Source: an uncultured virus (IMG/VR IMGVR_UViG_2049941000_000847) (Duplodnaviria > Heunggongvirae > Uroviricota > Caudoviricetes). From it: a stretch of DNA of 64,000 bases. The stretch is from the IMG/VR virus record IMGVR_UViG_2049941000_000847. One strand, written 5' to 3'. A model generated the notes under the pieces. It did not search any database. It saw only the letters and a list, made by a program, of their open reading frames with translations, and was not told the origin of the DNA. This document shows positions 1-64,000 of the stretch, one piece after another (within the stretch, counting starts at the first letter, position 1; each line of letters starts with the position of its first letter). Made by a program: the position numbers and the translations under genes.

Positions 1-202
1 CCGCATCGAGATGCTCAACCTGAGCTCTCCCCAGCTTCTGTCGATGTACTTCGGCGTGTTCCTCGGGAAGGAACTGTCTCTCGCCAGGAACGCTCTTGCA
101 AAGGAGCTGAAGGCCCAGCAAGAAGCCAACGCCGGCGAAAAGGCGGACAACATCATCAAGTTCAACCCAAAACTTTCCAACTAACATCAACAAGGAGAAA
201 CC

Positions 203-844
203 ATGTTTCACGGAAAGAAGGTAAAGGTCGTCGGTTTTTACGGTCAGTCCGGTGCAGGCAAGACCACGATAATAAGAAACGTTCCGGACGAGATCGATGA
301 AGTGGCCGTGACCAAGAACACCGGCATACTCAAGTACCTGTACGGAAAGAACAATTACTACGTCCATCCGAACGATTGCATAGACTCGTACTACCAGGAG
401 ATGAAAAACTCTCCGGACGCCAACAAGAACGAGATCGCCAACTCCGTGATAGAGAAATACATCAGGTCGGCGTTCCAGCTGCTCAACGACTTCTCCACGG
501 AGATCTACATGTTGAACAAGGAACTTGGCGAGAACTCCGCCGGCGTAATCCTCGTCGACAGCAGTCCGATCGACTACTACGCGATGCTTATGTGCGGTGT
601 CAGCATGCTCAAGGACGAGTTCGGTGTCAACGAGCTTTCCTACGACATGAACCACCTCATCGAGCTGGCGAAGAAGACCGCGCTGACCACCACCGAAAAC
701 TTCTTCGACTANNNNNNNNNNGATGTGTGGTGTCAGCATGCTGAAGGACGAGTTCGGCGTCAACGAGCTTTCATATGACATGAACCACCTCATAGAGCTG
801 GCGAAGAAGACCGCGCTGACCACCACCGAAAACTTCTTCGACTA
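203..844 (+). CDS. P-loop NTPase/kinase-like protein (3' end lost in gaps; 722-844 re-reads 589-710)
   Basis: Walker A GQSGAGKTT at the N-terminus, ILVDSSPID Walker-B-like strand, AAGGAG RBS. Confidence 0.6.
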
Positions 845-854
845 NNNNNNNNNN

Positions 855-943
855 TTCGGCTCCTCTGTCGCGACGGGTTCGACAACGCGTTCGATGACGG
901 TTCTGTCGTTTTCAAGTCTGTTGATCTTGCGTCTCTTGGACAT
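855..943 (-). CDS. 5' fragment of a hypothetical protein (MSKRRKINRLENDRTV...), cut by a gap
   Basis: ATG overlaps the stop of the upstream minus-strand gene; frame stays open to the N run. Confidence 0.4.
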
Positions 944-1842
944 TACTTACCTCGCTTCTGCTTCTGCCCCAGGAGAGGCATGATTTCCTTGATGTTGTTT
1001 CTGCCTTCGGCCTTCTTGACCATATCAAGCGCCTGATCATAGGTGAGATCCGTATCCTTCAGGTCGCCGTCTTCTCCCATGACGGAGTACTTCTTCTGGT
1101 CGCCGACGCTTTCCTGCTCGCCGTTTTCAGAGGCTTCTGCATCGTCTTCTTCGTCCTCAGAGGCAAATAGGTCTTCACCGGTTTCGTCGCGATACTCCAT
1201 TCCGGCGGTGTAGTAGTCTGGCATCTCGTAGATATGCCCCATGGCCGCCTTGATGGCCTTTTCCGGGTCCTTGGTCCGTTCAAGCTCGACCTTGAGACCC
1301 TTGGAAAGTTCTTCGATGATTTCGGTCTCTTCGACACCATGTTTGCCGGCGAGGCAATCGATTGTCTTGCATTCCTTGCCCTTTTCGAGGTCTTCTCCCT
1401 TGAGCTCCGCCTCTCCTTCTTCTTCCATCTCGTCGAGACGGTCGTAATAGTCGGGGAGTTCCATGAGGTGGTCGAGAGCGATGCGTTCGGATATCTTCTT
1501 GAGCTCGGTGTGCTCGAGTTCGACCTTCGATCCAATGTCGACCTGCTTCTGGATTTCTTCGACGGGAACGTTCCACTTCTTGGCAACGTCTTCCACGGTC
1601 TTGCCGTCGGCGCGACCACCCTTGAGGACATCTAATTCATTGTCCTTTTCCGTGGAAACTTCTTCCGTGTTTCCTCCCTTGATGACGTCAAGTGGGAGAA
1701 TGGTGGAGTCGACTTCGGATACGGAGAAATCGGCCGGCACGCTTTCAAGAAGAGAATAACCCTTTTCGATGGCTTCGATCAGGTATGAGTTGTTCTTCGT
1801 TTTCATGCCGTCCAGAAACGAAATAAAAGACTTTTTGTCCAT
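943..1842 (-). CDS. Acidic putative head protein with two DUF5661-like repeats
   Basis: Two repeats: GSKVELEHT..IALDHLMELPDYY and GLKVELERT..AMGHIYEMPDYY; leader ends in LLES; downstream of TATAAACT. Confidence 0.65.
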   Translation of the reverse strand: MDKKSFISFLDGMKTKNNSYLIEAIEKGYSLLESVPADFSVSEVDSTILPLDVIKGGNTEEVSTEKDNELDVLKGGRADGKTVEDVAKKWNVPVEEIQKQVDIGSKVELEHTELKKISERIALDHLMELPDYYDRLDEMEEEGEAELKGEDLEKGKECKTIDCLAGKHGVEETEIIEELSKGLKVELERTKDPEKAIKAAMGHIYEMPDYYTAGMEYRDETGEDLFASEDEEDDAEASENGEQESVGDQKKYSVMGEDGDLKDTDLTYDQALDMVKKAEGRNNIKEIMPLLGQKQKRGK

Positions 1843-1887
1843 TTTAGCACACCAATCCGGGCTTGATTACCCAGTAGATTTCATAAA

Positions 1888-1901
1888 TAGTTTATAAACT
1901 A
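1888..1901. promoter_or_regulatory. Palindromic bidirectional late-type promoter TAGTTTATAAACTA
   Basis: Perfect palindrome between divergent genes; TATAAACT on both strands, compare T4 late TATAAATA. Confidence 0.7.
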
Positions 1902-1927
1902 ATGGTAAGTGATTCCCTGTTCAGGCC

Positions 1928-3367
1928 ATGGAACGTATAGACGTAAACGGCATTTACAAGCATTCCCCGATGAATGAGGCTCAAATCAACGCCGAAAAGA
2001 ACGATGACAGGGAAATCGTCATAAATGAGACGCAGGTTACAGAGGCCGCTCCGGCATCGTCATCCGACACCGACAGAACAAAGTTCAACCCGTCGTACAG
2101 ATGCGACACAATTTACGGTAAAATAAGGAGAAACATAGCCACCCTCGAAACGCTTGCACTAGACGGGTCTCAGTCCACAAACGACAACCTATGCGGAGCC
2201 GATCTGATCGGTATAGATAGTACCGAGACGTATGGGGTCATACAGGACGCAACCACCGTGCAGGGAGCCATAAAGGAGCTCGATACTGCAGTTTCGGAAG
2301 GAGGAGATTTGTCAAATCCGGTCGAAGAACTTCTTGTCATGAACGCCGGGTTCAAAATGAATCCGTTCTCGGAAGACTCTGGTACCTGGACCGACGTTAG
2401 GTACAATGAGACCTATACATGGAAAAAATTCAACGGCAAGATTTGGATGACGCAGAACTTCAGAAGCGGTGGTTCCACTAACTGGCTTAACAATGCCACG
2501 CAGCAGGCTAATCAGAACCCAACACTCGGCAAAGTATATACTATAGCGGAAGCTAAGTCTCTATGCCCGTCCGGGTGGAGATTGCCGACAAAGGAAGAGT
2601 TTGACGAGTTGATTGCGAATGAAACAGCGCAATCTCTTGCCTCTACACAGACTGGATCTACCGCGGGAGAAGTCGGGTGGTATTATACTTGGGGTCAGAC
2701 CAACGACTCCGGATTCAATGCCTACCCAACAGGATATTGGAGATACTATGGTCAAGGATCCACTTCTCCAGACCAGTGGCATGATAGACAGACGCACGCT
2801 TACTACTGGTCGTCCACAGTAGAGGGAACGGATTCCAGCCACGGTGATCATTATTACGCTCTGTACATGGGGTGCGGTTCAAATAATGGGACCCCTCAGA
2901 TGAATACAACAACTCTTGTTTACGAGCACGCAAACACATCCAACATGTGGGATAGCGTGCCCGTAAAGGTTGGTGTCAGGTACATTTACGACTATGATCC
3001 TGAAGTCACGATCGTAAAGAATGCCGTCGAAACGGTTGGGTCCGACTCTGCAATAGTAACCGAAAAGGCTATCAGAACAGAACTTGATAAAAAGGCCAAC
3101 AACGTATTCACGGCAAAGGGTTGCATTGCGATAGGAAACGATGCCGGTACGCAGGCGGCCAGGCTCGGTATAGGAACGGAGGGACAATTCCTCATGGTTT
3201 CATCCGCGGGCCGTCCTCAATGGGCATCTCTATACTTGGGCGTGTTCACTTCTTCAACGCGACCCGCAAATCCGATAAACGGTTCGTTCGGGTTTGACGT
3301 TACGGTTAACAATGTCATTTGGTATATAAACGGCGCTTGGGTTAATGCCGGTGGGTCAATGGTCTAG
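1928..3367 (+). CDS. Fibre-like virion protein with FISUMP (Fib_succ_major) domain
   Basis: KIWMTQNFR...LCPSGWRLPTKEEFDELI...SGFNAYPTG...YYWSST...VGVRYI; fibre-type motifs IVTEKAIR and RPANPINGSFGFD. Confidence 0.75.
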   Translation: MERIDVNGIYKHSPMNEAQINAEKNDDREIVINETQVTEAAPASSSDTDRTKFNPSYRCDTIYGKIRRNIATLETLALDGSQSTNDNLCGADLIGIDSTETYGVIQDATTVQGAIKELDTAVSEGGDLSNPVEELLVMNAGFKMNPFSEDSGTWTDVRYNETYTWKKFNGKIWMTQNFRSGGSTNWLNNATQQANQNPTLGKVYTIAEAKSLCPSGWRLPTKEEFDELIANETAQSLASTQTGSTAGEVGWYYTWGQTNDSGFNAYPTGYWRYYGQGSTSPDQWHDRQTHAYYWSSTVEGTDSSHGDHYYALYMGCGSNNGTPQMNTTTLVYEHANTSNMWDSVPVKVGVRYIYDYDPEVTIVKNAVETVGSDSAIVTEKAIRTELDKKANNVFTAKGCIAIGNDAGTQAARLGIGTEGQFLMVSSAGRPQWASLYLGVFTSSTRPANPINGSFGFDVTVNNVIWYINGAWVNAGGSMV

Positions 3368-3377
3368 GAGGTAAAGT

Positions 3378-6083
3378 ATGTTCAAGATGCAAGACGGGTT
3401 TCAGATAGACCATAGCGGAACCGATTTCGGTATCTGGGTTGACCCACGCGACGGACAAGAATACCAATACAAAAAGATTGGCACTCAGGTTTGGATGCTT
3501 CGCAACCTTGCCTACGGTGCGAAACAGGGAACAAACCACGATTGGGTTGCAGGTAAATCTGTTCTTCAGTCTGAAGGTCATGCTTGGCGTTATGAAGACC
3601 AAGATAATTATCTTTCTTGGCCTTTTGATCGTGGTGCAATCTATACGTTGGAGTCTCTTGATTGGGCTATTCCGACCGGATGGCACGTTCCTTCTGTAGC
3701 TGAAATGGATGTGTTCAAGGCTTGGGTTCAGTCAAAATACGGTTCATCCAACGGATATCCGTCAAAAGCAGTGAAAACCACGACACACTGGAACACGGTC
3801 AAAGATGGTTATGGTAATCAATACCCGGCCAACGGCACTGACGACTTTGGTTTTTCTCTTGTTGCCAATGGTTATGCCTATTTGAACTCATCCGGCACAA
3901 ATGTTGGAAAGGTTAGCTCATATAATGGGTCAAGAGACCAATATGGCAGCGGTTCGATGTCATATCTTTGGTTGTCTGACATCTACAACACAACCGGGCG
4001 CAAGTATTGGTGGGTTGGTGGTGGGTATCAGTATGTTTATGGATGGTCTTATTCCAACTGGATGCCTAACAGCAACATGGCCATGGGTGTCCGCCTCATA
4101 AAGGACGCTCCGGCCGTATCCACGGAACCGGAAATCGAATCCATCTCCGTGACAATTCCATCGACCGGCGCCTCCGATACAAGAGTGCCAACAGAAAAGG
4201 CGGTCAAAGATTACGTCGACTCACAGGCGGGTGGATCAATAAGCCTAGATTCCACCGATGAGGTAACGGTAAGCGGATCCGGCACACAAGCCGATCCATA
4301 CACGTTCAACCTTACCGGAAAACTTCAATCAACCGAAGACGTTGATATAATAGCAGCGCGCGATGCCAATGTTTCGTTTGAGAGAAGCATGGCAGTTGGT
4401 TCCAGTTCATCGTATAATCTCACAATGGAAACCGGGAATTTGATGAGTCTTACAGCCAGCAATGAGCTTGACTTAACTGGCTCAACCATATTGAAGCAGA
4501 TTTCTGGTTCGCAAATATATGCGACGGCCCCATATGAATACCATTACAACAGCAACAGATTTGCCGTGGCTCAGTCCAATCAGGCCGGCGCGAAGAACAT
4601 ACAGTTCGACGGATCATTGTCGGAAGACATTTCAAACAAGACGGTGAACGCTTCTGGATATATGAGCGAAACAGCCGCCGGACCTCTTTCAATAGTTTCC
4701 TCCGGTGCGACCGCGGCCTTCAAAGGAGCTGGGCCAACCACTATCGAAAGCACTGGAGGCGCAGCGGTAACCGTTTCGTCTACTGGAAATAATTCAATCG
4801 TGCTGAATTCTACAGGAATATCGCTTACATCTCAGTCGCTACCAATTTCTGTGAGTACAAATGACTTGCGTCTGCAATCATACGCAAAGGCATACGACTC
4901 AACAGACACTCACAAGATATTGACACGCGCCACTACCACGGGGTCGATTGAATTGGCATCTACGTCCGATTTGACGCTTGACGGACCGGTGGGTGTTAAT
5001 CTAAGTGGAGAGTGCCAGCATCAACTCTCTTACAAAACTGGCAACTATTCTCTGTACATATTGGATGGCGACGACCCCACGGATTCCTATAACTGGAAGC
5101 CGGTCAGCCCGTTTTTCATCGACTATGACGACTCAAGAAAGACAAAGTTGATATCTCAGGTTACTGATACAATAGATCTTGGTAATTCTTGTTCAATCGT
5201 CGCGGGATCATCTAATTCTATAACAATAAATGCAAGCAATTTCATCAGTATATCTACAAGTTCAACAACGGTGTCGTTGGATCCTGGTGGATTGACAATT
5301 GTCGGTAGCTTAGCCAGCACATCGGTGTCTCCTGGTGGATTTACCGTAACCGCGCCAAATGGTGGGAATCCGCTGACGAGCACCATCGATCCGGCAATGG
5401 TTTCCACAAGCAGCATACTTGCCGCTTCCGCTTCTGCGCCGTCCAATCCGAGTGCTGGTCAGATGTATTACGACACGACTCTATCAACGCTGCGTATATA
5501 CAAAAACAGTGCATGGGAACCGGTTAGTATTCCCGTACCTAATGTCGTGTCTAGCAACTACGTGTTAACTTCGCAGAGCGGAGTACTTAAGTGGGAAAAG
5601 ACTCCCGATTATTATCCGCAAAAGACGCAGTACAACATACTGCCGAATCAGTGCTCCGGTTACATAACGACAACCCTTGACAGAGTATACCTTTTCCATA
5701 TGTATGGAGCCATTGGTATAACAAAGCCGGAATTCATAAGAACCATTCTGTACGAAAATGGCGGTACAGGAGCGGAATTCTATGCTTACATTTGGAGACA
5801 GTCAGACAAGGTGATGACGCACTACGGACACTTGACGCTGACTTCGAATAGTCGCAACGTCAAGATACCATTGACTCAGTTGGATACATTTGATCCTGAA
5901 AGTTATTGGTATGGCATCGCCATTCACTCCAATGGAACAGGAAATCCAAGGTTCCTCAAGGGAGATTTCCTGTCTTCTTCCAATTACATAGATGGAGCAT
6001 TCTCATCCGGTGACGCTATTCCGGCGGAACAAAATCTACAAAGTTCTACGACAGGTCCTTCTGTGGCAATCGTCGGGAGGTAA
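3378..6083 (+). CDS. Tail fibre/receptor-binding-like protein with N-terminal FISUMP domain
   Basis: DPRDGQEYQYKKIGTQVWMLRNL...PTGWHVPS...GTDDFGFS...GVRLIKD; VPTEKAVKDYVD; S/T-rich beta shaft; APSNPSAGQMYYDT. Confidence 0.75.
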   Translation: MFKMQDGFQIDHSGTDFGIWVDPRDGQEYQYKKIGTQVWMLRNLAYGAKQGTNHDWVAGKSVLQSEGHAWRYEDQDNYLSWPFDRGAIYTLESLDWAIPTGWHVPSVAEMDVFKAWVQSKYGSSNGYPSKAVKTTTHWNTVKDGYGNQYPANGTDDFGFSLVANGYAYLNSSGTNVGKVSSYNGSRDQYGSGSMSYLWLSDIYNTTGRKYWWVGGGYQYVYGWSYSNWMPNSNMAMGVRLIKDAPAVSTEPEIESISVTIPSTGASDTRVPTEKAVKDYVDSQAGGSISLDSTDEVTVSGSGTQADPYTFNLTGKLQSTEDVDIIAARDANVSFERSMAVGSSSSYNLTMETGNLMSLTASNELDLTGSTILKQISGSQIYATAPYEYHYNSNRFAVAQSNQAGAKNIQFDGSLSEDISNKTVNASGYMSETAAGPLSIVSSGATAAFKGAGPTTIESTGGAAVTVSSTGNNSIVLNSTGISLTSQSLPISVSTNDLRLQSYAKAYDSTDTHKILTRATTTGSIELASTSDLTLDGPVGVNLSGECQHQLSYKTGNYSLYILDGDDPTDSYNWKPVSPFFIDYDDSRKTKLISQVTDTIDLGNSCSIVAGSSNSITINASNFISISTSSTTVSLDPGGLTIVGSLASTSVSPGGFTVTAPNGGNPLTSTIDPAMVSTSSILAASASAPSNPSAGQMYYDTTLSTLRIYKNSAWEPVSIPVPNVVSSNYVLTSQSGVLKWEKTPDYYPQKTQYNILPNQCSGYITTTLDRVYLFHMYGAIGITKPEFIRTILYENGGTGAEFYAYIWRQSDKVMTHYGHLTLTSNSRNVKIPLTQLDTFDPESYWYGIAIHSNGTGNPRFLKGDFLSSSNYIDGAFSSGDAIPAEQNLQSSTTGPSVAIVGR

Positions 6084-6085
6084 AC

Positions 6086-6316
6086 ATGAAGCTATTGGTT
6101 CAGAAATATCGTATCAAAGGCGAACTCTATGACGAAGCCTATTCAAATATACAGGATCTAAAACCCGGAGATGTCATCGAAACTGTTCTGATGGTAGAAG
6201 AGGTTGATGACGATGACGATGGAAAGAAGGGAGGAGAGGAAGAGGATACCGGAAAGGATGAAGATGACCAGGAGGACAAGTCTGGTGCCGACGAAGAAGA
6301 TGAGAAGAAAAAATGA
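6086..6316 (+). CDS. Small acidic hypothetical protein
   Basis: GGGAGG RBS, closely follows upstream gene, D/E-rich tail. Confidence 0.6.
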   Translation: MKLLVQKYRIKGELYDEAYSNIQDLKPGDVIETVLMVEEVDDDDDGKKGGEEEDTGKDEDDQEDKSGADEEDEKKK

Positions 6317-6351
6317 TGTGCCAGCCTTTTCCAAATCGTAATGAGGTGTAG

Positions 6352-7143
6352 ATGACAATAGTACTCACAAATTCTTCCGTAGACGAGTGCCCAGAGATGG
6401 GCACCCTGGTCGGAAAATTGTGTGTAGATGTTTCAAACGAGCCTGCACCGGTAAACGAGCTATGGCTGTATGACCTTGTCTCAGACGACGAGGACAAGTT
6501 CACGATAGAGCACCCAACGGACGCGTTCGATGCCGCGTTCGTCAACACCGACACGAGCGAAATATACTTGCAGTATGGAGACAGAATAGAGGTAGGAGAC
6601 GTCGTTTCGATATACGGGGGAAAAGTTGTTCCAGAAGGACTTTCCTTGACGGCATACTACGATGTGTCGGAGAAGAACGGAAAGTACATCAAGCTCGTCG
6701 ACCACGAAAAGAAGAACCAGATAGACATAACGGTGGCCGGCGCTGGCATATTCAGAATGGTCAACCGGTCCATCACGAACGTATACGTAAGGTACGGAGA
6801 AGGCATAAACTACGAAAAATCCAAAACCGAAACGATAGTAGTCTCCGCGACGAACGAAGACGGAATAACTACGCAGAACGACGTGGTAATGTCCGTGAAC
6901 GACACCGTAGGAGACATACGCATAAAATCCGTCGACCCGCTCGCAAGCATGAAGGGGAGTCATCCACTCGTGACTATACGCGGAGCTAACTTCACCGAGA
7001 AGGGGTTTCCGGACGTGTTCGTGGACGACTACAGCGTCGACAATCTCAAAAAGGTGTCGGATAACGAGATACAGTTCGTTTTGGTTTCCGATCTTGGACC
7101 TGGTAAACACGTAATAGCGGTGGATCCGCCGGAGGGCGCATGA
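6352..7143 (+). CDS. Virion protein with split cadherin-like repeat and C-terminal IPT/TIG domain
   Basis: SVDE..MGTLVGKL...INYE....IVVSATN...VND; IKSVDP...VTIRGANF. Confidence 0.55.
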   Translation: MTIVLTNSSVDECPEMGTLVGKLCVDVSNEPAPVNELWLYDLVSDDEDKFTIEHPTDAFDAAFVNTDTSEIYLQYGDRIEVGDVVSIYGGKVVPEGLSLTAYYDVSEKNGKYIKLVDHEKKNQIDITVAGAGIFRMVNRSITNVYVRYGEGINYEKSKTETIVVSATNEDGITTQNDVVMSVNDTVGDIRIKSVDPLASMKGSHPLVTIRGANFTEKGFPDVFVDDYSVDNLKKVSDNEIQFVLVSDLGPGKHVIAVDPPEGA

Positions 7144-8348
7144 CACCGGCAAACGAGTATACCATCCTTAGGTACGTTTCCGACACCGTCCAGACGAACG
7201 CCGCCGGACAGCACGAGTGCCGCACAAAGGCGTCCATATCCATGAACTATGGCGAAGACGGTGCTTCAGGCGAGTTCGGCGACACGTTGAACGTATGCCC
7301 ACCTTCCGTGCTTACCAAGCTCGTTTCCGTTTACATGAAGTACGACCTTAGAGTCGACGTGGAATCCGGTGGCGAGCTCGTATTGGACGGCAGACCTACC
7401 AAAACCGGCGACCTTGTGTGGCTGACGAACCAGGGAACGGACGACGAAAACGGAATCTACCGCGTGTCCACCGGTTCGTGGGAACGTGTGCAGTCAGTAA
7501 ACTTCGACACGATAGTCGATATTGGTGCGACCGCTTACGACGAAGTGGACGGTGACATAACCCGCGATATAGTCACTACCAACGACATTGACTTCTCCGA
7601 ACCAGGTTCGTATTCCATAACGTATTCAGTGGTCAATTCCTCCGGCGTGCTCACGCAGGTATCCAGGAAGGTTAACGTCATGTACTGCGAGTCGTCGATC
7701 ATGCCGACTCACACGGAGAACATAACCGACCTGAAGATAGTCACGGAGACGGACGAAGAGCTGTTCAGGAGCGCCGTTTACAAGGGAGACAACGACCAGT
7801 GCAACAACGGGTGCGGACGCTACTCCGGAGAACTGCCTACAAACGACTATGTCGTGAACGACGGCGGTTCCACGTTCACCGGAAGCCAGTCGATGGGAGG
7901 GAATCGGCTGACTGATCTTGGAAACGGCACGTGGCCGGGCGACGCCGTCAGCCTTGACCAGATGAACCTGCTCACCGAGATCATACGGGAACCTCTGGAT
8001 CTCACGATAAGAGCTGTGGCCGGGAAGAGATTAGTTCCTGGCACGGTGGTGAAGATAGGGGACGACAAGAGGTTCTACCCGGCCAATTCGAGCCTGAGAT
8101 ACGAATGCAACGAGGCGGTTGCCATAGCTACCGAAACGACGGACATAGGAGAAGTGGCCACTTGCACGTTCTACGGATATGCGGACGGCATGAGCGGGCT
8201 TGCCCCCGGAGAAAGGTACTACTTCGACGAAAACGGCATGGTCACGACGGAAGCTCCGGAACACGGGTACTCGGAATGCGTCGGAACGGCCATTTCCGAG
8301 ACGGCGATGAATGTGCGGATGCACTATGGAATTTGTTATCCAGACTAG
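7140..8348 (+). CDS. Virion structural protein with Ig-like (DUF5011-type) domain
   Basis: GATAYDEVDGDIT...PGSYSITYSVVNSSG; GDLVWLTNQ..ENGIY; MGGNRLTDLG..GDAV fibre-like motif. Confidence 0.6.
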   Translation: MTPANEYTILRYVSDTVQTNAAGQHECRTKASISMNYGEDGASGEFGDTLNVCPPSVLTKLVSVYMKYDLRVDVESGGELVLDGRPTKTGDLVWLTNQGTDDENGIYRVSTGSWERVQSVNFDTIVDIGATAYDEVDGDITRDIVTTNDIDFSEPGSYSITYSVVNSSGVLTQVSRKVNVMYCESSIMPTHTENITDLKIVTETDEELFRSAVYKGDNDQCNNGCGRYSGELPTNDYVVNDGGSTFTGSQSMGGNRLTDLGNGTWPGDAVSLDQMNLLTEIIREPLDLTIRAVAGKRLVPGTVVKIGDDKRFYPANSSLRYECNEAVAIATETTDIGEVATCTFYGYADGMSGLAPGERYYFDENGMVTTEAPEHGYSECVGTAISETAMNVRMHYGICYPD

Positions 8349-8355
8349 AGTTTTT

Positions 8356-8363
8356 TATAAACT
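8356..8363 (+). promoter_or_regulatory. Late-type promoter TATAAACT
   Basis: Intergenic, about 30 nt before ATG 8392. Confidence 0.6.
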
Positions 8364-8391
8364 ATATGTAACCGGTATCCACGGTAGAAGC

Positions 8392-9105
8392 ATGAGCACG
8401 TTTGCACAGAATAACTTTTTGCCACGGCACGAATGGTCCGACCTGTATAATCAGACGCAGACAAAGAAGCCTGCCATCGGTGACATCGGCGACGAGTCCG
8501 ATGCTTTCGTGAAACGTGCCTATACGCAGTTCATGGACCACGATTTCAACAAGCTCGCAGAGGACCAGGACAGCTTCATAGCCGCCGACTACCGCCGTGG
8601 AACTCCAGGACGCGACAACCACCGCAACTACAACCGCATGGAATACGACATTCCGAAGGCCGCCAAGGGAGTCGACAAGTTCGACAACTCCATGGACCTC
8701 AAGGACGTAGCCGAGAAGATCGAGCTTACGGTGTCTGATATCCTAAACGCGTTCGAAAAGCAGGGATGGACGCTCAATACGACAGCTACCGCCGTGAGCG
8801 ACAAGCCGATCACGCGCGCCGANNNNNNNNNNCTTGGTGGATCGAGAACCGTAGCATATGACGGCAAGACCCCAAGCGTCGAAACTGGTGAATACAGCAG
8901 CGAGAAGATGATGTATTCGACCGTAAAGGAATTCGCCGACGACATTGCGAAGTGGGTGAAGATGCTCGGGAAGTCTGAGCTTGGACCAGGTGATACAGAA
9001 GCTATTTCCGGCGGCGTGNNNNNNNNNNCACTCCGATCGAACGGGAAGTGGCGAAGATACAGGAACGCCTGGATGCATCCAAGTACAATCCCATGGACGC
9101 GATGA
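8392..9105 (+). CDS. Hypothetical protein (spans two gaps; may be composite)
   Basis: ORF downstream of late-type promoter; contains N runs. Confidence 0.45.
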   Translation: MSTFAQNNFLPRHEWSDLYNQTQTKKPAIGDIGDESDAFVKRAYTQFMDHDFNKLAEDQDSFIAADYRRGTPGRDNHRNYNRMEYDIPKAAKGVDKFDNSMDLKDVAEKIELTVSDILNAFEKQGWTLNTTATAVSDKPITRAXXXXLGGSRTVAYDGKTPSVETGEYSSEKMMYSTVKEFADDIAKWVKMLGKSELGPGDTEAISGGVXXXXLRSNGKWRRYRNAWMHPSTIPWTR

Positions 9106-9136
9106 AGCCAGAGGAGAATAAGAAGTAGGTCGAACG

Positions 9137-10012
9137 ATGAGCGAGACTATCCCGTATCTTATCGGAATAATAATAGAAAAATCAAACAAAAACAATGATA
9201 ACAGCGGCATACTCGGCATGCATGGCAATGTCAAGTGTTTCGCCACGTTGAATTTTGGCGAATATTTCGATCTCGACGATAACATGTATGGTTGCTTAAA
9301 GAAGGCAGTGCTCGACTACCTCGCGGAAAACTCTCTCCAGGAGCCAGAAGACTTCTTTTCATTGACTGACGCCGAAAAGAAAAAGCTTGGCGATCCCCTC
9401 TCCGTGCCAGGCGGCAAGACACCGAGAGCCGAGACAGGTACATTCAACCAAGGAAAGGTGTTTTACTCAACTGTAAAGGAATTCGCCGACGATGTTGCGA
9501 AGTGGGTGAAGACGTTCTGGAAATCGGAGATGAGACCAGAAGACAAAGAAGCGACTTCCGGTGGCGTGCTCGACATAAACGTGGGTGAAAACACAGTCCT
9601 GTACAAGGCAAAACAAGGTGACACGGTCGACGTCGTGTGGACGGACGAAAACGGCGAAGACACTAACAAGATCCCGATGGTAGTAGTCTTGAGAAAGAAG
9701 TTCATCGACGGTGTACCAGAGGGAGAAAAACCGACCGAGGCCGAAGCAGGGGAATCCGGTGCGACCACCGAAGACGAAATCTGGGGAGATAACGCCCAGG
9801 AAGGCGAAAACGGTTCCAACGAAGAAGGAGAAGGAGAGGCCTCTGAAGAATTGTCAGAGGAAGGCCAGGAAGGAGAAGAGCCGGAAAATGAGGAAGAATT
9901 CGAGAACGACGAGAAGTTCAAAGAAGACATGAAAGCGGCCGACGAGGCGAAAAACGAGGTCGACGAGATCGATGGAAAGAAGTATGACGTGTTCGGGAAC
10001 GAGATAGAATAG
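9137..10012 (+). CDS. Hypothetical protein with acidic C-terminus
   Basis: 291-aa ORF with E-rich tail. Confidence 0.65.
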   Translation: MSETIPYLIGIIIEKSNKNNDNSGILGMHGNVKCFATLNFGEYFDLDDNMYGCLKKAVLDYLAENSLQEPEDFFSLTDAEKKKLGDPLSVPGGKTPRAETGTFNQGKVFYSTVKEFADDVAKWVKTFWKSEMRPEDKEATSGGVLDINVGENTVLYKAKQGDTVDVVWTDENGEDTNKIPMVVVLRKKFIDGVPEGEKPTEAEAGESGATTEDEIWGDNAQEGENGSNEEGEGEASEELSEEGQEGEEPENEEEFENDEKFKEDMKAADEAKNEVDEIDGKKYDVFGNEIE

Positions 10013-10051
10013 CTCCCGCCGTTGTGTTAGTGCGATAACAAGGAAGAAACA

Positions 10052-10414
10052 ATGCAGGCATGCAAGAAAACTATCACGAAAATGGACAAATGGTATGAGG
10101 TAATGTGTGACGACGGGACCCACTACGTGAGGGTTTCCGACGTATCCGAGAGCGACGAGGACGGTCTCATGAGACTGTTCGACAAGTTGTTCCAGGACAG
10201 CGTCGTGGAGTCGTACTCTACAGTGGACGGGTATGGTTCGCGTGTGGAATGTCGCAACTACACTACCGAATGGAAGGTGTTTGACGATGAAGAGTTCGCC
10301 GTCAGGCATGCCGAGGACGAAGAGAAGCTCTACATGGAAGAAGAGTATGGCGACAGGTACGAAGACGATGAAGACGACGGACCTGGCATCATGCGGATGA
10401 GAAGGCTGTTTTAG
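10052..10414 (+). CDS. Hypothetical protein
   Basis: 120-aa ORF with AAGGAAG RBS. Confidence 0.55.
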   Translation: MQACKKTITKMDKWYEVMCDDGTHYVRVSDVSESDEDGLMRLFDKLFQDSVVESYSTVDGYGSRVECRNYTTEWKVFDDEEFAVRHAEDEEKLYMEEEYGDRYEDDEDDGPGIMRMRRLF

Positions 10415-10440
10415 CAGTTATAAACTAGAAACGGTACGGC

Positions 10441-10514
10441 GATAGGGTAAGCCTAAATGGAAGAGCTATCCGCCCATATGCGAATGGTTGTCGGTTCGAA
10501 TCCGGCCCCGATTC
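10441..10514 (+). tRNA. Degenerate tRNA-like element (CAT anticodon in a 6-nt loop)
   Basis: GATAGGG/CCCGATT acceptor, AGC/GCT D stem, TCCGC-CCATAT-GCGAA anticodon arm, GTCGG-TTCGAAT-CCGGC T arm; TATAAACT at 10419-10426. Confidence 0.55.
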
Positions 10515-10529
10515 GCCGCGCCACAAACC

Positions 10530-11486
10530 CTAAATCTTGTCGGCCCAGTCGCTGTTGATTATCTCTGATATTTCATCCGACGTGTAGTCGTCTCCATGGC
10601 CCTCCGGGAGATCGTAGACCGTCACGTCTATCATGCACGGAGTTCCGTCTCTACGTATAAGTTTTCTGTACTTGAACGAGTGGTCGCTTTCGTATTTGGA
10701 CTTCAGCTCCTTCAACGAGATCTTCCCACCAGCATATTCCGCCAGCTCTTCCTTGGTGCAGTTCCTGATCACGTGGACGAACTTCTTGTTTTCGGCCGAG
10801 TCGCAGTAGCTCCTGCTTGCCGTTTCCGATCCGTGGTACATGTGCACAAGCACGCTGTCTGACACTCTGACCGGCTTGTTGGTAAGCCTGCGGCATTTGT
10901 TCATGAACGCGTCATCTTCACCACCCCATCCGCAGAAGTCCTCGTCGAAGCCTCCTACGAGGTCGAACAGCTTCTTGGAAAACACGTTTATGCCGCCGGT
11001 ATAATGCTTTACCGGGAACACCGGAAGATTTGCGGAGTTTTCGTTTTTTGAGAAATTTAAGAAGCCCTCTTCGGAGTACTTCGTCGCCGACAGGTACCTG
11101 GAAGGCATCTCGGACAGCTTCTTGATGGAGTCGAAAGGGTATACTAGCGTCAGGGGGTGTTCGGACACGTATTCCACTGCCTTTAGTATGGCGGCTTTAG
11201 ATGCCGTGCAGTCATTGTCGCACATTACGATTATGTCGTTCTTAGCTAGACGGACAGCCCCGTTTATGGCCTTGCATTTGTTGAATCCTTTTGAATCGCT
11301 TTGGAACGTGTTGTGAATGACGGTTTCTAGGAGCGTTCCGGTGAGTGCACTTTCTTTGTCGATCTGCTCGGAGACTATTATCTCGGTGCCTGGAAAGCAT
11401 TTTGAGAGATAGGAGACGGTGAAGCCTAGGTTCCTCAGTCGGAAGGCGTTCTTCCCGTAGTGGGGGATTACTATGGAAAAGCTCAT
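10530..11486 (-). CDS. Glycosyltransferase, GT-A fold (GT2/GT7-like)
   Basis: FSIVIPHY, FNKCKAINGAV, DND motif, GGFDEDFCGWGGEDD. Confidence 0.85.
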   Translation of the reverse strand: MSFSIVIPHYGKNAFRLRNLGFTVSYLSKCFPGTEIIVSEQIDKESALTGTLLETVIHNTFQSDSKGFNKCKAINGAVRLAKNDIIVMCDNDCTASKAAILKAVEYVSEHPLTLVYPFDSIKKLSEMPSRYLSATKYSEEGFLNFSKNENSANLPVFPVKHYTGGINVFSKKLFDLVGGFDEDFCGWGGEDDAFMNKCRRLTNKPVRVSDSVLVHMYHGSETASRSYCDSAENKKFVHVIRNCTKEELAEYAGGKISLKELKSKYESDHSFKYRKLIRRDGTPCMIDVTVYDLPEGHGDDYTSDEISEIINSDWADKI

Positions 11487-11492
11487 GCGGAT

Positions 11493-11538
11493 AATATAGG
11501 TTTTTGGTATTCGCTTGTGCTGAGAAAAATACTATATT
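11493..11538. promoter_or_regulatory. Divergent pair of AAAAWMCTATATT promoters
   Basis: Minus copy 11493-11505 and plus copy 11525-11538 of a motif seen 15 times upstream of genes. Confidence 0.7.
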
Positions 11539-11573
11539 AAAGGTGCGGATGTTCCCGATTTTTATAAGTATTC

Positions 11574-11646
11574 GGATCAGTGGCGCAGGTGGTAGCGCAA
11601 GGAACTTTTAATTCCTGGGCCGTGGGTTCAAGTCCCACCTGATCCA
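11574..11646 (+). tRNA. tRNA-Lys (TTT)
   Basis: GGATCAG/CTGATCC acceptor, GCGC D stem, AGGAA-CTTTTAA-TTCCT anticodon arm, GTGGG-TTCAAGT-CCCAC T arm; CCA not encoded. Confidence 0.93.
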
Positions 11647-11691
11647 TTTAGATTGGATGGAATTGTTGAAAGAGATCATAGTGTTGAGATC

Positions 11692-11719
11692 GGCTAGTTG
11701 CAGGAATCGGTATACTGGG
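11692..11719 (+). tRNA. Probable 5' fragment of a second tRNA (Leu-like D arm), cut by a gap
   Basis: GGCTAGTTGCAGGAATCGGTATACTGGG resembles a class II D arm (GGAATTGGTAGAC-type); rest is N. Confidence 0.35.
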
Positions 11720-11797
11720 NNNNNNNNNNTTAAAATACTATATTAAGGACATGATGGTTAGAGTCCCTCTTTGGGCATACTAAATAAGGAGATAAGA

Positions 11798-13111
11798 ATG
11801 TTCGGAAAGTCTCTCGCGCACATTGAGAAGATTAAGAGCGTTAACCCTATCAATGGAGCTGACAACATTGAAAGGGTGACCGTTCTTGACTGGAACCTCA
11901 TCGCAAAGAAGGGTGATTTCAAGGAAGGTGATCTTGCCGTTTACGTAGAAATCGGCTCTATTCTCCCCGATGGTCTTTCCCCAGAAGATAAGGCCGCATA
12001 CGATGAACTGGACAAGATTCGTTCCGTTCACAAGAGTCGCGAGAATGCCATCAAGAAGGCCAAGGACAAGGGAACCGAAATTCCTGTTTTTGATGACGAT
12101 CTTGAACCCCTGGATGAAGTTGAACGAAAGATTGCCGAAATCCAGAAGCGGTCCAAGTATCCGGCATTTGAAGGACTTCGTTCTCGCAACTTCAAAGTCA
12201 AGACCCTGGTCCTTAATAAGTTCGATGTCATCTCCCAGGGCATTCTCTTTAACCCTGCCGAACTCGGAATTGATCCTTCCGATGTCAAGGTCGGCGCGGA
12301 CTTCACAGAGTTTCTTGGCATCACCGAAGTCATGGAAGATGCCGAAGAAGCTGGTGTCGCCGGGAACGAAAAGAGCGGTCCCCTGTTCCAGTTCATCGAT
12401 CGCAAGCTGATGCGGTATAGCTGGTATCGCAAGTGGAAGAAGGATCACAAGGATCGTGGCGACTGGCTTCCGTTCTTCCCTCCGAAGAGCGATGAGGTGA
12501 ATGCCCAGGTCATCTATTCTGATATGTACGAAAAGAACAAGGACAAGGAATTCGTGGCCACTGAAAAGCTGGAAGGTCAGTCCATTGCCATTTGTTCCAA
12601 GTATGTGACCGTTTTCCCATTCATCAAGCGCAAGAAGATTTTTGTGGCGTCCCGTTCTCGCAATCTTCCAATCAAGGGCTGCAATGATATGCAGTTCTGG
12701 AAGACCGTGAAGAATCTCGGAATTGACAAGAAGCTGATGAATGTTCCTGGTGAATGGTTCATCCGCGGAGAGCACCTCGGGCCGAAGATTCAGAAGAACA
12801 TCTACAAGCTCCCTTCCTACGACATCCGATTCTATGATGTGTTCCCCTTCAACAAGGAAACCAAGAAGTTTGACACCAAGCTCAACTACGAGGAAACGGT
12901 AAAGTTCTGCAATGATAATGGGTTTGATTACGTCCCTGTCATTGACGAACATTTCAAGCTTCCCTCGGATGTTCAGGAGATGCTGAAGATTTCCAATGGC
13001 AAGACGGTCTTTGGAAACAATCTCAAGCACGCTCGTGAAGGTCTCGTTCTTCGTGCCAGGGATGACTTTTCCATCTCCTTCAAGGCGAAGTCTCCGGAAT
13101 ACTCTCTTTGA
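11798..13111 (+). CDS. ATP-dependent RNA ligase, DRB0094/DraRnl-like
   Basis: N-domain LAHIEKI..INGADNIE..GDLAVYVEIGSILP; motifs KLEGQS, RGEHLG, FYDV, EGLVLR, FKAKSPEY; ATG after AAGGAG. Confidence 0.88.
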   Translation: MFGKSLAHIEKIKSVNPINGADNIERVTVLDWNLIAKKGDFKEGDLAVYVEIGSILPDGLSPEDKAAYDELDKIRSVHKSRENAIKKAKDKGTEIPVFDDDLEPLDEVERKIAEIQKRSKYPAFEGLRSRNFKVKTLVLNKFDVISQGILFNPAELGIDPSDVKVGADFTEFLGITEVMEDAEEAGVAGNEKSGPLFQFIDRKLMRYSWYRKWKKDHKDRGDWLPFFPPKSDEVNAQVIYSDMYEKNKDKEFVATEKLEGQSIAICSKYVTVFPFIKRKKIFVASRSRNLPIKGCNDMQFWKTVKNLGIDKKLMNVPGEWFIRGEHLGPKIQKNIYKLPSYDIRFYDVFPFNKETKKFDTKLNYEETVKFCNDNGFDYVPVIDEHFKLPSDVQEMLKISNGKTVFGNNLKHAREGLVLRARDDFSISFKAKSPEYSL

Positions 13112-13154
13112 GCGGGGTTTACTAGGTACATAAGTCCCAAGGAGAATTTCAAAG

Positions 13155-13928
13155 ATGAGCAAAGTTCTAGTAATACCAGACGTTCACCAGAAGACCGAAA
13201 CCCTCGATCTCGTTACGGGCGAGTTCGACGAATGCGTCATGCTCGGCGACTATGTCGATCATTGGGTTTCCGATATCTGGTGGAACGACGACAACAGAAA
13301 TCCGATCTCCATTCTGGAACGCATTCATTCCCTTAAGGAAAAGTATGGCGATCGAATTCATGTGCTTCTCGGAAACCATGACCTGACATATTTGTCATTG
13401 GGAAATCTGAATGAGGCAGAAAGGTTTTTGGCCACCTCCGTGTCCGGACATCAGAAGAAGCACGAAGCTGAAATCGCGTCCAAGATGGACGAGGTTTCCG
13501 ACATGTTCGAAATCGCGTGCGAAATCGATGGGATTGTCTATTCTCATGCCGGGTTCTCCAAGACATGGGCTGATGCCGCTCGCAAGATGCAAAAGAAAGA
13601 TGACCTCGGCACAATTGACCTGGCCAATGGATTGCTCTTGAATAGAAAAACAAAAAGAGGAGCCAAGAGATTGCACGAACTCCTGGACCACTGCTCGTTC
13701 AGCCCTAGCGGCAATAGCCGATTCGAAGGACCGCTGTGGATACGCCCAGAGGCTCTTCTCAACGACATTCTGTTCAAGAAACAGATCGTTGGTCACACAG
13801 AATATGATAACCCAACCATGCATTATGGGTGGAACGACGACACGTTTGTATTCGTTGCCGATACTCGGGAACATTTGATCCCGACGTGGGTGAATGACGG
13901 TGAGGTTCTCGGGAGAAGCCCGGAATAG
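13155..13928 (+). CDS. Calcineurin-like metallophosphoesterase
   Basis: PDVH, LGDYVD, LGNHD, SHAG, VGHT. Confidence 0.9.
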   Translation: MSKVLVIPDVHQKTETLDLVTGEFDECVMLGDYVDHWVSDIWWNDDNRNPISILERIHSLKEKYGDRIHVLLGNHDLTYLSLGNLNEAERFLATSVSGHQKKHEAEIASKMDEVSDMFEIACEIDGIVYSHAGFSKTWADAARKMQKKDDLGTIDLANGLLLNRKTKRGAKRLHELLDHCSFSPSGNSRFEGPLWIRPEALLNDILFKKQIVGHTEYDNPTMHYGWNDDTFVFVADTREHLIPTWVNDGEVLGRSPE

Positions 13929-13954
13929 TTTTTGATAATAGCGAGGATTGAACA

Positions 13955-14407
13955 ATGTCTCTTGATATCGACCTAACGTGGAAGAAAGGAAGAAAGAAGT
14001 TCAGCGATGGCCTGAACATCACTCACAATGCCGGGAAGATAGCACAACACGTACCGGTAGGAGAGATCGATGGAAAGAAGCTCACGTTGTATGACGTTCT
14101 GTGGAACCACGATGGCGTCGAGTGGAAAGCCGGAGACATAATCAAGTATCTTGAAGTCGGGCTGAAATACATGTCCGACAACTGCAATAAACTGAAGCGC
14201 TACGAGACGATCATTAAGCAGAACATTGAGATCACCCCAGATGGGAAACTACATATAACCGATCGTCCCGAGGATATGTGGTATAAATGGGGTCAGTTGG
14301 AAGACGAGGATGGGTATGGCCGTCGCTATGGCATTATTCCGTTCACAGAACAGCTTCTTGTGCTGTGCATCAAGCATCCTGACGCCACGATTGAGTGGGA
14401 TCGATGA
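13955..14407 (+). CDS. Phage hypothetical protein
   Basis: MSLDIDL...NITHN motif, GAGGA RBS. Confidence 0.65.
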   Translation: MSLDIDLTWKKGRKKFSDGLNITHNAGKIAQHVPVGEIDGKKLTLYDVLWNHDGVEWKAGDIIKYLEVGLKYMSDNCNKLKRYETIIKQNIEITPDGKLHITDRPEDMWYKWGQLEDEDGYGRRYGIIPFTEQLLVLCIKHPDATIEWDR

Positions 14408-14416
14408 GATAGGAGG

Positions 14417-14989
14417 TTGAACATGATCGAAGGCATCGAACCAACCGGAGCTCTTACCGCCGAGAAGACGCTACAAAAAATCCAGAAACAGGAAGTGTTG
14501 GAAGATCTCAAGGAGATCGGCCTGATCGACGAAAACGTCACGCTTCAGGAATTCAACGTCTCGTTGGACGCGATCAAAGATGCCATCGAGAAAAGCATTG
14601 AAAAGACACGTGCGAAGGAAAGACTTGTCCGCGCAGGAATCGTGGATGAAAGCGGTCGATTGACGAAATATTACCAGGACGAACCCGCGGCTGATGGGGT
14701 GCAGATGGAAGACAAAGAAATGACAGAACCAGTGGAAGAGGAGTCCGCGGTGGATGCCCTCGACAAGTACGCGATGGAATCGATGAAGAGCACGATGACG
14801 GCAAAGGAGAAGATCACACTTGTTGTCAATGCGGTTAGGAAAATCGCCATAGTGTATGGAACGATCCGTTCTATAGACGACGAATCGAAGAGATCAAAGA
14901 TATTGCTGGAAGACAGCGGAAATCGTCTTCTGTCGTTGATGGACACCCTTTTGAAGGAGTTGGAAGATGGAAAAGATAAGCAAGACTGA
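14417..14989 (+). CDS. Hypothetical protein
   Basis: AGGAGG RBS, co-directional ORF. Confidence 0.6.
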   Translation: MNMIEGIEPTGALTAEKTLQKIQKQEVLEDLKEIGLIDENVTLQEFNVSLDAIKDAIEKSIEKTRAKERLVRAGIVDESGRLTKYYQDEPAADGVQMEDKEMTEPVEEESAVDALDKYAMESMKSTMTAKEKITLVVNAVRKIAIVYGTIRSIDDESKRSKILLEDSGNRLLSLMDTLLKELEDGKDKQD

Positions 14990-15283
14990 ACGGATCATGT
15001 TCGCCATTATGGAAGTGGTCGCGACAATTAGCTTCGTGGCGTTCGTATTTTTCTTCTGCTGGGCGATAAGCAAGTTCGCCACGTGGGTGCTTTTCTAATG
15101 GGGGCTGGCATGAAGAACATCGAGAAGGCTGATTACGACGTGCTAAAGCAATACGGAAAGTACGTGCTTGTTGCTGCGATAGTGGCTTTTGGCGGAATGG
15201 TCATGTGCTGGCTGTTGAAGCTGGCTTTGTTTGCCTGGATGGTCTGGTTCGTCATTTTCCGGCTTCCGGTGATGTTCTAATGG

Positions 15284-15763
15284 ATGGGGATGCAGATGAG
15301 AGTATATCTTGATAGAGACGGCACCGAGCTGGTATGGCGCGAATACAACGGCAAAGAGATCGGCAAAGTGGTGCGCGTTATCAAATACGAAGAATTCCAC
15401 CGAACTAAAAGTTCCGAGCTGTTTTCGTTCGACATTCTCGATCCACTGGCGGTCGACGAGAACGTAATTAAGGAAGTTTTTAATTATGTGGGGTGGGCTA
15501 GCAAAAACAAAATGCCTTTCGGAGCGATGTTCGAGTACATTGCGCCCATGCTGAAGAAACAATGGAAGGAGATTACTGGACACGATTGTCCCATTTCATC
15601 CCCGGTGCCGTGCGAGGGAGGTTCTGCCTACGAAAAGAGCAAAGATGCTGTAGCGTCTGGGAACGGGGTCGATGTAGACAAGGTTTGCGGGTACATAGAC
15701 GAAATCATCGAGCGTCTTGAGCGTATCCGAGACGAGATCCGCAAGAGTGGGAGTAGATCGTGA
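15284..15763 (+). CDS. Hypothetical protein
   Basis: ORF in same operon. Confidence 0.55.
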   Translation: MGMQMRVYLDRDGTELVWREYNGKEIGKVVRVIKYEEFHRTKSSELFSFDILDPLAVDENVIKEVFNYVGWASKNKMPFGAMFEYIAPMLKKQWKEITGHDCPISSPVPCEGGSAYEKSKDAVASGNGVDVDKVCGYIDEIIERLERIRDEIRKSGSRS

Positions 15764-15954
15764 CTGAAGACGAAATTGATATCTGGGAAGATGCGTATGA
15801 ACTTGAGCGAGCGCGGCGGCGTCTCGGATACCTCGAGAACAAGCTTGCGAAAAAGGCAGAGGAACGCGGAATTACAGAAACGCAGCTATGTGGCATTAAA
15901 GCCGCGATGAAGGTACGGGTCGACGAAGAGTTCAGGGGTACGCAGGACGCATAG
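15760..15954 (+). CDS. Small hypothetical protein
   Basis: GTGA overlap with upstream stop. Confidence 0.45.
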   Translation: MTEDEIDIWEDAYELERARRRLGYLENKLAKKAEERGITETQLCGIKAAMKVRVDEEFRGTQDA

Positions 15955-15976
15955 AGCCGGAACCGACAAAACGGCG

Positions 15977-16612
15977 CTATCTTGCGATGCAGTTGATCGG
16001 GCGGCCGAATTCCGGCTTGTTCAACCGTATTATCTTCTTGAATATGTACGAGAACGTCACGGTGAACTTCACGGCCGACGGTTGGTCGAACGTGTGCGTT
16101 ATGGACGACAGGGCCGTTGGGAAGCAGTGATAGAACTTGGTTATCTGGTGCTTCTGCATCGAGTCGTCGGCGATGTGGATCTCTATGAACGGTATATACG
16201 TCCTACGGTTCCTGTAGAAGCCGTCGTTCCCATACACGTACGAGTTGATGTTCCTGTCCGGGAAGCCGTCGTGGAAGCCACTACGGATCGTGTCCATGTA
16301 ACGGTGTATTGCCCAGTAGTTCTCCATGCGGTCGTCCGCTATCATCGTCACCGTGAACGTGCCATCCCCGTACGTCTGCTCTTCGGACACCGGGATCTGC
16401 ACGCGTGCGCAATATGCGAACTGGTCGACATAGGATATTGACATGCCAGGGTCGACGACCTGCGTTATGTTGGCGTTTATCATCTCGAACGTCGGGGAGT
16501 CCTCTTCCTCGAACGAGATGGGCATGGATCCGATGACGCACCTGGTGGTTCCCTGGTGCAGTCTTCCCGGATTCCTGTCCAATCCGTAGTTTTGGTAACG
16601 AGGCGTCGACAT
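15977..16612 (-). CDS. T4 gp3-like tail tube terminator (tube fold)
   Basis: ITQVVDPGMSI...FTVTMIADDRMENYWAIHRYM...FYHCFPTALSSI...FTVTFSY pattern typical of gp3/gp19 family. Confidence 0.65.
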   Translation of the reverse strand: MSTPRYQNYGLDRNPGRLHQGTTRCVIGSMPISFEEEDSPTFEMINANITQVVDPGMSISYVDQFAYCARVQIPVSEEQTYGDGTFTVTMIADDRMENYWAIHRYMDTIRSGFHDGFPDRNINSYVYGNDGFYRNRRTYIPFIEIHIADDSMQKHQITKFYHCFPTALSSITHTFDQPSAVKFTVTFSYIFKKIIRLNKPEFGRPINCIAR

Positions 16613-16637
16613 GGGTTATCCAGATCCTAACGAAACG

Positions 16638-19600
16638 CTACTCCACCAATGACTTGAGAACTCTTATGGCGTATTTTACAATAGTGCCGGAATCGAATTT
16701 TATTGAGTTCACGAAAGCAATCACTGAAAAAATTCCATCCCCACCGCAAGAGGAGCTAAGAGCTTCCGCAAGTTTGTCTCTCTTCCTGTTGTCCTTTAGT
16801 ATGTCCTGCATGGCATTGTCAAGCGCAAAGTTGTTGACAGTTTCCCCGATGGTGAATTTCTTCTTATTTTTATCTTTAAATACAAACGGAGCGCCGTCCT
16901 TTTCTTCCACCTTCTTTATAAGGTAGATCACTATAGCCCTGCATGCCGCATTGGCTCTTTCGGTCTTGCTGCCAGCGTTCGCGTCATATCTGCTTGTGAA
17001 TAGACCGCCATTTCCAGACAATGCATCCTTCATCTGGTCCGTAGTTATTGTCTTCAGTTCCTTTATTATGTTCTCCGCATTTACCGGTTTCTTTTGTTTC
17101 TTGTCCTTGGCTCTTTCAACGGCAAGTTCGTATTCTTTATAGTACTGGGCAAATTCCGCGTCCTTTTTGAATATGTCGTTGCTGAAAACGAAATTTGCAT
17201 CTGCTTCGGATTTTTTGTTTAGAGAAGCAATATACCTGTCGCTCTTCGAGAATTCCAAAGAAGAGATGATGTTCTTTAGCTGAGAGGATTTATTTTCCGG
17301 ATTTCCCGAGATGACCGAAAGTAGCAGCTCTCCGCTATCCTTCGCGGTATCAATATTCATCTTATTTGATTTATCGAACGAAACATTTTCAATTATGCCG
17401 TCTACAACTGCATTGAAGTCGTTTTTAACCACCCCAACCGCAGATCCGATTATGGTATTCTTCATCTTTTGGCTTATCTTTTCACGTTCCGCTCCACGCA
17501 AAGAGAATAGTCTGTCATATTCTTTTTTAAGCTCTTCCTTCTTCGACGGATCGGATTCATTTTCAATGTTTTCCTTTACAGTATCCATTTCTTCGTCGAT
17601 CTTCCCGACCGTGCGCCCGTATTCATCGAAGCTATTATAGAACTTGACCCTTAGATCGTTTGAGGTACTGATTATAAGAAGAAGTATTGCGGCGGCCATC
17701 TTCTGGATACGTTCGTCCGGCGTACCGCAAACATCGATTGAGATTCGTTCTGACACTGATTTCAACTTTTCGTAGTCCTTGATGTTCTTATTGATGAAGG
17801 CGTCATAATATGATCCACCGGAGCCGGTGTTCTTTTCTGCCGTTGTCAGGCCGAGACCACCATATATCATAAGGTAGATCATGTCACCGTATGATATATT
17901 TTCAGGGTTCCTGGATTCGTTGAGTTCGTCTATCAATTCCTGTATCTTTATCGTCATTGAATTTATTGCGTCTTTATGAACCTGGAACGCTTTTTCTGAC
18001 ATAGTCTGTACATCGCCGGTTTCCGGGTACATATCTTTAAAGAGACCACCTCCCTTAAAGTTCATCTCCTCGTTTTTGGTCTTGAGTAGGTCAATTATCT
18101 TGCCATAGGCGTCTCTAATGGAGTCCATTCCGTCCGGGCCGCCATCCGTTCCGATGACAGCATCAAGGAACCTGCGAATTCCGCTATTGTCGTCGAAGAG
18201 GTATCCAGACACATTTCCAAAGTTCTCGTCTCCGAGCGTATCGCACATTCTCTTTGTAAGGTATTCTATGATGCTGTCCGGAACAACCTTTGATATGTGG
18301 TCAATTATGTTTTCGTTTTTGAACTTGTTCGGAAGGTCTTTGTGTTTCGCTGGGTATAGAACGATAGCACATATTTGAGCGACGACTGATGCATATGTAG
18401 TCACGTTCTTCATGGAATCATCGTACGTATTTCGATAGTTTTGCACAGCAGGGAACCAGTCAGGTGCAACCTCGTTTGACACCACTTTACCGCCCCCATC
18501 CCTTGTGTTAAAGCTTCCGGCAAGCGTTGCGATAGTATCGTCTTTCACAACGTCCTCGTTCGGCTCACCGAATACGATGACGTCTTTTCCGAATTTGTTT
18601 TCTTCGCCTATCTTGAAATCGTTTGGCGGGTTGATAGGTATCGCGACGCCATTTTCCACGGTTTCGAATTTATTCAGTAGCGGACGAAGTATGCCTGTGG
18701 CGTCATACTTCGCAACGTTTTCTATTTCGCGCATGATGCGTTCTTCGTCTACGGGTTCCGTTTCGGCTCCTTTTGATCTCAGATCGTCGAAGAACGAACG
18801 CACGGAATAAAAATCTGATTTTCTTGAGTTATACGAGGTGTTTCCTTCGTCGTCTTTCATAATCGTAGGACGACCGCCTTTTTCCAGGATGTTTTGATAC
18901 ATCTTTATTTTTTCCTTTCTTTCTTCCTCGTCATATGTTTTGTATTTGAAGTAAGCTTTGATCGGATCCCAGTCGTTTGGGTGATCCTGACAGTATTCGT
19001 ACATATCGTCCAGGAGCTCCATGTAGTTTTGCGGAAGCTTGGAGATGTTTACAGGAATATCGTCACCGGGATTCTCAAAGGCCTTTTCGTTGCCGTCTGC
19101 CCCACCGCTCCTTTCCTGTCGTTCCGTAACGACGTCACTGATATCTCTTTCCGGCTTCTGTTCACCGGAATTGGAACCCTTCCGTCCGCCTGCTTTGGAG
19201 TCATTCCATGACGACTTTCTCATGTCATCGAACTCTTGGTTTATTATACCGCTTCCTTCCGCGGAGTTTCCGGCTGCCTGCGAATTTAATTCTCTAACCA
19301 GGTTTGTAATTTTGTCATGCGCTTTCGCATAGAACAGAGATTTGAATATGTTTAGCGCATCCGGCGATTTTGCCATGTTCAAGCAGAATATGCATAGCGC
19401 TGTCGATCCACGATCTTCTATTACGGCTCTGTTGTCTTCAACTCCAAGAAGAAGTTTTGCCAGCGCAATGGAATTGTCGTATTTTCCCTCTGTGGCGGTT
19501 ATGAGTCCCTGAGGAATCAAATTGCTGATGTTATAGCATGTTTCCAGCACTCCGGTGCCCTGTCCAAACTTTTCCTTTCGTTCTACTGTGATGTATCCTT

Positions 19601-21099
19601 CTCTGTCGTTTGTTTCGACCACATTGATCTTTCCGACAAGATTCCCGGTTCCGTCGTAATATTTTTTGTGCCGTGGTACATAATGCGCACCGTTGGNNNN
19701 NNNNNNNNNNNNNNATCATGACAGGATCCGGTTCGATAAACATGAGCACACAGCTCCTGAACACTNNNNNNNNNNCGAAGTCCATTTCATTCGGCCAGAC
19801 ATTCGCCGTAGCTTCTCCTTCCCCTGGCATCTTCGCCTTTACAAACGTTCCGTGTGTCGGAAGTTTTGCGGGGGCATTTGCGGGGTCATAGTCCTGTATA
19901 CCGGCGTCTTGCATAGTTGTTCCTATCAAATTGAATTTGAACATGGTCTCAAAGTTCTGCCAGTCCACACCCCGCGTTCTTCCTATTATCCACTTTTTTC
20001 TGCTAAGGGCGTCTTTTACAAGAGTGTAGTAAAGAGCCAGCATTATGTTTTCTCTCGGCGACCCATCTCCTCTGGATTTTTTTAGCTCTTCCATTGTCTG
20101 TGGTTTTAGCTGGAAATCTCCTCTATTCGCTGCGATCGAGTAGAACAGAATTATTGCCGCGGGGAAGTCGTCATACAAGAGACGGCCGCGACCAGGTTTG
20201 CACTCAACCCGATCGACCTCATCTTTGATAAGCTGTGCATCATCTGGATCCAACACGATCCCTTCACCGGACGAGTCCTGATTATCGGACGTCGCAATTT
20301 CAATTTTTTTCTCAAGCGCTTCGGCGTTTTTCCTGTATTTGTCTATGTCCTTCAACCTATCTATTACAAGATCGAGGTCCTTCTTGTATTTCATCGGGAT
20401 CTGCACGGAAGCACTGACCTTTTTGGACATCACATCTTTCATTCTCCCAATCGTGGCTTCTCTCATTTTATTGTATTTTGATCTTATATTTTCCGCCTCC
20501 AACGATATGTCGGTAAGGCGCTTTTCCAGTTCTCCGAAAGTCTTTACATCATCGATGTTCTGTATATTGCTGGCATTTATGTGCGGGGCAGCTTCCTTTG
20601 TTTTTGCATATCCGCCTACATTCTTTAAACTGCCGGTGTCCGACAGTTTGTTTATCTCCACGATCACCTCGTTTATTTTGTCTATTGTCGAGTTTATGTT
20701 GGCTTTCGTGGAATCATCAACCGTTTCATCGGCTGGTTTATCGGTTACTTTATCGTTTTGAGAGTCTATCTCTTTGATCGCTTTGTCGATTTTTGCGCCA
20801 AAATCTTCTTTAATATTAGCAGCGGCGGAGACAGCCTTCTCTCCAAGGAGTTTTTTTATGTTTTCAAGGGAATTTATTTCTTTTCTCAGCTCCATGCTCC
20901 TTTGCACGAGCCCTTTAAAGATATTATATTTTTCCCCAACGTCTTGACCAGAAACACCCGACTCGCTGTCACCGGCTTCCAATATGGCCGCTACCCCGGC
21001 TCTGAAGGATTCCATCAACGTCTTGAATTTTCTTCCGGAAATGGACTCCATGAAAGTACGAAGTTCCTTCATTATTCCACGTCGCTGCTGTCTGTTCAT
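16638..21099 (-). CDS. Very large alpha-helical putative internal head protein (two ORFs, 16638-19622 and 19531-21099, probably one gene broken by gaps at 19697-19775)
   Basis: Long charged helical ORFs; leader TFMESIS...LMES...ILEA; TATAAACT upstream. Confidence 0.55.
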
Positions 21100-21131
21100 G
21101 TGTGTACCAGGTGGTCGGTATTGCTGCCTAT

Positions 21132-21143
21132 AGTTTATAAACT
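21132..21143. promoter_or_regulatory. Palindromic bidirectional late-type promoter AGTTTATAAACT
   Basis: Between divergent structural genes. Confidence 0.7.
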
Positions 21144-21167
21144 TATGTAGAAACATCGCGGGTAAAC

Positions 21168-22196
21168 TTGGCAACAACAACGAACAGTTTCGTGCTGAGC
21201 ACGGCATTCGACGTGAGGAGTGTCGCCAAGGAACTCCCCAATCTCAGCATACATGCAAACGTTTCGAGGGCATACTGGGAGAAACGCGACGGTGGCATAG
21301 TCGAGCGCTCGGAAAAGCGCCAGACGATAGACACGGAGTGGAGCAGGCCGCACAACAATGGCGTTTCGCTCTACTTCAGACGGCACAACGGCTTCAAGGA
21401 CCAGGAGAAGTACGACCGTATGGCTCGCGGCTTCTGCATACGCCAGGGGACCTTCTGCAAGTACTACACGACCACGTTCGATCCGCACAAGGACAAGCTG
21501 TACAACGAGGACAATACCAGGACGATCGACAGGTATTTCGACGTGCCGCTGATACTCTCGTTCACCCCGGAAAACGACCTGTACAACCGCTTCGGCATAC
21601 AGCACCAGGACGAAACCGAGGTCCACATGCTGATGTCCTTGTTCCTGGAACTAAACTACGAAAGCCTGCGCAAAAACTGCATACCGCCAGCCTGCGACGA
21701 GAACGAGCACAATCCGGTGTGGTACCAGCGCGGGTACGAGGATTTCAGGTACCACGGATACACATCCGAGCAGATATTCCCGAAAGCGGGAGACCTGCTC
21801 AAAATAGAGGCGTTCAACATGCTGTACGAGGTCGAGAGCTTCAAGAGCGCGGCTCCAGAGTACGAGCACAGGTGGCGCAAGTACTGGTGGAAACTGTTCC
21901 TCCGCAGCGCCATGGACAACGGCAAGACGGTCTCTCCGGACGTTCTGAACGATCCGGAACAGAAAAATTTCATAAACACGCTAATAGGGAAGCAGGAAGC
22001 GCCTTCTTCCATAGGAGGAACGCCTATGCTGGACGCGAACGGAAACCCGGTCAGCTATGGCTTCGACAAGTCGTGTGTCGTCGAGGAGCTGAAGAAGGAC
22101 GTTATATTCAGGCCGCCTGAAGTGCCAGAAGAAGTCGAAAACATCACCTGCGATCCGAGGTTCTACGCCTGTAGCGACAAGTTCGGCAAGTGGTAG
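21168..22196 (+). CDS. T4 gp14-like neck/head-closure protein
   Basis: DKLYNED..R..DRYF; DLYNRFGIQHQDE; PKAGDLL....LYEV. Confidence 0.65.
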   Translation: MATTTNSFVLSTAFDVRSVAKELPNLSIHANVSRAYWEKRDGGIVERSEKRQTIDTEWSRPHNNGVSLYFRRHNGFKDQEKYDRMARGFCIRQGTFCKYYTTTFDPHKDKLYNEDNTRTIDRYFDVPLILSFTPENDLYNRFGIQHQDETEVHMLMSLFLELNYESLRKNCIPPACDENEHNPVWYQRGYEDFRYHGYTSEQIFPKAGDLLKIEAFNMLYEVESFKSAAPEYEHRWRKYWWKLFLRSAMDNGKTVSPDVLNDPEQKNFINTLIGKQEAPSSIGGTPMLDANGNPVSYGFDKSCVVEELKKDVIFRPPEVPEEVENITCDPRFYACSDKFGKW

Positions 22197-22212
22197 CATT
22201 TTAAGGAGTTAC

Positions 22213-23487
22213 GATGGATTACCCAGTACTGGAAGTGGATGGTTCGAGAAAAGTAGTGTTCGTCACGAACGCGGTANNNNNNNNNNGGTTGCCGGGTCGA
22301 TGGGAACATACGTGTTCGACACGGCCGGAAACACCTTGATATTCTACTACAAGGTTCGTTCGGTGAGCGATGGTGTCGTGAACGTCGACATAGAGCTGCC
22401 TAATGGGGCGCTTCGGCTTGCTGAATCCGGCAAAAAGGCGGTTCCGTTCATGTTAGTATCGCTTACACCAGCGTTCCTGAGAGACAAAAAGATACCTGTC
22501 AGTAGGATCCGCGTTGGCAAGATGACTCTGTATGTAAGCGTGCTTATGCTTGAAAATCCTTCAATATTGAAGGATTTGAAGGGTGGAGTGGACTTGACTG
22601 GGTAGATAGAAGCTAGNNNNNNNNNNACCGACTACAGATTGGTGCTGCCTTCGCTCGGTTGCCTAAGGAAGGACGGTCTCCCGTACAAGACGGCGAAGAT
22701 AAACGAGAGCGCGTCGTTCTCGTTCGACGGGTCTCCATACAGTCATAAAGCCGTGTCCATAGAATACAAGGGGAAGACGACATACGTCATCTCATCCTCC
22801 GTGCGAATGGAGTGCCAGAAAAACGACATGAACGCTCTTCTGAACGACATGACGGCGTTTGGGAAGAGATATCGGCTGAATTTCGCCGGAAACTCGGTAC
22901 GGGGGCCTGTCAGCATCGAGCGTGGAATGCTTAGCAACGGCGACCAGACGTTCTCTGTCATGACAGGATCCGGTTCGATAAACATGAGCACACAGCTCCT
23001 GAACACTATAACCGGAAATTCCAACAAAGTGTTGGCCCCGTTGATGTCGAAAATGCACAATATCGTTCGGTATGTAGGCAGAAACGCCATTTATCTTACC
23101 GGATACATCAACCTGAACAACTACCTGACGTATCTTGGCATGTCTTCTCTCGGGAAAATGCCTCCGTCAGTGGCTGGTTCGATGGGAACATACGTGTTCG
23201 ACACGGCAGGAAACACTTTGATATTCTACTACAAGGTTCGTTCGGTGAGCGATGGCGTCGTGAACGTCGACATAGAGCTGCCTAACGGGGTGCTTCGGCT
23301 TGCTGGATCCGGTAAAAAGGCGGTCCCGTTCATGCTGGTATCGCTTACGCCAGCGTTCCTGAGAGACAAAAAGATACCTGTCAGTAGGATCCGTGTTGGC
23401 AAGATGACTCTGTATGTAAGTGTGCTTATGCTAGAAAATCCTGCGATTTTGAAGGATTTGAAGGGTGGAGTGGACTTGACTGGGTAG
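22213..23487 (+). CDS. Hypothetical protein (start 22213; its 3' part appears twice, once between gaps at 22287-22616)
   Basis: AAGGAG RBS plus ATG 22213; continuous frame 22627-23487. Confidence 0.5.
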
Positions 23488-23494
23488 ATAGAAG

Positions 23495-24538
23495 CTAGTC
23501 AGTGTTTCCATACAAATAATCCGCCATGTACGATCCGGTGGATGCCGGGGCCTTAGCGGTTTTCATTTGCTTCTTGAATGTATTTGTAGCTGCCGTGGTC
23601 GGTGGTATTGATTTAAGCGGAGTAGATGCCTTGCTTGTCGTGCTGCTCGGTATGTCAAGCCCGCCGTGGAACGCGCTATACCAGTCTGACTGGTGGTAAA
23701 CGTCCTTCTTTCTGGCTTCTTCGGATATTTCTAGGTTCCCGAATATGTAATTACCTTTTTTGTCAAGTATGTCTCCATCCGTGCACAGCTCGCGCATGCC
23801 GGCAAGATTGTCGTTGAACGGAGACTCGAACGGGTTTGGGCAGTAGAAGCTTATCGCGTATCTCAATATGTTTTTTTCGCCCTGGCTTAATTTTAGACCT
23901 GGGAACCCATTCATCAGTATTGAGTTGTACTCGGATATGATCTTATATCTCGCCTCGTATTTCTTCGGACCGACCAGCGTCTGGTTGTTCACGAGGATTA
24001 GCATATTGAGCTTGTGGAACGCACTTCTCGGCTTCAACACGAACGGGGAGTAGAACTGATTGAACAGCGCCTCGAAGAAACTGTAAAAGCACATGCCGCG
24101 GTCTTCAACGATGTTGAGAGTCACCGTGTTGGCTTGAACGCCCTTTGGTGTTGCATATTTAAGGTCCTTTATTAGGGTTGTGACGGCGTCTTTTTGTGTA
24201 TCCGCCGAAACCTTGCTTACGTCTGATATAGACTCGCATGCCCATTTAAGATCGATCGCCCAGTCGTCGGTGACGAAGTTTCTTTTCCAGAACTCGAAAT
24301 CGGCGGCGTTTATGGTTTTCCTTTCCTTGCTTTTCGCCTGTCCGGTCTTGAATTTCATGTATGCCAGTGCTTCCGGTATGTATTCCCCGTATAGAAGCAC
24401 TCTGTATTTGTTCGGAACGAATACTGAACCGCCGTCGTAAAAGGCGTTTACGTCCTTTTCGGTATCCGTGACGTCTGGATACTTCGGGTTGTTCAGCTGA
24501 TCCGTGAGGATCTTTACACCGTTCCTAATAATGGCCAT
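23495..24538 (-). CDS. Possible gp54/gp48-like baseplate tube-fold protein
   Basis: PNKYRVLL, WACESIS, TVTLNIVED pattern; structural gene context. Confidence 0.4.
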   Translation of the reverse strand: MAIIRNGVKILTDQLNNPKYPDVTDTEKDVNAFYDGGSVFVPNKYRVLLYGEYIPEALAYMKFKTGQAKSKERKTINAADFEFWKRNFVTDDWAIDLKWACESISDVSKVSADTQKDAVTTLIKDLKYATPKGVQANTVTLNIVEDRGMCFYSFFEALFNQFYSPFVLKPRSAFHKLNMLILVNNQTLVGPKKYEARYKIISEYNSILMNGFPGLKLSQGEKNILRYAISFYCPNPFESPFNDNLAGMRELCTDGDILDKKGNYIFGNLEISEEARKKDVYHQSDWYSAFHGGLDIPSSTTSKASTPLKSIPPTTAATNTFKKQMKTAKAPASTGSYMADYLYGNTD

Positions 24539-24540
24539 GT

Positions 24541-24804
24541 TTACCTATTTTCGTTGTATGGGTTCAATCCCAGCTTTTCGCGAAGCAAGGCATCTATGGC
24601 GACAGCCAGCGACCCGTCCTTGTAGTGGAGTCTAGAATATTTCACTGGATTCATCATCTGCTGGAACTTCACTTCCTGCTCGCATTTGTCCCACAGGAAC
24701 TGCGTTTCGGCATAAGTTCTTCCGCTCTGCTCGGCGAGGTCTTTTATGTATCTTGTGTACCTCACTCCGCCATTTTGCTCGGTGTTTTCCATGATTGCCG
24801 CCAT
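24541..24804 (-). CDS. Small putative virion protein
   Basis: IKDLAEQSGRTYAETQFLWDK helical motif; downstream of late-type promoter. Confidence 0.55.
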   Translation of the reverse strand: MAAIMENTEQNGGVRYTRYIKDLAEQSGRTYAETQFLWDKCEQEVKFQQMMNPVKYSRLHYKDGSLAVAIDALLREKLGLNPYNENR

Positions 24805-24820
24805 AGTGCGTTCTCAATGT

Positions 24821-24832
24821 AGTTTATAAACT
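24821..24832. promoter_or_regulatory. Palindromic bidirectional late-type promoter AGTTTATAAACT
   Basis: Between divergent genes. Confidence 0.7.
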
Positions 24833-24862
24833 GTATAATGTATAGTGCCAGCAGGCAACGCC

Positions 24863-25411
24863 ATGAGTCCCACATTGAACAAAGAAATGCTCTCCAAGCT
24901 AATAGACGGTGTAATTTCTCTCGACATATCGCATGATCAGAAAATGGCCGTTTTGGAAGGAATTCAGGAAGCGTGCAAGATAGGAATGGTTTGCATCAGC
25001 GATCCGGGCGGCGGACAGATGTGCATTGCCGAGAAGACCACGGACAATGAAGGGCAGGAAGCCGTGACCGATTCTCTAGGGTCTGATTACATTCCAGACA
25101 CGGAATCGACCAAGGGAAGCGCGGTCTCGCCAGTTTTGGACGATATAATCAAGACGCTTGTCAAGATACGCGAATCCATAAAGGACGACAAGGAATACGG
25201 CAGAGTATACGCCTCCCGCGTCGCCAGAATAGCCGATCTTGTCGACATATTGAGCGAATCCACCGAGGCCAAGAACGAAGATGGCACGGTTGACGGAGCC
25301 GACGACGAACTTGCCGTGCTCGAAGACGAGGAAGGAGGAGACGATGCGACAGAGGAATCCGGAGATTCTGGCGATTCCGGCGACACCGGTGATTCCGTCG
25401 ACGGAGAATAA
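24863..25411 (+). CDS. Acidic putative head protein
   Basis: ORF after late-type promoter; VLEG and LSES sites; acidic tail. Confidence 0.55.
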   Translation: MSPTLNKEMLSKLIDGVISLDISHDQKMAVLEGIQEACKIGMVCISDPGGGQMCIAEKTTDNEGQEAVTDSLGSDYIPDTESTKGSAVSPVLDDIIKTLVKIRESIKDDKEYGRVYASRVARIADLVDILSESTEAKNEDGTVDGADDELAVLEDEEGGDDATEESGDSGDSGDTGDSVDGE

Positions 25412-25431
25412 CACAGCTTCAACGGGTTATC

Positions 25432-28400
25432 ATGGAACTTCTTTTTAGCTCGCGAAACCTAAATCCAGGAATGACCGACACGGAGGCAGTATCCGGGTGT
25501 GGACAGAATGGGTATGTCAAGAACCTGAAGACATACAACGCAGAGTTCGTGTTTTCGTGGGTTTCTGGAGAGACAGGAGACGAATTCCTTTTCAAGAACG
25601 CTCGCATCAGAATGCTGATGAACAAATGCGCGCAGAGAATACGCGCCGTGGCGGTAGATCCGGACAATGAACATATTCCGACAGGAGAAGGGAACGATGT
25701 GTTCCAGGATTGGTTCTACCACTCGTTTCCCCCGATGATAAAGGGTCTTGACGACCTGGAAGGAAAACCGATCGGGTTCAACAGCGAACTGGTATACTAC
25801 TTCGGAGAAGATTCCTCCAGAGTTCTTAGCAATACGAACAGAGAGGAAAAGATATGCCTCTCCATGTTCAACGAAACGCATACCGGTGAAAAGAAACCAT
25901 CGAAATACTCCGGGTTCCAGTCGTCTTATTCCTATACGGAAGGCGAGTACGCCGTAAGGGCTCCGAGGAACGTGTTCCTAGAATACAAGGACGAGTCTAA
26001 GACGAGATCCGTGACGGACATATCGTTCGAGCAGGTTTCGGGAGACGTGTATGACGTGACGCTGCTCATGTCTTCAAGACATGCGTTTGGCGATACCGGA
26101 ACGGTTTTTTCCGCAACTGTGAAGTGCGGCGATTCGATCGTTTCCGGAATACACGACGCCACCGTGATATCCGAAAAGGAAATACGTTTCAGAATAGAGG
26201 CCGACATAACTCCGGTCTCCGGGAAAACGACAGGAACCGTGGAGCTATGGAACGCTTTCCCCAACACAATGTCGGTCAACTCGGTTTCCTCAGATGACGA
26301 GACCATCACGTTCAATCTCGACCCGGTTCTCCAGGGAGATCTTTACGGGTTCAGAGTCGGAGACGAGCTCGACCTGGTTGGAACCGAATACGAAAATGCT
26401 CTCTCCGCTGAGATAACGGTCATCGACGGGCAAGAAGTAACCGTGCGTCCTAGAAGCGGTACGTTCGGTGGAACGGAGAACCAGCCAAGAGTTCACATCT
26501 ATCCAAGGATTCCATCGTCTGCCATCAGCGTGAACTACCCGCGGGCGGAGATATACGACTACGTACCGGACCACAAGCTATACAACAAGCTGCTTCCTTG
26601 CTCGAAGGACACCGCCGCAAACATCGGGAACGAGTCTTTCCAGAACTATGGAATGACCTCGTCTTATCCAGCTGACGACACGACTCCGATACTCATGTCG
26701 TTCAGAATAGACGACTCTGACATAACCAGCTTGTGTGACTATGCCGCGCTCTCGTTCTATCCGATATCGATCTCCGGAGACGACGGGTTTGGCGCTGTCT
26801 ACCAGATGTCTTCGGATTCGTGGAACGAAACGGACGGCAGAAAGTACTCGGCAGTTTCCGACTACATCCAGGACATGGACTCGTCCACGCCTTACAGGAT
26901 ATCGACCGAGAAGAACTACTATTACGACACTTCCAACCAGCAGTACATCGACGACGAAACCAATACGCAGACGTTGATACTTCTGGAAACTGAACAGATA
27001 GACGGCTGGATGTCCGGAAAGCGGCCGCATGCTCTCAGCTACAGCATATCCAACGACATAAAGCAGACCATAACATCGAAGGACAACAGGTCCGTCTATG
27101 CGTGCCAGGCGCCGTGCATACTTGTTCACACGCCAATACTCAGAGACGTCGGTGTTCCGGGAAACCTCTCTACCATCAACGTAAAGCTTGGCGCGATGAT
27201 ATCCAGCATCGGAGGAAACGGTGGCGTTGTTACCGCGACGACCAGGGAGCCGCACGGGCTCTCCGTCGGAGACAAGATAATCATAACCGAGACTAGGTAC
27301 TTTGACGGAGCTGGCTTCGAGGTGAAATCTGTCGTCGACGAGACAACGTTCACATACGACGACGAATATGCTACCAACGTGACGGAGGTGGACCGCGGCC
27401 GCTTCATGTATTCCGACAAGGCGTACATAACGATGCGTGCCGAGGATTCGGTTCGCATATCGCAGGACATAGACGACATCGTCATAAACAATTTCTCCGA
27501 AGAACACCCGATCTCGATCGACGAATACACGTTCGACAAGAGCGGAAAGTTCGTGGACTTTTCTTTCTGGGTGGCAGAAGACACCAAGAAACTTTCGATA
27601 AAGTCGAAAGACTACGCCGGAAACGAGACGGACGAGTTCTATCCTCCGATAATAATGAAGTATTCGGTGAACGGCGTGGATAATGCCATGTATGGAAACG
27701 GAGATGCCGTTTCCGTCATGGGAATAAACATCGCTTCCACGGAAAAGAACACGACATTCGTGTGCGCCGATGCGAATGCGCTGTCCGGCATAATCGACGG
27801 TGGATACACCCAGACGGCGGAAACCGACTCCGATCGGTCGAGAAAGATTCTTCTCACAGAAAACTCTCAGAAGGAATACGAACTGGTATCTGCTTCCGGC
27901 ACCGAGCTTGAACTTCCGGAAGACTGTACCTGGCCGAAGGTCGGCGACGCCGTCGTGTTCACCGGGAAGATAGGAACGCTTACTTGCGGCTTGCCTTATT
28001 ACATTGTCGGCACGAGAGAAGAATCGGGAAGAAGGTTCATATCGATCTCTTCGTATCCAGGTGGCGATCCGCTTGAAGTCGGTGCGATAACAACTCCGAA
28101 GGCGTATATCGCGAACTGCTTTGTTCCCGTGTATGCCGTGGTCGACGGTGTGTCGTCGAACTATTACGGAAACGTTGCTCGCATAAAGGCAGGAACGCTA
28201 GCTCCGCACATATTCGTGGAAGATGGTCTCGTTTACGGCGAAGAAGGAACGGTGTACATCTACTCGTATGCGCCGGTGCTCAGACAGAACATAACCATCG
28301 AGAACGCGGTCGTCATGCAATACGCACCGAACAACTGCGAATACATGCTGACGCTTTCTCTCGATTCGGTAGGAATCATGTATGTGTCGGTCACCGACAT

Positions 28401-29943
28401 GTGCGGAAATTCAGCGTTCTCTTCATACGCGATAACGTCTTCGGACGGCAGCATTCCTCTTGTTTACTTAAAGGAATCATTCGTCGTCGGAGGTGTTGAC
28501 AGAATAACGTTCGCAGTGAATTCGTCTGCCGTGCCGGATACGGAAACCAGAGGAATAACCTGTCTATCCGACAATGGACAGCCGATTGGAACCGTGGGTG
28601 ATTTCGTTGATACCGACGATGGGTTCGAATTTACCGTCTCGATATCTGGTACCACCGACGGTACGCTGAATGTCAAGTATGTGGACGCGAACGCCGAGTA
28701 TTCCACTTTCGATTCTCCGATCATCATGGACATATCGCCTGACTCCGTTAAGAGCGGTGACGAGATCACAATACGAGGATACAATCTCGTGTTCGACGAC
28801 GGGAACGTGATGTTCTCCGGAATAAACGGCGTCGTACTTAAGTCGAACGCCGGTTCGGTCAAGATACTTACCGAAAACGTGTCGGATGGATATCACAGGA
28901 TCAGCGTGTACGATCCGTCCGGAGAAAAGGTGAAGAGAAGCGAAGCATACACACTGCTCGCAGACTCTACCGCTCCGATCGTATCAATTATCGGTGGCGA
29001 CGTTCTGTACCTCGCCTTCGGCGAAAAATACGTCGAACTCGGCGCTACTGCGGTCGACTCGATGGGTGGCGACCTCACTGACAGAATNNNNNNNNNNNNN
29101 NNNNNNNNNNNNNNNNNNNCCAGCGGGTACGTGGTTCCGAGGAGAATGGGAGAATACCCGATAACGTATTCCGTGAAGGACGACAACGGAAACGTCGGCA
29201 TCGCGATAAGAAACGTAGTGGTCAACAACCAGTGCGGCATACACATCTCTCTTGACAAAACCGACGTGAGACCGGGAGATGTCGTGACGGTAACAATGGA
29301 CACCGGCGAGTTCAATGAATCCATGCCGAAAAACATCGCATATCTGGGCGCATACTCCATGCAGGCGATATGGATGGAGGGGACGAACCGCGCCGGGTTC
29401 GAAATACCGTACGGAGCGGGCAGCGGAGCGTTCTTCGTGTCCGTCTCGAACGGAGGATGCGACAAGAGCAACGCAATACATCTCAACGTGTCATACGAGG
29501 ACACCAAGCTCGACTCCGGCGACAAGGAAGCCGAGTCCATATTCGCAAGCGGAATAGGTTTGCCTGCCATGTACAACAGAGACCTTTCCTACAGCAGATT
29601 CACGGAGCACACGGACGAGAACAGCATAATCCAGAACGTGATGAGCATCATACTCACGAAGCGTGGCGAGCGCCTGTTCAACCCGGACTTCGGCACGAGG
29701 ATACACGAGAAGCTGTTTGAACTTATGGGACCGAGCTCCGTCGTGGAAGAAGAAGTGTTGAACATGATAATCAAGGCCGTCAACATGTACGAACCGAGAG
29801 CCGTCATAATAAAGTCGGAATCGTTCGCGACGTTCGACGAAAACGCGCATACTATAAACGTTGTATTGAAGGTTGTCGTTCCGGGCGGAAACGCCAGAAC
29901 CGTAGGCGTGACACTTCACAGCTACAGATACGAGGCGATGTAG
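25432..29943 (+). CDS. Large baseplate protein: beta-rich Ig/IPT domains with C-terminal gp25-like domain
   Basis: SIIQNVMSIILTKRGERLFNPDFGT...AVNMYEPRA (gp25/GPW); ISPDSVKSGDEITIRGYN (IPT); YVELGATAVD (Ig); PHGLSVGDKI. Confidence 0.8.
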   Translation: MELLFSSRNLNPGMTDTEAVSGCGQNGYVKNLKTYNAEFVFSWVSGETGDEFLFKNARIRMLMNKCAQRIRAVAVDPDNEHIPTGEGNDVFQDWFYHSFPPMIKGLDDLEGKPIGFNSELVYYFGEDSSRVLSNTNREEKICLSMFNETHTGEKKPSKYSGFQSSYSYTEGEYAVRAPRNVFLEYKDESKTRSVTDISFEQVSGDVYDVTLLMSSRHAFGDTGTVFSATVKCGDSIVSGIHDATVISEKEIRFRIEADITPVSGKTTGTVELWNAFPNTMSVNSVSSDDETITFNLDPVLQGDLYGFRVGDELDLVGTEYENALSAEITVIDGQEVTVRPRSGTFGGTENQPRVHIYPRIPSSAISVNYPRAEIYDYVPDHKLYNKLLPCSKDTAANIGNESFQNYGMTSSYPADDTTPILMSFRIDDSDITSLCDYAALSFYPISISGDDGFGAVYQMSSDSWNETDGRKYSAVSDYIQDMDSSTPYRISTEKNYYYDTSNQQYIDDETNTQTLILLETEQIDGWMSGKRPHALSYSISNDIKQTITSKDNRSVYACQAPCILVHTPILRDVGVPGNLSTINVKLGAMISSIGGNGGVVTATTREPHGLSVGDKIIITETRYFDGAGFEVKSVVDETTFTYDDEYATNVTEVDRGRFMYSDKAYITMRAEDSVRISQDIDDIVINNFSEEHPISIDEYTFDKSGKFVDFSFWVAEDTKKLSIKSKDYAGNETDEFYPPIIMKYSVNGVDNAMYGNGDAVSVMGINIASTEKNTTFVCADANALSGIIDGGYTQTAETDSDRSRKILLTENSQKEYELVSASGTELELPEDCTWPKVGDAVVFTGKIGTLTCGLPYYIVGTREESGRRFISISSYPGGDPLEVGAITTPKAYIANCFVPVYAVVDGVSSNYYGNVARIKAGTLAPHIFVEDGLVYGEEGTVYIYSYAPVLRQNITIENAVVMQYAPNNCEYMLTLSLDSVGIMYVSVTDMCGNSAFSSYAITSSDGSIPLVYLKESFVVGGVDRITFAVNSSAVPDTETRGITCLSDNGQPIGTVGDFVDTDDGFEFTVSISGTTDGTLNVKYVDANAEYSTFDSPIIMDISPDSVKSGDEITIRGYNLVFDDGNVMFSGINGVVLKSNAGSVKILTENVSDGYHRISVYDPSGEKVKRSEAYTLLADSTAPIVSIIGGDVLYLAFGEKYVELGATAVDSMGGDLTDRXXXXXXXXXXXXSGYVVPRRMGEYPITYSVKDDNGNVGIAIRNVVVNNQCGIHISLDKTDVRPGDVVTVTMDTGEFNESMPKNIAYLGAYSMQAIWMEGTNRAGFEIPYGAGSGAFFVSVSNGGCDKSNAIHLNVSYEDTKLDSGDKEAESIFASGIGLPAMYNRDLSYSRFTEHTDENSIIQNVMSIILTKRGERLFNPDFGTRIHEKLFELMGPSSVVEEEVLNMIIKAVNMYEPRAVIIKSESFATFDENAHTINVVLKVVVPGGNARTVGVTLHSYRYEAM

Positions 29944-29952
29944 AGGTAGGTT

Positions 29953-31955
29953 ATGGCGGATAGCGGAAGCGAAAACAAATTCAATAAGTTTGTCGATGAG
30001 CTTGGTGAAACATTCACTCAAGAGGATAGAGACAACATAAAGAAAGCGTTTAAAGGCCTCGCCATCACCCTTGAAAACAAAGACGACCTGAAGAAGGCCA
30101 TCGAGGCTCTTAAATCATACGGTAGCATAAACGGCGACAAAGCGGCCGAGATGCAGCAGGCCGCCGAGGAAACACGGGCATTCAGAGAAAACATGATAGA
30201 GGCCCAGCAGCGGCTAAGGGAAGACTTTAGCAGCTTTAGAAAGGGGATCGAAGCATACAATAAGTACCAGGAAGATTTCTGGTCAACCAATCTTGCAAAC
30301 CAGAAAAAGCTCATAGAGAGCGGTCAAAAATCAAGTTCAATCATATTCGCCCAATCGATCGCGAACAGCATAATAGATGGTTTCGGAAAAGATCAGGGCT
30401 TCAGAAACCTTTTCGGTAGCAATGATGCATCAAAGAGACTTTCCGAAGGGATTTCTGGAATGTTCGGTTCGTTCAGGAAGTTTAAAGAAGGGTTTGCACT
30501 TCTGAAAAAAGACTCTGCTACAAGGCAAGCGTTTGACGCCAAGAGAAGCATGAATGAGGCTCAAAAGGATCACGAACGACTTAAACAAGACCTAGCCGTC
30601 GCTCGAGAAAAATTGGGAAAATCAGAAAAGGGATCAGTCGAATATGATGCGGCGAAGAAACTAATAAAGGACATATCCGAAAAATATAGAGTTAATACGG
30701 AAATTCTCTCCAAAGCAATGACAAATCTCGGATTTGCCACTGAAAGACTGACGCTCGGCAACAAGGAATTTAAAAAACGGCATGAAGATCTTGATGATGA
30801 CTGGAGACGATCTCAGGAAGGGTTTCGTAAAAACATACTGGATGCAGCAGACGTGTCTTCCAAGACGGGCGGGCTTGAAGACGACGACGTTGAACAAACA
30901 CCAATCAAAAGTCAATTGCAACAATCGGCGGAGCCCAAAGAAGAAGTCGCTGGAAATCTTAAAAAGATGATAGGTGCCGCTAGCAAGGACGCCGGCAATG
31001 CCTCTGGTGCTGTAAATGGTAAAAAGAGTGGCGGCGTGGATTCAGCAATTCTTATGAAAATCCTTGGCGGGNNNNNNNNNNNNNNNNNNNNNGGGTCACC
31101 GGAATAAAAGTGGCACAGAAGTCTATGAAAAGTGCGCAACTTGCGACCAACAGAGGTGTAAAACGATTGCGCCATGATATCACTGAGATTGAGAAAACAA
31201 AAACACCTAATAATTATCCACAGGTGATGGGTGCACTAGCTTTGTGGCTTGAAGAATCCCTAAAGGACAAAGACGAGACTGAAAAAAACAAAAAAGACGC
31301 CGACTCTTCTTCAGGTGCTACCGCCGGGGCCGGTGGTCCTGGTCTACTTGGCGGTCTTGGGCACTATGGTCTCGCGGCAGCTGGCATTGGTATTGCCGGG
31401 TATGCTGGTTGGAAACTTGGTAACGCGATCGGCGATCACATGGATAATGTTGCAACCGAAAAAGAGTTGGCGGAAATCAACGAGAAGAAGCAGAAGGAAC
31501 AGCAGGAGCGTGCAGACAGACTTCTTGAGTATGCTCAGGCGGATGATGCCGAAAAGGAAAAAATCGCCAAGAAAAATTACGACAAGTACGTGGATTCTGC
31601 TGAAAAAATAAACGAATCAAAGGCCAGACAGCAAAAATTGATAGACGAGAAAAACGCGGCCCTTAAATCCGGTGATACGAAGAAGGCGCAAAAGCTTCTT
31701 GAAAAGATAGCGGCGGAGCGCGAAAATATGCTGGAAGCTTCTCGCGAACGAGAAAAGTACAAGGAAATCATCGACAAAGACAATGCGAGAAAGGCGAAGT
31801 CCAAGTCAGAAGTCGACATGAAAAAGGCCGAGACTGGTGCCGGAAAAGCCACCCTTGAAGTGACCAAACAAATGGCCTCCGACATGCACACTCTCGTTGA
31901 AAACATGCCTCAGATGGTAAGCGCCGGCACGGCCGCCGGTATCAACAACGCATAA
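29953..31955 (+). CDS. Coiled-coil tape-measure/baseplate-hub-like protein (ORFs 29953-31107 and 31110-31955, probably one gene across the gap)
   Basis: Long helical sequence with G/A-rich hydrophobic segment GLAAAGIGIAGYAGWKLG; follows gp25-like gene. Confidence 0.45.
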
Positions 31956-31981
31956 CCGACAGATTTAACGATATTTAAAAC

Positions 31982-32013
31982 AAAAACCAACCGGCGTCTT
32001 CCGGTTGGTTTTT
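31982..32013. terminator. Bidirectional rho-independent terminator
   Basis: AAAAACCAACCGG-cgtctt-CCGGTTGGTTTTT between convergent genes. Confidence 0.85.
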
Positions 32014-32025
32014 AAAGCACTCTCG

Positions 32026-34332
32026 TCAGGTCGACCGAGAGTCTATCTTGTCCTTGTCGAATATCGTGTTCCACGCATTTTCCTTGTTTAGCGTGGATGT
32101 CATCTTGTACTTGACATCCGGTTGTTTCACCGGTTCCGACACGTTTGCCACGTAGTCGGTGACGACATCCGACATAAGGTCGACTTCTATGTGGATGCAC
32201 GGGTCCGTCGGTGGCTTAAGATAGTTCCTGAGTATGCCATCCTTCTTGGCCTTTGCCAGCACCTGGTCGAACGCCGCACAGTTCTCCGCTGGTTCCAGGC
32301 ACGAGACGGAGCCCTGTTTGAAATATCCGTTCTTGCCGCTCTGCGCCGATATGTCTATTGCCTGGATCTTTGACGGGTTCCCGGAGTGTTTGCTTATGTT
32401 CTCGCCACCATCTTCTTCGTCATATCCCAAACTATTATATGCGTCCCACATCGCTTTTTTCACTCTGTCGACATCGCTTCCGGTGACAGGCATCCATTTG
32501 ACTCCGTTGTGGTCCGAAGTCGTCTGCCATAAGCACGGCGCACCACCTCGCTTTTCCAATTGGTTGACATTTGTGAACCCGTATTTCCCAAGTTTCGCCT
32601 TTTCTTTGTAGTATGCGTCCTGTACCACCTGGCCGGCTCCCTTTCTGTATGTGACTGGAGTACCGTTGTTGCAGTTCCCGAACATGGCAGTTTCTATCTG
32701 GTATTTAATGGGTCTGCAGAGCGATGTTATGCATATCTTTGTTATCCCGGCCTCGGCGCACAGGTTCCGTACCAGTTTTTCCGCTATCGGTTCAAGCCGC
32801 TGGCTCTTCCCGTTCACCTTCATTATAGTGCTGGCGTATGTGATGGAAACGTTCGATCCGTCCAGTCCGACCTTGAAGTCTCCCTCGTTTGGATATCTCA
32901 ATATCTCGGTCACACCGTTCATGAACACGTCGAAGTGTCTCTTCTTCATCGCTTCAATGTCAAGCTCGGTCGGCAGCGTGGTCGACCCATATGTCAGCTT
33001 CGCTGATCCGTTGCCAAGGGCATATGCGTATATCTTGTTCGCTTCGTCGATTCGACGCTTTCTCGCCGCGTTCGATTCCGCCGGTGTTCTGGCTATTACG
33101 TCTGCCGCCAGTGCGAAGTATATCTTAGCCCTGTTCGAGTCCTTCGGCAATCCTCTTACAGGAGATATCTTCCCATTGTCCTTTACCGTAACGACCTTCC
33201 CATCCTCTTCTTTGTACTGGTCGAATCCGCCGACGCCAAACATGGTAACCTGGTGATTGAATCCTATCAGGTAATACGTCCCTATGGTGACGAAATAGCT
33301 GACGAACGCGCTGTACGGGTTGTCTTCCTTGAGAGCAACGCCTACGTCCCATATATAACTGGACACAGCTGTTCTCACGGCCTCTGGAAGCGCATTGTGT
33401 GTAAGCACTCCCCAGTGTCCGCATGGCCAGGACGTGGAGTTTTTTAGTATGTTCCACAGGCGTATGCGAGCATACCTTATGAAGGTGTACTTTATCTGGT
33501 TCCCGCTGAGGGTCACGTTCTTGTAATCGTCGTTTCCGGCAATGTCGGACCATTTGAGGTTCTTCTTAGATATGTTTTCTATGAGCTTGTACGTGCTCTC
33601 GTCTATGCCGTTCGCCGGGTCGCCGTGCATGTCTCCGTTTTCGTCCAGAGAAGACACGCCGAATACGCTTTTCAGGAACATCTCGCGCTGCGATTCCTGC
33701 CCCTGCGGCACGTCGAAGTTTACGTGTATGCAGCCGAGGTATATGGAGTCGCCTCCTCTGTTGTGGAACTTGCCTTTCTTGTCCACGTCGTCGATATGCT
33801 CGTATATCCACGACCAATCCGGTTCGACCGTACCGGAGCGATACATGTTTGCGAATGTGACGGATATGCCGTCCAGGCCGATTGCTAGAGACGGGAAGAG
33901 TCTCGGGTCGAACGGATTGGCGCCAAGAGCGGCTCCCATAGCATTTGACGCACCTTCTGCGGCGGCCGGTCCAGCCGGAACCAATCCGGAGAGACCTGTT
34001 ATACCGGCCTTGTTCATCTGGTTGGCCACGTCTATGTAGTCGATCATCTCCTGCAGTTTCGGGTCGAGAACGCCGACGTCTCGGTCCTTCAATATGAACT
34101 CGAACATGTCGGCCAATGCGTTTGAGAAGTCCGTGAACCTGTGCTGGTTCTCTTCGGGTACCTGCGCACGCTGCTCCGGCGTAAGTTTGTTTTCCGGGTC
34201 CGCTACGTCGTAGAATCCGTGCGACTTGAATATGTCGTAGAATTTTCCGCCTTTCCCCCTAGCGGCTTCGATGGCATCATCGACCGCGTTGGAGAGCTGC
34301 ATCTTGTATCTTGAAATCAGTGGTAGCGCCAT
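32026..34332 (-). CDS. Virion-associated peptidoglycan hydrolase: pesticin/lysozyme-like domain plus M15-like Zn peptidase
   Basis: LPEAVRTAVSSY...RRIDEA; ITSLCRP...SKH......AID...IHIE; TATAAACT at 34354-34361. Confidence 0.55.
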   Translation of the reverse strand: MALPLISRYKMQLSNAVDDAIEAARGKGGKFYDIFKSHGFYDVADPENKLTPEQRAQVPEENQHRFTDFSNALADMFEFILKDRDVGVLDPKLQEMIDYIDVANQMNKAGITGLSGLVPAGPAAAEGASNAMGAALGANPFDPRLFPSLAIGLDGISVTFANMYRSGTVEPDWSWIYEHIDDVDKKGKFHNRGGDSIYLGCIHVNFDVPQGQESQREMFLKSVFGVSSLDENGDMHGDPANGIDESTYKLIENISKKNLKWSDIAGNDDYKNVTLSGNQIKYTFIRYARIRLWNILKNSTSWPCGHWGVLTHNALPEAVRTAVSSYIWDVGVALKEDNPYSAFVSYFVTIGTYYLIGFNHQVTMFGVGGFDQYKEEDGKVVTVKDNGKISPVRGLPKDSNRAKIYFALAADVIARTPAESNAARKRRIDEANKIYAYALGNGSAKLTYGSTTLPTELDIEAMKKRHFDVFMNGVTEILRYPNEGDFKVGLDGSNVSITYASTIMKVNGKSQRLEPIAEKLVRNLCAEAGITKICITSLCRPIKYQIETAMFGNCNNGTPVTYRKGAGQVVQDAYYKEKAKLGKYGFTNVNQLEKRGGAPCLWQTTSDHNGVKWMPVTGSDVDRVKKAMWDAYNSLGYDEEDGGENISKHSGNPSKIQAIDISAQSGKNGYFKQGSVSCLEPAENCAAFDQVLAKAKKDGILRNYLKPPTDPCIHIEVDLMSDVVTDYVANVSEPVKQPDVKYKMTSTLNKENAWNTIFDKDKIDSRST

Positions 34333-34367
34333 GTTTGACCCGTGGTTACATATAGTTTATAGGGTGC

Positions 34368-35262
34368 TCACTTTGCCGCTATTTTAGACACTATTTCGGC
34401 CAGGTCCTTGTAATCGAATTTTCCCCCGTTCACCGAAGCCGCGTACTGATGCCCCTCGGCTCCATATATGGTCGCTCCATACGCTCTCATATACGAACAA
34501 AGCATGCTTTCGCCTATGATTTCGTCTAGAACAGATTGATCACCGGAGGAAACGCGCTTCTCAATGTCTTCCCACGAGGGTGTCTTGCTTTTAACGTAAA
34601 ACGATTTATACACGTTCAAGAACGCCTTCAATTCTACGAACGTCTCAGGCTGATGGATCCCGGTAATGTAAACTCCGTCTTTCAGGCTTCCTCTGATGTC
34701 CATGGCATGTCTCATCATGGCGTCGTATTTGCTATCATCGCCGGAAAAACAAAACGCGCACACGATCTCTTTTATACCGTGTTCATTTGCCAGGGTATTG
34801 ATGTCTTTCAAAAGCGTAGAGAAATCGCCGTCGTGCATTCCGCACATGACGCATTTGTTCTGCTTGTTTTGTATCGTCTTGTTCGTTGGGAACGGGTGGT
34901 GCGGAAGCGTAGTGTGTGCGTTCCTTATACCCGACATTTTGGCCACTTGTTCCTGGAGGCGGTTCAGATATATGATATGATAACACCTTTTCAGGAACGG
35001 TATCGAGTCCTTCGAGAACTCGTGCACGAACGCTATTTTCCTTGCAGAACCTATGTTCTTGTATTTCTCGTAGTTCATCGACGAATCGACGTTCACGAAC
35101 ACGATGTCGTCCGGTCCGAGCGGCGCCCGGCTTGGGTTCATGTATTTTACATACGGATAATGATGGAACAGTNNNNNNNNNNGCCATCAGCTTGGAATAA
35201 TCCCATGCCTTTATGCGGTCTTCAAGCGCAAACAGCGAGCGATTGGTTCCCTTGTCAACCAT
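34368..35262 (-). CDS. Hypothetical, possibly divergent GT-B glycosyltransferase-like (probably starts at 35262 across the gap)
   Basis: DIVFVN..IAFVHE..HIIYLN pattern; frame open upstream of 35141 to the gap. Confidence 0.35.
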
Positions 35263-35812
35263 CGGTCTTCCCGATCAAATCAAATGCGAATCCTTCAAGG
35301 ACCATCTTTTCCTTGACTGTCTTGACTATATCCATGATATCAAGGGTTGTTTCATATGAATCGTCCTCGTGGTACCGCTTCAGTTCGGACTTGATGCAGT
35401 TCTCTATGTCGTATGGAATTCTGTTGGAGAATATGAATCTGGCCGAGTTCTCGATCACACATAGGTCTATCAGCGGATTTTCCATCTCTCCGATGTCGGC
35501 CTTGGTGTCCATGCAATCCTGCACGTACTTTCCTATTTCCGACTTGGCCTTTTCCTCGTCCATCTGTTTCTGCTCGCCGAGTTCGGAGTCGGTCTCGTAT
35601 TCGGGTGCACGAGTGACATACTTGCCGATAAGCGGGTTCTGCTTCTGCTTTTCGCCGATCCACTCCTTGTATTCCTTCGTGGTGGGAAGATTTCTCTCCT
35701 TGCCGGTATATTCAACGAGATCCGTCGATCCCATCTTCTCCTTTTTCTCTGCTTCAAGCGCCCATGCGATATCCTCGAAGGTGTCGCGTTTGGATATTAT
35801 GCGTTTTCTCAT
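35255..35812 (-). CDS. Hypothetical protein
   Basis: 185-aa ORF coupled to neighbours. Confidence 0.6.
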   Translation of the reverse strand: MRKRIISKRDTFEDIAWALEAEKKEKMGSTDLVEYTGKERNLPTTKEYKEWIGEKQKQNPLIGKYVTRAPEYETDSELGEQKQMDEEKAKSEIGKYVQDCMDTKADIGEMENPLIDLCVIENSARFIFSNRIPYDIENCIKSELKRYHEDDSYETTLDIMDIVKTVKEKMVLEGFAFDLIGKTDG

Positions 35813-36144
35813 TTCTTCTTTTTCCTCATCTTACGAAGGTCGATGTTGTATTTCTTCTTCATCTCGTCGGCGACTATCTTTTTTGAACGTTCAGACAGTA
35901 CTTCGCCATAGATGAATTCCGGGTCCTGGTAGTCGCTGAGCATTACTATGAGCTCGTGATATTCCAGGTCGGCCTTGTGCTTGTCGTACACCGTGTCAAG
36001 CGCTCTTGACAGCTTGTCGGCACATTTCTTTATTATGTTCTCGTCGGCGGAAAGGGTTATCGGTATCGAGTTTGGTGTGTCGCATTCCATCAGAATGGAA
36101 TTGATCTCGTGCGCTATCTGCGATTTGCTTAGATCGGGCGTCAT
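35809..36144 (-). CDS. Small protein, possibly T4 gp33-like late transcription co-activator
   Basis: 111 aa; YHELIV..DPE....LSERSKKIVADE..KYNI loosely resembles the gp33 C-terminal helices. Confidence 0.3.
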   Translation of the reverse strand: MTPDLSKSQIAHEINSILMECDTPNSIPITLSADENIIKKCADKLSRALDTVYDKHKADLEYHELIVMLSDYQDPEFIYGEVLSERSKKIVADEMKKKYNIDLRKMRKKKK

Positions 36145-36211
36145 GGTATCCTGTAGCTGTGGCCACAGTAAAATATAGATTATTTCGGTTTAACTTGTGT
36201 ACGATTCCGAT

Positions 36212-37080
36212 CTAATATGCGGAGAGATTTACCAACACCGGATATCCACCGGATTTGTCGTCAGCCAAGTCATATCCCTCTTCAATGGAATCCTCTGTAA
36301 CGTACTTTATGTTGTTCATCACATACTCGATCCCTTTGTCTGACAGCCCGGTCACATGATTTCCAGGACAATGACCGAAAACAAGCAGTTCCCCGGCAAG
36401 GACTGGCTTCATGTTTGTGTCAAATGCAGACCACCTATCATTTTCCTTTCCAGTATTAACCATGATGTCGAATGCTTCGTTACCAATCCTTAACGGTCCA
36501 AATTCGGTTTGTTCACACCGAAGAAGGTCTTTTACCCGTTCGTCCGGGTTATCCGACGTATCTATTTCGACAACTTCCACTTTTTCATCATATGGGTCTA
36601 TGAGAACGGCACGAACAACAGCTTCTTCCTCATCACCATCGGTTCCGGTCGCAACTTGTCTCGATACGGCGTCCGCGAGCATGTCGCCAGCTTTGCGATG
36701 TTCGTCGCCATCTTCTCCTTCAAACTTCCAGTCTTCCAATACGCCATTTTCCTTGGCTAGTGTCAGGATTGCCTTCACTATGGTGTCAAAGACTTCAGAG
36801 TCGGTTTCGAAGTATTCCACNNNNNNNNNNNNNNNNNCTGGTTACCATCGTCTCCAATCGGGTAGTCCAAAAATATGACAAAGGTGTCTTTGTCGTCACC
36901 GTTGCTGCGATCAAGTATCAAATGTGCCCCTTGGTCATATAGCGTAACCCTTTCGGATGGGGTTCCTAGCGCCTCAACCGTTTCATTGTAAATTCTGACG
37001 GCATTGTATGCCTTTTTCAAAAAATCAAGAGGAAAGCTTTCTTGTCCGCGCTTAACATAAAAGATGTTTTTGTATTTCAT
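36212..37080 (-). CDS. Hypothetical protein with C-terminal DUF3846-like domain (spans gap)
   Basis: AVLIDP..KVEVVEI...LAGELLVFG; TATAAACT at 37109-37116. Confidence 0.45.
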
Positions 37081-37216
37081 GTGTTTGTGACCGGGCCATG
37101 CTAGTTTTAGTTTATAACCAGATTCCGCATCATTTTTGAGAGCTATTCATCGATTGTGCGCAACAACTCCTCCGTAAAATACTATATTTGTTGTGCCATC
37201 TCCAGGAGAACATCCA

Positions 37217-37537
37217 ATGTCCCAAATCCAGCATTTCGACACCACTTCTTTCGACGCAGCCATCTCAGGAGAACTTCCGGTTCTCGTTGACTTTTGGGCA
37301 ACTTGGTGTGGTCCATGCCGCATGCTAGGCCCAATCATCGACAAGATCGCAGAAGAATATGACGGAAAGATTGTTGTCGGAAAGGTCGATGTGGACCAGT
37401 CCTCCGACCTGGCGGCTCGATTCGGAATCTCCTCAGTCCCGAGCGTGAAGCTCTTCAAGGGTGGTGTCGAGGTGGCCAGTGTCACCGGAGCGGTTCCGAA
37501 GACCAGCATCGCCAAAATAATTGACGAAAATCTCTGA
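37217..37537 (+). CDS. trxA: Thioredoxin
   Basis: VLVDFWATWCGPCRM, cis-Pro SVP; AGGAG RBS. Confidence 0.95.
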   Translation: MSQIQHFDTTSFDAAISGELPVLVDFWATWCGPCRMLGPIIDKIAEEYDGKIVVGKVDVDQSSDLAARFGISSVPSVKLFKGGVEVASVTGAVPKTSIAKIIDENL

Positions 37538-37591
37538 CACTTCGCCGCGAAAAAATACTATATTATGTGCAAGGCAATGGAATAGACTGCC

Positions 37592-38596
37592 ATGGGAATA
37601 GATCTAGGGAAGCCAGCACCTTACGTCAGAAACGTGGTGCCGGAGAAAAGAGAAGAGACTGGTGATATCGGGTTCGTAATCCAGAACGCCAAGAAGACCT
37701 TGGCCGAGGAGAAGCGAAAGGAAATTGTAAAAAAGAAGAAACAATACGACTCGAAGCGCAAGTACCTTCAGAAGCAGAAGATACTCACCGGACACCTCTC
37801 GAAGCCGCGCTCAACAAAACTCACGCCAATGGACTGGCGCACGCCGGCCGGCAAAAAGGCGATCCAGGTCGTCATATCCAGAGACAACTCCAAGGTATAC
37901 TCGGATTCTGTCGTTTTCGCCCCAAGAGCCATTTTCGGACAGGCAAGATTCGGCCACGAGTCCATGCGCAACGCATTCGACATGCTAAACGACTTCCAGT
38001 GCCAGATCAAGGAGCACAACGGTCAGCGGCTGGATGAAGCGCCAGAATGGATCGTGATCCAGACATCCAAGGACATCATCCTAGACCGCAATATAGTTAT
38101 GCGGCTAAAGGAACTGAACGACACCACTGGCGCGGCGTGCGCATTCGGATACGACCGCATAAACATGGACGGAAACATGTGGTTCTACCCGTCTCCGAAC
38201 ACCGCGAACTACTCGCGCGGCTACTACATCCAGGGGAACGAGAACAACATAGAATGGAACCACGTTTTCGGCACGGACCCCAAAAACAGCAAAAAATACC
38301 GTATTTTGATAGGTGCTGGCCCGTTCATGGCCATCCGCGGGCGGATCTTCTACCAGATAAATTTCGAGGAACTTACCAGAGAGTTCTACTCCGGCTTCTG
38401 CCACATGCTCCCGACCCTCTCCATGGAGATCTGGAAGCTGGGCATGCCGATCGCACAGATAAGCACGCTGTCGATGCAGTTCGACAACACCGAACGGCAT
38501 ATAGACGACAACGAGTTCATCATGGACCACGAGGTGTTCATGAAGCGGTACGGGAAGTACTTCCCGCTCACCATCATGGACAAATTTTTACGCTGA
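37592..38596 (+). CDS. Basic N-terminus plus degenerate GT-A glycosyltransferase-like domain
   Basis: WIVIQTSKDII, GPFMAIR, FEE..GFCH resemble a GT2-like core without canonical acidic motifs. Confidence 0.4.
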   Translation: MGIDLGKPAPYVRNVVPEKREETGDIGFVIQNAKKTLAEEKRKEIVKKKKQYDSKRKYLQKQKILTGHLSKPRSTKLTPMDWRTPAGKKAIQVVISRDNSKVYSDSVVFAPRAIFGQARFGHESMRNAFDMLNDFQCQIKEHNGQRLDEAPEWIVIQTSKDIILDRNIVMRLKELNDTTGAACAFGYDRINMDGNMWFYPSPNTANYSRGYYIQGNENNIEWNHVFGTDPKNSKKYRILIGAGPFMAIRGRIFYQINFEELTREFYSGFCHMLPTLSMEIWKLGMPIAQISTLSMQFDNTERHIDDNEFIMDHEVFMKRYGKYFPLTIMDKFLR

Positions 38597-38675
38597 TTTT
38601 CGTATTTGTATAAACCACAAGTACCGGAAAATACTATATTTAGAGCACACAACGGTTTTTAGGAGAACCAACAGA

Positions 38676-39635
38676 ATGTCTTCAGGACTGCAGAAACTTC
38701 TCGAATACAACCGCCAAAAGAAAAAGACCAAGGAACGCGAACGGTGCATCGTAAAGACGCTGAACGTTCGAAAGAGAAAGCCTCTCCCAAAGGAGAAGTT
38801 CGATCCTTCGACCGGAAAGTCGTCAGCCAGGAAAAGCGACCAATGCTTCATCATCATCCCGGACGTGCACTCGTACCTGCGCGATGACAAGGCATTCGAC
38901 CTGTGCATGGAAAGCCTTCCGATACTCAACAAGATGTACAACGTCACCAAGGTCATCCAGCTCGGAGACCTGCTGGAATGCGGAGAATACAACAATCACC
39001 CGCAGGCGTGTCCGTACGAAGAAATGCCGACGTACTCGGAAGAAGTCCAGTGGGCGATCGACGAGTTCTGGAAACCAGTGCAAAAAGCATGCCCGAAGGC
39101 AAACTACTATGCTCTGATGGGGAACCATGAAAACCGGCTTAGCACCTATATCGTCAAGGCAGCCGGACGCAATGAAATCGCCGCGGAAATCTTCGACTCG
39201 TTCATGCCCACGCAGGTGTATGAAGAACTCGGAGTAAACGTCACACCATACGGAACGGAATCCGTAACCGACGGTGTGCTGGAGATCTTCCCCGGACTGG
39301 TCTGCATCCACGGATGGTCCGCCGCCATGAACGCGGCGAAGACGCATCTCGATCAACTAACCGGCGGTATGTCGATGATCTTCGGACACACGCACAGAAT
39401 CCAGAGTTACGTTAAGAGAAACCCGATCACGAACGAACAAGTCGGCGCATGGTCGTTCGGCGCCCTCGCCCGCAACAACATGCTCTGGAACAAAGGACGT
39501 CCGACACAGCACAACCTCGGCTTCGGGATCGTCCTCACGCACGGAAAGGAATTCAAGGTCATCACGCTGGAGATAAAGATCGCCGGCGACAAGCGCACCC
39601 TGTTCCTGCCCGACGGAACCATAATGGAGAAGTAG
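38676..39635 (+). CDS. Calcineurin-like metallophosphoesterase
   Basis: PDVH, LGDLLE, MGNHENR, IHG, FGHTHR. Confidence 0.9.
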   Translation: MSSGLQKLLEYNRQKKKTKERERCIVKTLNVRKRKPLPKEKFDPSTGKSSARKSDQCFIIIPDVHSYLRDDKAFDLCMESLPILNKMYNVTKVIQLGDLLECGEYNNHPQACPYEEMPTYSEEVQWAIDEFWKPVQKACPKANYYALMGNHENRLSTYIVKAAGRNEIAAEIFDSFMPTQVYEELGVNVTPYGTESVTDGVLEIFPGLVCIHGWSAAMNAAKTHLDQLTGGMSMIFGHTHRIQSYVKRNPITNEQVGAWSFGALARNNMLWNKGRPTQHNLGFGIVLTHGKEFKVITLEIKIAGDKRTLFLPDGTIMEK

Positions 39636-39636
39636 T

Positions 39637-40074
39637 TTGCCAAGGAAACCAATCGTAGAGCACGTTTCCATCATCTCGGCCGACAAGAAGACCGAGGGCG
39701 GAAGCGTGTACACTCTGGAACTGGTGAACAGCATCTGCAACTTCATCAACTCGAGAGCCGGTTCCCTGATAATAGAGGAACTCAACACCGTCGAGCGGAA
39801 GATGAAAGGAATCGACCCGGCTCTTCCGCTGCTAGACGAGGCGTGGGGAATAATAAAGGAAGCCCGGGTCGAAAACGGCGAACTCATCATCGGGTTCGAA
39901 TACACAAAGACGAAGTACGGGAAGAAGTTCAGGAGGATCGTATCGTCCATTGGAATGAACGGCCTGAGCATATTCCCGGTCGGATATGGAAACGTAGGTG
40001 AAAACGGAATAGTGTCCGACTACACACTTTTGTTCGTGGGCGTACTGCCCAAGGAAGCGCATGCACAATCTTAA
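39637..40074 (+). CDS. Prohead protease (gp21)-fold protein, apparently non-catalytic; start codon uncertain
   Basis: VYTLE..EL...L..AWGIIKE..VENGEL..TKYGK...VGYGNV...VSDYTL follows the gp21 layout. Confidence 0.45.
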   Translation: MPRKPIVEHVSIISADKKTEGGSVYTLELVNSICNFINSRAGSLIIEELNTVERKMKGIDPALPLLDEAWGIIKEARVENGELIIGFEYTKTKYGKKFRRIVSSIGMNGLSIFPVGYGNVGENGIVSDYTLLFVGVLPKEAHAQS

Positions 40075-40804
40075 CCAAAGCGGATTCAACTCATACGGAA
40101 GAGACACAAAACCACTCACGAAGGAACAGACTCTAAGGCTGTTCGTGATGTATCGCGAGTTCGGCGACATGTCCGCCCGTGACGAGCTCATCATACACAA
40201 CATACCGTTCGCGATCAAGTGCGCGACGGCTTACCAGAACAGGTTCAAGCACGTCGAAATGGAGGACATGACGTCCTACGCCATATCCGGCATAATGAAA
40301 GCCATAGACAAGTTCGACTACAAGGGAAAGACGAAGTTCATCACGTACTGCGTCTACTGGATCATGGACAGCATGCGAGACTGTGTGTACAAGTACGAGA
40401 GCACGATCAGGTATCCGCAGGCGATCCACAGGGAAATAATAAAGAAGTACAAGGACAACGAATTCGGCGAGACCGAAGAGGCGATTCTCTCCAACATAAT
40501 CGGGTCCGGTGGCGGATTAGGAGAGTCCGAAGACATCGACGTATGCGACAACATCGACGACGGGTCGTACAGCGAGTTCGAGGAAGAGCTCAGGCAGCAG
40601 CATATCTCGAAGAAAATAAAGGGCGCTCTCGGGAAACTTTCCGATGCTGAACGCGGCATACTCGTTCTCATGTACGGAATAGACGATGGCGTCGTCCGCA
40701 CGTCCAAGGAAATCATGGCGAAGATGCGATTGAGCAGAAAGAAGTTCGTGGAAATCAGAGACTCGGCCATGGTCAAGATCAAAGAGGTGCTGGAGGCGGC
40801 TTAA
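40061..40804 (+). CDS. Sigma70-family RNA polymerase sigma factor
   Basis: Region 2 ARDELIIHNIPF...GIMKAIDKFD..KFITYCVYWI; region 4 LSDAERGILVLMYGI..TSKEI. Confidence 0.9.
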   Translation: MHNLNQSGFNSYGRDTKPLTKEQTLRLFVMYREFGDMSARDELIIHNIPFAIKCATAYQNRFKHVEMEDMTSYAISGIMKAIDKFDYKGKTKFITYCVYWIMDSMRDCVYKYESTIRYPQAIHREIIKKYKDNEFGETEEAILSNIIGSGGGLGESEDIDVCDNIDDGSYSEFEEELRQQHISKKIKGALGKLSDAERGILVLMYGIDDGVVRTSKEIMAKMRLSRKKFVEIRDSAMVKIKEVLEAA

Positions 40805-41251
40805 ATGCCAGGTTTCGCGGTTCATAGTTCCGTAGGAGCGTGTGTCGGTGCGGCTTTTGGTGTCGCAGCGTACAACAACTTCGGCTGCTCGATGAACTTG
40901 TCGGTCGCCACCGGGGTCACCGCATGGCTGTTCTCGATCTTCCCGGACATCGACATAAAGTCCAAGGCGTCCAAGATATTCTACACGATTTTCCTCGCGG
41001 TGATGGTCGCTGCGTTCGCATACAAGAAGTATGTGATGGGTAACATAATAGGCATGCTTGCGTGTCTGCCGCAACTGGCAAACCACAGAGGTGTATTCCA
41101 CAGTCCGGTCATGGCGTTTGTGCTGGGATTGATGCCGGTCGTTTACGGATTTTCGACCGGAACGCATGCTGTGGAGTCGATATACGTTTCGGCTGCGGTG
41201 ATAACCGGATACTTCACTCATCTGGTGTTGGATGGATGGTTCCACAACTAA
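40805..41251 (+). CDS. YdjM-like membrane metal-dependent hydrolase
   Basis: H..., FPDID, HRGVFHS, GYFTHLVLD with hydrophobic helices. Confidence 0.85.
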   Translation: MPGFAVHSSVGACVGAAFGVAAYNNFGCSMNLSVATGVTAWLFSIFPDIDIKSKASKIFYTIFLAVMVAAFAYKKYVMGNIIGMLACLPQLANHRGVFHSPVMAFVLGLMPVVYGFSTGTHAVESIYVSAAVITGYFTHLVLDGWFHN

Positions 41252-41288
41252 GTCCAGAAAATACTATATTAGGATCGAGGTTTATTAA

Positions 41289-42746
41289 GTGTCAGCACAG
41301 ATCCAAAACATTTTTCGAGAAGAGCTCATACTAAGCCTGCTCTTCAATGACATCCACATACAGGGAAAGGTTATCGGTTCTCTAGATCCGGAGTTCTTCA
41401 CGGAACAGCCTAGAAAGGACCTATGCAAGCATTTCATCCAGTTTCACAACAAGTACAACAAGTTCCCGACGTTGCAGGAGATGGTCGTGTCTCTACCGGA
41501 CGGTCCAGAGCGCGACCTGGCGTTGAAGATCGCCGGAGCGGATCTGTCGTGTGTCGATAGAACCCTGTCCGCGAACATGCTGGAAACATTCGTTCGCGAA
41601 GAGATGACCAAGAAGGTCTTGTCCGGAATCGCGGAAGACATTTACGAACGCAAGTTCGACAACATGCAGGGAACGATCGGCAGTCTGCAGGAAGCAGTCA
41701 ATTTCAAGCTGGACAGCGATCTCGGCATAGATGTCGTTGACGACGCAGAGGAAGCTTTGGAACGGCTCAGAAAAAGCGTTGTTCCCATCCCGTCTGCGAT
41801 CAAGTCAATTAACGATTTCACGACCGACGACAACAGCACCGGGGGCGGATACTATAGAAAGGCTCTCAGTTTGTTCATCGGTAACTCCGGCGTCGGTAAA
41901 ACGTTCTTCCTATGCAATGAAGCGGTGCATGCATATCGTACGGGGCACAATGTTCTATACATTTCCCTCGAAGTTTCCGAAGAACAGATCTGGAAACGTC
42001 TGGCCTGCAACATAAGCGGTATCAAATCCACCGCCATAAAATACACCGACATACAGGAAATCAAATCAAAGCTTGGATCGAGCACGATAGACGGCATGAC
42101 CCAGTGCGGACGTCTATTCGTGAAGACAATGAAGACAACCTCCACAACGGTGGATGCTGACAACGTGCGGAAGGAAATCGAGGAATCGCAGAACATAAAG
42201 TTCGACATGATGATCATCGACTATATCGGTATCATCAAGCCAGCGAAGAGACACGGTAGCTATTACGATCCAAGCAACTCGTATAGCGTTGGCAAGGAAG
42301 TGGTGGAACAGCTGCGAGACATCGCGTTGGTAAACAACCTTGTCTTACTCACGGCTTCGCAGTCCAACCGCTCAGGGTACGACCAACTCGTGAAGTCGAT
42401 GGCAAATACGGCGAACTCCGCGGCAATCAACGATACCGCCGACCTGATGATAACAATCGGGAACGACCAGATGATGCGGCAGATGTGCATGTTCTCCCAC
42501 ATGATATTGAAGAACCGTTTCGGTTCGGCCGGTGTGGATACATTCTTCACGAAGATCAATTACGATACATTCACCATCGTGGATGCAAATCAGGGAGATG
42601 TCGACACGCTTTCGGCGGCAAGGTCGCAGCAGGAACTTGATACAAGCAATCTGGAAATAAGAGGAGAACCCACGGTGTCCATGCCAAGGAGCGCGTCTGG
42701 TCAGGCAAAAACCCAGAAGCCAAAGTCCTCAAAGCAAAAGAAGATG
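41289..42746 (+). CDS. Replicative DnaB-like helicase (T4 gp41-like); end lies in gap
   Basis: GNSGVGKT, YISLE, IIDYIGI, TASQSNRSG, LKNRFG. Confidence 0.92.
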
Positions 42747-42891
42747 NNNNNNNNNNNNNNNNNNNNNNNNNNNNNNNNNNNNNNNNNNNNNNNNNNNNNN
42801 NNNNNNNNNNNNNNNNNNNNNNNNNNNNNNNNNNNNNNNNNNNNNNNNNNNNNNNNNNNNNNNNNNNNNNNNNNNNNNNNNAAAACGAGGA

Positions 42892-43616
42892 TGCCTATGT
42901 CACAGTTATTCGAAACAATGATCAATCAGGGGTATATACCATTTTTAGAGAGACTCGAGAAATTCCTCAAGTCGAAGGGAAAAGACATTAATGAGTACAC
43001 AGATGAAAGCACTTATGATGAGAGCAGTGATGACATAATATACGTATATAGTGACATACTAAAGGTTGATGGGTTTACAGACTTCATAGAATCGTGTAAT
43101 CTCGTTGATACCGGAAGGGACACTGGGCACCCATTTGCTAGGGAAGCTATAGTTCTGTCTCCAAAAAACAATAACGTTATGTTAAATAGGAGAGATAAGC
43201 GTTTTGAAAATTTTAGTGAGCGCTACAGGAGATCGAAGTTATACCACATATCCTTGCCAAAATACAGAAACAGTATAATAATAAACGGGTTGCGCCCAAA
43301 ATCTAAAAGATTTACTTCCGAGGAAGACTGCAACGAAAATTATGACGGAAGGATATATTTTATAGTGGAAGACTTAATCGGAAGCATGAACGAATATCTT
43401 GATAAGAATATGAGTTTAAAATATNNNNNNNNNNAATCGCTCAAAGACGACATGTCGAAAAAGAGAAAGTATTTCGGGAAATATGACATATGGGAGGTAA
43501 CTCTTCCTGATGGGGTAGAACTTCATCGGGATCCTAAATTTGATGCCGGTGGATTTGTCACATGTAAAATACCACCAAAATTCATAAGATTGGTAAATGA
43601 AGCAAAACTTCACTGA
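42892..43616 (+). CDS. Protein with KptA/ADP-ribosyltransferase-like C-terminal domain
   Basis: LYHIS...SIIINGLRP...GRIYF...IPPKFI; separate from helicase across a 135-nt N run. Confidence 0.55.
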
Positions 43617-44523
43617 GGACAATATCATGTTTTTTCCAAATTTTGTAATGCAAAACAGCAAATTGAGCATTTTATACAAACTCGCTAGAGAGTTGATAAT
43701 CAATAATGGTGTGAATAGCGAAGACATACACGAATATTATGATGCCGCGTTACTCTCGATCAGCGATGACAATAATTACTGCTTTTATCCGAAAATAATG
43801 AATGTTCCCGGCTTCCATGAACTACTCAGAAGAGAAAAGCTGAGAATCGCATTTAAAGAGTCGCGAGATTATGCAGATAACATTAAAGAAGATTTCATTG
43901 TACTGAGGCCGATTGCCAATACAATGCGTGTACAGGTGACTAGGTATTCATTGTCATTTGATAGAATGTTTCATCTGTCCGACATGTTTGTCGTACGTCC
44001 AAGAAAACTAAGGGAAACGATTTCCGTATGTGGCATACAGCCAAGTGTAGAGTATAGGCTAAGAACACGTTGCGGGTTTGAGACTGAAGAAGCACGTATT
44101 TATGCCATCATAGCACGCCGAACTATAGATGACAAGTACGAATACTGTGTCGACATAATGGATAGGGTTATCCGTTGGGCAGTCAATAAATATCATTACA
44201 TGTATGGCGATACCGAGTATGATGTGTGGAACATAAAACTTTCTGGGAACTCTGACATACGAAACGATGCATCATTCCTTTACGGCGGATACACGATTGA
44301 CAGTATTGCGCCGGAGAATCTTACATTGGTAAGTACAATTCGATATAACGAAAAATTTCACGATGCGGGAAAACTCAACGACATAATTCTGAAGCAAAAA
44401 ATGGTGTGTGATGCCTACATGGCTTCGGAAAAACTCAAAAACCTAAAACAAAAACAGAAAACGCTTTTCAAGCACGGAAAAAGAAAAGAAAAAAGACGCA
44501 CAGCACGCAGCACGGTGGTGTGA
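43597..44523 (+). CDS. Divergent paralog of the preceding ART-like protein
   Basis: MFHLS...ISVCGIQP...RIYAI...YDVWNIKL...D....GGYT...IAPENL parallels the upstream gene. Confidence 0.5.
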   Translation: MKQNFTEDNIMFFPNFVMQNSKLSILYKLARELIINNGVNSEDIHEYYDAALLSISDDNNYCFYPKIMNVPGFHELLRREKLRIAFKESRDYADNIKEDFIVLRPIANTMRVQVTRYSLSFDRMFHLSDMFVVRPRKLRETISVCGIQPSVEYRLRTRCGFETEEARIYAIIARRTIDDKYEYCVDIMDRVIRWAVNKYHYMYGDTEYDVWNIKLSGNSDIRNDASFLYGGYTIDSIAPENLTLVSTIRYNEKFHDAGKLNDIILKQKMVCDAYMASEKLKNLKQKQKTLFKHGKRKEKRRTARSTVV

Positions 44524-44634
44524 AAAAATACTATATTATACACGTCGACGGAAACCTGTGCGCCCATATGCCACAGACGGAAGTCACAACAAACCACAAA
44601 TATTCTCCAGTGTGAGAAAGGAAAAGGTAAAGAT

Positions 44635-45675
44635 ATGTCTAGCATGTTCGAGTTGAATTTCGAAAACGAAAAGAAAAACATCCCCAGCCGTACGGAGAAC
44701 CAGAAGGATGATCGCTTCTGGAAGCCCGACGTGAAGAAGACGCCTGATGGCCGATACATGGCCCAGATCCGCATTCTTCCACAGGGCATCGAGGGCATTC
44801 GCGACAAGAAGCCCGTCTTCGTCGAGCAGCACACCCACATGTATCGCGACGAAGCTCACAAGGTGTCTCTGTTCGCCAAGTGCCGCAAGACTCTTGGTCG
44901 CAACGAGCATTGCCCGATCTGCGAAGCCAGCTGGGCGATGTACAACACCAAGCAGCCTGCGATGCAGGAAAAGGCTCGCCATATCCGCGCGTCCATCACC
45001 TACATCGCCAACGTTCTCATTGTGGACGACGACGTCCATCCTGAGAACAACGGCAAGGTTATGCTCTGGCGCATGACCCAGAAGAACTACGAAACCCTCA
45101 TCGCTCCTCTGAACGAGGACACCAAGGCGGAAAACCGCTTTAAGAAGACCCAGCGGTTCGTTCCGTGGTCTCCGATCAACGGTTGCAATTTCAACGTGAT
45201 CGTGACCATTGGCAAGAACGGGTTCCCGGACTACTCCGAATCCTGCTGGGATTCCGAAGGTCTCTCGAACCTCGCCGATGACGATGCCGGTATCGAGGCC
45301 ATCCTCGCCAACTGCTACCAGCTCGACGAATTCCTCGGCGACATTCCCACCGAAGAAGAACTCGCTCGTCGCTATCAGGAATTCTGCGACACGGTCAGCA
45401 GCCGTGAGCAGAGCGCAGTCCTCGCCTCCGTCAACGGCAATGTCAGCATGGAAAACGTGCACGTGGCCGGTGATCCCGTCGGACAGCGCAACGAGGCTCC
45501 AGCGGCTCCCGCGGCTCCCGAACCCGCTGCCAACAAGTTCGACATGAGCGATGGCGCTTCCGTCGCCGCGTTCATGCAGAGCCAGACGAAGACTGTGTCC
45601 CGGGCACCCAAGCAGGCTCCTGCCGCCGCTCCGCAGGTGCAGGGTACCGACGAAGACGACGATCTTCCGTTCTAA
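44635..45675 (+). CDS. Single-stranded DNA-binding protein (T4 gp32-like)
   Basis: DDRFWKP, IRILP, CPICE, YIANVLIVDD.HPENNGKV, GCNF, DY.ES; acidic tail DDDLPF. Confidence 0.92.
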   Translation: MSSMFELNFENEKKNIPSRTENQKDDRFWKPDVKKTPDGRYMAQIRILPQGIEGIRDKKPVFVEQHTHMYRDEAHKVSLFAKCRKTLGRNEHCPICEASWAMYNTKQPAMQEKARHIRASITYIANVLIVDDDVHPENNGKVMLWRMTQKNYETLIAPLNEDTKAENRFKKTQRFVPWSPINGCNFNVIVTIGKNGFPDYSESCWDSEGLSNLADDDAGIEAILANCYQLDEFLGDIPTEEELARRYQEFCDTVSSREQSAVLASVNGNVSMENVHVAGDPVGQRNEAPAAPAAPEPAANKFDMSDGASVAAFMQSQTKTVSRAPKQAPAAAPQVQGTDEDDDLPF

Positions 45676-45691
45676 GAAACGGCAGAAAGAG

Positions 45692-45718
45692 GAAGGGCCC
45701 GAAAGGGCCCTTCTTTTT
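45692..45718 (+). terminator. Rho-independent terminator
   Basis: GAAGGGCCC-GAAA-GGGCCCTTC followed by T tract. Confidence 0.9.
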
Positions 45719-45767
45719 GTGTTTTGGACGGCTGAAAAATACTATATTAATAGCACAGGAGGTCCCA

Positions 45768-46898
45768 TTGGGCGGACACGGACACAGAAGATCCATACCT
45801 GACGACGTTTTGCACGCCGCCGTGCGCGAAGTGCTCGGCAACTGCAAACTTACAGGCGGGAAACACGGAAGACCATACAACTTCCGCTGTCCGATATGCG
45901 GTGACTCGAAGTTCCACAAGAACAAGAAGCGCGGATACATCCTGTACAAGAACGGATCGTGGNNNNNNNNNNAGTATTACAGGGACGTTTACAACAAGAT
46001 CATCTTCTACTCCACGTTCGACAACGAAGATGACAAGGCGCAGCAGGAAGTTGACGAGGAGAAGAAGCTGCCGGCTGGTTCCCCATTCAAGAAAGGCGAG
46101 CTGGTTTCCGTGTTCGACGACAACGAAACGTCCAAGAAGGCATTGGATTACTGCGTGTCCAGACGCATACCGGAATCGGTGTACAAGAGATGGTTCGTGT
46201 GTCTCAAGGGAGAGCAGTTCTTCAACAAGGACGCCACCGGAAAGTACATCTACAACGAGCACGGGTATCCATCCGGAAACGAATATCACGACAGGTTGAT
46301 CATTCCGTATTACAGACTAGACGGGTCGTGGAAGCAGTTCGACGCTCGCGCCCTCGACAACGACGCGTTCCTCAGATACATGAACCTGAAGGACGCTCCA
46401 CGTGAGATGTACAAGGTTGATTTCCTGGACGTGTCGAAGCCGTTCTTCCTTTTCGAGGGGGCGATCGACTCGACGTTCGTGAGGAACTCGGTCGCGTTCG
46501 GAGGAACAAAACACCTCATGTCGTTCCTGCAACAGTATCCGGAAATCCAGGAGCATGCTGAGAACGGCACGGTCGTATGGGACAACGACGACGCTGGAAG
46601 AGACGAGATAATGAAAACCGTGAACCTCGGATTCCGCTGGTTCGATTGGAGTCAGCTCAAGGTCAAGGCGAAGGACATGAACGACCTCGTCAGGAACTGC
46701 AAGTCGGTGGAGCTGGACGACGAGGGGTTCGTGAAGCCTGAATGGTTGATGAATTATTCGAAACCGGCGGCTACCTCGAAGTTCGAGCTCATCATGAAGT
46801 ACGGCGACCGCGAAAAGCAGCGCAGGGAACGACAGGAACGCGTTTGGGAAAACATGAGAAAGAACAGACAAACACAAGGACCAAGGAGTTATTTCTAA
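45768..46898 (+). CDS. DNA primase (T4 gp61-like)
   Basis: NFRCPICGDS...KKRGY, RLIIP, FEGAIDS, WDND, KDMND; TTG after AGGAGG. Confidence 0.92.
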   Translation: MGGHGHRRSIPDDVLHAAVREVLGNCKLTGGKHGRPYNFRCPICGDSKFHKNKKRGYILYKNGSWXXXXYYRDVYNKIIFYSTFDNEDDKAQQEVDEEKKLPAGSPFKKGELVSVFDDNETSKKALDYCVSRRIPESVYKRWFVCLKGEQFFNKDATGKYIYNEHGYPSGNEYHDRLIIPYYRLDGSWKQFDARALDNDAFLRYMNLKDAPREMYKVDFLDVSKPFFLFEGAIDSTFVRNSVAFGGTKHLMSFLQQYPEIQEHAENGTVVWDNDDAGRDEIMKTVNLGFRWFDWSQLKVKAKDMNDLVRNCKSVELDDEGFVKPEWLMNYSKPAATSKFELIMKYGDREKQRRERQERVWENMRKNRQTQGPRSYF

Positions 46899-46899
46899 C

Positions 46900-47547
46900 A
46901 TGGCAACGAAAATCGGAAGGAACGTAAAGGAAGTGTTCGAAGAATGCCTCGAGAGCAAGTTCTCGTTCACGGCATATGATGTTTTCGCGGAAGCGAAGAA
47001 GCGAGGTCGCACCGAAGAATACGACATCGTGGAAAACTGGATGTTGAATCAGGACGTCGGAGAAGGACACTTCAGGCGGATCAACATTACAGATGGCGTC
47101 CGATATGTTCTATACGTGTCGACGACGAAGAAGAACAGCACATACGACGACAGCGAGATTGTAAAGTTCTTGTCCGGGTCTCTGCGCTCAGGCATCAAGA
47201 CGAAGAGCGGGAAGCTGTTCTCTGACAGCACAGACAAAAACCTGAAGATCAACTCCAACGGGATCAAGCTTGGCGCGGTCGGACAGGACAAGAGAATGAT
47301 CGTCAACAAAAACCTTACGACGATGGCCGGGTTCGCGGTAGGAGATACTGTTTACGCGCACGTGGAAAACGGCATGATCGTCATAAACAAGGACAGCAAC
47401 GACGTGTTCGACGCATCGTACCAGGTCCGACAGGATGGCAGGTTCCAGGTTCGCAGAGGCAAGTTCATCCAATATCTCGGAATCAACCCCACTGTCGTCC
47501 GCGCGTTCGTGTCAAAGGGAAACATTTATCTCAAGCCGGAGAAGTGA
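46900..47547 (+). CDS. Protein with tandem AbrB/MraZ-like swapped-hairpin repeats
   Basis: VGQDKRMIV....MAGFAVGDTV...ENGMIVI and VRQDGRFQV.....LGI. Confidence 0.5.
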   Translation: MATKIGRNVKEVFEECLESKFSFTAYDVFAEAKKRGRTEEYDIVENWMLNQDVGEGHFRRINITDGVRYVLYVSTTKKNSTYDDSEIVKFLSGSLRSGIKTKSGKLFSDSTDKNLKINSNGIKLGAVGQDKRMIVNKNLTTMAGFAVGDTVYAHVENGMIVINKDSNDVFDASYQVRQDGRFQVRRGKFIQYLGINPTVVRAFVSKGNIYLKPEK

Positions 47548-47550
47548 GTC

Positions 47551-48114
47551 ATGAACATAATCATCGCTGGCATACAGGGAAGCGGAAAGAGCACGCAGAC
47601 GGACCTATTGGCGCGAGAGATGGGTCTTCTGCCGGTATCCACCGGAACCATGCTCAGGAACATCATGAAGCGGAAACCGGAGATGGTATTGCCGTACACG
47701 GAAGAGCAGTACAAAAACGGAGAGCTGGCTCCCGACGAGGTGGTATTCCGGCTGGTAGAGAAGACGAAGGACATGTTCGACTTCCTGGACACGGCATGGC
47801 CAGGAATGTTCGACGGCATGATCTTCGATGGGTATCCAAGGACGAGCGCCCAGTTGGACCACGTGCTTGACAAGGTCGGTATACACAAGATCGTGTGGCT
47901 GGACTGCGATCCGCAGACGGCGGCAAACCGGCTCATGGAGCGAGGACGCTCGGACGACAACCCAAGGGCGATCGACGCGAGAATGCACGCATACATCGAC
48001 AACACGGTGCCGTTCCTCGAAGAGCTGGAGAAGAAAGGCAAGCTGGTCAGGGTGGATGCCAGAAGGGGAGTCTTCGAGACGAACCTGGACATAAAGGATT
48101 ACTTGGCGAAGTGA
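47551..48114 (+). CDS. adk: Adenylate/nucleoside monophosphate kinase
   Basis: GIQGSGKSTQ, STGTMLR, GELAPD, FDGYPRT, RGRSDD. Confidence 0.9.
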   Translation: MNIIIAGIQGSGKSTQTDLLAREMGLLPVSTGTMLRNIMKRKPEMVLPYTEEQYKNGELAPDEVVFRLVEKTKDMFDFLDTAWPGMFDGMIFDGYPRTSAQLDHVLDKVGIHKIVWLDCDPQTAANRLMERGRSDDNPRAIDARMHAYIDNTVPFLEELEKKGKLVRVDARRGVFETNLDIKDYLAK

Positions 48115-48442
48115 TATTACAGAGGGTGCACATGCTTGAAGAGTTCAAGATCATCGCACACATGCTTTTAATCATGGCAGGGCTCGCTGGCATCGGCATC
48201 ATGGAATGGCTTTGCATGTGTTCGCTGGTCGAAGTGATACGCAATTGGAACAAGGGGGATAGGTAGAATGATGGTGTTAAAGTTCATAAAGTCGATAATT
48301 CGCATTCCGTTTGACGCCGTAATGTGCATCCTTGGTCTCGCTTTTCTCGCCATACTTGTTCTGGCGGAGGACATCGACTGGAGACTGGACTCGATGATGT
48401 GGAAGAGACGGATGAAGAATAAGAAGGAAAGGGGCGGGAATA

Positions 48443-48817
48443 ATGGGGAACCCTGAGAAGAATCCGAATAAAGCCGAGCTGAACAGCAGGCTGTTGTTCA
48501 AAGATTTCAGTGCTATGGTAAAGGACATGGCCGAAAAGCGCGGTGCCGCGGTTGACGACTCCAGCGACTTCCTAACGATCGTCTCCGTTGACAAAACTTC
48601 TGTTCGCAAGGATCTGTTCGCCGTCGCCATAATTGAAGATTGCGTTGGATATGTCGAGGCTACGATCGATTGGGTGCGAGAAAACAACACCGACGGTCAA
48701 ACGTACTGCGAGAAAGTTACCAAGAGGAACAAAAACGCGATTCTGCGAGACATCGAGGAAGTTTTGTTCATTGACGATGTTCCTGGAGACATTCTGGAAG
48801 AGATCGACTACACCTAG
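48443..48817 (+). CDS. Hypothetical protein
   Basis: 124-aa ORF in operon. Confidence 0.5.
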   Translation: MGNPEKNPNKAELNSRLLFKDFSAMVKDMAEKRGAAVDDSSDFLTIVSVDKTSVRKDLFAVAIIEDCVGYVEATIDWVRENNTDGQTYCEKVTKRNKNAILRDIEEVLFIDDVPGDILEEIDYT

Positions 48818-49090
48818 TTAGTCTTTTTCTACACTTTGGTTGAACAGAGCCTTTTGCTTTTGCACGTACTCGCGCAACTGTTCCGTCGGAGATTTTCCGC
48901 CGACTTCCGTGTTGGCCCAGTCCAGAAATATGTCCGCCTCTGTAACGAACGGGTTTACAAGCTTCTCGCAACTTTTCCTAACGGGGCATATTTTGCAGAT
49001 TGCGCCCTTGCACTGCATGTTGCCTTCTTCGCAGACTTCAATGAAGTCTTCCGGCCTAAGCTCGCTCTTCCATTTTTCGAAGTTCGTCAT
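48818..49090 (-). CDS. Small Cys-rich protein (paralog A)
   Basis: TNFEKWK...CKICP...C...FLDWA; GGAGG RBS. Confidence 0.65.
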   Translation of the reverse strand: MTNFEKWKSELRPEDFIEVCEEGNMQCKGAICKICPVRKSCEKLVNPFVTEADIFLDWANTEVGGKSPTEQLREYVQKQKALFNQSVEKD

Positions 49091-49149
49091 TTCGTTTCCT
49101 CCTTAATGGCTTCTGTGGTGTGACGCGAGAAAACAGACTCTTGAACATG

Positions 49150-49383
49150 TTAAATGTCTTCATTGGACTTCCCCCACTTCAAGAAATTCTCATAACAATT
49201 CGTTTTGTCGTAGTTGACAAAACCGTCCGCCTTTATGCATGTAACTCCCTTCGCCGGACATTTGTCGCAACCAAGGGCGAAACAACTGATGCATCCTTCG
49301 GTCGTCAGTGTATCGACCCTAGAGAACATGTCCTCAATAGCCAGGCATTTCTTCCATTTTTCAAAATTGTTTGCATCTGCCAT
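49150..49383 (-). CDS. Small Cys-rich protein (paralog B)
   Basis: NNFEKWK...CDKCP...C...FLKWG. Confidence 0.6.
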   Translation of the reverse strand: MADANNFEKWKKCLAIEDMFSRVDTLTTEGCISCFALGCDKCPAKGVTCIKADGFVNYDKTNCYENFLKWGKSNEDI

Positions 49384-49619
49384 TATTCTTCTCCGAATCT
49401 GATCCTGTTTTCTACATATCGCACAATGTCCAGTGCGGTGTCGATGTGGTTCTTGCAGTCCTTCAATGATAACAGTAGTCTTGCGTCTCCGACGCCGCAT
49501 TCTTTGATGCCGGAGCAGATCTCATCCGGTCGCAAGACAGCCTTGTTCAGAAGGCTCTCCAATGCGATCAGCTGATCGAGTACCGCGGCTTTGTTTTCAT
49601 CCGCTTCTTGCATCCACAT
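49383..49619 (-). CDS. Hypothetical protein
   Basis: Coupled ORF with GGAG RBS. Confidence 0.5.
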   Translation of the reverse strand: MWMQEADENKAAVLDQLIALESLLNKAVLRPDEICSGIKECGVGDARLLLSLKDCKNHIDTALDIVRYVENRIRFGEE

Positions 49620-49626
49620 CTCCGCT

Positions 49627-50922
49627 TTAAACGTCCCGGCCGTTGGAGTACACCATCTTGCAGACCGGGAACCTCAGCGAATAACCGCCGTTCTGGTTCA
49701 CGGTTTCCGAGAAATACTGAACGGTGACGGTCTTTCCGATAAGTTCTTCCGGATGCGCGGCGTAGTAGATGCGCTGCTCGCGAGTGAGACCGGAGCCGAC
49801 ATGCACTTCGCACCCCTTGTGCTCGATGGTGAATTCCTTGAGGATGTCCTTGTAGAGCTTCAGTCCTTCGCCAGGAACGGAGAACGTAAGGTCTCCGAGA
49901 GAGATCGACTTGACGACGTATTCCGCGTCCATGAACTTCTTCACCTTCAGAAGATCCTTTGTGCGACCGGACTTGTACGGAGCGTCCTTGCGAAGCATGA
50001 ATCCTTCCCAGCCGTTCTGCTTGACGAGCCCGACCCACTTGTCGAACTGCTCTTGGCTGGTCATGCGCTCCTGTTCCAGAACGATGATTCCGTCCACTTG
50101 CTGAAGCCCGCGCAGGAACTCGTACCTGTAATTGAAATTCTTTGACGCGGTCTTTCCATAGAACTCCTCTTCGGTCAGGATGTCGAACACGCAGTAAGAA
50201 GGGTTCTCGATAGTATGGTCCTTCCTGCGAACTTCCTTCATTATGCCCTGGAAGTCCTCTTCTCCCTTTTCGTTGATAAGGCAACATTCTCCGTCGAGAT
50301 ACCACGTTCCGACGAGACCGGAGAGCATCTTGAGAACCTTCGGCTTAAGATTGTCCAGGGTTTCGAACACCTTGTTCTGGCGGGAGATGAGAGTGACCTC
50401 CTGTTTGTCGAGGTCGACCTTCGCGACAGTGCGCACGCCATCCAGCTTCCTGGATGCGAAGAACGTCCCGTCGACGGGGTTCACTCCATTGACCTTTTCA
50501 AGATTGAACGCAAGAGCGACTTCGAACTTGTTTCCGGTATCGATCCCGAGCAGCTTCGCATACGTTTCATACGAGACGCCGACGGTGAGGTTCTTGTCAA
50601 GCACCCTGAGAAGCCACTTCTGCGACTCTGCATCGAATCCGGAAATGACTTGTTCGACAAGATCTTTCGCGGCGTTGCCGGTGACCTTTCTAGCACAGAG
50701 ATCCATCAGCATGCCATGGAACGTTCCATAATCGGAGTCGATCGTCATCGTACCGGACGAGGACACCGAAATGTTCTTGGACGTGATATTCCACTTGTCG
50801 TCTGAGCAGGAGTCCTCGAACAACAAGTCGAGGGTCGCGTTTCTCCCAGCCACCAGCGCGGTCCGCTTTTCTTCGAGCTTCCCAGCATGTTCCAGAGATT
50901 CAAGACATTCAATGATAGTCAT
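49627..50922 (-). CDS. ATP-dependent DNA ligase (T4 gp30-like)
   Basis: KLDGVR, LDGE, VFD, EGFMLR, LLKVK, OB-domain VGSG and SLRFP. Confidence 0.95.
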   Translation of the reverse strand: MTIIECLESLEHAGKLEEKRTALVAGRNATLDLLFEDSCSDDKWNITSKNISVSSSGTMTIDSDYGTFHGMLMDLCARKVTGNAAKDLVEQVISGFDAESQKWLLRVLDKNLTVGVSYETYAKLLGIDTGNKFEVALAFNLEKVNGVNPVDGTFFASRKLDGVRTVAKVDLDKQEVTLISRQNKVFETLDNLKPKVLKMLSGLVGTWYLDGECCLINEKGEEDFQGIMKEVRRKDHTIENPSYCVFDILTEEEFYGKTASKNFNYRYEFLRGLQQVDGIIVLEQERMTSQEQFDKWVGLVKQNGWEGFMLRKDAPYKSGRTKDLLKVKKFMDAEYVVKSISLGDLTFSVPGEGLKLYKDILKEFTIEHKGCEVHVGSGLTREQRIYYAAHPEELIGKTVTVQYFSETVNQNGGYSLRFPVCKMVYSNGRDV

Positions 50923-50924
50923 AA

Positions 50925-51191
50925 CTAAAATTCCTCAATTTCTTTGACACCGTTTTCTTCAAAAAGTTCCCACATCTCTTCCGGAGTCAGTACCACCTTC
51001 GTGCCGTGGAATTTGTTTTTATATGTGTCTTCCAGCTTGACGACAAAAGTGAAAACGATACCGCCCCCGAAATCATATGATCTATGGACTGACTTCCCGT
51101 CTGGTTCGCGGCCTGTGTTCCTGAGAACACCGATAAATCTCCCCTCAACGTCCCTCTTCATCGCTCTAACCTGACGTTCCGTCACTCTCAT
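50925..51191 (-). CDS. Hypothetical protein
   Basis: ATGA overlap with upstream stop, GGAGG RBS. Confidence 0.5.
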   Translation of the reverse strand: MRVTERQVRAMKRDVEGRFIGVLRNTGREPDGKSVHRSYDFGGGIVFTFVVKLEDTYKNKFHGTKVVLTPEEMWELFEENGVKEIEEF

Positions 51192-52507
51192 GCAATTCCT
51201 CCAATGTTGAAGATCCCTTCCAAGGAACCGAACGACCTGGTATGCATCGGCTTTCGCAGCTTTTCCGTGTACTTGATGCCGTCGCTCTCGACGTTTTTCC
51301 TGAACGCATCGAAGTGGTCCTTCACGCATTCCTTGGTATTCATGCAGAAATATCCGCGGTTCCTCATCCGCAGCACATCGTCCACGTCGTCTCCGACGAA
51401 CTTCATGCTGTACAACTCTTCAGGAGATGCCAGTTCCACACCAGGATTGTCCATTTCCTTGGACAGCTCGTCCTTCACTTCCATCGGCGAATATGCCAGG
51501 TTGATGAGCTTCTGGTTCCTGATGTATTGGCAGTACCACCCCTCGGACTTCGCGCGGTCCACGTAATCGCCGGACTCGAACATGGCCGTGGCACCGCCGT
51601 CCGACAGCTTGTTTTTCTTCCCCGGGAGAGCCATGCCGTTGATGTTGTCGGAATTGTCTCCCTTGAGGATCTTGATCTCCAGGAAGTCCTTCGCGTTGGG
51701 GCATTCCGTCATGTTCTTTGAGACGTGGTTGTAGATAACGAGTTTCGGGTTTGTGAGGAGCTGGTTCATGTCGCTGTCTCTTGTGACCAGCACGATCGAA
51801 TCGTATTCGTCCTTGTATTTGTCCACCGCGACGTATGCCACGTCGTCTCCCTCGGCCTTTTCGTATCCGACCACCTTGGCTCGGATGAGAGGGGCGATTT
51901 CGTCGATGAAAGAATCCTTCACGGCAAGCCAGTCCTTCTTTTCGACATTGAGCTCCCACTTGGAAACGGAGCGCTTCCCCTTGTAGACAGGGAGCAGTGG
52001 ATACCCGTTGGGGAGTTTGTATTCCCAGAACATCCTCTGCTTCTCCGGAGGCATGTCCTTCAGTTTGCGATGCTTTTCCGGAAGAATGGAGGAGTCCTTG
52101 ACAGGGTTCTTCTCTTCCACGAGGATCTCGTCATCGGGTCCTTTCGTGAGAACGTACAGGCGGTTGTCAAACCTTACGTAATACGCCTTGTCGTCGTAGT
52201 AGATTTCGGTGTTCTCCCCGTAATACTGTCTGACGTAGTCGTGCCGCCACCCATTTTTGCCCTCGCGGGTCAGGATGACATCCATTGGGTTGAACAGCTT
52301 GATGATGTGGATCATCTCGTCGAACATCATCTTCTTCCAGATTTCGACCTCCTCTTCTGCGTTTTCGGCACCGATTAGAGTACCGTTGCGCTTCCTGGCC
52401 GGAATGGAATGAATCATGTGGTAGGACAGACTGGACCAGTCCACGATAAGCAGTCTATTGTCCGAACTGGGATACGACGAAAGCTGCTCGATTGTGTTAA
52501 GTTGCAT
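51188..52507 (-). CDS. T4 RNase H-like 5'-3' exonuclease
   Basis: LIVD, WR, YKGKR, EGDD, TRDSDMNQL, ILKGDNSDNI. Confidence 0.9.
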   Translation of the reverse strand: MQLNTIEQLSSYPSSDNRLLIVDWSSLSYHMIHSIPARKRNGTLIGAENAEEEVEIWKKMMFDEMIHIIKLFNPMDVILTREGKNGWRHDYVRQYYGENTEIYYDDKAYYVRFDNRLYVLTKGPDDEILVEEKNPVKDSSILPEKHRKLKDMPPEKQRMFWEYKLPNGYPLLPVYKGKRSVSKWELNVEKKDWLAVKDSFIDEIAPLIRAKVVGYEKAEGDDVAYVAVDKYKDEYDSIVLVTRDSDMNQLLTNPKLVIYNHVSKNMTECPNAKDFLEIKILKGDNSDNINGMALPGKKNKLSDGGATAMFESGDYVDRAKSEGWYCQYIRNQKLINLAYSPMEVKDELSKEMDNPGVELASPEELYSMKFVGDDVDDVLRMRNRGYFCMNTKECVKDHFDAFRKNVESDGIKYTEKLRKPMHTRSFGSLEGIFNIGGIA

Positions 52508-52663
52508 TTGGTGTCCTTTGGCGTCCTGGTCGACCACCTATAATATAGTATTTTTCGACTGTACATGGCATGGTAGGACCGGTCCTGCCTAGAAAAATGT
52601 GGGGGACTTATATACCTAGTTCCGCCAAAAAACCTATATTATATCCAGAAAACCAAAATAACA

Positions 52664-53946
52664 ATGCTGAAGGGAATTCAAATTCGAATCTATCCAAACA
52701 AGACCCAGCAGTCCGAAATCCTTCGGACGCTTGGGACTTGCAGATTCATTTGGAATACAGTATTGTCTGATGACATTAAGTCATACAAGGAAACCGGGAG
52801 ATTTGGTCATCGAGACAAGAAGCAATTGAAAACCGACTTCCCGTGGATGGGGGAAGTCGGCGAACAACCGAAGGACAATGTTTTTGTCAACTACAGAAAA
52901 GCGATGAGTAATCGCTTTTCGAAGAAACGGAAGAAGAAGGTCGGGTTTCCTCGCTTCAAGTCGAAGCGAGGAACGGAACGGTATTCGGTTTGTACAACCT
53001 CTTGGTTAAAGGATGGTCGATCCTGCATGGCCAGGATCGACTCAGACAGCAAAATAAAGCTGTCGCGCCTGGGCGAAGTCAAGTTCCGTTCCGGATTCGA
53101 CTTCGAATTCCTAAAGAAACTCAAAGTCAACAAGTACACGATCACTAAAACTTGTTCGGGGAAGTTTTATTGTTCGTTGTTGGTCGATGTTGAAGTTCCT
53201 GCGTTGCCCGCGGCAACGCAGTGCATCGGAGTTGACCTTGGTGTCAAGGACTTTGCCGTCTGCTCAGACGGAAAGAAGTTCGATGGACCTGACTATAAGA
53301 AGATCGATAAGAGGATTGTTTTCCTCCAGAAGAATTTGTCGAGAACCCAGGAGGGTTCTCGAAACAGGGAGAAAGNNNNNNNNNNGTTGCGCATGAGCGC
53401 AAGGCCAACATGAGAAGGGATTTTCTCCAGAAATTATCTTCCAAACTGGTAAACGAGAACCAAGTTATCTGTTTGGAAGATTTGAACGTGCGGGGAATGG
53501 TCAAGAACCATTCATTGGCACGTTCAATTTCTGATCAAGGTTGGAGTGAATTCGTTCGAATGATCGACTACAAGTCTCGTTGGTATGGACGGGAAACGGT
53601 CAAGATTGACCGTTTCTATCCGTCCAGCAAGACTTGTAATCACTGCGGATTCAAAAATTCCAACCTGACATTAGACGATAGAGAATGGACCTGTCCTTCA
53701 TGCGGGAATGTTCTTGACCGCGACATCAACGCGGCCAAGAACATTCTCCGCGAAGGAATAGAGTCATTAACGAACCGAGGGGGACTCGGGGATAGCCTGT
53801 GTAAACTTAGGGAGAAAGTAGACAGCGAAAGCTGTCAAGGATTACCCCCAAATGAGCAGGAAGGCCAGGTCGAAACGCCTAACGGCGTTTCAGACCGGCT
53901 AGGTTATAAACTTAGTTTGACACATGTTGTGGAACTAGGTATATAA
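52664..53946 (+). mobile_element. tnpB: Solo TnpB (IS200/IS605, IS1341-like) RNA-guided endonuclease; frame break coincides with N gap
   Basis: IRIYPN..Q HTH, GFPRFKSK, RuvC GVDLG / LEDL / DRDINAAKNI, Zn finger CNHC..CPSC; no transposase nearby. Confidence 0.9.
53770..53908 (+). ncRNA. Putative TnpB omega/reRNA scaffold
   Basis: Hairpins CCGAG-gggga-CTCGG and GGTC-GAAACGCC-taac-GGCGTTTC-a-GACC overlapping the tnpB 3' end; boundaries approximate. Confidence 0.5.
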
Positions 53947-53979
53947 GTCCCAACTATTAGCAGCAAGACAGGTGCTCTC

Positions 53980-54270
53980 ATGATGAAAAATCGGCAAATT
54001 TTCATGGAATCGATAAGCTCTCTCGGCATAGACAAGGACCTTGTGGATGCCATAGCGGCCATCCACGAAGCCGTTTATGCCAGCGAACCGACTCGGGAAA
54101 ATACCTCAATTCGCTCCAGATTCGTTAAGTCTCTGGAAAGATGCGGAATCGAGCACGCGATGTGCGAGGCGATCGCCGATGTGTATGCTCAGGTTTATGG
54201 GAAGGACCTATCAACGGAACCGACGCATAATCAAGCAAGAGGACCAATATGCATATGTTCGAATACGTGA
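53980..54270 (+). CDS. Small protein made of two copies of the helical leader motif
   Basis: FMESISSLGIDKDLVDAIAAIHEAVY and FVKSLERCGIEHAMCEAIADVYAQVY; TATAAACT at 53905-53912. Confidence 0.6.
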   Translation: MMKNRQIFMESISSLGIDKDLVDAIAAIHEAVYASEPTRENTSIRSRFVKSLERCGIEHAMCEAIADVYAQVYGKDLSTEPTHNQARGPICICSNT

Positions 54271-55907
54271 AAAGGGTGCCTGGACACAAGAACTCCAAAG
54301 GAGAATCGGCTCCTTGGACCATTGTTTCGCACGAAACCGGCAAGATCATATCGTCTCACAAGACGAAGAAGGCCGCCGAAGAACATTTGAAATGGATGGA
54401 CATATACAGCAGAAAGTCCAAATACAAGAAGAAGTCGAAGATGGAAAGCATGATGGAGGAACAGGGTATGGACCAGACTATGGGTGATGAGAATACGTTG
54501 GAAGTATCCGAGGAGCTGAAAAATATGGATAAAAAATACGAACTCACGGATGAGACAATGGAATGGGATTGGCCCGAGACTCATATTCTTCATAGAATCA
54601 GGGCACTCAAGGACTTCTCCACCGCGAACTACGTGATTGGTGACGTGAAGGCCGGGCAACTTGGTGGTTGGGTTGAATCAGAAGACAATCTTAGCCAAAA
54701 AGGAAAATGTTGGGTATCGGGGAATGCAAAGGTATATGGGGGAGCCAAGGTGTACGAAGATGCCTCGGTTATGGGGCAGGCATTAGTTTTTGACAATGCC
54801 AAGGTATACGGTGGCGCGGCTATATACGAAGACGCTGAGATATTTGGCGACGCAAAGGTGCACGGAACGGCCCATGTGTACGGTGGTCGCGAAAGATACA
54901 ATGACTACGATGAACTGCAATATTTTAAAACATTGGTCCATGGTAACGCGGATATTTGTACTGGCGTAATCGGACGCGGAGAAACTGTCACAGAAGTCAA
55001 ACCTCCGTACGGGATATCCATCAAAACCATCGATACGAACGACGATTACGACAATCTCTTCGCCGAATCCATCTCACAGCTCGGCCTAAGCAAGGCGCAG
55101 ATGGAAGCTGTCATGCGCATACACGACATAGCGTACGGAAAGACTCTGCAGGAAGGGCGCATATCTAACGCGCTCGGAGCCGGCGCTCTTGCCGCCATAA
55201 TGGCGACCTCTCCGGCGAATGCGCAGAATCCTTCGGAATACTATAACCGCGGCGCAGAAGTTGCGGGCATCGAAGAACCGGATGCATTGACAGACGAACA
55301 GATACAGGAGATCAACGAAAAAATGAGGGATAAGTATCTGGACGGGATCAATTCCCTCAAGCCGTGGAACGGGGTCGCCGAAGACGTGAACACCGGCGAC
55401 TACAAGTACACGATACGCCCCATCAAAGAAATAGACGACGCCGCTGGCAAGATAAGAGAAAAAATGCGCATGCTTCTCGACATGAACATAGACATCGACG
55501 AGCAGTTGAAGGCAAATGACATCAAACATCTCGACAACTTGCTCGAAGAATGGAAGAGAGATCTGCTTGAAAACATGAATTCGCTTGTCGGGCGGAGCAT
55601 AGACACGGTCGAATGCCGGAACACGTTTGGCATCGGATATGCCGACGACCCAGAGAAGGCGGACGAGATCGCGATAAAGGACGCCATCAAGACGTTCAAG
55701 GACCACAGGCCAATACCGCACGGGTACAAGCTTGTTGTATATCCGGACTTCGCCCGCAAGATCATACATCTTCCGGACGGAATCGGAGAAGGGTATGTCA
55801 AGTATGTGACTGGCGTGGTCGTCCACACCGTGCCGGACAGCGAATACCTTGACGTTCCGGAATACCTAAGAGTAGGAAACATCAGCGAACTGCCGACCAC
55901 CAGGTAA
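54249..55907 (+). CDS. Modular putative head protein: small N-domain, left-handed beta-helix module, leader motif, internal signal-like peptide, C-terminal domain
   Basis: KKYELT..LHRIRALKDF..GGWVESEDNLSQ.G.CWV plus hexapeptide repeats AKVYGG. Confidence 0.75.
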   Translation: MHMFEYVKRVPGHKNSKGESAPWTIVSHETGKIISSHKTKKAAEEHLKWMDIYSRKSKYKKKSKMESMMEEQGMDQTMGDENTLEVSEELKNMDKKYELTDETMEWDWPETHILHRIRALKDFSTANYVIGDVKAGQLGGWVESEDNLSQKGKCWVSGNAKVYGGAKVYEDASVMGQALVFDNAKVYGGAAIYEDAEIFGDAKVHGTAHVYGGRERYNDYDELQYFKTLVHGNADICTGVIGRGETVTEVKPPYGISIKTIDTNDDYDNLFAESISQLGLSKAQMEAVMRIHDIAYGKTLQEGRISNALGAGALAAIMATSPANAQNPSEYYNRGAEVAGIEEPDALTDEQIQEINEKMRDKYLDGINSLKPWNGVAEDVNTGDYKYTIRPIKEIDDAAGKIREKMRMLLDMNIDIDEQLKANDIKHLDNLLEEWKRDLLENMNSLVGRSIDTVECRNTFGIGYADDPEKADEIAIKDAIKTFKDHRPIPHGYKLVVYPDFARKIIHLPDGIGEGYVKYVTGVVVHTVPDSEYLDVPEYLRVGNISELPTTR

Positions 55908-55927
55908 GGAGTGTCACAAAGGAGAAC

Positions 55928-57901
55928 ATGAACATGGAAAAGAAGTACGAATTCACAGATGGAGAAATGGAGTTTGGCGGACACACCCTTCACAGAATTC
56001 GCGCATTGAAATCATTTGACTATGTTTCCGCAGGCGACATTGGTGGCTGGATAGAATCAGAGGACAACCTCAGCCAGGAAGGCGACTGCTGGGTCATGGG
56101 TGAGGCAAAGGTATTTGGAAACGCGAGAGTATATGGAGATGCATGTATCGCCGGAGATGCATGTATATATTTGAACGCAAGAGTTTACGGTGATGCGCTT
56201 GTCGATGACACAGCACAAGTCTATGATAGAGCACAAGTTCATGGAAATGTCGTTGTGGTTGACAACTCTCGCATATATGATATAGCCGAGGTATATGGGG
56301 GAACAGACGACGAGGAAGAAGTTGTTATTAGTGGTGGCGCGCATATATGCGGCAAATCAAAAGTCAACCACAGTGTTTCCGGGGGAACCGTAGAAGAGTA
56401 CCCTGTTGTAGGCGTTACAAAATCAGGAAATGGTCTAAAGTACAAGTTCGCAAATGAAAAGTATTATGAACCAAAGACACGCGTAGACGAGGATGGCCGT
56501 GTCCATACAGTACGTCGAATAATTGCACTTAAGTCTTTTAGAGATGTCGAAAAAGGAACCATAGGTGGATGGATTGAACATGAATATAACCTTAGCCAAG
56601 AGGATGATTGCTGGGTATACGATAATTCAAGTGTATATGGAGACGCATCTGTTTCTGGTAATGCGAAGATCACCGACGGTGCTTCCGTGTTCGGCAATGC
56701 CGAAGTATACGGTTCGGCAATGGTAACAGGAAAAGGTACTCGTGTATATGGAGAAGCCACCGTTCGTGATGTCGCAACGATATGCTATGGAGCGAATGTT
56801 CATGGAGACGCGTTTGTTTGTGGCAACTCGATTGTCGGCGGAACCGGTAAAGATATTTCGGGTGGTATCTTTTCAGGATCGGAAAAAGAACGGAAAAAAT
56901 ATGAGTTGACAAATAGAACGGGGATTATTGATGGACACAAACTCCACCGGATTCGCGCCCTTAAGAACTTCGGCAATGTAGAGAGGGGTGCTATTGGCGG
57001 GTGGATTGAGTCTGAATCAAATTTGAGTCAGGAAGACGATTGTTGGGTCTATTCAAATGCGATGGTGTTTGGAAATGCTGTTGTATCCGGGGATGCGCAA
57101 ATTAGAAACACAGCAAGGGTGTTCGAAAATGCAAAGGTGTATGGAAATGCAATAATCTCCGGCAATGCCCGCATACACGGAATGGCGAATATATGCTATG
57201 ACGTTTCCAAGGGAGACATCACAAAGTCAAAAGAAATTAATAAAAAACGCGATGACAGTGAGCATGATTCCGACGGCAATACGATCGGAGATCTAATCGG
57301 AAAACAAATTAGGGAAAAACTGGTTGAAGAAGAGCCGAATACAGTTAATGAAAGCGTGGACATCGTTAGAGATGTTCTAGGGCTATACGGTCCGCTTGCC
57401 AAGCTGAACGAACCGGTAATGTCCTGGATAAACACGAAGCAGCTGTCCATACGCGAATCAAACGAGGAAATGACTCGTCTCGAAAACGACCTGTACGTTC
57501 TTGGACATGGGATGATACGGTCGTCTCGCTCGTCTTCCATCCTTGAAAGCACGTCTGTTAACACTACGATGGATGAATTCATGGAAGCGGTCGAAGACGC
57601 TTTCCAGAAAGAGGTTGACGAGCAGGACTCGGTCGAGGAACTTGGCGGAGGACCGGCAACGGAAGACATCGTTAAAATCGCCGGAGCCACCATACTTGAG
57701 AAGGCCAAACGCGTGAAGCTGAATTACTTCGACGAGATAACGGACGACAACGTGAATGAATTCAAGGACCTCCTCGAAGACGAGATCGCGGAATCCGACG
57801 GCGAGAACATTGTAACGATAACAAACGTAAACGTCGAAGATGGAAGGACGATCGTAAAAGGACGCCTCATAAACGGTTCATCGTTTAAAATAGAGCTTTA
57901 G
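55928..57901 (+). CDS. Protein with three left-handed beta-helix modules and acidic C-terminus
   Basis: Three copies of KY..-R(I)(R/I)ALK.F-GGWIE.E.NLSQE.DCWV plus hexapeptide repeats; NES and LES sites. Confidence 0.8.
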   Translation: MNMEKKYEFTDGEMEFGGHTLHRIRALKSFDYVSAGDIGGWIESEDNLSQEGDCWVMGEAKVFGNARVYGDACIAGDACIYLNARVYGDALVDDTAQVYDRAQVHGNVVVVDNSRIYDIAEVYGGTDDEEEVVISGGAHICGKSKVNHSVSGGTVEEYPVVGVTKSGNGLKYKFANEKYYEPKTRVDEDGRVHTVRRIIALKSFRDVEKGTIGGWIEHEYNLSQEDDCWVYDNSSVYGDASVSGNAKITDGASVFGNAEVYGSAMVTGKGTRVYGEATVRDVATICYGANVHGDAFVCGNSIVGGTGKDISGGIFSGSEKERKKYELTNRTGIIDGHKLHRIRALKNFGNVERGAIGGWIESESNLSQEDDCWVYSNAMVFGNAVVSGDAQIRNTARVFENAKVYGNAIISGNARIHGMANICYDVSKGDITKSKEINKKRDDSEHDSDGNTIGDLIGKQIREKLVEEEPNTVNESVDIVRDVLGLYGPLAKLNEPVMSWINTKQLSIRESNEEMTRLENDLYVLGHGMIRSSRSSSILESTSVNTTMDEFMEAVEDAFQKEVDEQDSVEELGGGPATEDIVKIAGATILEKAKRVKLNYFDEITDDNVNEFKDLLEDEIAESDGENIVTITNVNVEDGRTIVKGRLINGSSFKIEL

Positions 57902-57917
57902 TCTGAACTACAAATGA

Positions 57918-57953
57918 GAAACGAGCGACAGACACGCCGCTCGTTTTCGTTTT
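57918..57953. terminator. Terminator between convergent genes
   Basis: AAACGAGCG...CGCTCGTTT hairpin with T-rich tail. Confidence 0.6.
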
Positions 57954-57970
57954 GATGGTGGTGTCCGCAC

Positions 57971-58834
57971 TCAGGACTTCATCCACTTCAGCAATTCGTC
58001 TCTGCAAGAATCGTAAGCGGAATTGCCAAGTTCTATCAACTTTGTGATGTTCTTGCTCGAAGCGTCGTCCATTTCGCAATCGACCTTTGGACTAACCCTG
58101 AATACGTTTTCTTCCCCGAGATTGGCGCAAAGCTCAAAGTAATTGGAGTCGCCCGCATTTGCAACGTTCTCGATGAAATACTTTGCCCATTCCAAGAGAG
58201 TTTTATTTCCCTTGTCGCTGTGTTTGAAGACCCCGCCTGTATTGAAACACAGGACTTTGTAGTCTCCGAACTTCGGATACTCCTTTTTGATACCAGACTG
58301 TAGAACCATGCACGGATCGTTACCCCACAACCCCCCGTCGCAATATGATTCTCCGTCCTTCACGACAACATCGAAGTACGTAGGGGCGGAGCAGCTGGTC
58401 AATACCGCGAACCACTTGTCAACGTCCTTGTCTCCCTTGTCCCAGACCTTTTCAACGCTATGTCCATTCATGTGCGTCGTTGGTATGAATACAGGAATCT
58501 TGAATTCCGACATCTTTCCCTTAAGAACGTCCTTTAGAATGTTCTTCAGATTGGTGTTGTCGTATGTCGGGTACTTCGGAAGTATCCGTTTGTATACTGG
58601 GTACTTCGTGAAGATCTTTGAGCCCTTGTTCACATATAGGTCGGTTATCTCTGCGGCGCTCAACCCCTCGGCCAGAGCAGCGGCGATTATGGAACCGGTC
58701 GATGTACCGGAAACCGCTTTTACCTGTTTTGCCATGGATTTTCCTAGATCAGATTCCAGACGCAGGAGGAACTGGGAAACCCAAAGACCTCTAATTCCAC
58801 CGCCATTTACAGAAATACAGAGCTTTTTTGACAT
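57971..58834 (-). CDS. Patatin-like phospholipase
   Basis: GGGIRG, GTSTG, SAPTYF, DGG; TATAAACT at 58860-58867. Confidence 0.92.
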   Translation of the reverse strand: MSKKLCISVNGGGIRGLWVSQFLLRLESDLGKSMAKQVKAVSGTSTGSIIAAALAEGLSAAEITDLYVNKGSKIFTKYPVYKRILPKYPTYDNTNLKNILKDVLKGKMSEFKIPVFIPTTHMNGHSVEKVWDKGDKDVDKWFAVLTSCSAPTYFDVVVKDGESYCDGGLWGNDPCMVLQSGIKKEYPKFGDYKVLCFNTGGVFKHSDKGNKTLLEWAKYFIENVANAGDSNYFELCANLGEENVFRVSPKVDCEMDDASSKNITKLIELGNSAYDSCRDELLKWMKS

Positions 58835-58970
58835 TGAAACCCCTATGTTCTTTGAATTTAGTTTATAGGATCGACCGATTAGCAACGTTCTCTCGAAAAA
58901 TAACCTATATTAAATTCGGAACCGTTGGTACCTGCAGCCTGGAAGGCTTCATGTGCCAGAAGGGGGTTAA

Positions 58971-59981
58971 ATGGCTCAGAAAGAAGTGTCGACAAAGGTG
59001 ATTGAGGAAATCTCCAATAGGATTTTGAACAGCTCTTCCGCCAAGAAGAGCGCTCCGCAGAAGCAGGCGTCTCAGCAGAACGCAATGCCGTCAATGAATG
59101 GAATGGATCTTGACAGCATAAACCGCATCGCGAAGTCGACTCCTCCACCAACGGCTGCTCAGATGCAGGAATATAGCGTACCGTCCGGTGGAGACGAAGA
59201 TGTCGGTATGCTGGAATCTGCCATGTTTGGCGGTGGATCGGATGCGTCGGCTCCGATCTCCATAGACGGGAATCCGGCATTGGCGGCAAGAGCGGCCGCG
59301 GCAAGAGCAAGAAGCCGTCTCAACGAGCAGGCAAGCTACGGTGGCGGTGGCGCTGAAATCTACGGGTCTGGAATAAACATCGACAATATGGACGATGCGA
59401 CAAAGGCCCGTCTGTGTGGGTATGACAACATGCCGCAGGGTCTTTACATCAAGGGCATTGGACATGTGAACAACGTTGCCCAGAACAGGAAAATCGCCGC
59501 GGAAGCGGCCAAGCAGGCTAATGCTTCACGACAGACGCAGGAAGCCAAGCAGACAGGCGTTCAGGTGCAGGCCAAGAAGACGCAGATCCAGCTCAACGCG
59601 CCGGACACCAACATGCCCCCGTACGAAATGCTGATGTACGACGACAGGTACGAGATCTACGTAGACCTCCCAGGTGTTTCTCCTGAGAACCTGAACGTGG
59701 AGTATTCCAATGACGGCTCCCTTGTCGTCTCCGGCACAAGGGAATCGTACGCAACCGGGCGCGAGCCAAAGGATCAGGCCACCGGAAAGAAGAAGCAGAA
59801 AAAGGCCATCCAGCGCATAAGCACGGTGCCAAAGTGCCAGCTAGGCAAGTTTTCGTTCGAGTTCCCGCTAAAGAAGATGGTTGACGAAACCAATATCAAG
59901 GCTGAACTAGACAACGGGATCCTCCACGTGACTCTGCTCCACCGCATAAAGGGCGAAAAGGTGCGGATCGCGTTAATGTAG
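58971..59981 (+). CDS. Hsp20/alpha-crystallin protein with long low-complexity N-terminus
   Basis: YEIYVDLPGV..ENLNV...LVVSG.R...GKFSFEFPL...IKAELDNGILHVTL. Confidence 0.85.
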   Translation: MAQKEVSTKVIEEISNRILNSSSAKKSAPQKQASQQNAMPSMNGMDLDSINRIAKSTPPPTAAQMQEYSVPSGGDEDVGMLESAMFGGGSDASAPISIDGNPALAARAAAARARSRLNEQASYGGGGAEIYGSGINIDNMDDATKARLCGYDNMPQGLYIKGIGHVNNVAQNRKIAAEAAKQANASRQTQEAKQTGVQVQAKKTQIQLNAPDTNMPPYEMLMYDDRYEIYVDLPGVSPENLNVEYSNDGSLVVSGTRESYATGREPKDQATGKKKQKKAIQRISTVPKCQLGKFSFEFPLKKMVDETNIKAELDNGILHVTLLHRIKGEKVRIALM

Positions 59982-60032
59982 GCATCAAAATTATAAACTA
60001 GATATAGCTCGTCCAGATGCCGCGGATTTGGC

Positions 60033-60617
60033 ATGGAGGCCTACATGGAAATGGATTTCGGAACTTTCGAGGGAATCGAAGAAGTTAAAAACATGGCTAA
60101 TTTCCTTGCCAAGTTTGATAGCATCGACACTACTCCCTGCAAACTCACCAAGGAGCAGGAAGCCGTTATGGAAAACATCAACGTGCCGCTCATGGAAGGA
60201 AACGCCTTCTCATGTGCTCTTGAGGGTGGTACACACAACACCACGGACAACGGCAACAAGGAGAAGGTCGGGGCTTCAACAAAAATGGGTGCTACAAGCA
60301 TCTGCGACGCGTGGGATGGAACGGTCGACATGGCCCCGATGGACACGGCCAAGGAAAACGTCTCCAAGGTGACTCGTGTATTCGACAACGAGAACTTCCT
60401 CGACCAGTTCAAGGAAGCCTTCAAGGCTGAACAGGAAAAGAACGTATTTGACGCCAGCAAGAACGTAGGTACTATTGTTAGCCAGGAACCGCTTTCAAGT
60501 TGGGAATTCTACAATCGCGAAACAATAGACAATGGATTCAAGTCCGTTCAGGAAAAGAAGGAAAAAGTCAAGGACTTCGACGAGGTGATGAAGAACTTCC
60601 GTTTCAAGAAGAACTAA
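60033..60617 (+). CDS. Hypothetical late protein
   Basis: TATAAACT at 59992-59999; VMEN, LMEG and ALEG sites. Confidence 0.6.
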   Translation: MEAYMEMDFGTFEGIEEVKNMANFLAKFDSIDTTPCKLTKEQEAVMENINVPLMEGNAFSCALEGGTHNTTDNGNKEKVGASTKMGATSICDAWDGTVDMAPMDTAKENVSKVTRVFDNENFLDQFKEAFKAEQEKNVFDASKNVGTIVSQEPLSSWEFYNRETIDNGFKSVQEKKEKVKDFDEVMKNFRFKKN

Positions 60618-60964
60618 TGCTTTCGGTATCGAACAACAAACCAAGACTCGTCTACGATGCGAACTGCCCGGTTTGCACGAACTATGTAAAACTTCTCAAG
60701 AAGAAGATTTCCGAGCAGAAGCTAGATTATCTGCCATCTACGGCTAAGCTGGAAGATTTCCAGTACGTGAACGCCAAGAACCAGATGTTCAGCGGAAACA
60801 ACGCGATACAGCAGCTTGCAAACGATTTCCCGGCCGTTCTGGACTACGTATGGATGCTCCCAAGCAGCTACAAGGTCCAGGGGCTAAAGGCCGCCTACAA
60901 GATAGGTGGAACGGTTCGCAGGCTGTATAACCGCGTTACACGGCGCAAATGCTGCGGTAGATGA
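60617..60964 (+). CDS. DCC1/DUF393-like thiol-disulfide oxidoreductase
   Basis: LVYDANCPVC (DxxCxxC). Confidence 0.75.
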   Translation: MLSVSNNKPRLVYDANCPVCTNYVKLLKKKISEQKLDYLPSTAKLEDFQYVNAKNQMFSGNNAIQQLANDFPAVLDYVWMLPSSYKVQGLKAAYKIGGTVRRLYNRVTRRKCCGR

Positions 60965-61017
60965 CCGCTGGTGAAACTGGTCTGCCGGATAAATACTATA
61001 TTACATGCGGTAGACCC

Positions 61018-61425
61018 ATGATTACAGAGCCAGAACAGTATATAGAGATAATCGACATCATCACGTCCAACATGTCGACTTTCATGGACAACATGAAAAG
61101 TCCTCCCGAGAACATGGCGAACGAGGTCACTCGCATGGTAGCGAGCGTCATAGAGTTCGAGCAGAATATCGACCCATGGCTTAGGAACTGGTCCGTGTCG
61201 GTTGAAAACGACAGGTACGAAGACGGAGATGCATATGGTCGCATAAAGGTCGTGATAACACATCGCGTTACAAACGGAGACGACAAGGTGTTCACGCTTG
61301 GAGCCGATCAGAAGTACTTCGTCGTTATGCGCGGGTGGTCGGATATGTGGAAGAGCATATATGCGTACCTGGAAGAAGAAGTGAAAATGGTAAAGTCGGA
61401 GATCGAGAATGAGCGAACAAAATGA
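61018..61425 (+). CDS. Hypothetical protein
   Basis: ATG downstream of AAATACTATATT (60991-61002). Confidence 0.55.
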   Translation: MITEPEQYIEIIDIITSNMSTFMDNMKSPPENMANEVTRMVASVIEFEQNIDPWLRNWSVSVENDRYEDGDAYGRIKVVITHRVTNGDDKVFTLGADQKYFVVMRGWSDMWKSIYAYLEEEVKMVKSEIENERTK

Positions 61426-61789
61426 GAGCGTGACCAAAAGACAAGCTGATATTCTAGCAGTTGTGCGTGACGGGCTTGAAACCTCGGTATGCGACATGGA
61501 AAGAATCTGTCAGATGCAGAAAGACGATGTCATAAATACCGTCGTCAATAACATAGGACTTATGATCGAAATGTATGGGCACTTCGACAATGCATTCAAA
61601 TCATGCAAAGTAAAGCTTGGAAGCAGAAAAGGTGGCAAAGCACTTATCGTTTCGTATGATAATTCCGGAAAAGAATCATCGTTTTCCGTTCCTTACTCTG
61701 AAGGTGACGGAAAATGCTATGCGGAGAAGGTGGTGAACGGGATGTTGCAAAGTATAAACAATATAACAGAAGGGGGAACATCGGTATGA
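61409..61789 (+). CDS. Hypothetical protein
   Basis: Coupled ORF. Confidence 0.55.
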   Translation: MSEQNESVTKRQADILAVVRDGLETSVCDMERICQMQKDDVINTVVNNIGLMIEMYGHFDNAFKSCKVKLGSRKGGKALIVSYDNSGKESSFSVPYSEGDGKCYAEKVVNGMLQSINNITEGGTSV

Positions 61790-62022
61790 ATAACGCACGA
61801 GAGATTTTGAGCAATCTTCTTGAATCAGAGGACGAAGAGAAGCATAAGGCGTTTATTAGGTTCCTTGATGCACAAAAAGAGGCCATGGAGGTGCACAAGT
61901 GGATCGAGAGTGAAAAGGCCGGTCACGATCTGGGCGATTTTGCAAAACAAGACTGGGTAAAAAAGTACGCTGCTCAGTTCAGAGAAGAGTGGGAGAAGAC
62001 ACACGGACCAATTTCGTTTTGA
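61786..62022 (+). CDS. Small DUF4032-like protein
   Basis: HKWIESEKAGHDLG..A..DWVKKY. Confidence 0.6.
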   Translation: MNNAREILSNLLESEDEEKHKAFIRFLDAQKEAMEVHKWIESEKAGHDLGDFAKQDWVKKYAAQFREEWEKTHGPISF

Positions 62023-62032
62023 TCCGTAGATT

Positions 62033-62416
62033 ATGGGTAGCAATATAAAATGCCCCGGCAAGTGGCAGCTTGATGGAGACAAACTGGTCTGGTTTGGCGA
62101 CATAGAGAACACGGATGAGAATCCGATTTCCACAAAAGTATTCGAGATAGACGGAGCAAAAGTCCGGTTCGAGTGCCTTGCCGCACAGGGAATAGAGCCT
62201 GGTTTCCCGTTCGATGTTCTGGAAGCGTATGACTTCGTCGTCGTGGAAGTCGAAGAAGACGGTCAGAAGACGAAGATGTGGTGGTCCGATCTGGAGAAGA
62301 GACCGTGGTATCAGAAGCTGGTGGAGGCTTTCAAAGATGTGCCGGAGACGAATAGAATGAAGACAGCCACGACAAGCGAGATGATTGCCTGGTGGAGACT
62401 TCCAATGCCTAGCTGA
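62033..62416 (+). CDS. Hypothetical protein
   Basis: 127-aa ORF in operon. Confidence 0.55.
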   Translation: MGSNIKCPGKWQLDGDKLVWFGDIENTDENPISTKVFEIDGAKVRFECLAAQGIEPGFPFDVLEAYDFVVVEVEEDGQKTKMWWSDLEKRPWYQKLVEAFKDVPETNRMKTATTSEMIAWWRLPMPS

Positions 62417-62418
62417 TG

Positions 62419-63096
62419 CTAGGGCTTCGGCGCCTTCCTGTGCATACGAGTTTCGACGATGGATTCCGCGCCCTTTGTGGACGGAGATTCAAGAAGAGAT
62501 CTCTTCCCATCGTCTATGGATTCAGGCCCTAGTTTGTCGTACTTGATGTGATGTCTTAAAACATCGGCCATCCAGAACGCGTCGCACAGGTCAGAGTGCG
62601 GGTTTCCATATTGCTTCAAGGAGTGGAACTCGGTTGGATAGAGGTCTGGATATTGGTTCTGTATCGCGGACGCCATCATCGACTTGTCAGCGTTTCCATT
62701 TCCGGTGGCGAACCTTTTCACAACCATCGGAGGGTATATAACTATTCCCTTTCCGGCATCGTAAAACAACTTCTTCTCACCGCCTATGAACTCCCCGAGC
62801 TGGAATATGGACGAGCTGGACGACTTGGCAAACGCGTACCCTTCGAACGCGATGTACTCCACGTCATCCATGTCTTTCTCCAGTATGGCGTATACCAGAT
62901 TCTGACGGTCGAACATGTTCATCTTCGAGTAGTCCTTCGGTATCTTGTCGACCAAGACGCGCTCTGTGCTCATAACGTATTTGTTCTTGTCGGTGTACCC
63001 GTAGAACTTGATGTCCGTTATGTCGAGCTTTTCGTCAAGTGTCATTATGCACTTGCCGGTCGAGGTTATGGACGGGTCTATTCCGCAGATCTTCAT
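62419..63096 (-). CDS. RuvC-like Holliday junction resolvase
   Basis: GIDPSITSTG, AFEGYAF, LGE..G, VKRFATGNGNADK, DLCDAF. Confidence 0.88.
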   Translation of the reverse strand: MKICGIDPSITSTGKCIMTLDEKLDITDIKFYGYTDKNKYVMSTERVLVDKIPKDYSKMNMFDRQNLVYAILEKDMDDVEYIAFEGYAFAKSSSSSIFQLGEFIGGEKKLFYDAGKGIVIYPPMVVKRFATGNGNADKSMMASAIQNQYPDLYPTEFHSLKQYGNPHSDLCDAFWMADVLRHHIKYDKLGPESIDDGKRSLLESPSTKGAESIVETRMHRKAPKP

Positions 63097-63171
63097 CGTT
63101 GCACTGTCCTGTGCGCCGTTTCCGGTTAATGGAAAATTACATTCATAATATAGGTTTTTACAAATAATTGA

Positions 63172-63999
63172 TTATTTTGATGAGCCATCGAGCGCCGCAA
63201 ATGCATATACGGCTGTCTTGCCGTTTTGATTGACGAACTTGTATATAACGTTCAAGTCTTTTCCGCTTACGCTTGTATTGACCAGCTCGCCATCATGGCT
63301 ACCGCTTAGAACCCTTGCAGCCTTGACTTCCATGGAATGTTTGGCCTTGTTCCTGGCCATTTCCATGCTCTTTGCCTCGCCCTTCGCGATAACATATGGC
63401 TTGCCGTTCAGCTGCTTTATTTGCTCGGCGAACAGCTCGGCACCTTCCTGGTCCTGTTCCACGACCTGCTCGGTAGGAGCCTGTCTGGATATTGGAGCAT
63501 TGTCTGGTGTGGCAGCGTCCGCGTTTCCAGGTGTTCCGAGAGCCAGAGCGCCGGCGACGATAGCAGCCTTCCCAACGTTCTTCAGTTTGTCCATCATGCT
63601 TTCGTCTATCGCCATATCCGGATACATTACGTTGTGGATCCGCACGATGGCTTCCAACTGGGCTTCGTCCAGACCGAGGCCGATCATTGATTCTATGAAC
63701 AGGGTGTTCTTCTTGTTTGGATCTATGGAGTCAACAGATTCTTTTATGTTGCCCTTCGATACGTCCCGAGCTACTACAGCCTTCCCTCCAATTTTCACAT
63801 TACCAGATATCTTTGCGTTGTTTACGATCGAAGCATCGCCGTACACCTTTGCTTTATCAAATACCTTCGAACCCTCAGTCGTTTCCTCGTCGTTAGGACC
63901 ATATACCCAGCAATTTCCATTGTGGCTAAGGTTATTTTCCGATTCAATCCAACCACCGAGATCTCCGATTTTAATATAACCAAATTTCTTTATCGCTTT
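63172..63999 (-). CDS. Modular putative head protein (5' end outside window): beta-helix module, leader motif, internal signal-like peptide, C-terminal domain
   Basis: Frame open to window edge with GDLGGWIESENNLSHNGNCWV; LFIESMIGLGLDEAQLEAIVRIH. Confidence 0.75.
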   Translation of the reverse strand, partial: KAIKKFGYIKIGDLGGWIESENNLSHNGNCWVYGPNDEETTEGSKVFDKAKVYGDASIVNNAKISGNVKIGGKAVVARDVSKGNIKESVDSIDPNKKNTLFIESMIGLGLDEAQLEAIVRIHNVMYPDMAIDESMMDKLKNVGKAAIVAGALALGTPGNADAATPDNAPISRQAPTEQVVEQDQEGAELFAEQIKQLNGKPYVIAKGEAKSMEMARNKAKHSMEVKAARVLSGSHDGELVNTSVSGKDLNVIYKFVNQNGKTAVYAFAALDGSSK

Positions 64000-64000
64000 T

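Follow-up and report, generated by a model that had tools for sequence, protein, structure and literature searches.

The DNA analysed here, a stretch of 64,000 nucleotides from an uncultured virus (IMG/VR IMGVR_UViG_2049941000_000847) that we refer to as the window, carries two genes built from the same kinds of parts. Gene A (54249..55907, + strand) codes for a protein of 552 aa, in which an N-terminal 'HKNSKGE...HLKWM' domain is followed by one beta-solenoid module, a leader, an LQE junction before Gly, a signal-like segment, and an orphan C-domain. Gene C (63172..63999, - strand; 275 aa), whose N-terminus lies beyond the end of the window, comprises a solenoid, a leader, an IDE junction before Ser, a signal-like segment, and a putatively LPP20-like C-domain. 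The shared order is therefore a YdcK-like beta-solenoid, a leader of about 28 aa predicted to form two helices, an [IL]-x-E-[GS] junction, a signal-like segment that is Ala/Gly-rich with a basic n-region and an A-x-A box, and a variable C-domain; such a common order had been proposed for the two genes in a preliminary description of this DNA, and it is borne out at the level of the sequence. The two proteins share 31% identity (BLASTP, E 2e-23) over a region spanning the solenoid and the leader.

Protein A opens with a small domain (about residues 1-64; 54249..54440, + strand) that is also found at the N-terminus of a C-type database protein, P0012 (61 aligned columns, E 1.4e-38 with hhalign), and has no match in phage records or Pfam. 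It is followed by the YdcK-like solenoid (residues 93-237; 54525..54959, + strand; phrog_5070 E 1.4e-42, phrog_7964 E 9e-39), the counterpart of which in C (residues 1-79; 63763..63999, - strand; phrog_5070 E 5.8e-23) is cut by the window end. Three such modules in tandem, together with an acidic C-terminal region, make up gene B (55928..57901, + strand; 657 aa), which is recognized by the B_solenoid_ydck profile (E 2.6e-9), by phrog_5070 (E 1.9e-127 over three stretches), and by PF18836 (36.7 bits versus a cut-off of 30), and in which the motif scan revealed neither a leader nor a signal-like segment. Of the 87 phage records that contain solenoid relatives, 63 cover at least 80% of the query, and small phages are among the matches listed; none of the 25 matches listed bears a structural annotation. 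The solenoid looks like an accessory module.

The leader of A, LFAESISQLGLSKAQMEAVMRIHDIAY (55059..55136, + strand), is predicted to fold into two helices, and in the model of A the leader region does contain helices (H6-15 and H21-35) at low pLDDT; the leader of C is LFIESMIGLGLDEAQLEAIVRIHNVMY (63622..63699, - strand), both having been located by a regex scan and alignment. The same motif is repeated in tandem in gene S (53980..54270, + strand; 96 aa), which shares 22 nt with the start of gene A, matches the leader of A with E values of 2e-5 and 7e-4, and has no signal-like segment. Its two copies, found in the same way, are FMESISSLGIDKDLVDAIAAIH (54001..54066, + strand) and FVKSLERCGIEHAMCEAIADVY (54121..54186, + strand), and each is followed by x-x-E, with Pro next after the Glu. 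A late-promoter-like sequence, TTATAAACT, is located 76 nt upstream of S, within the 3' end of tnpB, so that it may belong to an inserted element. The string 'LS..Q.EAV' led us to consider a double-glycine or Nif11-type leader, which is presumably not what is present here, since no GG/GA motif follows.

Behind the leader lies the junction, which together with the leader is the best conserved part of these proteins. In A it reads L-Q-E, then Gly (55146..55154, + strand), a candidate Glu-specific processing site, and L300, E302, and G303 are invariant in the six A-type sequences compared, with Q, H, or N at P2; the junction of P0007 is SLNEG. In C it reads I-D-E, then Ser (63601..63609, - strand), and AIDE[SG] is found in all four C-type sequences. 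Thus, the (L/I)-x-E motif that the preliminary description placed at these sites is present in 11 of 11 sequences, in the form [IL]-x-E-[GS] (TLQE, TLHE, SLNE, AIDE), in which P3, P1, and P1' are fixed and P2 (Q/H/N/D) and P4 are variable. This pattern of conservation is the one expected of a T4-type prohead-protease site, for which the junction is a candidate.

The segment that follows consists, in A, of GRISN, the core ALGAGALAAIMA, and TSPANA, then QN (55155..55223, + strand), and, in C, of SMMDKLKNVGK, the core AAIVAGALALG, and TPGNADA, then AT (63514..63600, - strand). Both lie exactly where they had first been quoted (GRISN...SPANA and SMMDK...GNADA). No other 11-mer of either protein is as hydrophobic as the core (KD 2.02 in A, 2.23 in C), and the low 19-mer KD means over them (1.21 and 1.06) make them signal-peptide-like and not transmembrane-like. 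The n/h/c layout, and with it small residues at positions -3 and -1, had likewise been claimed and recurs in 11 of 11 sequences despite the drift of the n-regions (GRISN, GKLSN, SMMDKLKNVGK, GVVDTLKNVGK, GVIGDIAKKAVKTVKT), a K or R being always found within the 10 residues before the core. After a Pro/Gly breaker come the cut-site boxes SPANA, SPAKA, SPVNA, and TPGNADA (ANA, AKA, VNA, and ADA), and the stretch past the predicted cut is an acidic, lysine-poor linker. All seven A-type sequences have Q at +1, and N307, A308, G310, A311, G312, and A316 are invariant among A-type proteins. These segments are not N-terminal: the core starts at residue 308 in A, 145 in the truncated C, about 60 in P0011, 67-75 in P0013, and 46 in P0007, which puts the segment about 300 residues from the N-terminus in A, at least 134 in C, and 45-60 in the shortest relatives. 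On these grounds, a resemblance to a real Sec/signal peptidase I export signal is supported.

Nor does the segment of A begin at a start codon of its own: no ATG, GTG, or TTG occurs from M289 to the hydrophobic core, a Met in that interval is absent from all seven A-type sequences, and P0012 (GVVD) and P0013 (GVIG) are also devoid of a Met after IDE. C has an ATG-ATG at 63597-63592, directly before the n-region, and P0011 the same Met-Met. No Shine-Dalgarno-like motif precedes this internal ATG, which is weak evidence given that such motifs precede only 23 of the 55 gene starts; this frequency is not the one expected for Bacteroidota. Leader and signal share one reading frame in all 11 sequences.

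Beyond the predicted cut the two proteins diverge. The C-domain of A (55224..55904, + strand) comprises the acidic linker, a helical hairpin, and a beta-alpha-beta-beta-beta unit as modelled (pLDDT 70-84, fragment residues 125-287). When the A-type model was compared with PDB and BFVD by Foldseek, nothing reached E <= 0.001, and Atlas gave no usable hit. In the VIA wide search with the A model the best Z score (6.4) fell on the low-confidence helical part, and a second look yielded Z <= 4.5; residues 191-270 matched BP26 (Z 4.0), dodecins (Z 3.6), and HP1454 (Z 3.5), all in the noise-level range of Z 3.1-4.0, and LPP20, FlgT, and HP1454 did not stand out in the fold searches. For the linker and C-domain of C (63175..63513, - strand), a beta-alpha-beta-beta core resembling LPP20/HP1454 is predicted by a model with a pLDDT of only 50. 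With this model, the top two of 48,161 chains in the VIA-align wide search were 4kzs_A (HP1454; Z 7.2, rmsd 3.3, 70 aligned) and 5ok8_A (Lpp20; Z 6.7, rmsd 4.7, 91 aligned), and FlgT (3w1e, Z 5.0), Tip-alpha, and RcsF are among the matches as well, all Z scores being below 8. The first Atlas hit was a 'putative LPP20 lipofamily protein' (0.86), and the Pfam LPP20 family (PF02169) reached at best E 0.62, in one of four members, which is far below threshold, with none at E <= 0.01. A lipobox Cys after the signal is absent from the four C-type sequences. The models thus point weakly but repeatedly to an LPP20/HP1454-like envelope fold for the C-domain of C. The idea that both C-domains are LPP20/FlgT-like holds only in part: Pfam, Atlas, and VIA-align give weak convergent support in the case of C, and for the C-domain of A these searches yielded no family or fold match.

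The combination of leader, junction, signal, and C-domain occurs in no more than 10 database proteins, all encoded on a handful of metagenome contigs. Its N-terminal context varies, being without solenoid in P0011, P0013, and P0007 and reduced to the small N-domain in P0012, and, judging from the sequences, the cassette is a movable unit. A profile of leader plus signal run against longer proteins recovered the same 10 proteins only, and run against PDB sequences nothing meaningful. An exhaustive search of representatives returned two true relatives, as well as P0008 (E 1.6e-5), a repetitive sequence that we regarded as spurious. No relatives of the cassette of A were detected in IMG/VR, JGI metagenomes, or GTDB genomes, nor by tblastn (E <= 1) in phage records, and blastn with genes A and B yielded one piece of 79 nt in a Paenibacillus phage. 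The DNA ligase of the window has no relatives in IMG/VR, and its matches in phage records are all below 60% identity (25.6-31.5% among the 15 matches listed). In addition, an ORF of 994 aa (16641-19622), adjoining the tail-tube gene, is without match in phage records.

What, then, might such proteins do? We tentatively suggest, with a confidence that stays below an even chance, that A and C carry an internal, leader-gated Sec export cassette that acts in the infected cell. The parts of this cassette would be the acidic two-helix leader of about 28 aa, the invariant junction, the core of 11-12 Ala/Gly/Leu residues with its Pro/Gly breaker and A-x-A, the acidic linker, and the variable C-domain. 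Export, signal peptidase cleavage, topology, and the role of the leader, as we infer them, would be as follows. The A or C protein would be made in the infected cell, where the Sec machinery of the host would take the embedded segment for an internal start-transfer signal and carry the C-domain to the periplasm. Signal peptidase I of the host would then cleave behind A-x-A and free this domain, and the leader, the beta-solenoid, and the small N-domain would stay on the cytoplasmic side. Leader and junction might represent a 'pro' element gating or timing the use of the signal, and gene S, with its two leaders and no signal, may share in this gating.

The maintenance of signal features under sequence drift argues for such an export cassette, and so do its mobility between N-terminal contexts, the accessory look of the solenoid, the rarity of a strict signal pattern in the window, and the missing alternative start in A. 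Besides, the mature side of A and C looks like that of exported proteins, with acidic linkers in both, Q at +1 in the A-type, and a possibly envelope-like C-domain in C. The Q at +1 would fit the Bacteroidetes Q-rule (PMC5837995) if the host belongs to that phylum. If the signal works internally, then one gene would give a cytoplasmic part and a periplasmic part, by means of a cassette that uncultured phages of one small clade shuffle as a unit among different N-terminal modules. Signals are expected at N-termini, and here a canonical-looking one always has the conserved leader and the invariant Glu junction in front of it; the result would provide an annotation rule for phage secretomes, since predictors restricted to N-termini would miss signals of this type. 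Nevertheless, the internal export cassette does not explain the conservation of leader and junction or the two leaders of S; moreover, ordinary Sec signals are N-terminal, and a core this short and Ala-rich is ill suited to being recognized co-translationally. The low pLDDT and middling Z scores behind the LPP20 resemblance of C, the missing envelope-type match for the C-domain of A, and a frequency of Shine-Dalgarno-like motifs that is not the expected one for Bacteroidota also count against it.

It is unlikely, although not so much as to be negligible, that the segment has no export role at all, being a hydrophobic helix that packs with the leader into a soluble helical bundle and whose A-x-A is fortuitous. 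AlphaFold indeed gives leader and segment as three consecutive helices (pLDDT 27-50), and a loose signal-peptide heuristic finds no enrichment among the 65 ORFs of the window (20,012 aa), with 7 matches versus 6.8 in shuffles, that is, the level of chance. However, a strict pattern (a 10-residue uncharged core, K/R upstream, P/G, and A-x-A), which was picked after the data were seen, matched none of the 65 ORFs except A and C, with a shuffle mean of 0.28 and two or more matches in 14 of 500 shuffles, these two matches not being independent events, as A and C are paralogues. In single-protein shuffles it arose in 22 of 3000 cases for A and 32 of 3000 for C, and it is therefore rare by chance. 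Furthermore, the sequences of the two paralogue groups cannot be aligned in this region, and still each group shows n/h/c and A-x-A in full; the C-domain of C, as modelled, resembles an envelope-type fold. Both points argue against a purely soluble role.

We consider rather improbable the idea that the Ala/Gly segment is a membrane-active peptide, either a weak signal-anchor or SAR-like element mediating tethering and release or, if exposed by cleavage, a fusion-peptide-like N-terminus with which an ejected protein would insert into the host membrane. Class I viral fusion peptides, and the SAR domains found in phage endolysins and T4 RI, are typically Gly/Ala-rich and weakly hydrophobic, and the segments described here share this composition and low hydrophobicity; in agreement with the idea, the A-type segment is conserved beyond what is usual for signal peptides. 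In 11 of 11 sequences, however, the core is followed by a canonical helix breaker and A-x-A, and this speaks for signal peptidase I cleavage. SAR domains are, in addition, N-terminal, whereas this segment is internal, and the modelled C-domain of C resembles soluble periplasmic proteins.

According to the preliminary description, A and C might instead be packaged, be cut after the Glu of [IL]-x-E by a prohead protease like that of T4, and be ejected, the newly N-terminal signal acting only then and bringing the C-domain to the envelope of the next host; the leader would in this case be a capsid-targeting propeptide. We judge this scenario improbable, even though it would account for the conservation of the leader and for gene S, where both leaders are followed by x-x-E. 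The fixed and variable positions of the junction in 11 of 11 sequences suit it, as does the late-promoter-like TTATAAACT before S, and a conserved leader in front of variable cargo parallels the internal proteins of T4. These have a capsid targeting sequence of 10 residues that is removed by gp21, cutting C-terminal to Glu, and are then ejected into the host (PMC9026906). The presence in the window of a gp32-like SSB and a gp25-like baseplate domain makes a T4-type head protease conceivable. The SSB has relatives in 1835 phage records, among which Escherichia and Synechococcus phages lead when tallied by organism name, and the 12 matches listed are T4-like phages of Synechococcus, Campylobacter, and Caulobacter. 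In family and profile searches of the 64-kb window, however, no ORF matched a prohead protease, a capsid protein, a portal, or a scaffold. Further points against packaging are that the leader is internal in A and C, whereas the T4 targeting sequence is N-terminal, that the listed solenoid relatives (25 of 87 records) have no structural annotation, that TTATAAACT has its copy inside the tnpB 3' end, and that Pro follows the Glu in S. Literature listings showed no precedent for re-export of an ejected protein, or for a phage protein that is packaged or ejected and carries its signal internally, which is weak evidence of absence. There is likewise a slim chance that prohead cleavage yields a live signal, or a membrane-inserting peptide, at the new N-terminus, that the unfolded ejected cargo is taken by Sec to the periplasm, and that the solenoid is co-packaged, S being a small core peptide with two targeting units. 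If this were true, pre-made envelope effectors, such as the LPP20-like domain, would be placed before phage gene expression, and a signal unmasked by a protease would offer phage proteins a gated route to the host envelope.

The least probable reading, that each gene gives two products, an internal start before the signal (MMDK in C) producing an ordinary secreted protein and the long form being a separate cytoplasmic protein, finds some ground in the ATG-ATG of C and the Met-Met of P0011 and is countered by the missing Met in seven of seven A-type sequences, P0012, and P0013, by the lack of a Shine-Dalgarno-like motif before the ATG of C (weak evidence), and by the leader-signal frame kept in 11 of 11 sequences. 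That internal starts are simply used as separate genes had been named as a refutation of the packaging scenario; for A this refutation fails, since no start codon lies between M289 and the core.

The internal Sec export cassette that we favour can be set against several known systems. SAR domains, as in phage endolysins and T4 RI, are weakly hydrophobic, Gly/Ala-rich, N-terminal, uncleaved, and without a canonical A-x-A box, and they occur in periplasm-bound phage proteins; the A/C segment fits them in composition but not in its internal position and A-x-A box. Bitopic N-in/C-out proteins and the internal signals of viral polyproteins, processed by the host signal peptidase, combine a cytoplasmic N-module, an internal hydrophobic segment, and an exported C-domain, as proposed here for A and C; unlike in bitopic proteins, however, neither the length nor the hydrophobicity of the A/C core suffices for stable anchoring. 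We know of no bacterial or phage internal signal with a conserved leader in front of it.

The predicted beta-alpha-beta-beta core and the putative extracytoplasmic setting of the C-domain of C recall the LPP20 family (PF02169), that is, Lpp20 and HP1454 of H. pylori, as well as the N-domain of FlgT and Tip-alpha. Unlike the members of the LPP20 family, C has no lipobox Cys, remains far below the Pfam threshold, and is encoded by a phage, and the A-type resemblance is at noise level only. None of the cargos of T4 internal proteins is, to our knowledge, known to have a signal peptide. The cassette resembles IPI, IPII, IPIII, and Alt of T4 in the succession of a short conserved leader, a motif ending in Glu, and variable cargo (PMC9026906), and the parallel extends to replication genes, which in this phage are T4-like (SSB). 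The targeting sequence of T4 differs in being 10 residues long and at the extreme N-terminus, whereas the leader described here has about 28 residues, is predicted to be two-helical, and is often internal.

Lastly, the A/C segment departs from Sec/signal peptidase I signals in being internal and always behind a conserved acidic leader, and the A-type core is unusually conserved for such a signal. In its anatomy it is otherwise like them, with a basic n-region, a core of 11-12 residues, a Pro/Gly breaker, small residues at -3 and -1, and an acidic start of the mature part; in the A-type, Q at +1 is a further likeness, to the Q-rule signals of Bacteroidetes (PMC5837995).

Gene A (54249-55907, 552 aa) and gene C (63172-63999 on the minus strand, truncated where the window ends) are the two paralogues on which the preliminary description was built, and all the sequences and coordinates quoted there for them proved correct on recheck. 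Gene A starts with a small N-terminal domain, followed by one beta-solenoid module (residues 93-237; phrog_5070, E 1.4e-42), the leader LFAESISQLGLSKAQMEAVMRIHDIAY, the junction GKTLQE, the signal-like segment GRISNALGAGALAAIMATSPANA running into QN, and a C-terminal part of 227 residues. In gene C the solenoid (E 5.8e-23) precedes the leader LFIESMIGLGLDEAQLEAIVRIHNVMY, the junction PDMAIDE, the segment SMMDKLKNVGKAAIVAGALALGTPGNADA running into AT, and 113 C-terminal residues. Two genes had been missed: gene S (53980-54270, 96 aa), directly upstream of A and overlapping its start, which contains the leader in tandem repeat without any signal, and gene B (55928-57901), with three solenoid modules and no leader.

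The cassette, that is, leader, junction, segment and C-domain, has a very narrow distribution: only ten related proteins were found among 5.8 billion clustered proteins and 1.84 billion representatives, namely the A-type P0001-P0007 (49-100% identity) and the C-type P0011-P0013 (44-93%). All are unnamed and lack Pfam domains, and the cassette had no match in IMG/VR, JGI metagenomes, GTDB genomes or phage records. As judged from these relatives, the cassette moves as a unit from one context to another: P0011 (192 aa; identity with C 93% across the 184-residue query region) and P0013 begin about 15 residues ahead of the leader, without a solenoid, the leader is the very start of P0007 (291 aa), and P0012 has in front of the cassette only the small N-domain of A (hhalign E 1.4e-38). 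P0013 has a second, diverged copy of the LPP20-like C-domain, inserted after the signal and ahead of the conserved domain. Nowhere in the alignment of six A-type sequences (A1) are invariant columns packed more densely than over leader, junction and signal start. At the junction, A-type proteins have TLQEG, TLHEG or SLNEG and C-type proteins AIDES or AIDEG; all 11 sequences fit [IL]-x-E-[GS], P2 and P4 being free.

The segment is probably a true Sec/signal peptidase I (SPI) signal in some form. The hydrophobic cores of A and C are the top 11-mers for hydrophobicity in their proteins, with 19-mer means of only 1.21 and 1.06, and in the relatives of both types the physical features of the signal are kept while the sequence drifts; the n-region of P0013 is longer and more basic, and the cut box reads ANA, AKA, VNA or ADA. 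The chance estimates are mixed: a loose signal-peptide heuristic gave no enrichment (7 matches in 65 ORFs vs 6.8 in shuffles), and a strict pattern, picked after the data were seen, matched A and C only (shuffle mean 0.28; at least two matches in 14 of 500 shuffles). A segment without an export role is an unlikely reading, as is a membrane-active or SAR-like peptide. Q directly follows the cut box in all seven A-type proteins, and SPI substrates of Bacteroidetes as a rule have Q at +1 (PMC5837995). This lends the signal weak support, since the host may belong to another phylum: 23 of 55 gene starts have a Shine-Dalgarno-like motif ahead of them (vs 79 of 474 internal ATGs).

Both C-domains had been likened to LPP20/FlgT-like envelope domains, a likeness that persists for C, where three weak lines agree, and finds no match in A. 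The C-domain of C, in a poor model built from four sequences (pLDDT 50), was compared by VIA-align with 48,161 chains, H. pylori HP1454 ranking first (Z 7.2, rmsd 3.3, 70 aligned) and Lpp20 second (Z 6.7, rmsd 4.7, 91 aligned); a second VIA comparison also returned Tip-alpha, FlgT (Z 5.0) and RcsF. The top Atlas match was 'putative LPP20 lipofamily protein' (0.86), and all structural and profile partners are extracytoplasmic proteins. A weak LPP20/HP1454-like resemblance is suggested; the Pfam match to PF02169 (LPP20) is too weak for membership (E 0.62, in one of four C-type members only), and a lipobox is absent. The C-terminal 160 residues of A (model pLDDT 70-84) gave no Foldseek match at E <= 0.001 in PDB or BFVD, VIA Z values of at most 4.5, and no match for the C-domain in Atlas or Pfam. 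Noise-level partners seen repeatedly (BP26, dodecins, HP1454, FTT1539c) hint at nothing beyond a beta-alpha-beta-beta core in common.

The window, with a GC content of about 49%, is part of the genome of an uncultured large tailed phage. It codes for a gp32-like SSB (44635-45672; 1835 phage records matched, T4-like phages being the 12 matches listed), a DnaB-like helicase, primase, DNA ligase, RNA ligase, RNA polymerase sigma factor and a tail tube protein (15980-16612), adjoined by a 994-aa ORF with no match in any phage record. A 1503-aa protein (25432-29940, plus strand) has TIG and Ig-like domains followed, at the C-terminus, by a gp25-like baseplate wedge domain (residues 1392-1481), an unusually large fusion for gp25. 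Two adjacent large proteins with Fib_succ_major domains (1928-6080, plus strand; E 1e-15 and 6e-9) hint at a Fibrobacter or Bacteroidota-type host. Profile searches of the 64-kb window matched no head genes or protease families. The sole tRNA is tRNA-Lys (UUU; 11574-11646, plus strand). A patatin-like phospholipase gene (57971-58885, minus strand; E 9e-23) is divergent from an Hsp20 domain gene (58971-59981, plus strand), whose product has a 200-residue low-complexity N-terminal extension. The 17 N runs (343 bases; e.g. 42747-42881, 29088-29119) break several ORFs, including helicase and tnpB, and gene models are approximate at these places.

The T4 late promoter is TATAAATA, and TTATAAACT (palindromic TAGTTTATAAACTA / TTATAAACT), with 11 copies in the window vs 0.22 expected, looks like a candidate late promoter of this kind (sites 1889-1900, 8355, 10418, 21132-21143, 24821-24832, 37109, 53904, 59991). 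In the tail and fibre-like region and its surroundings, several copies, three of them as palindromic pairs between divergent genes, stand a short way ahead of gene starts. One copy lies 76 nt ahead of S, yet within the 3' end of the tnpB ORF. An acidic 299-aa protein with two DUF5661 repeats (946-1842, minus strand; E 3.1e-22) is encoded behind a late-type motif. A second motif, AAAWMCTATATTA / AAA[AT][AC]CTATATTA (14 copies vs 0.12 expected; 11492-63158), looks like a candidate early or middle promoter, with sites ahead of genes for replication and recombination and ahead of tnpB, Hsp20 and a RuvC-like gene. The 17-mer CTAGGTAYATAAGTCCC is found ahead of S, the exonuclease gene and a phosphoesterase gene. 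Between the exonuclease gene and S lies the TnpB gene (IS605 OrfB / Cas12f-like TNB; 52664-53946), which a masked N run (53376-53385) causes to be read as two ORFs. The 17-mer CTAGGTATATAAGTCCC stands on either side of it in inverted orientation (52603-52619 minus, 53935-53951 plus) and recurs at 13122-13138.

The solenoid has relatives in 87 phage records, whose hosts include Streptococcus, Liberibacter, Bacillus and Bacteroides (those listed mostly 36-48 kb, range 5-221 kb). The matched genes are listed without structural annotation in the best 25 of these, which is indirect evidence that fits a cytoplasmic accessory module better than a head-internal protein. We tentatively favour an internal Sec/SPI signal that acts in the infected cell: the C-domain would be exported and cleaved after A-x-A, the parts upstream would remain cytoplasmic, and leader and junction might gate the signal. 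We prefer this because it requires no unobserved virion biology and is consistent with the modular N-termini and the accessory solenoid; it leaves the leader/junction conservation and the role of S unexplained. Both would be accounted for if, as originally proposed, the protein were packaged, cut after Glu by a prohead protease, ejected and then exported in the next host. T4 internal proteins are a true analogue: gp21, cleaving on the C-terminal side of Glu, removes their 10-residue targeting sequence, and they are ejected into the host (PMC9026906). Even so, we regard this scheme as unlikely. As for use of internal starts as separate genes, gene A has no ATG, GTG or TTG from M289 to the core, and the Met-Met of C is absent from P0012 and P0013, so separate translation cannot in general explain the secreted part; dual starts confined to the C-type are improbable.

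There is a minority chance that the cassette is a new delivery mechanism. Each of its elements, namely signal peptides, gp21-type sites and LPP20-like domains, has been described before. Their constant association, in which a canonical signal invariably follows a conserved leader and a Glu junction and the whole is shuffled as one block, appears to be undescribed; a limited literature search listed no precedent for it.
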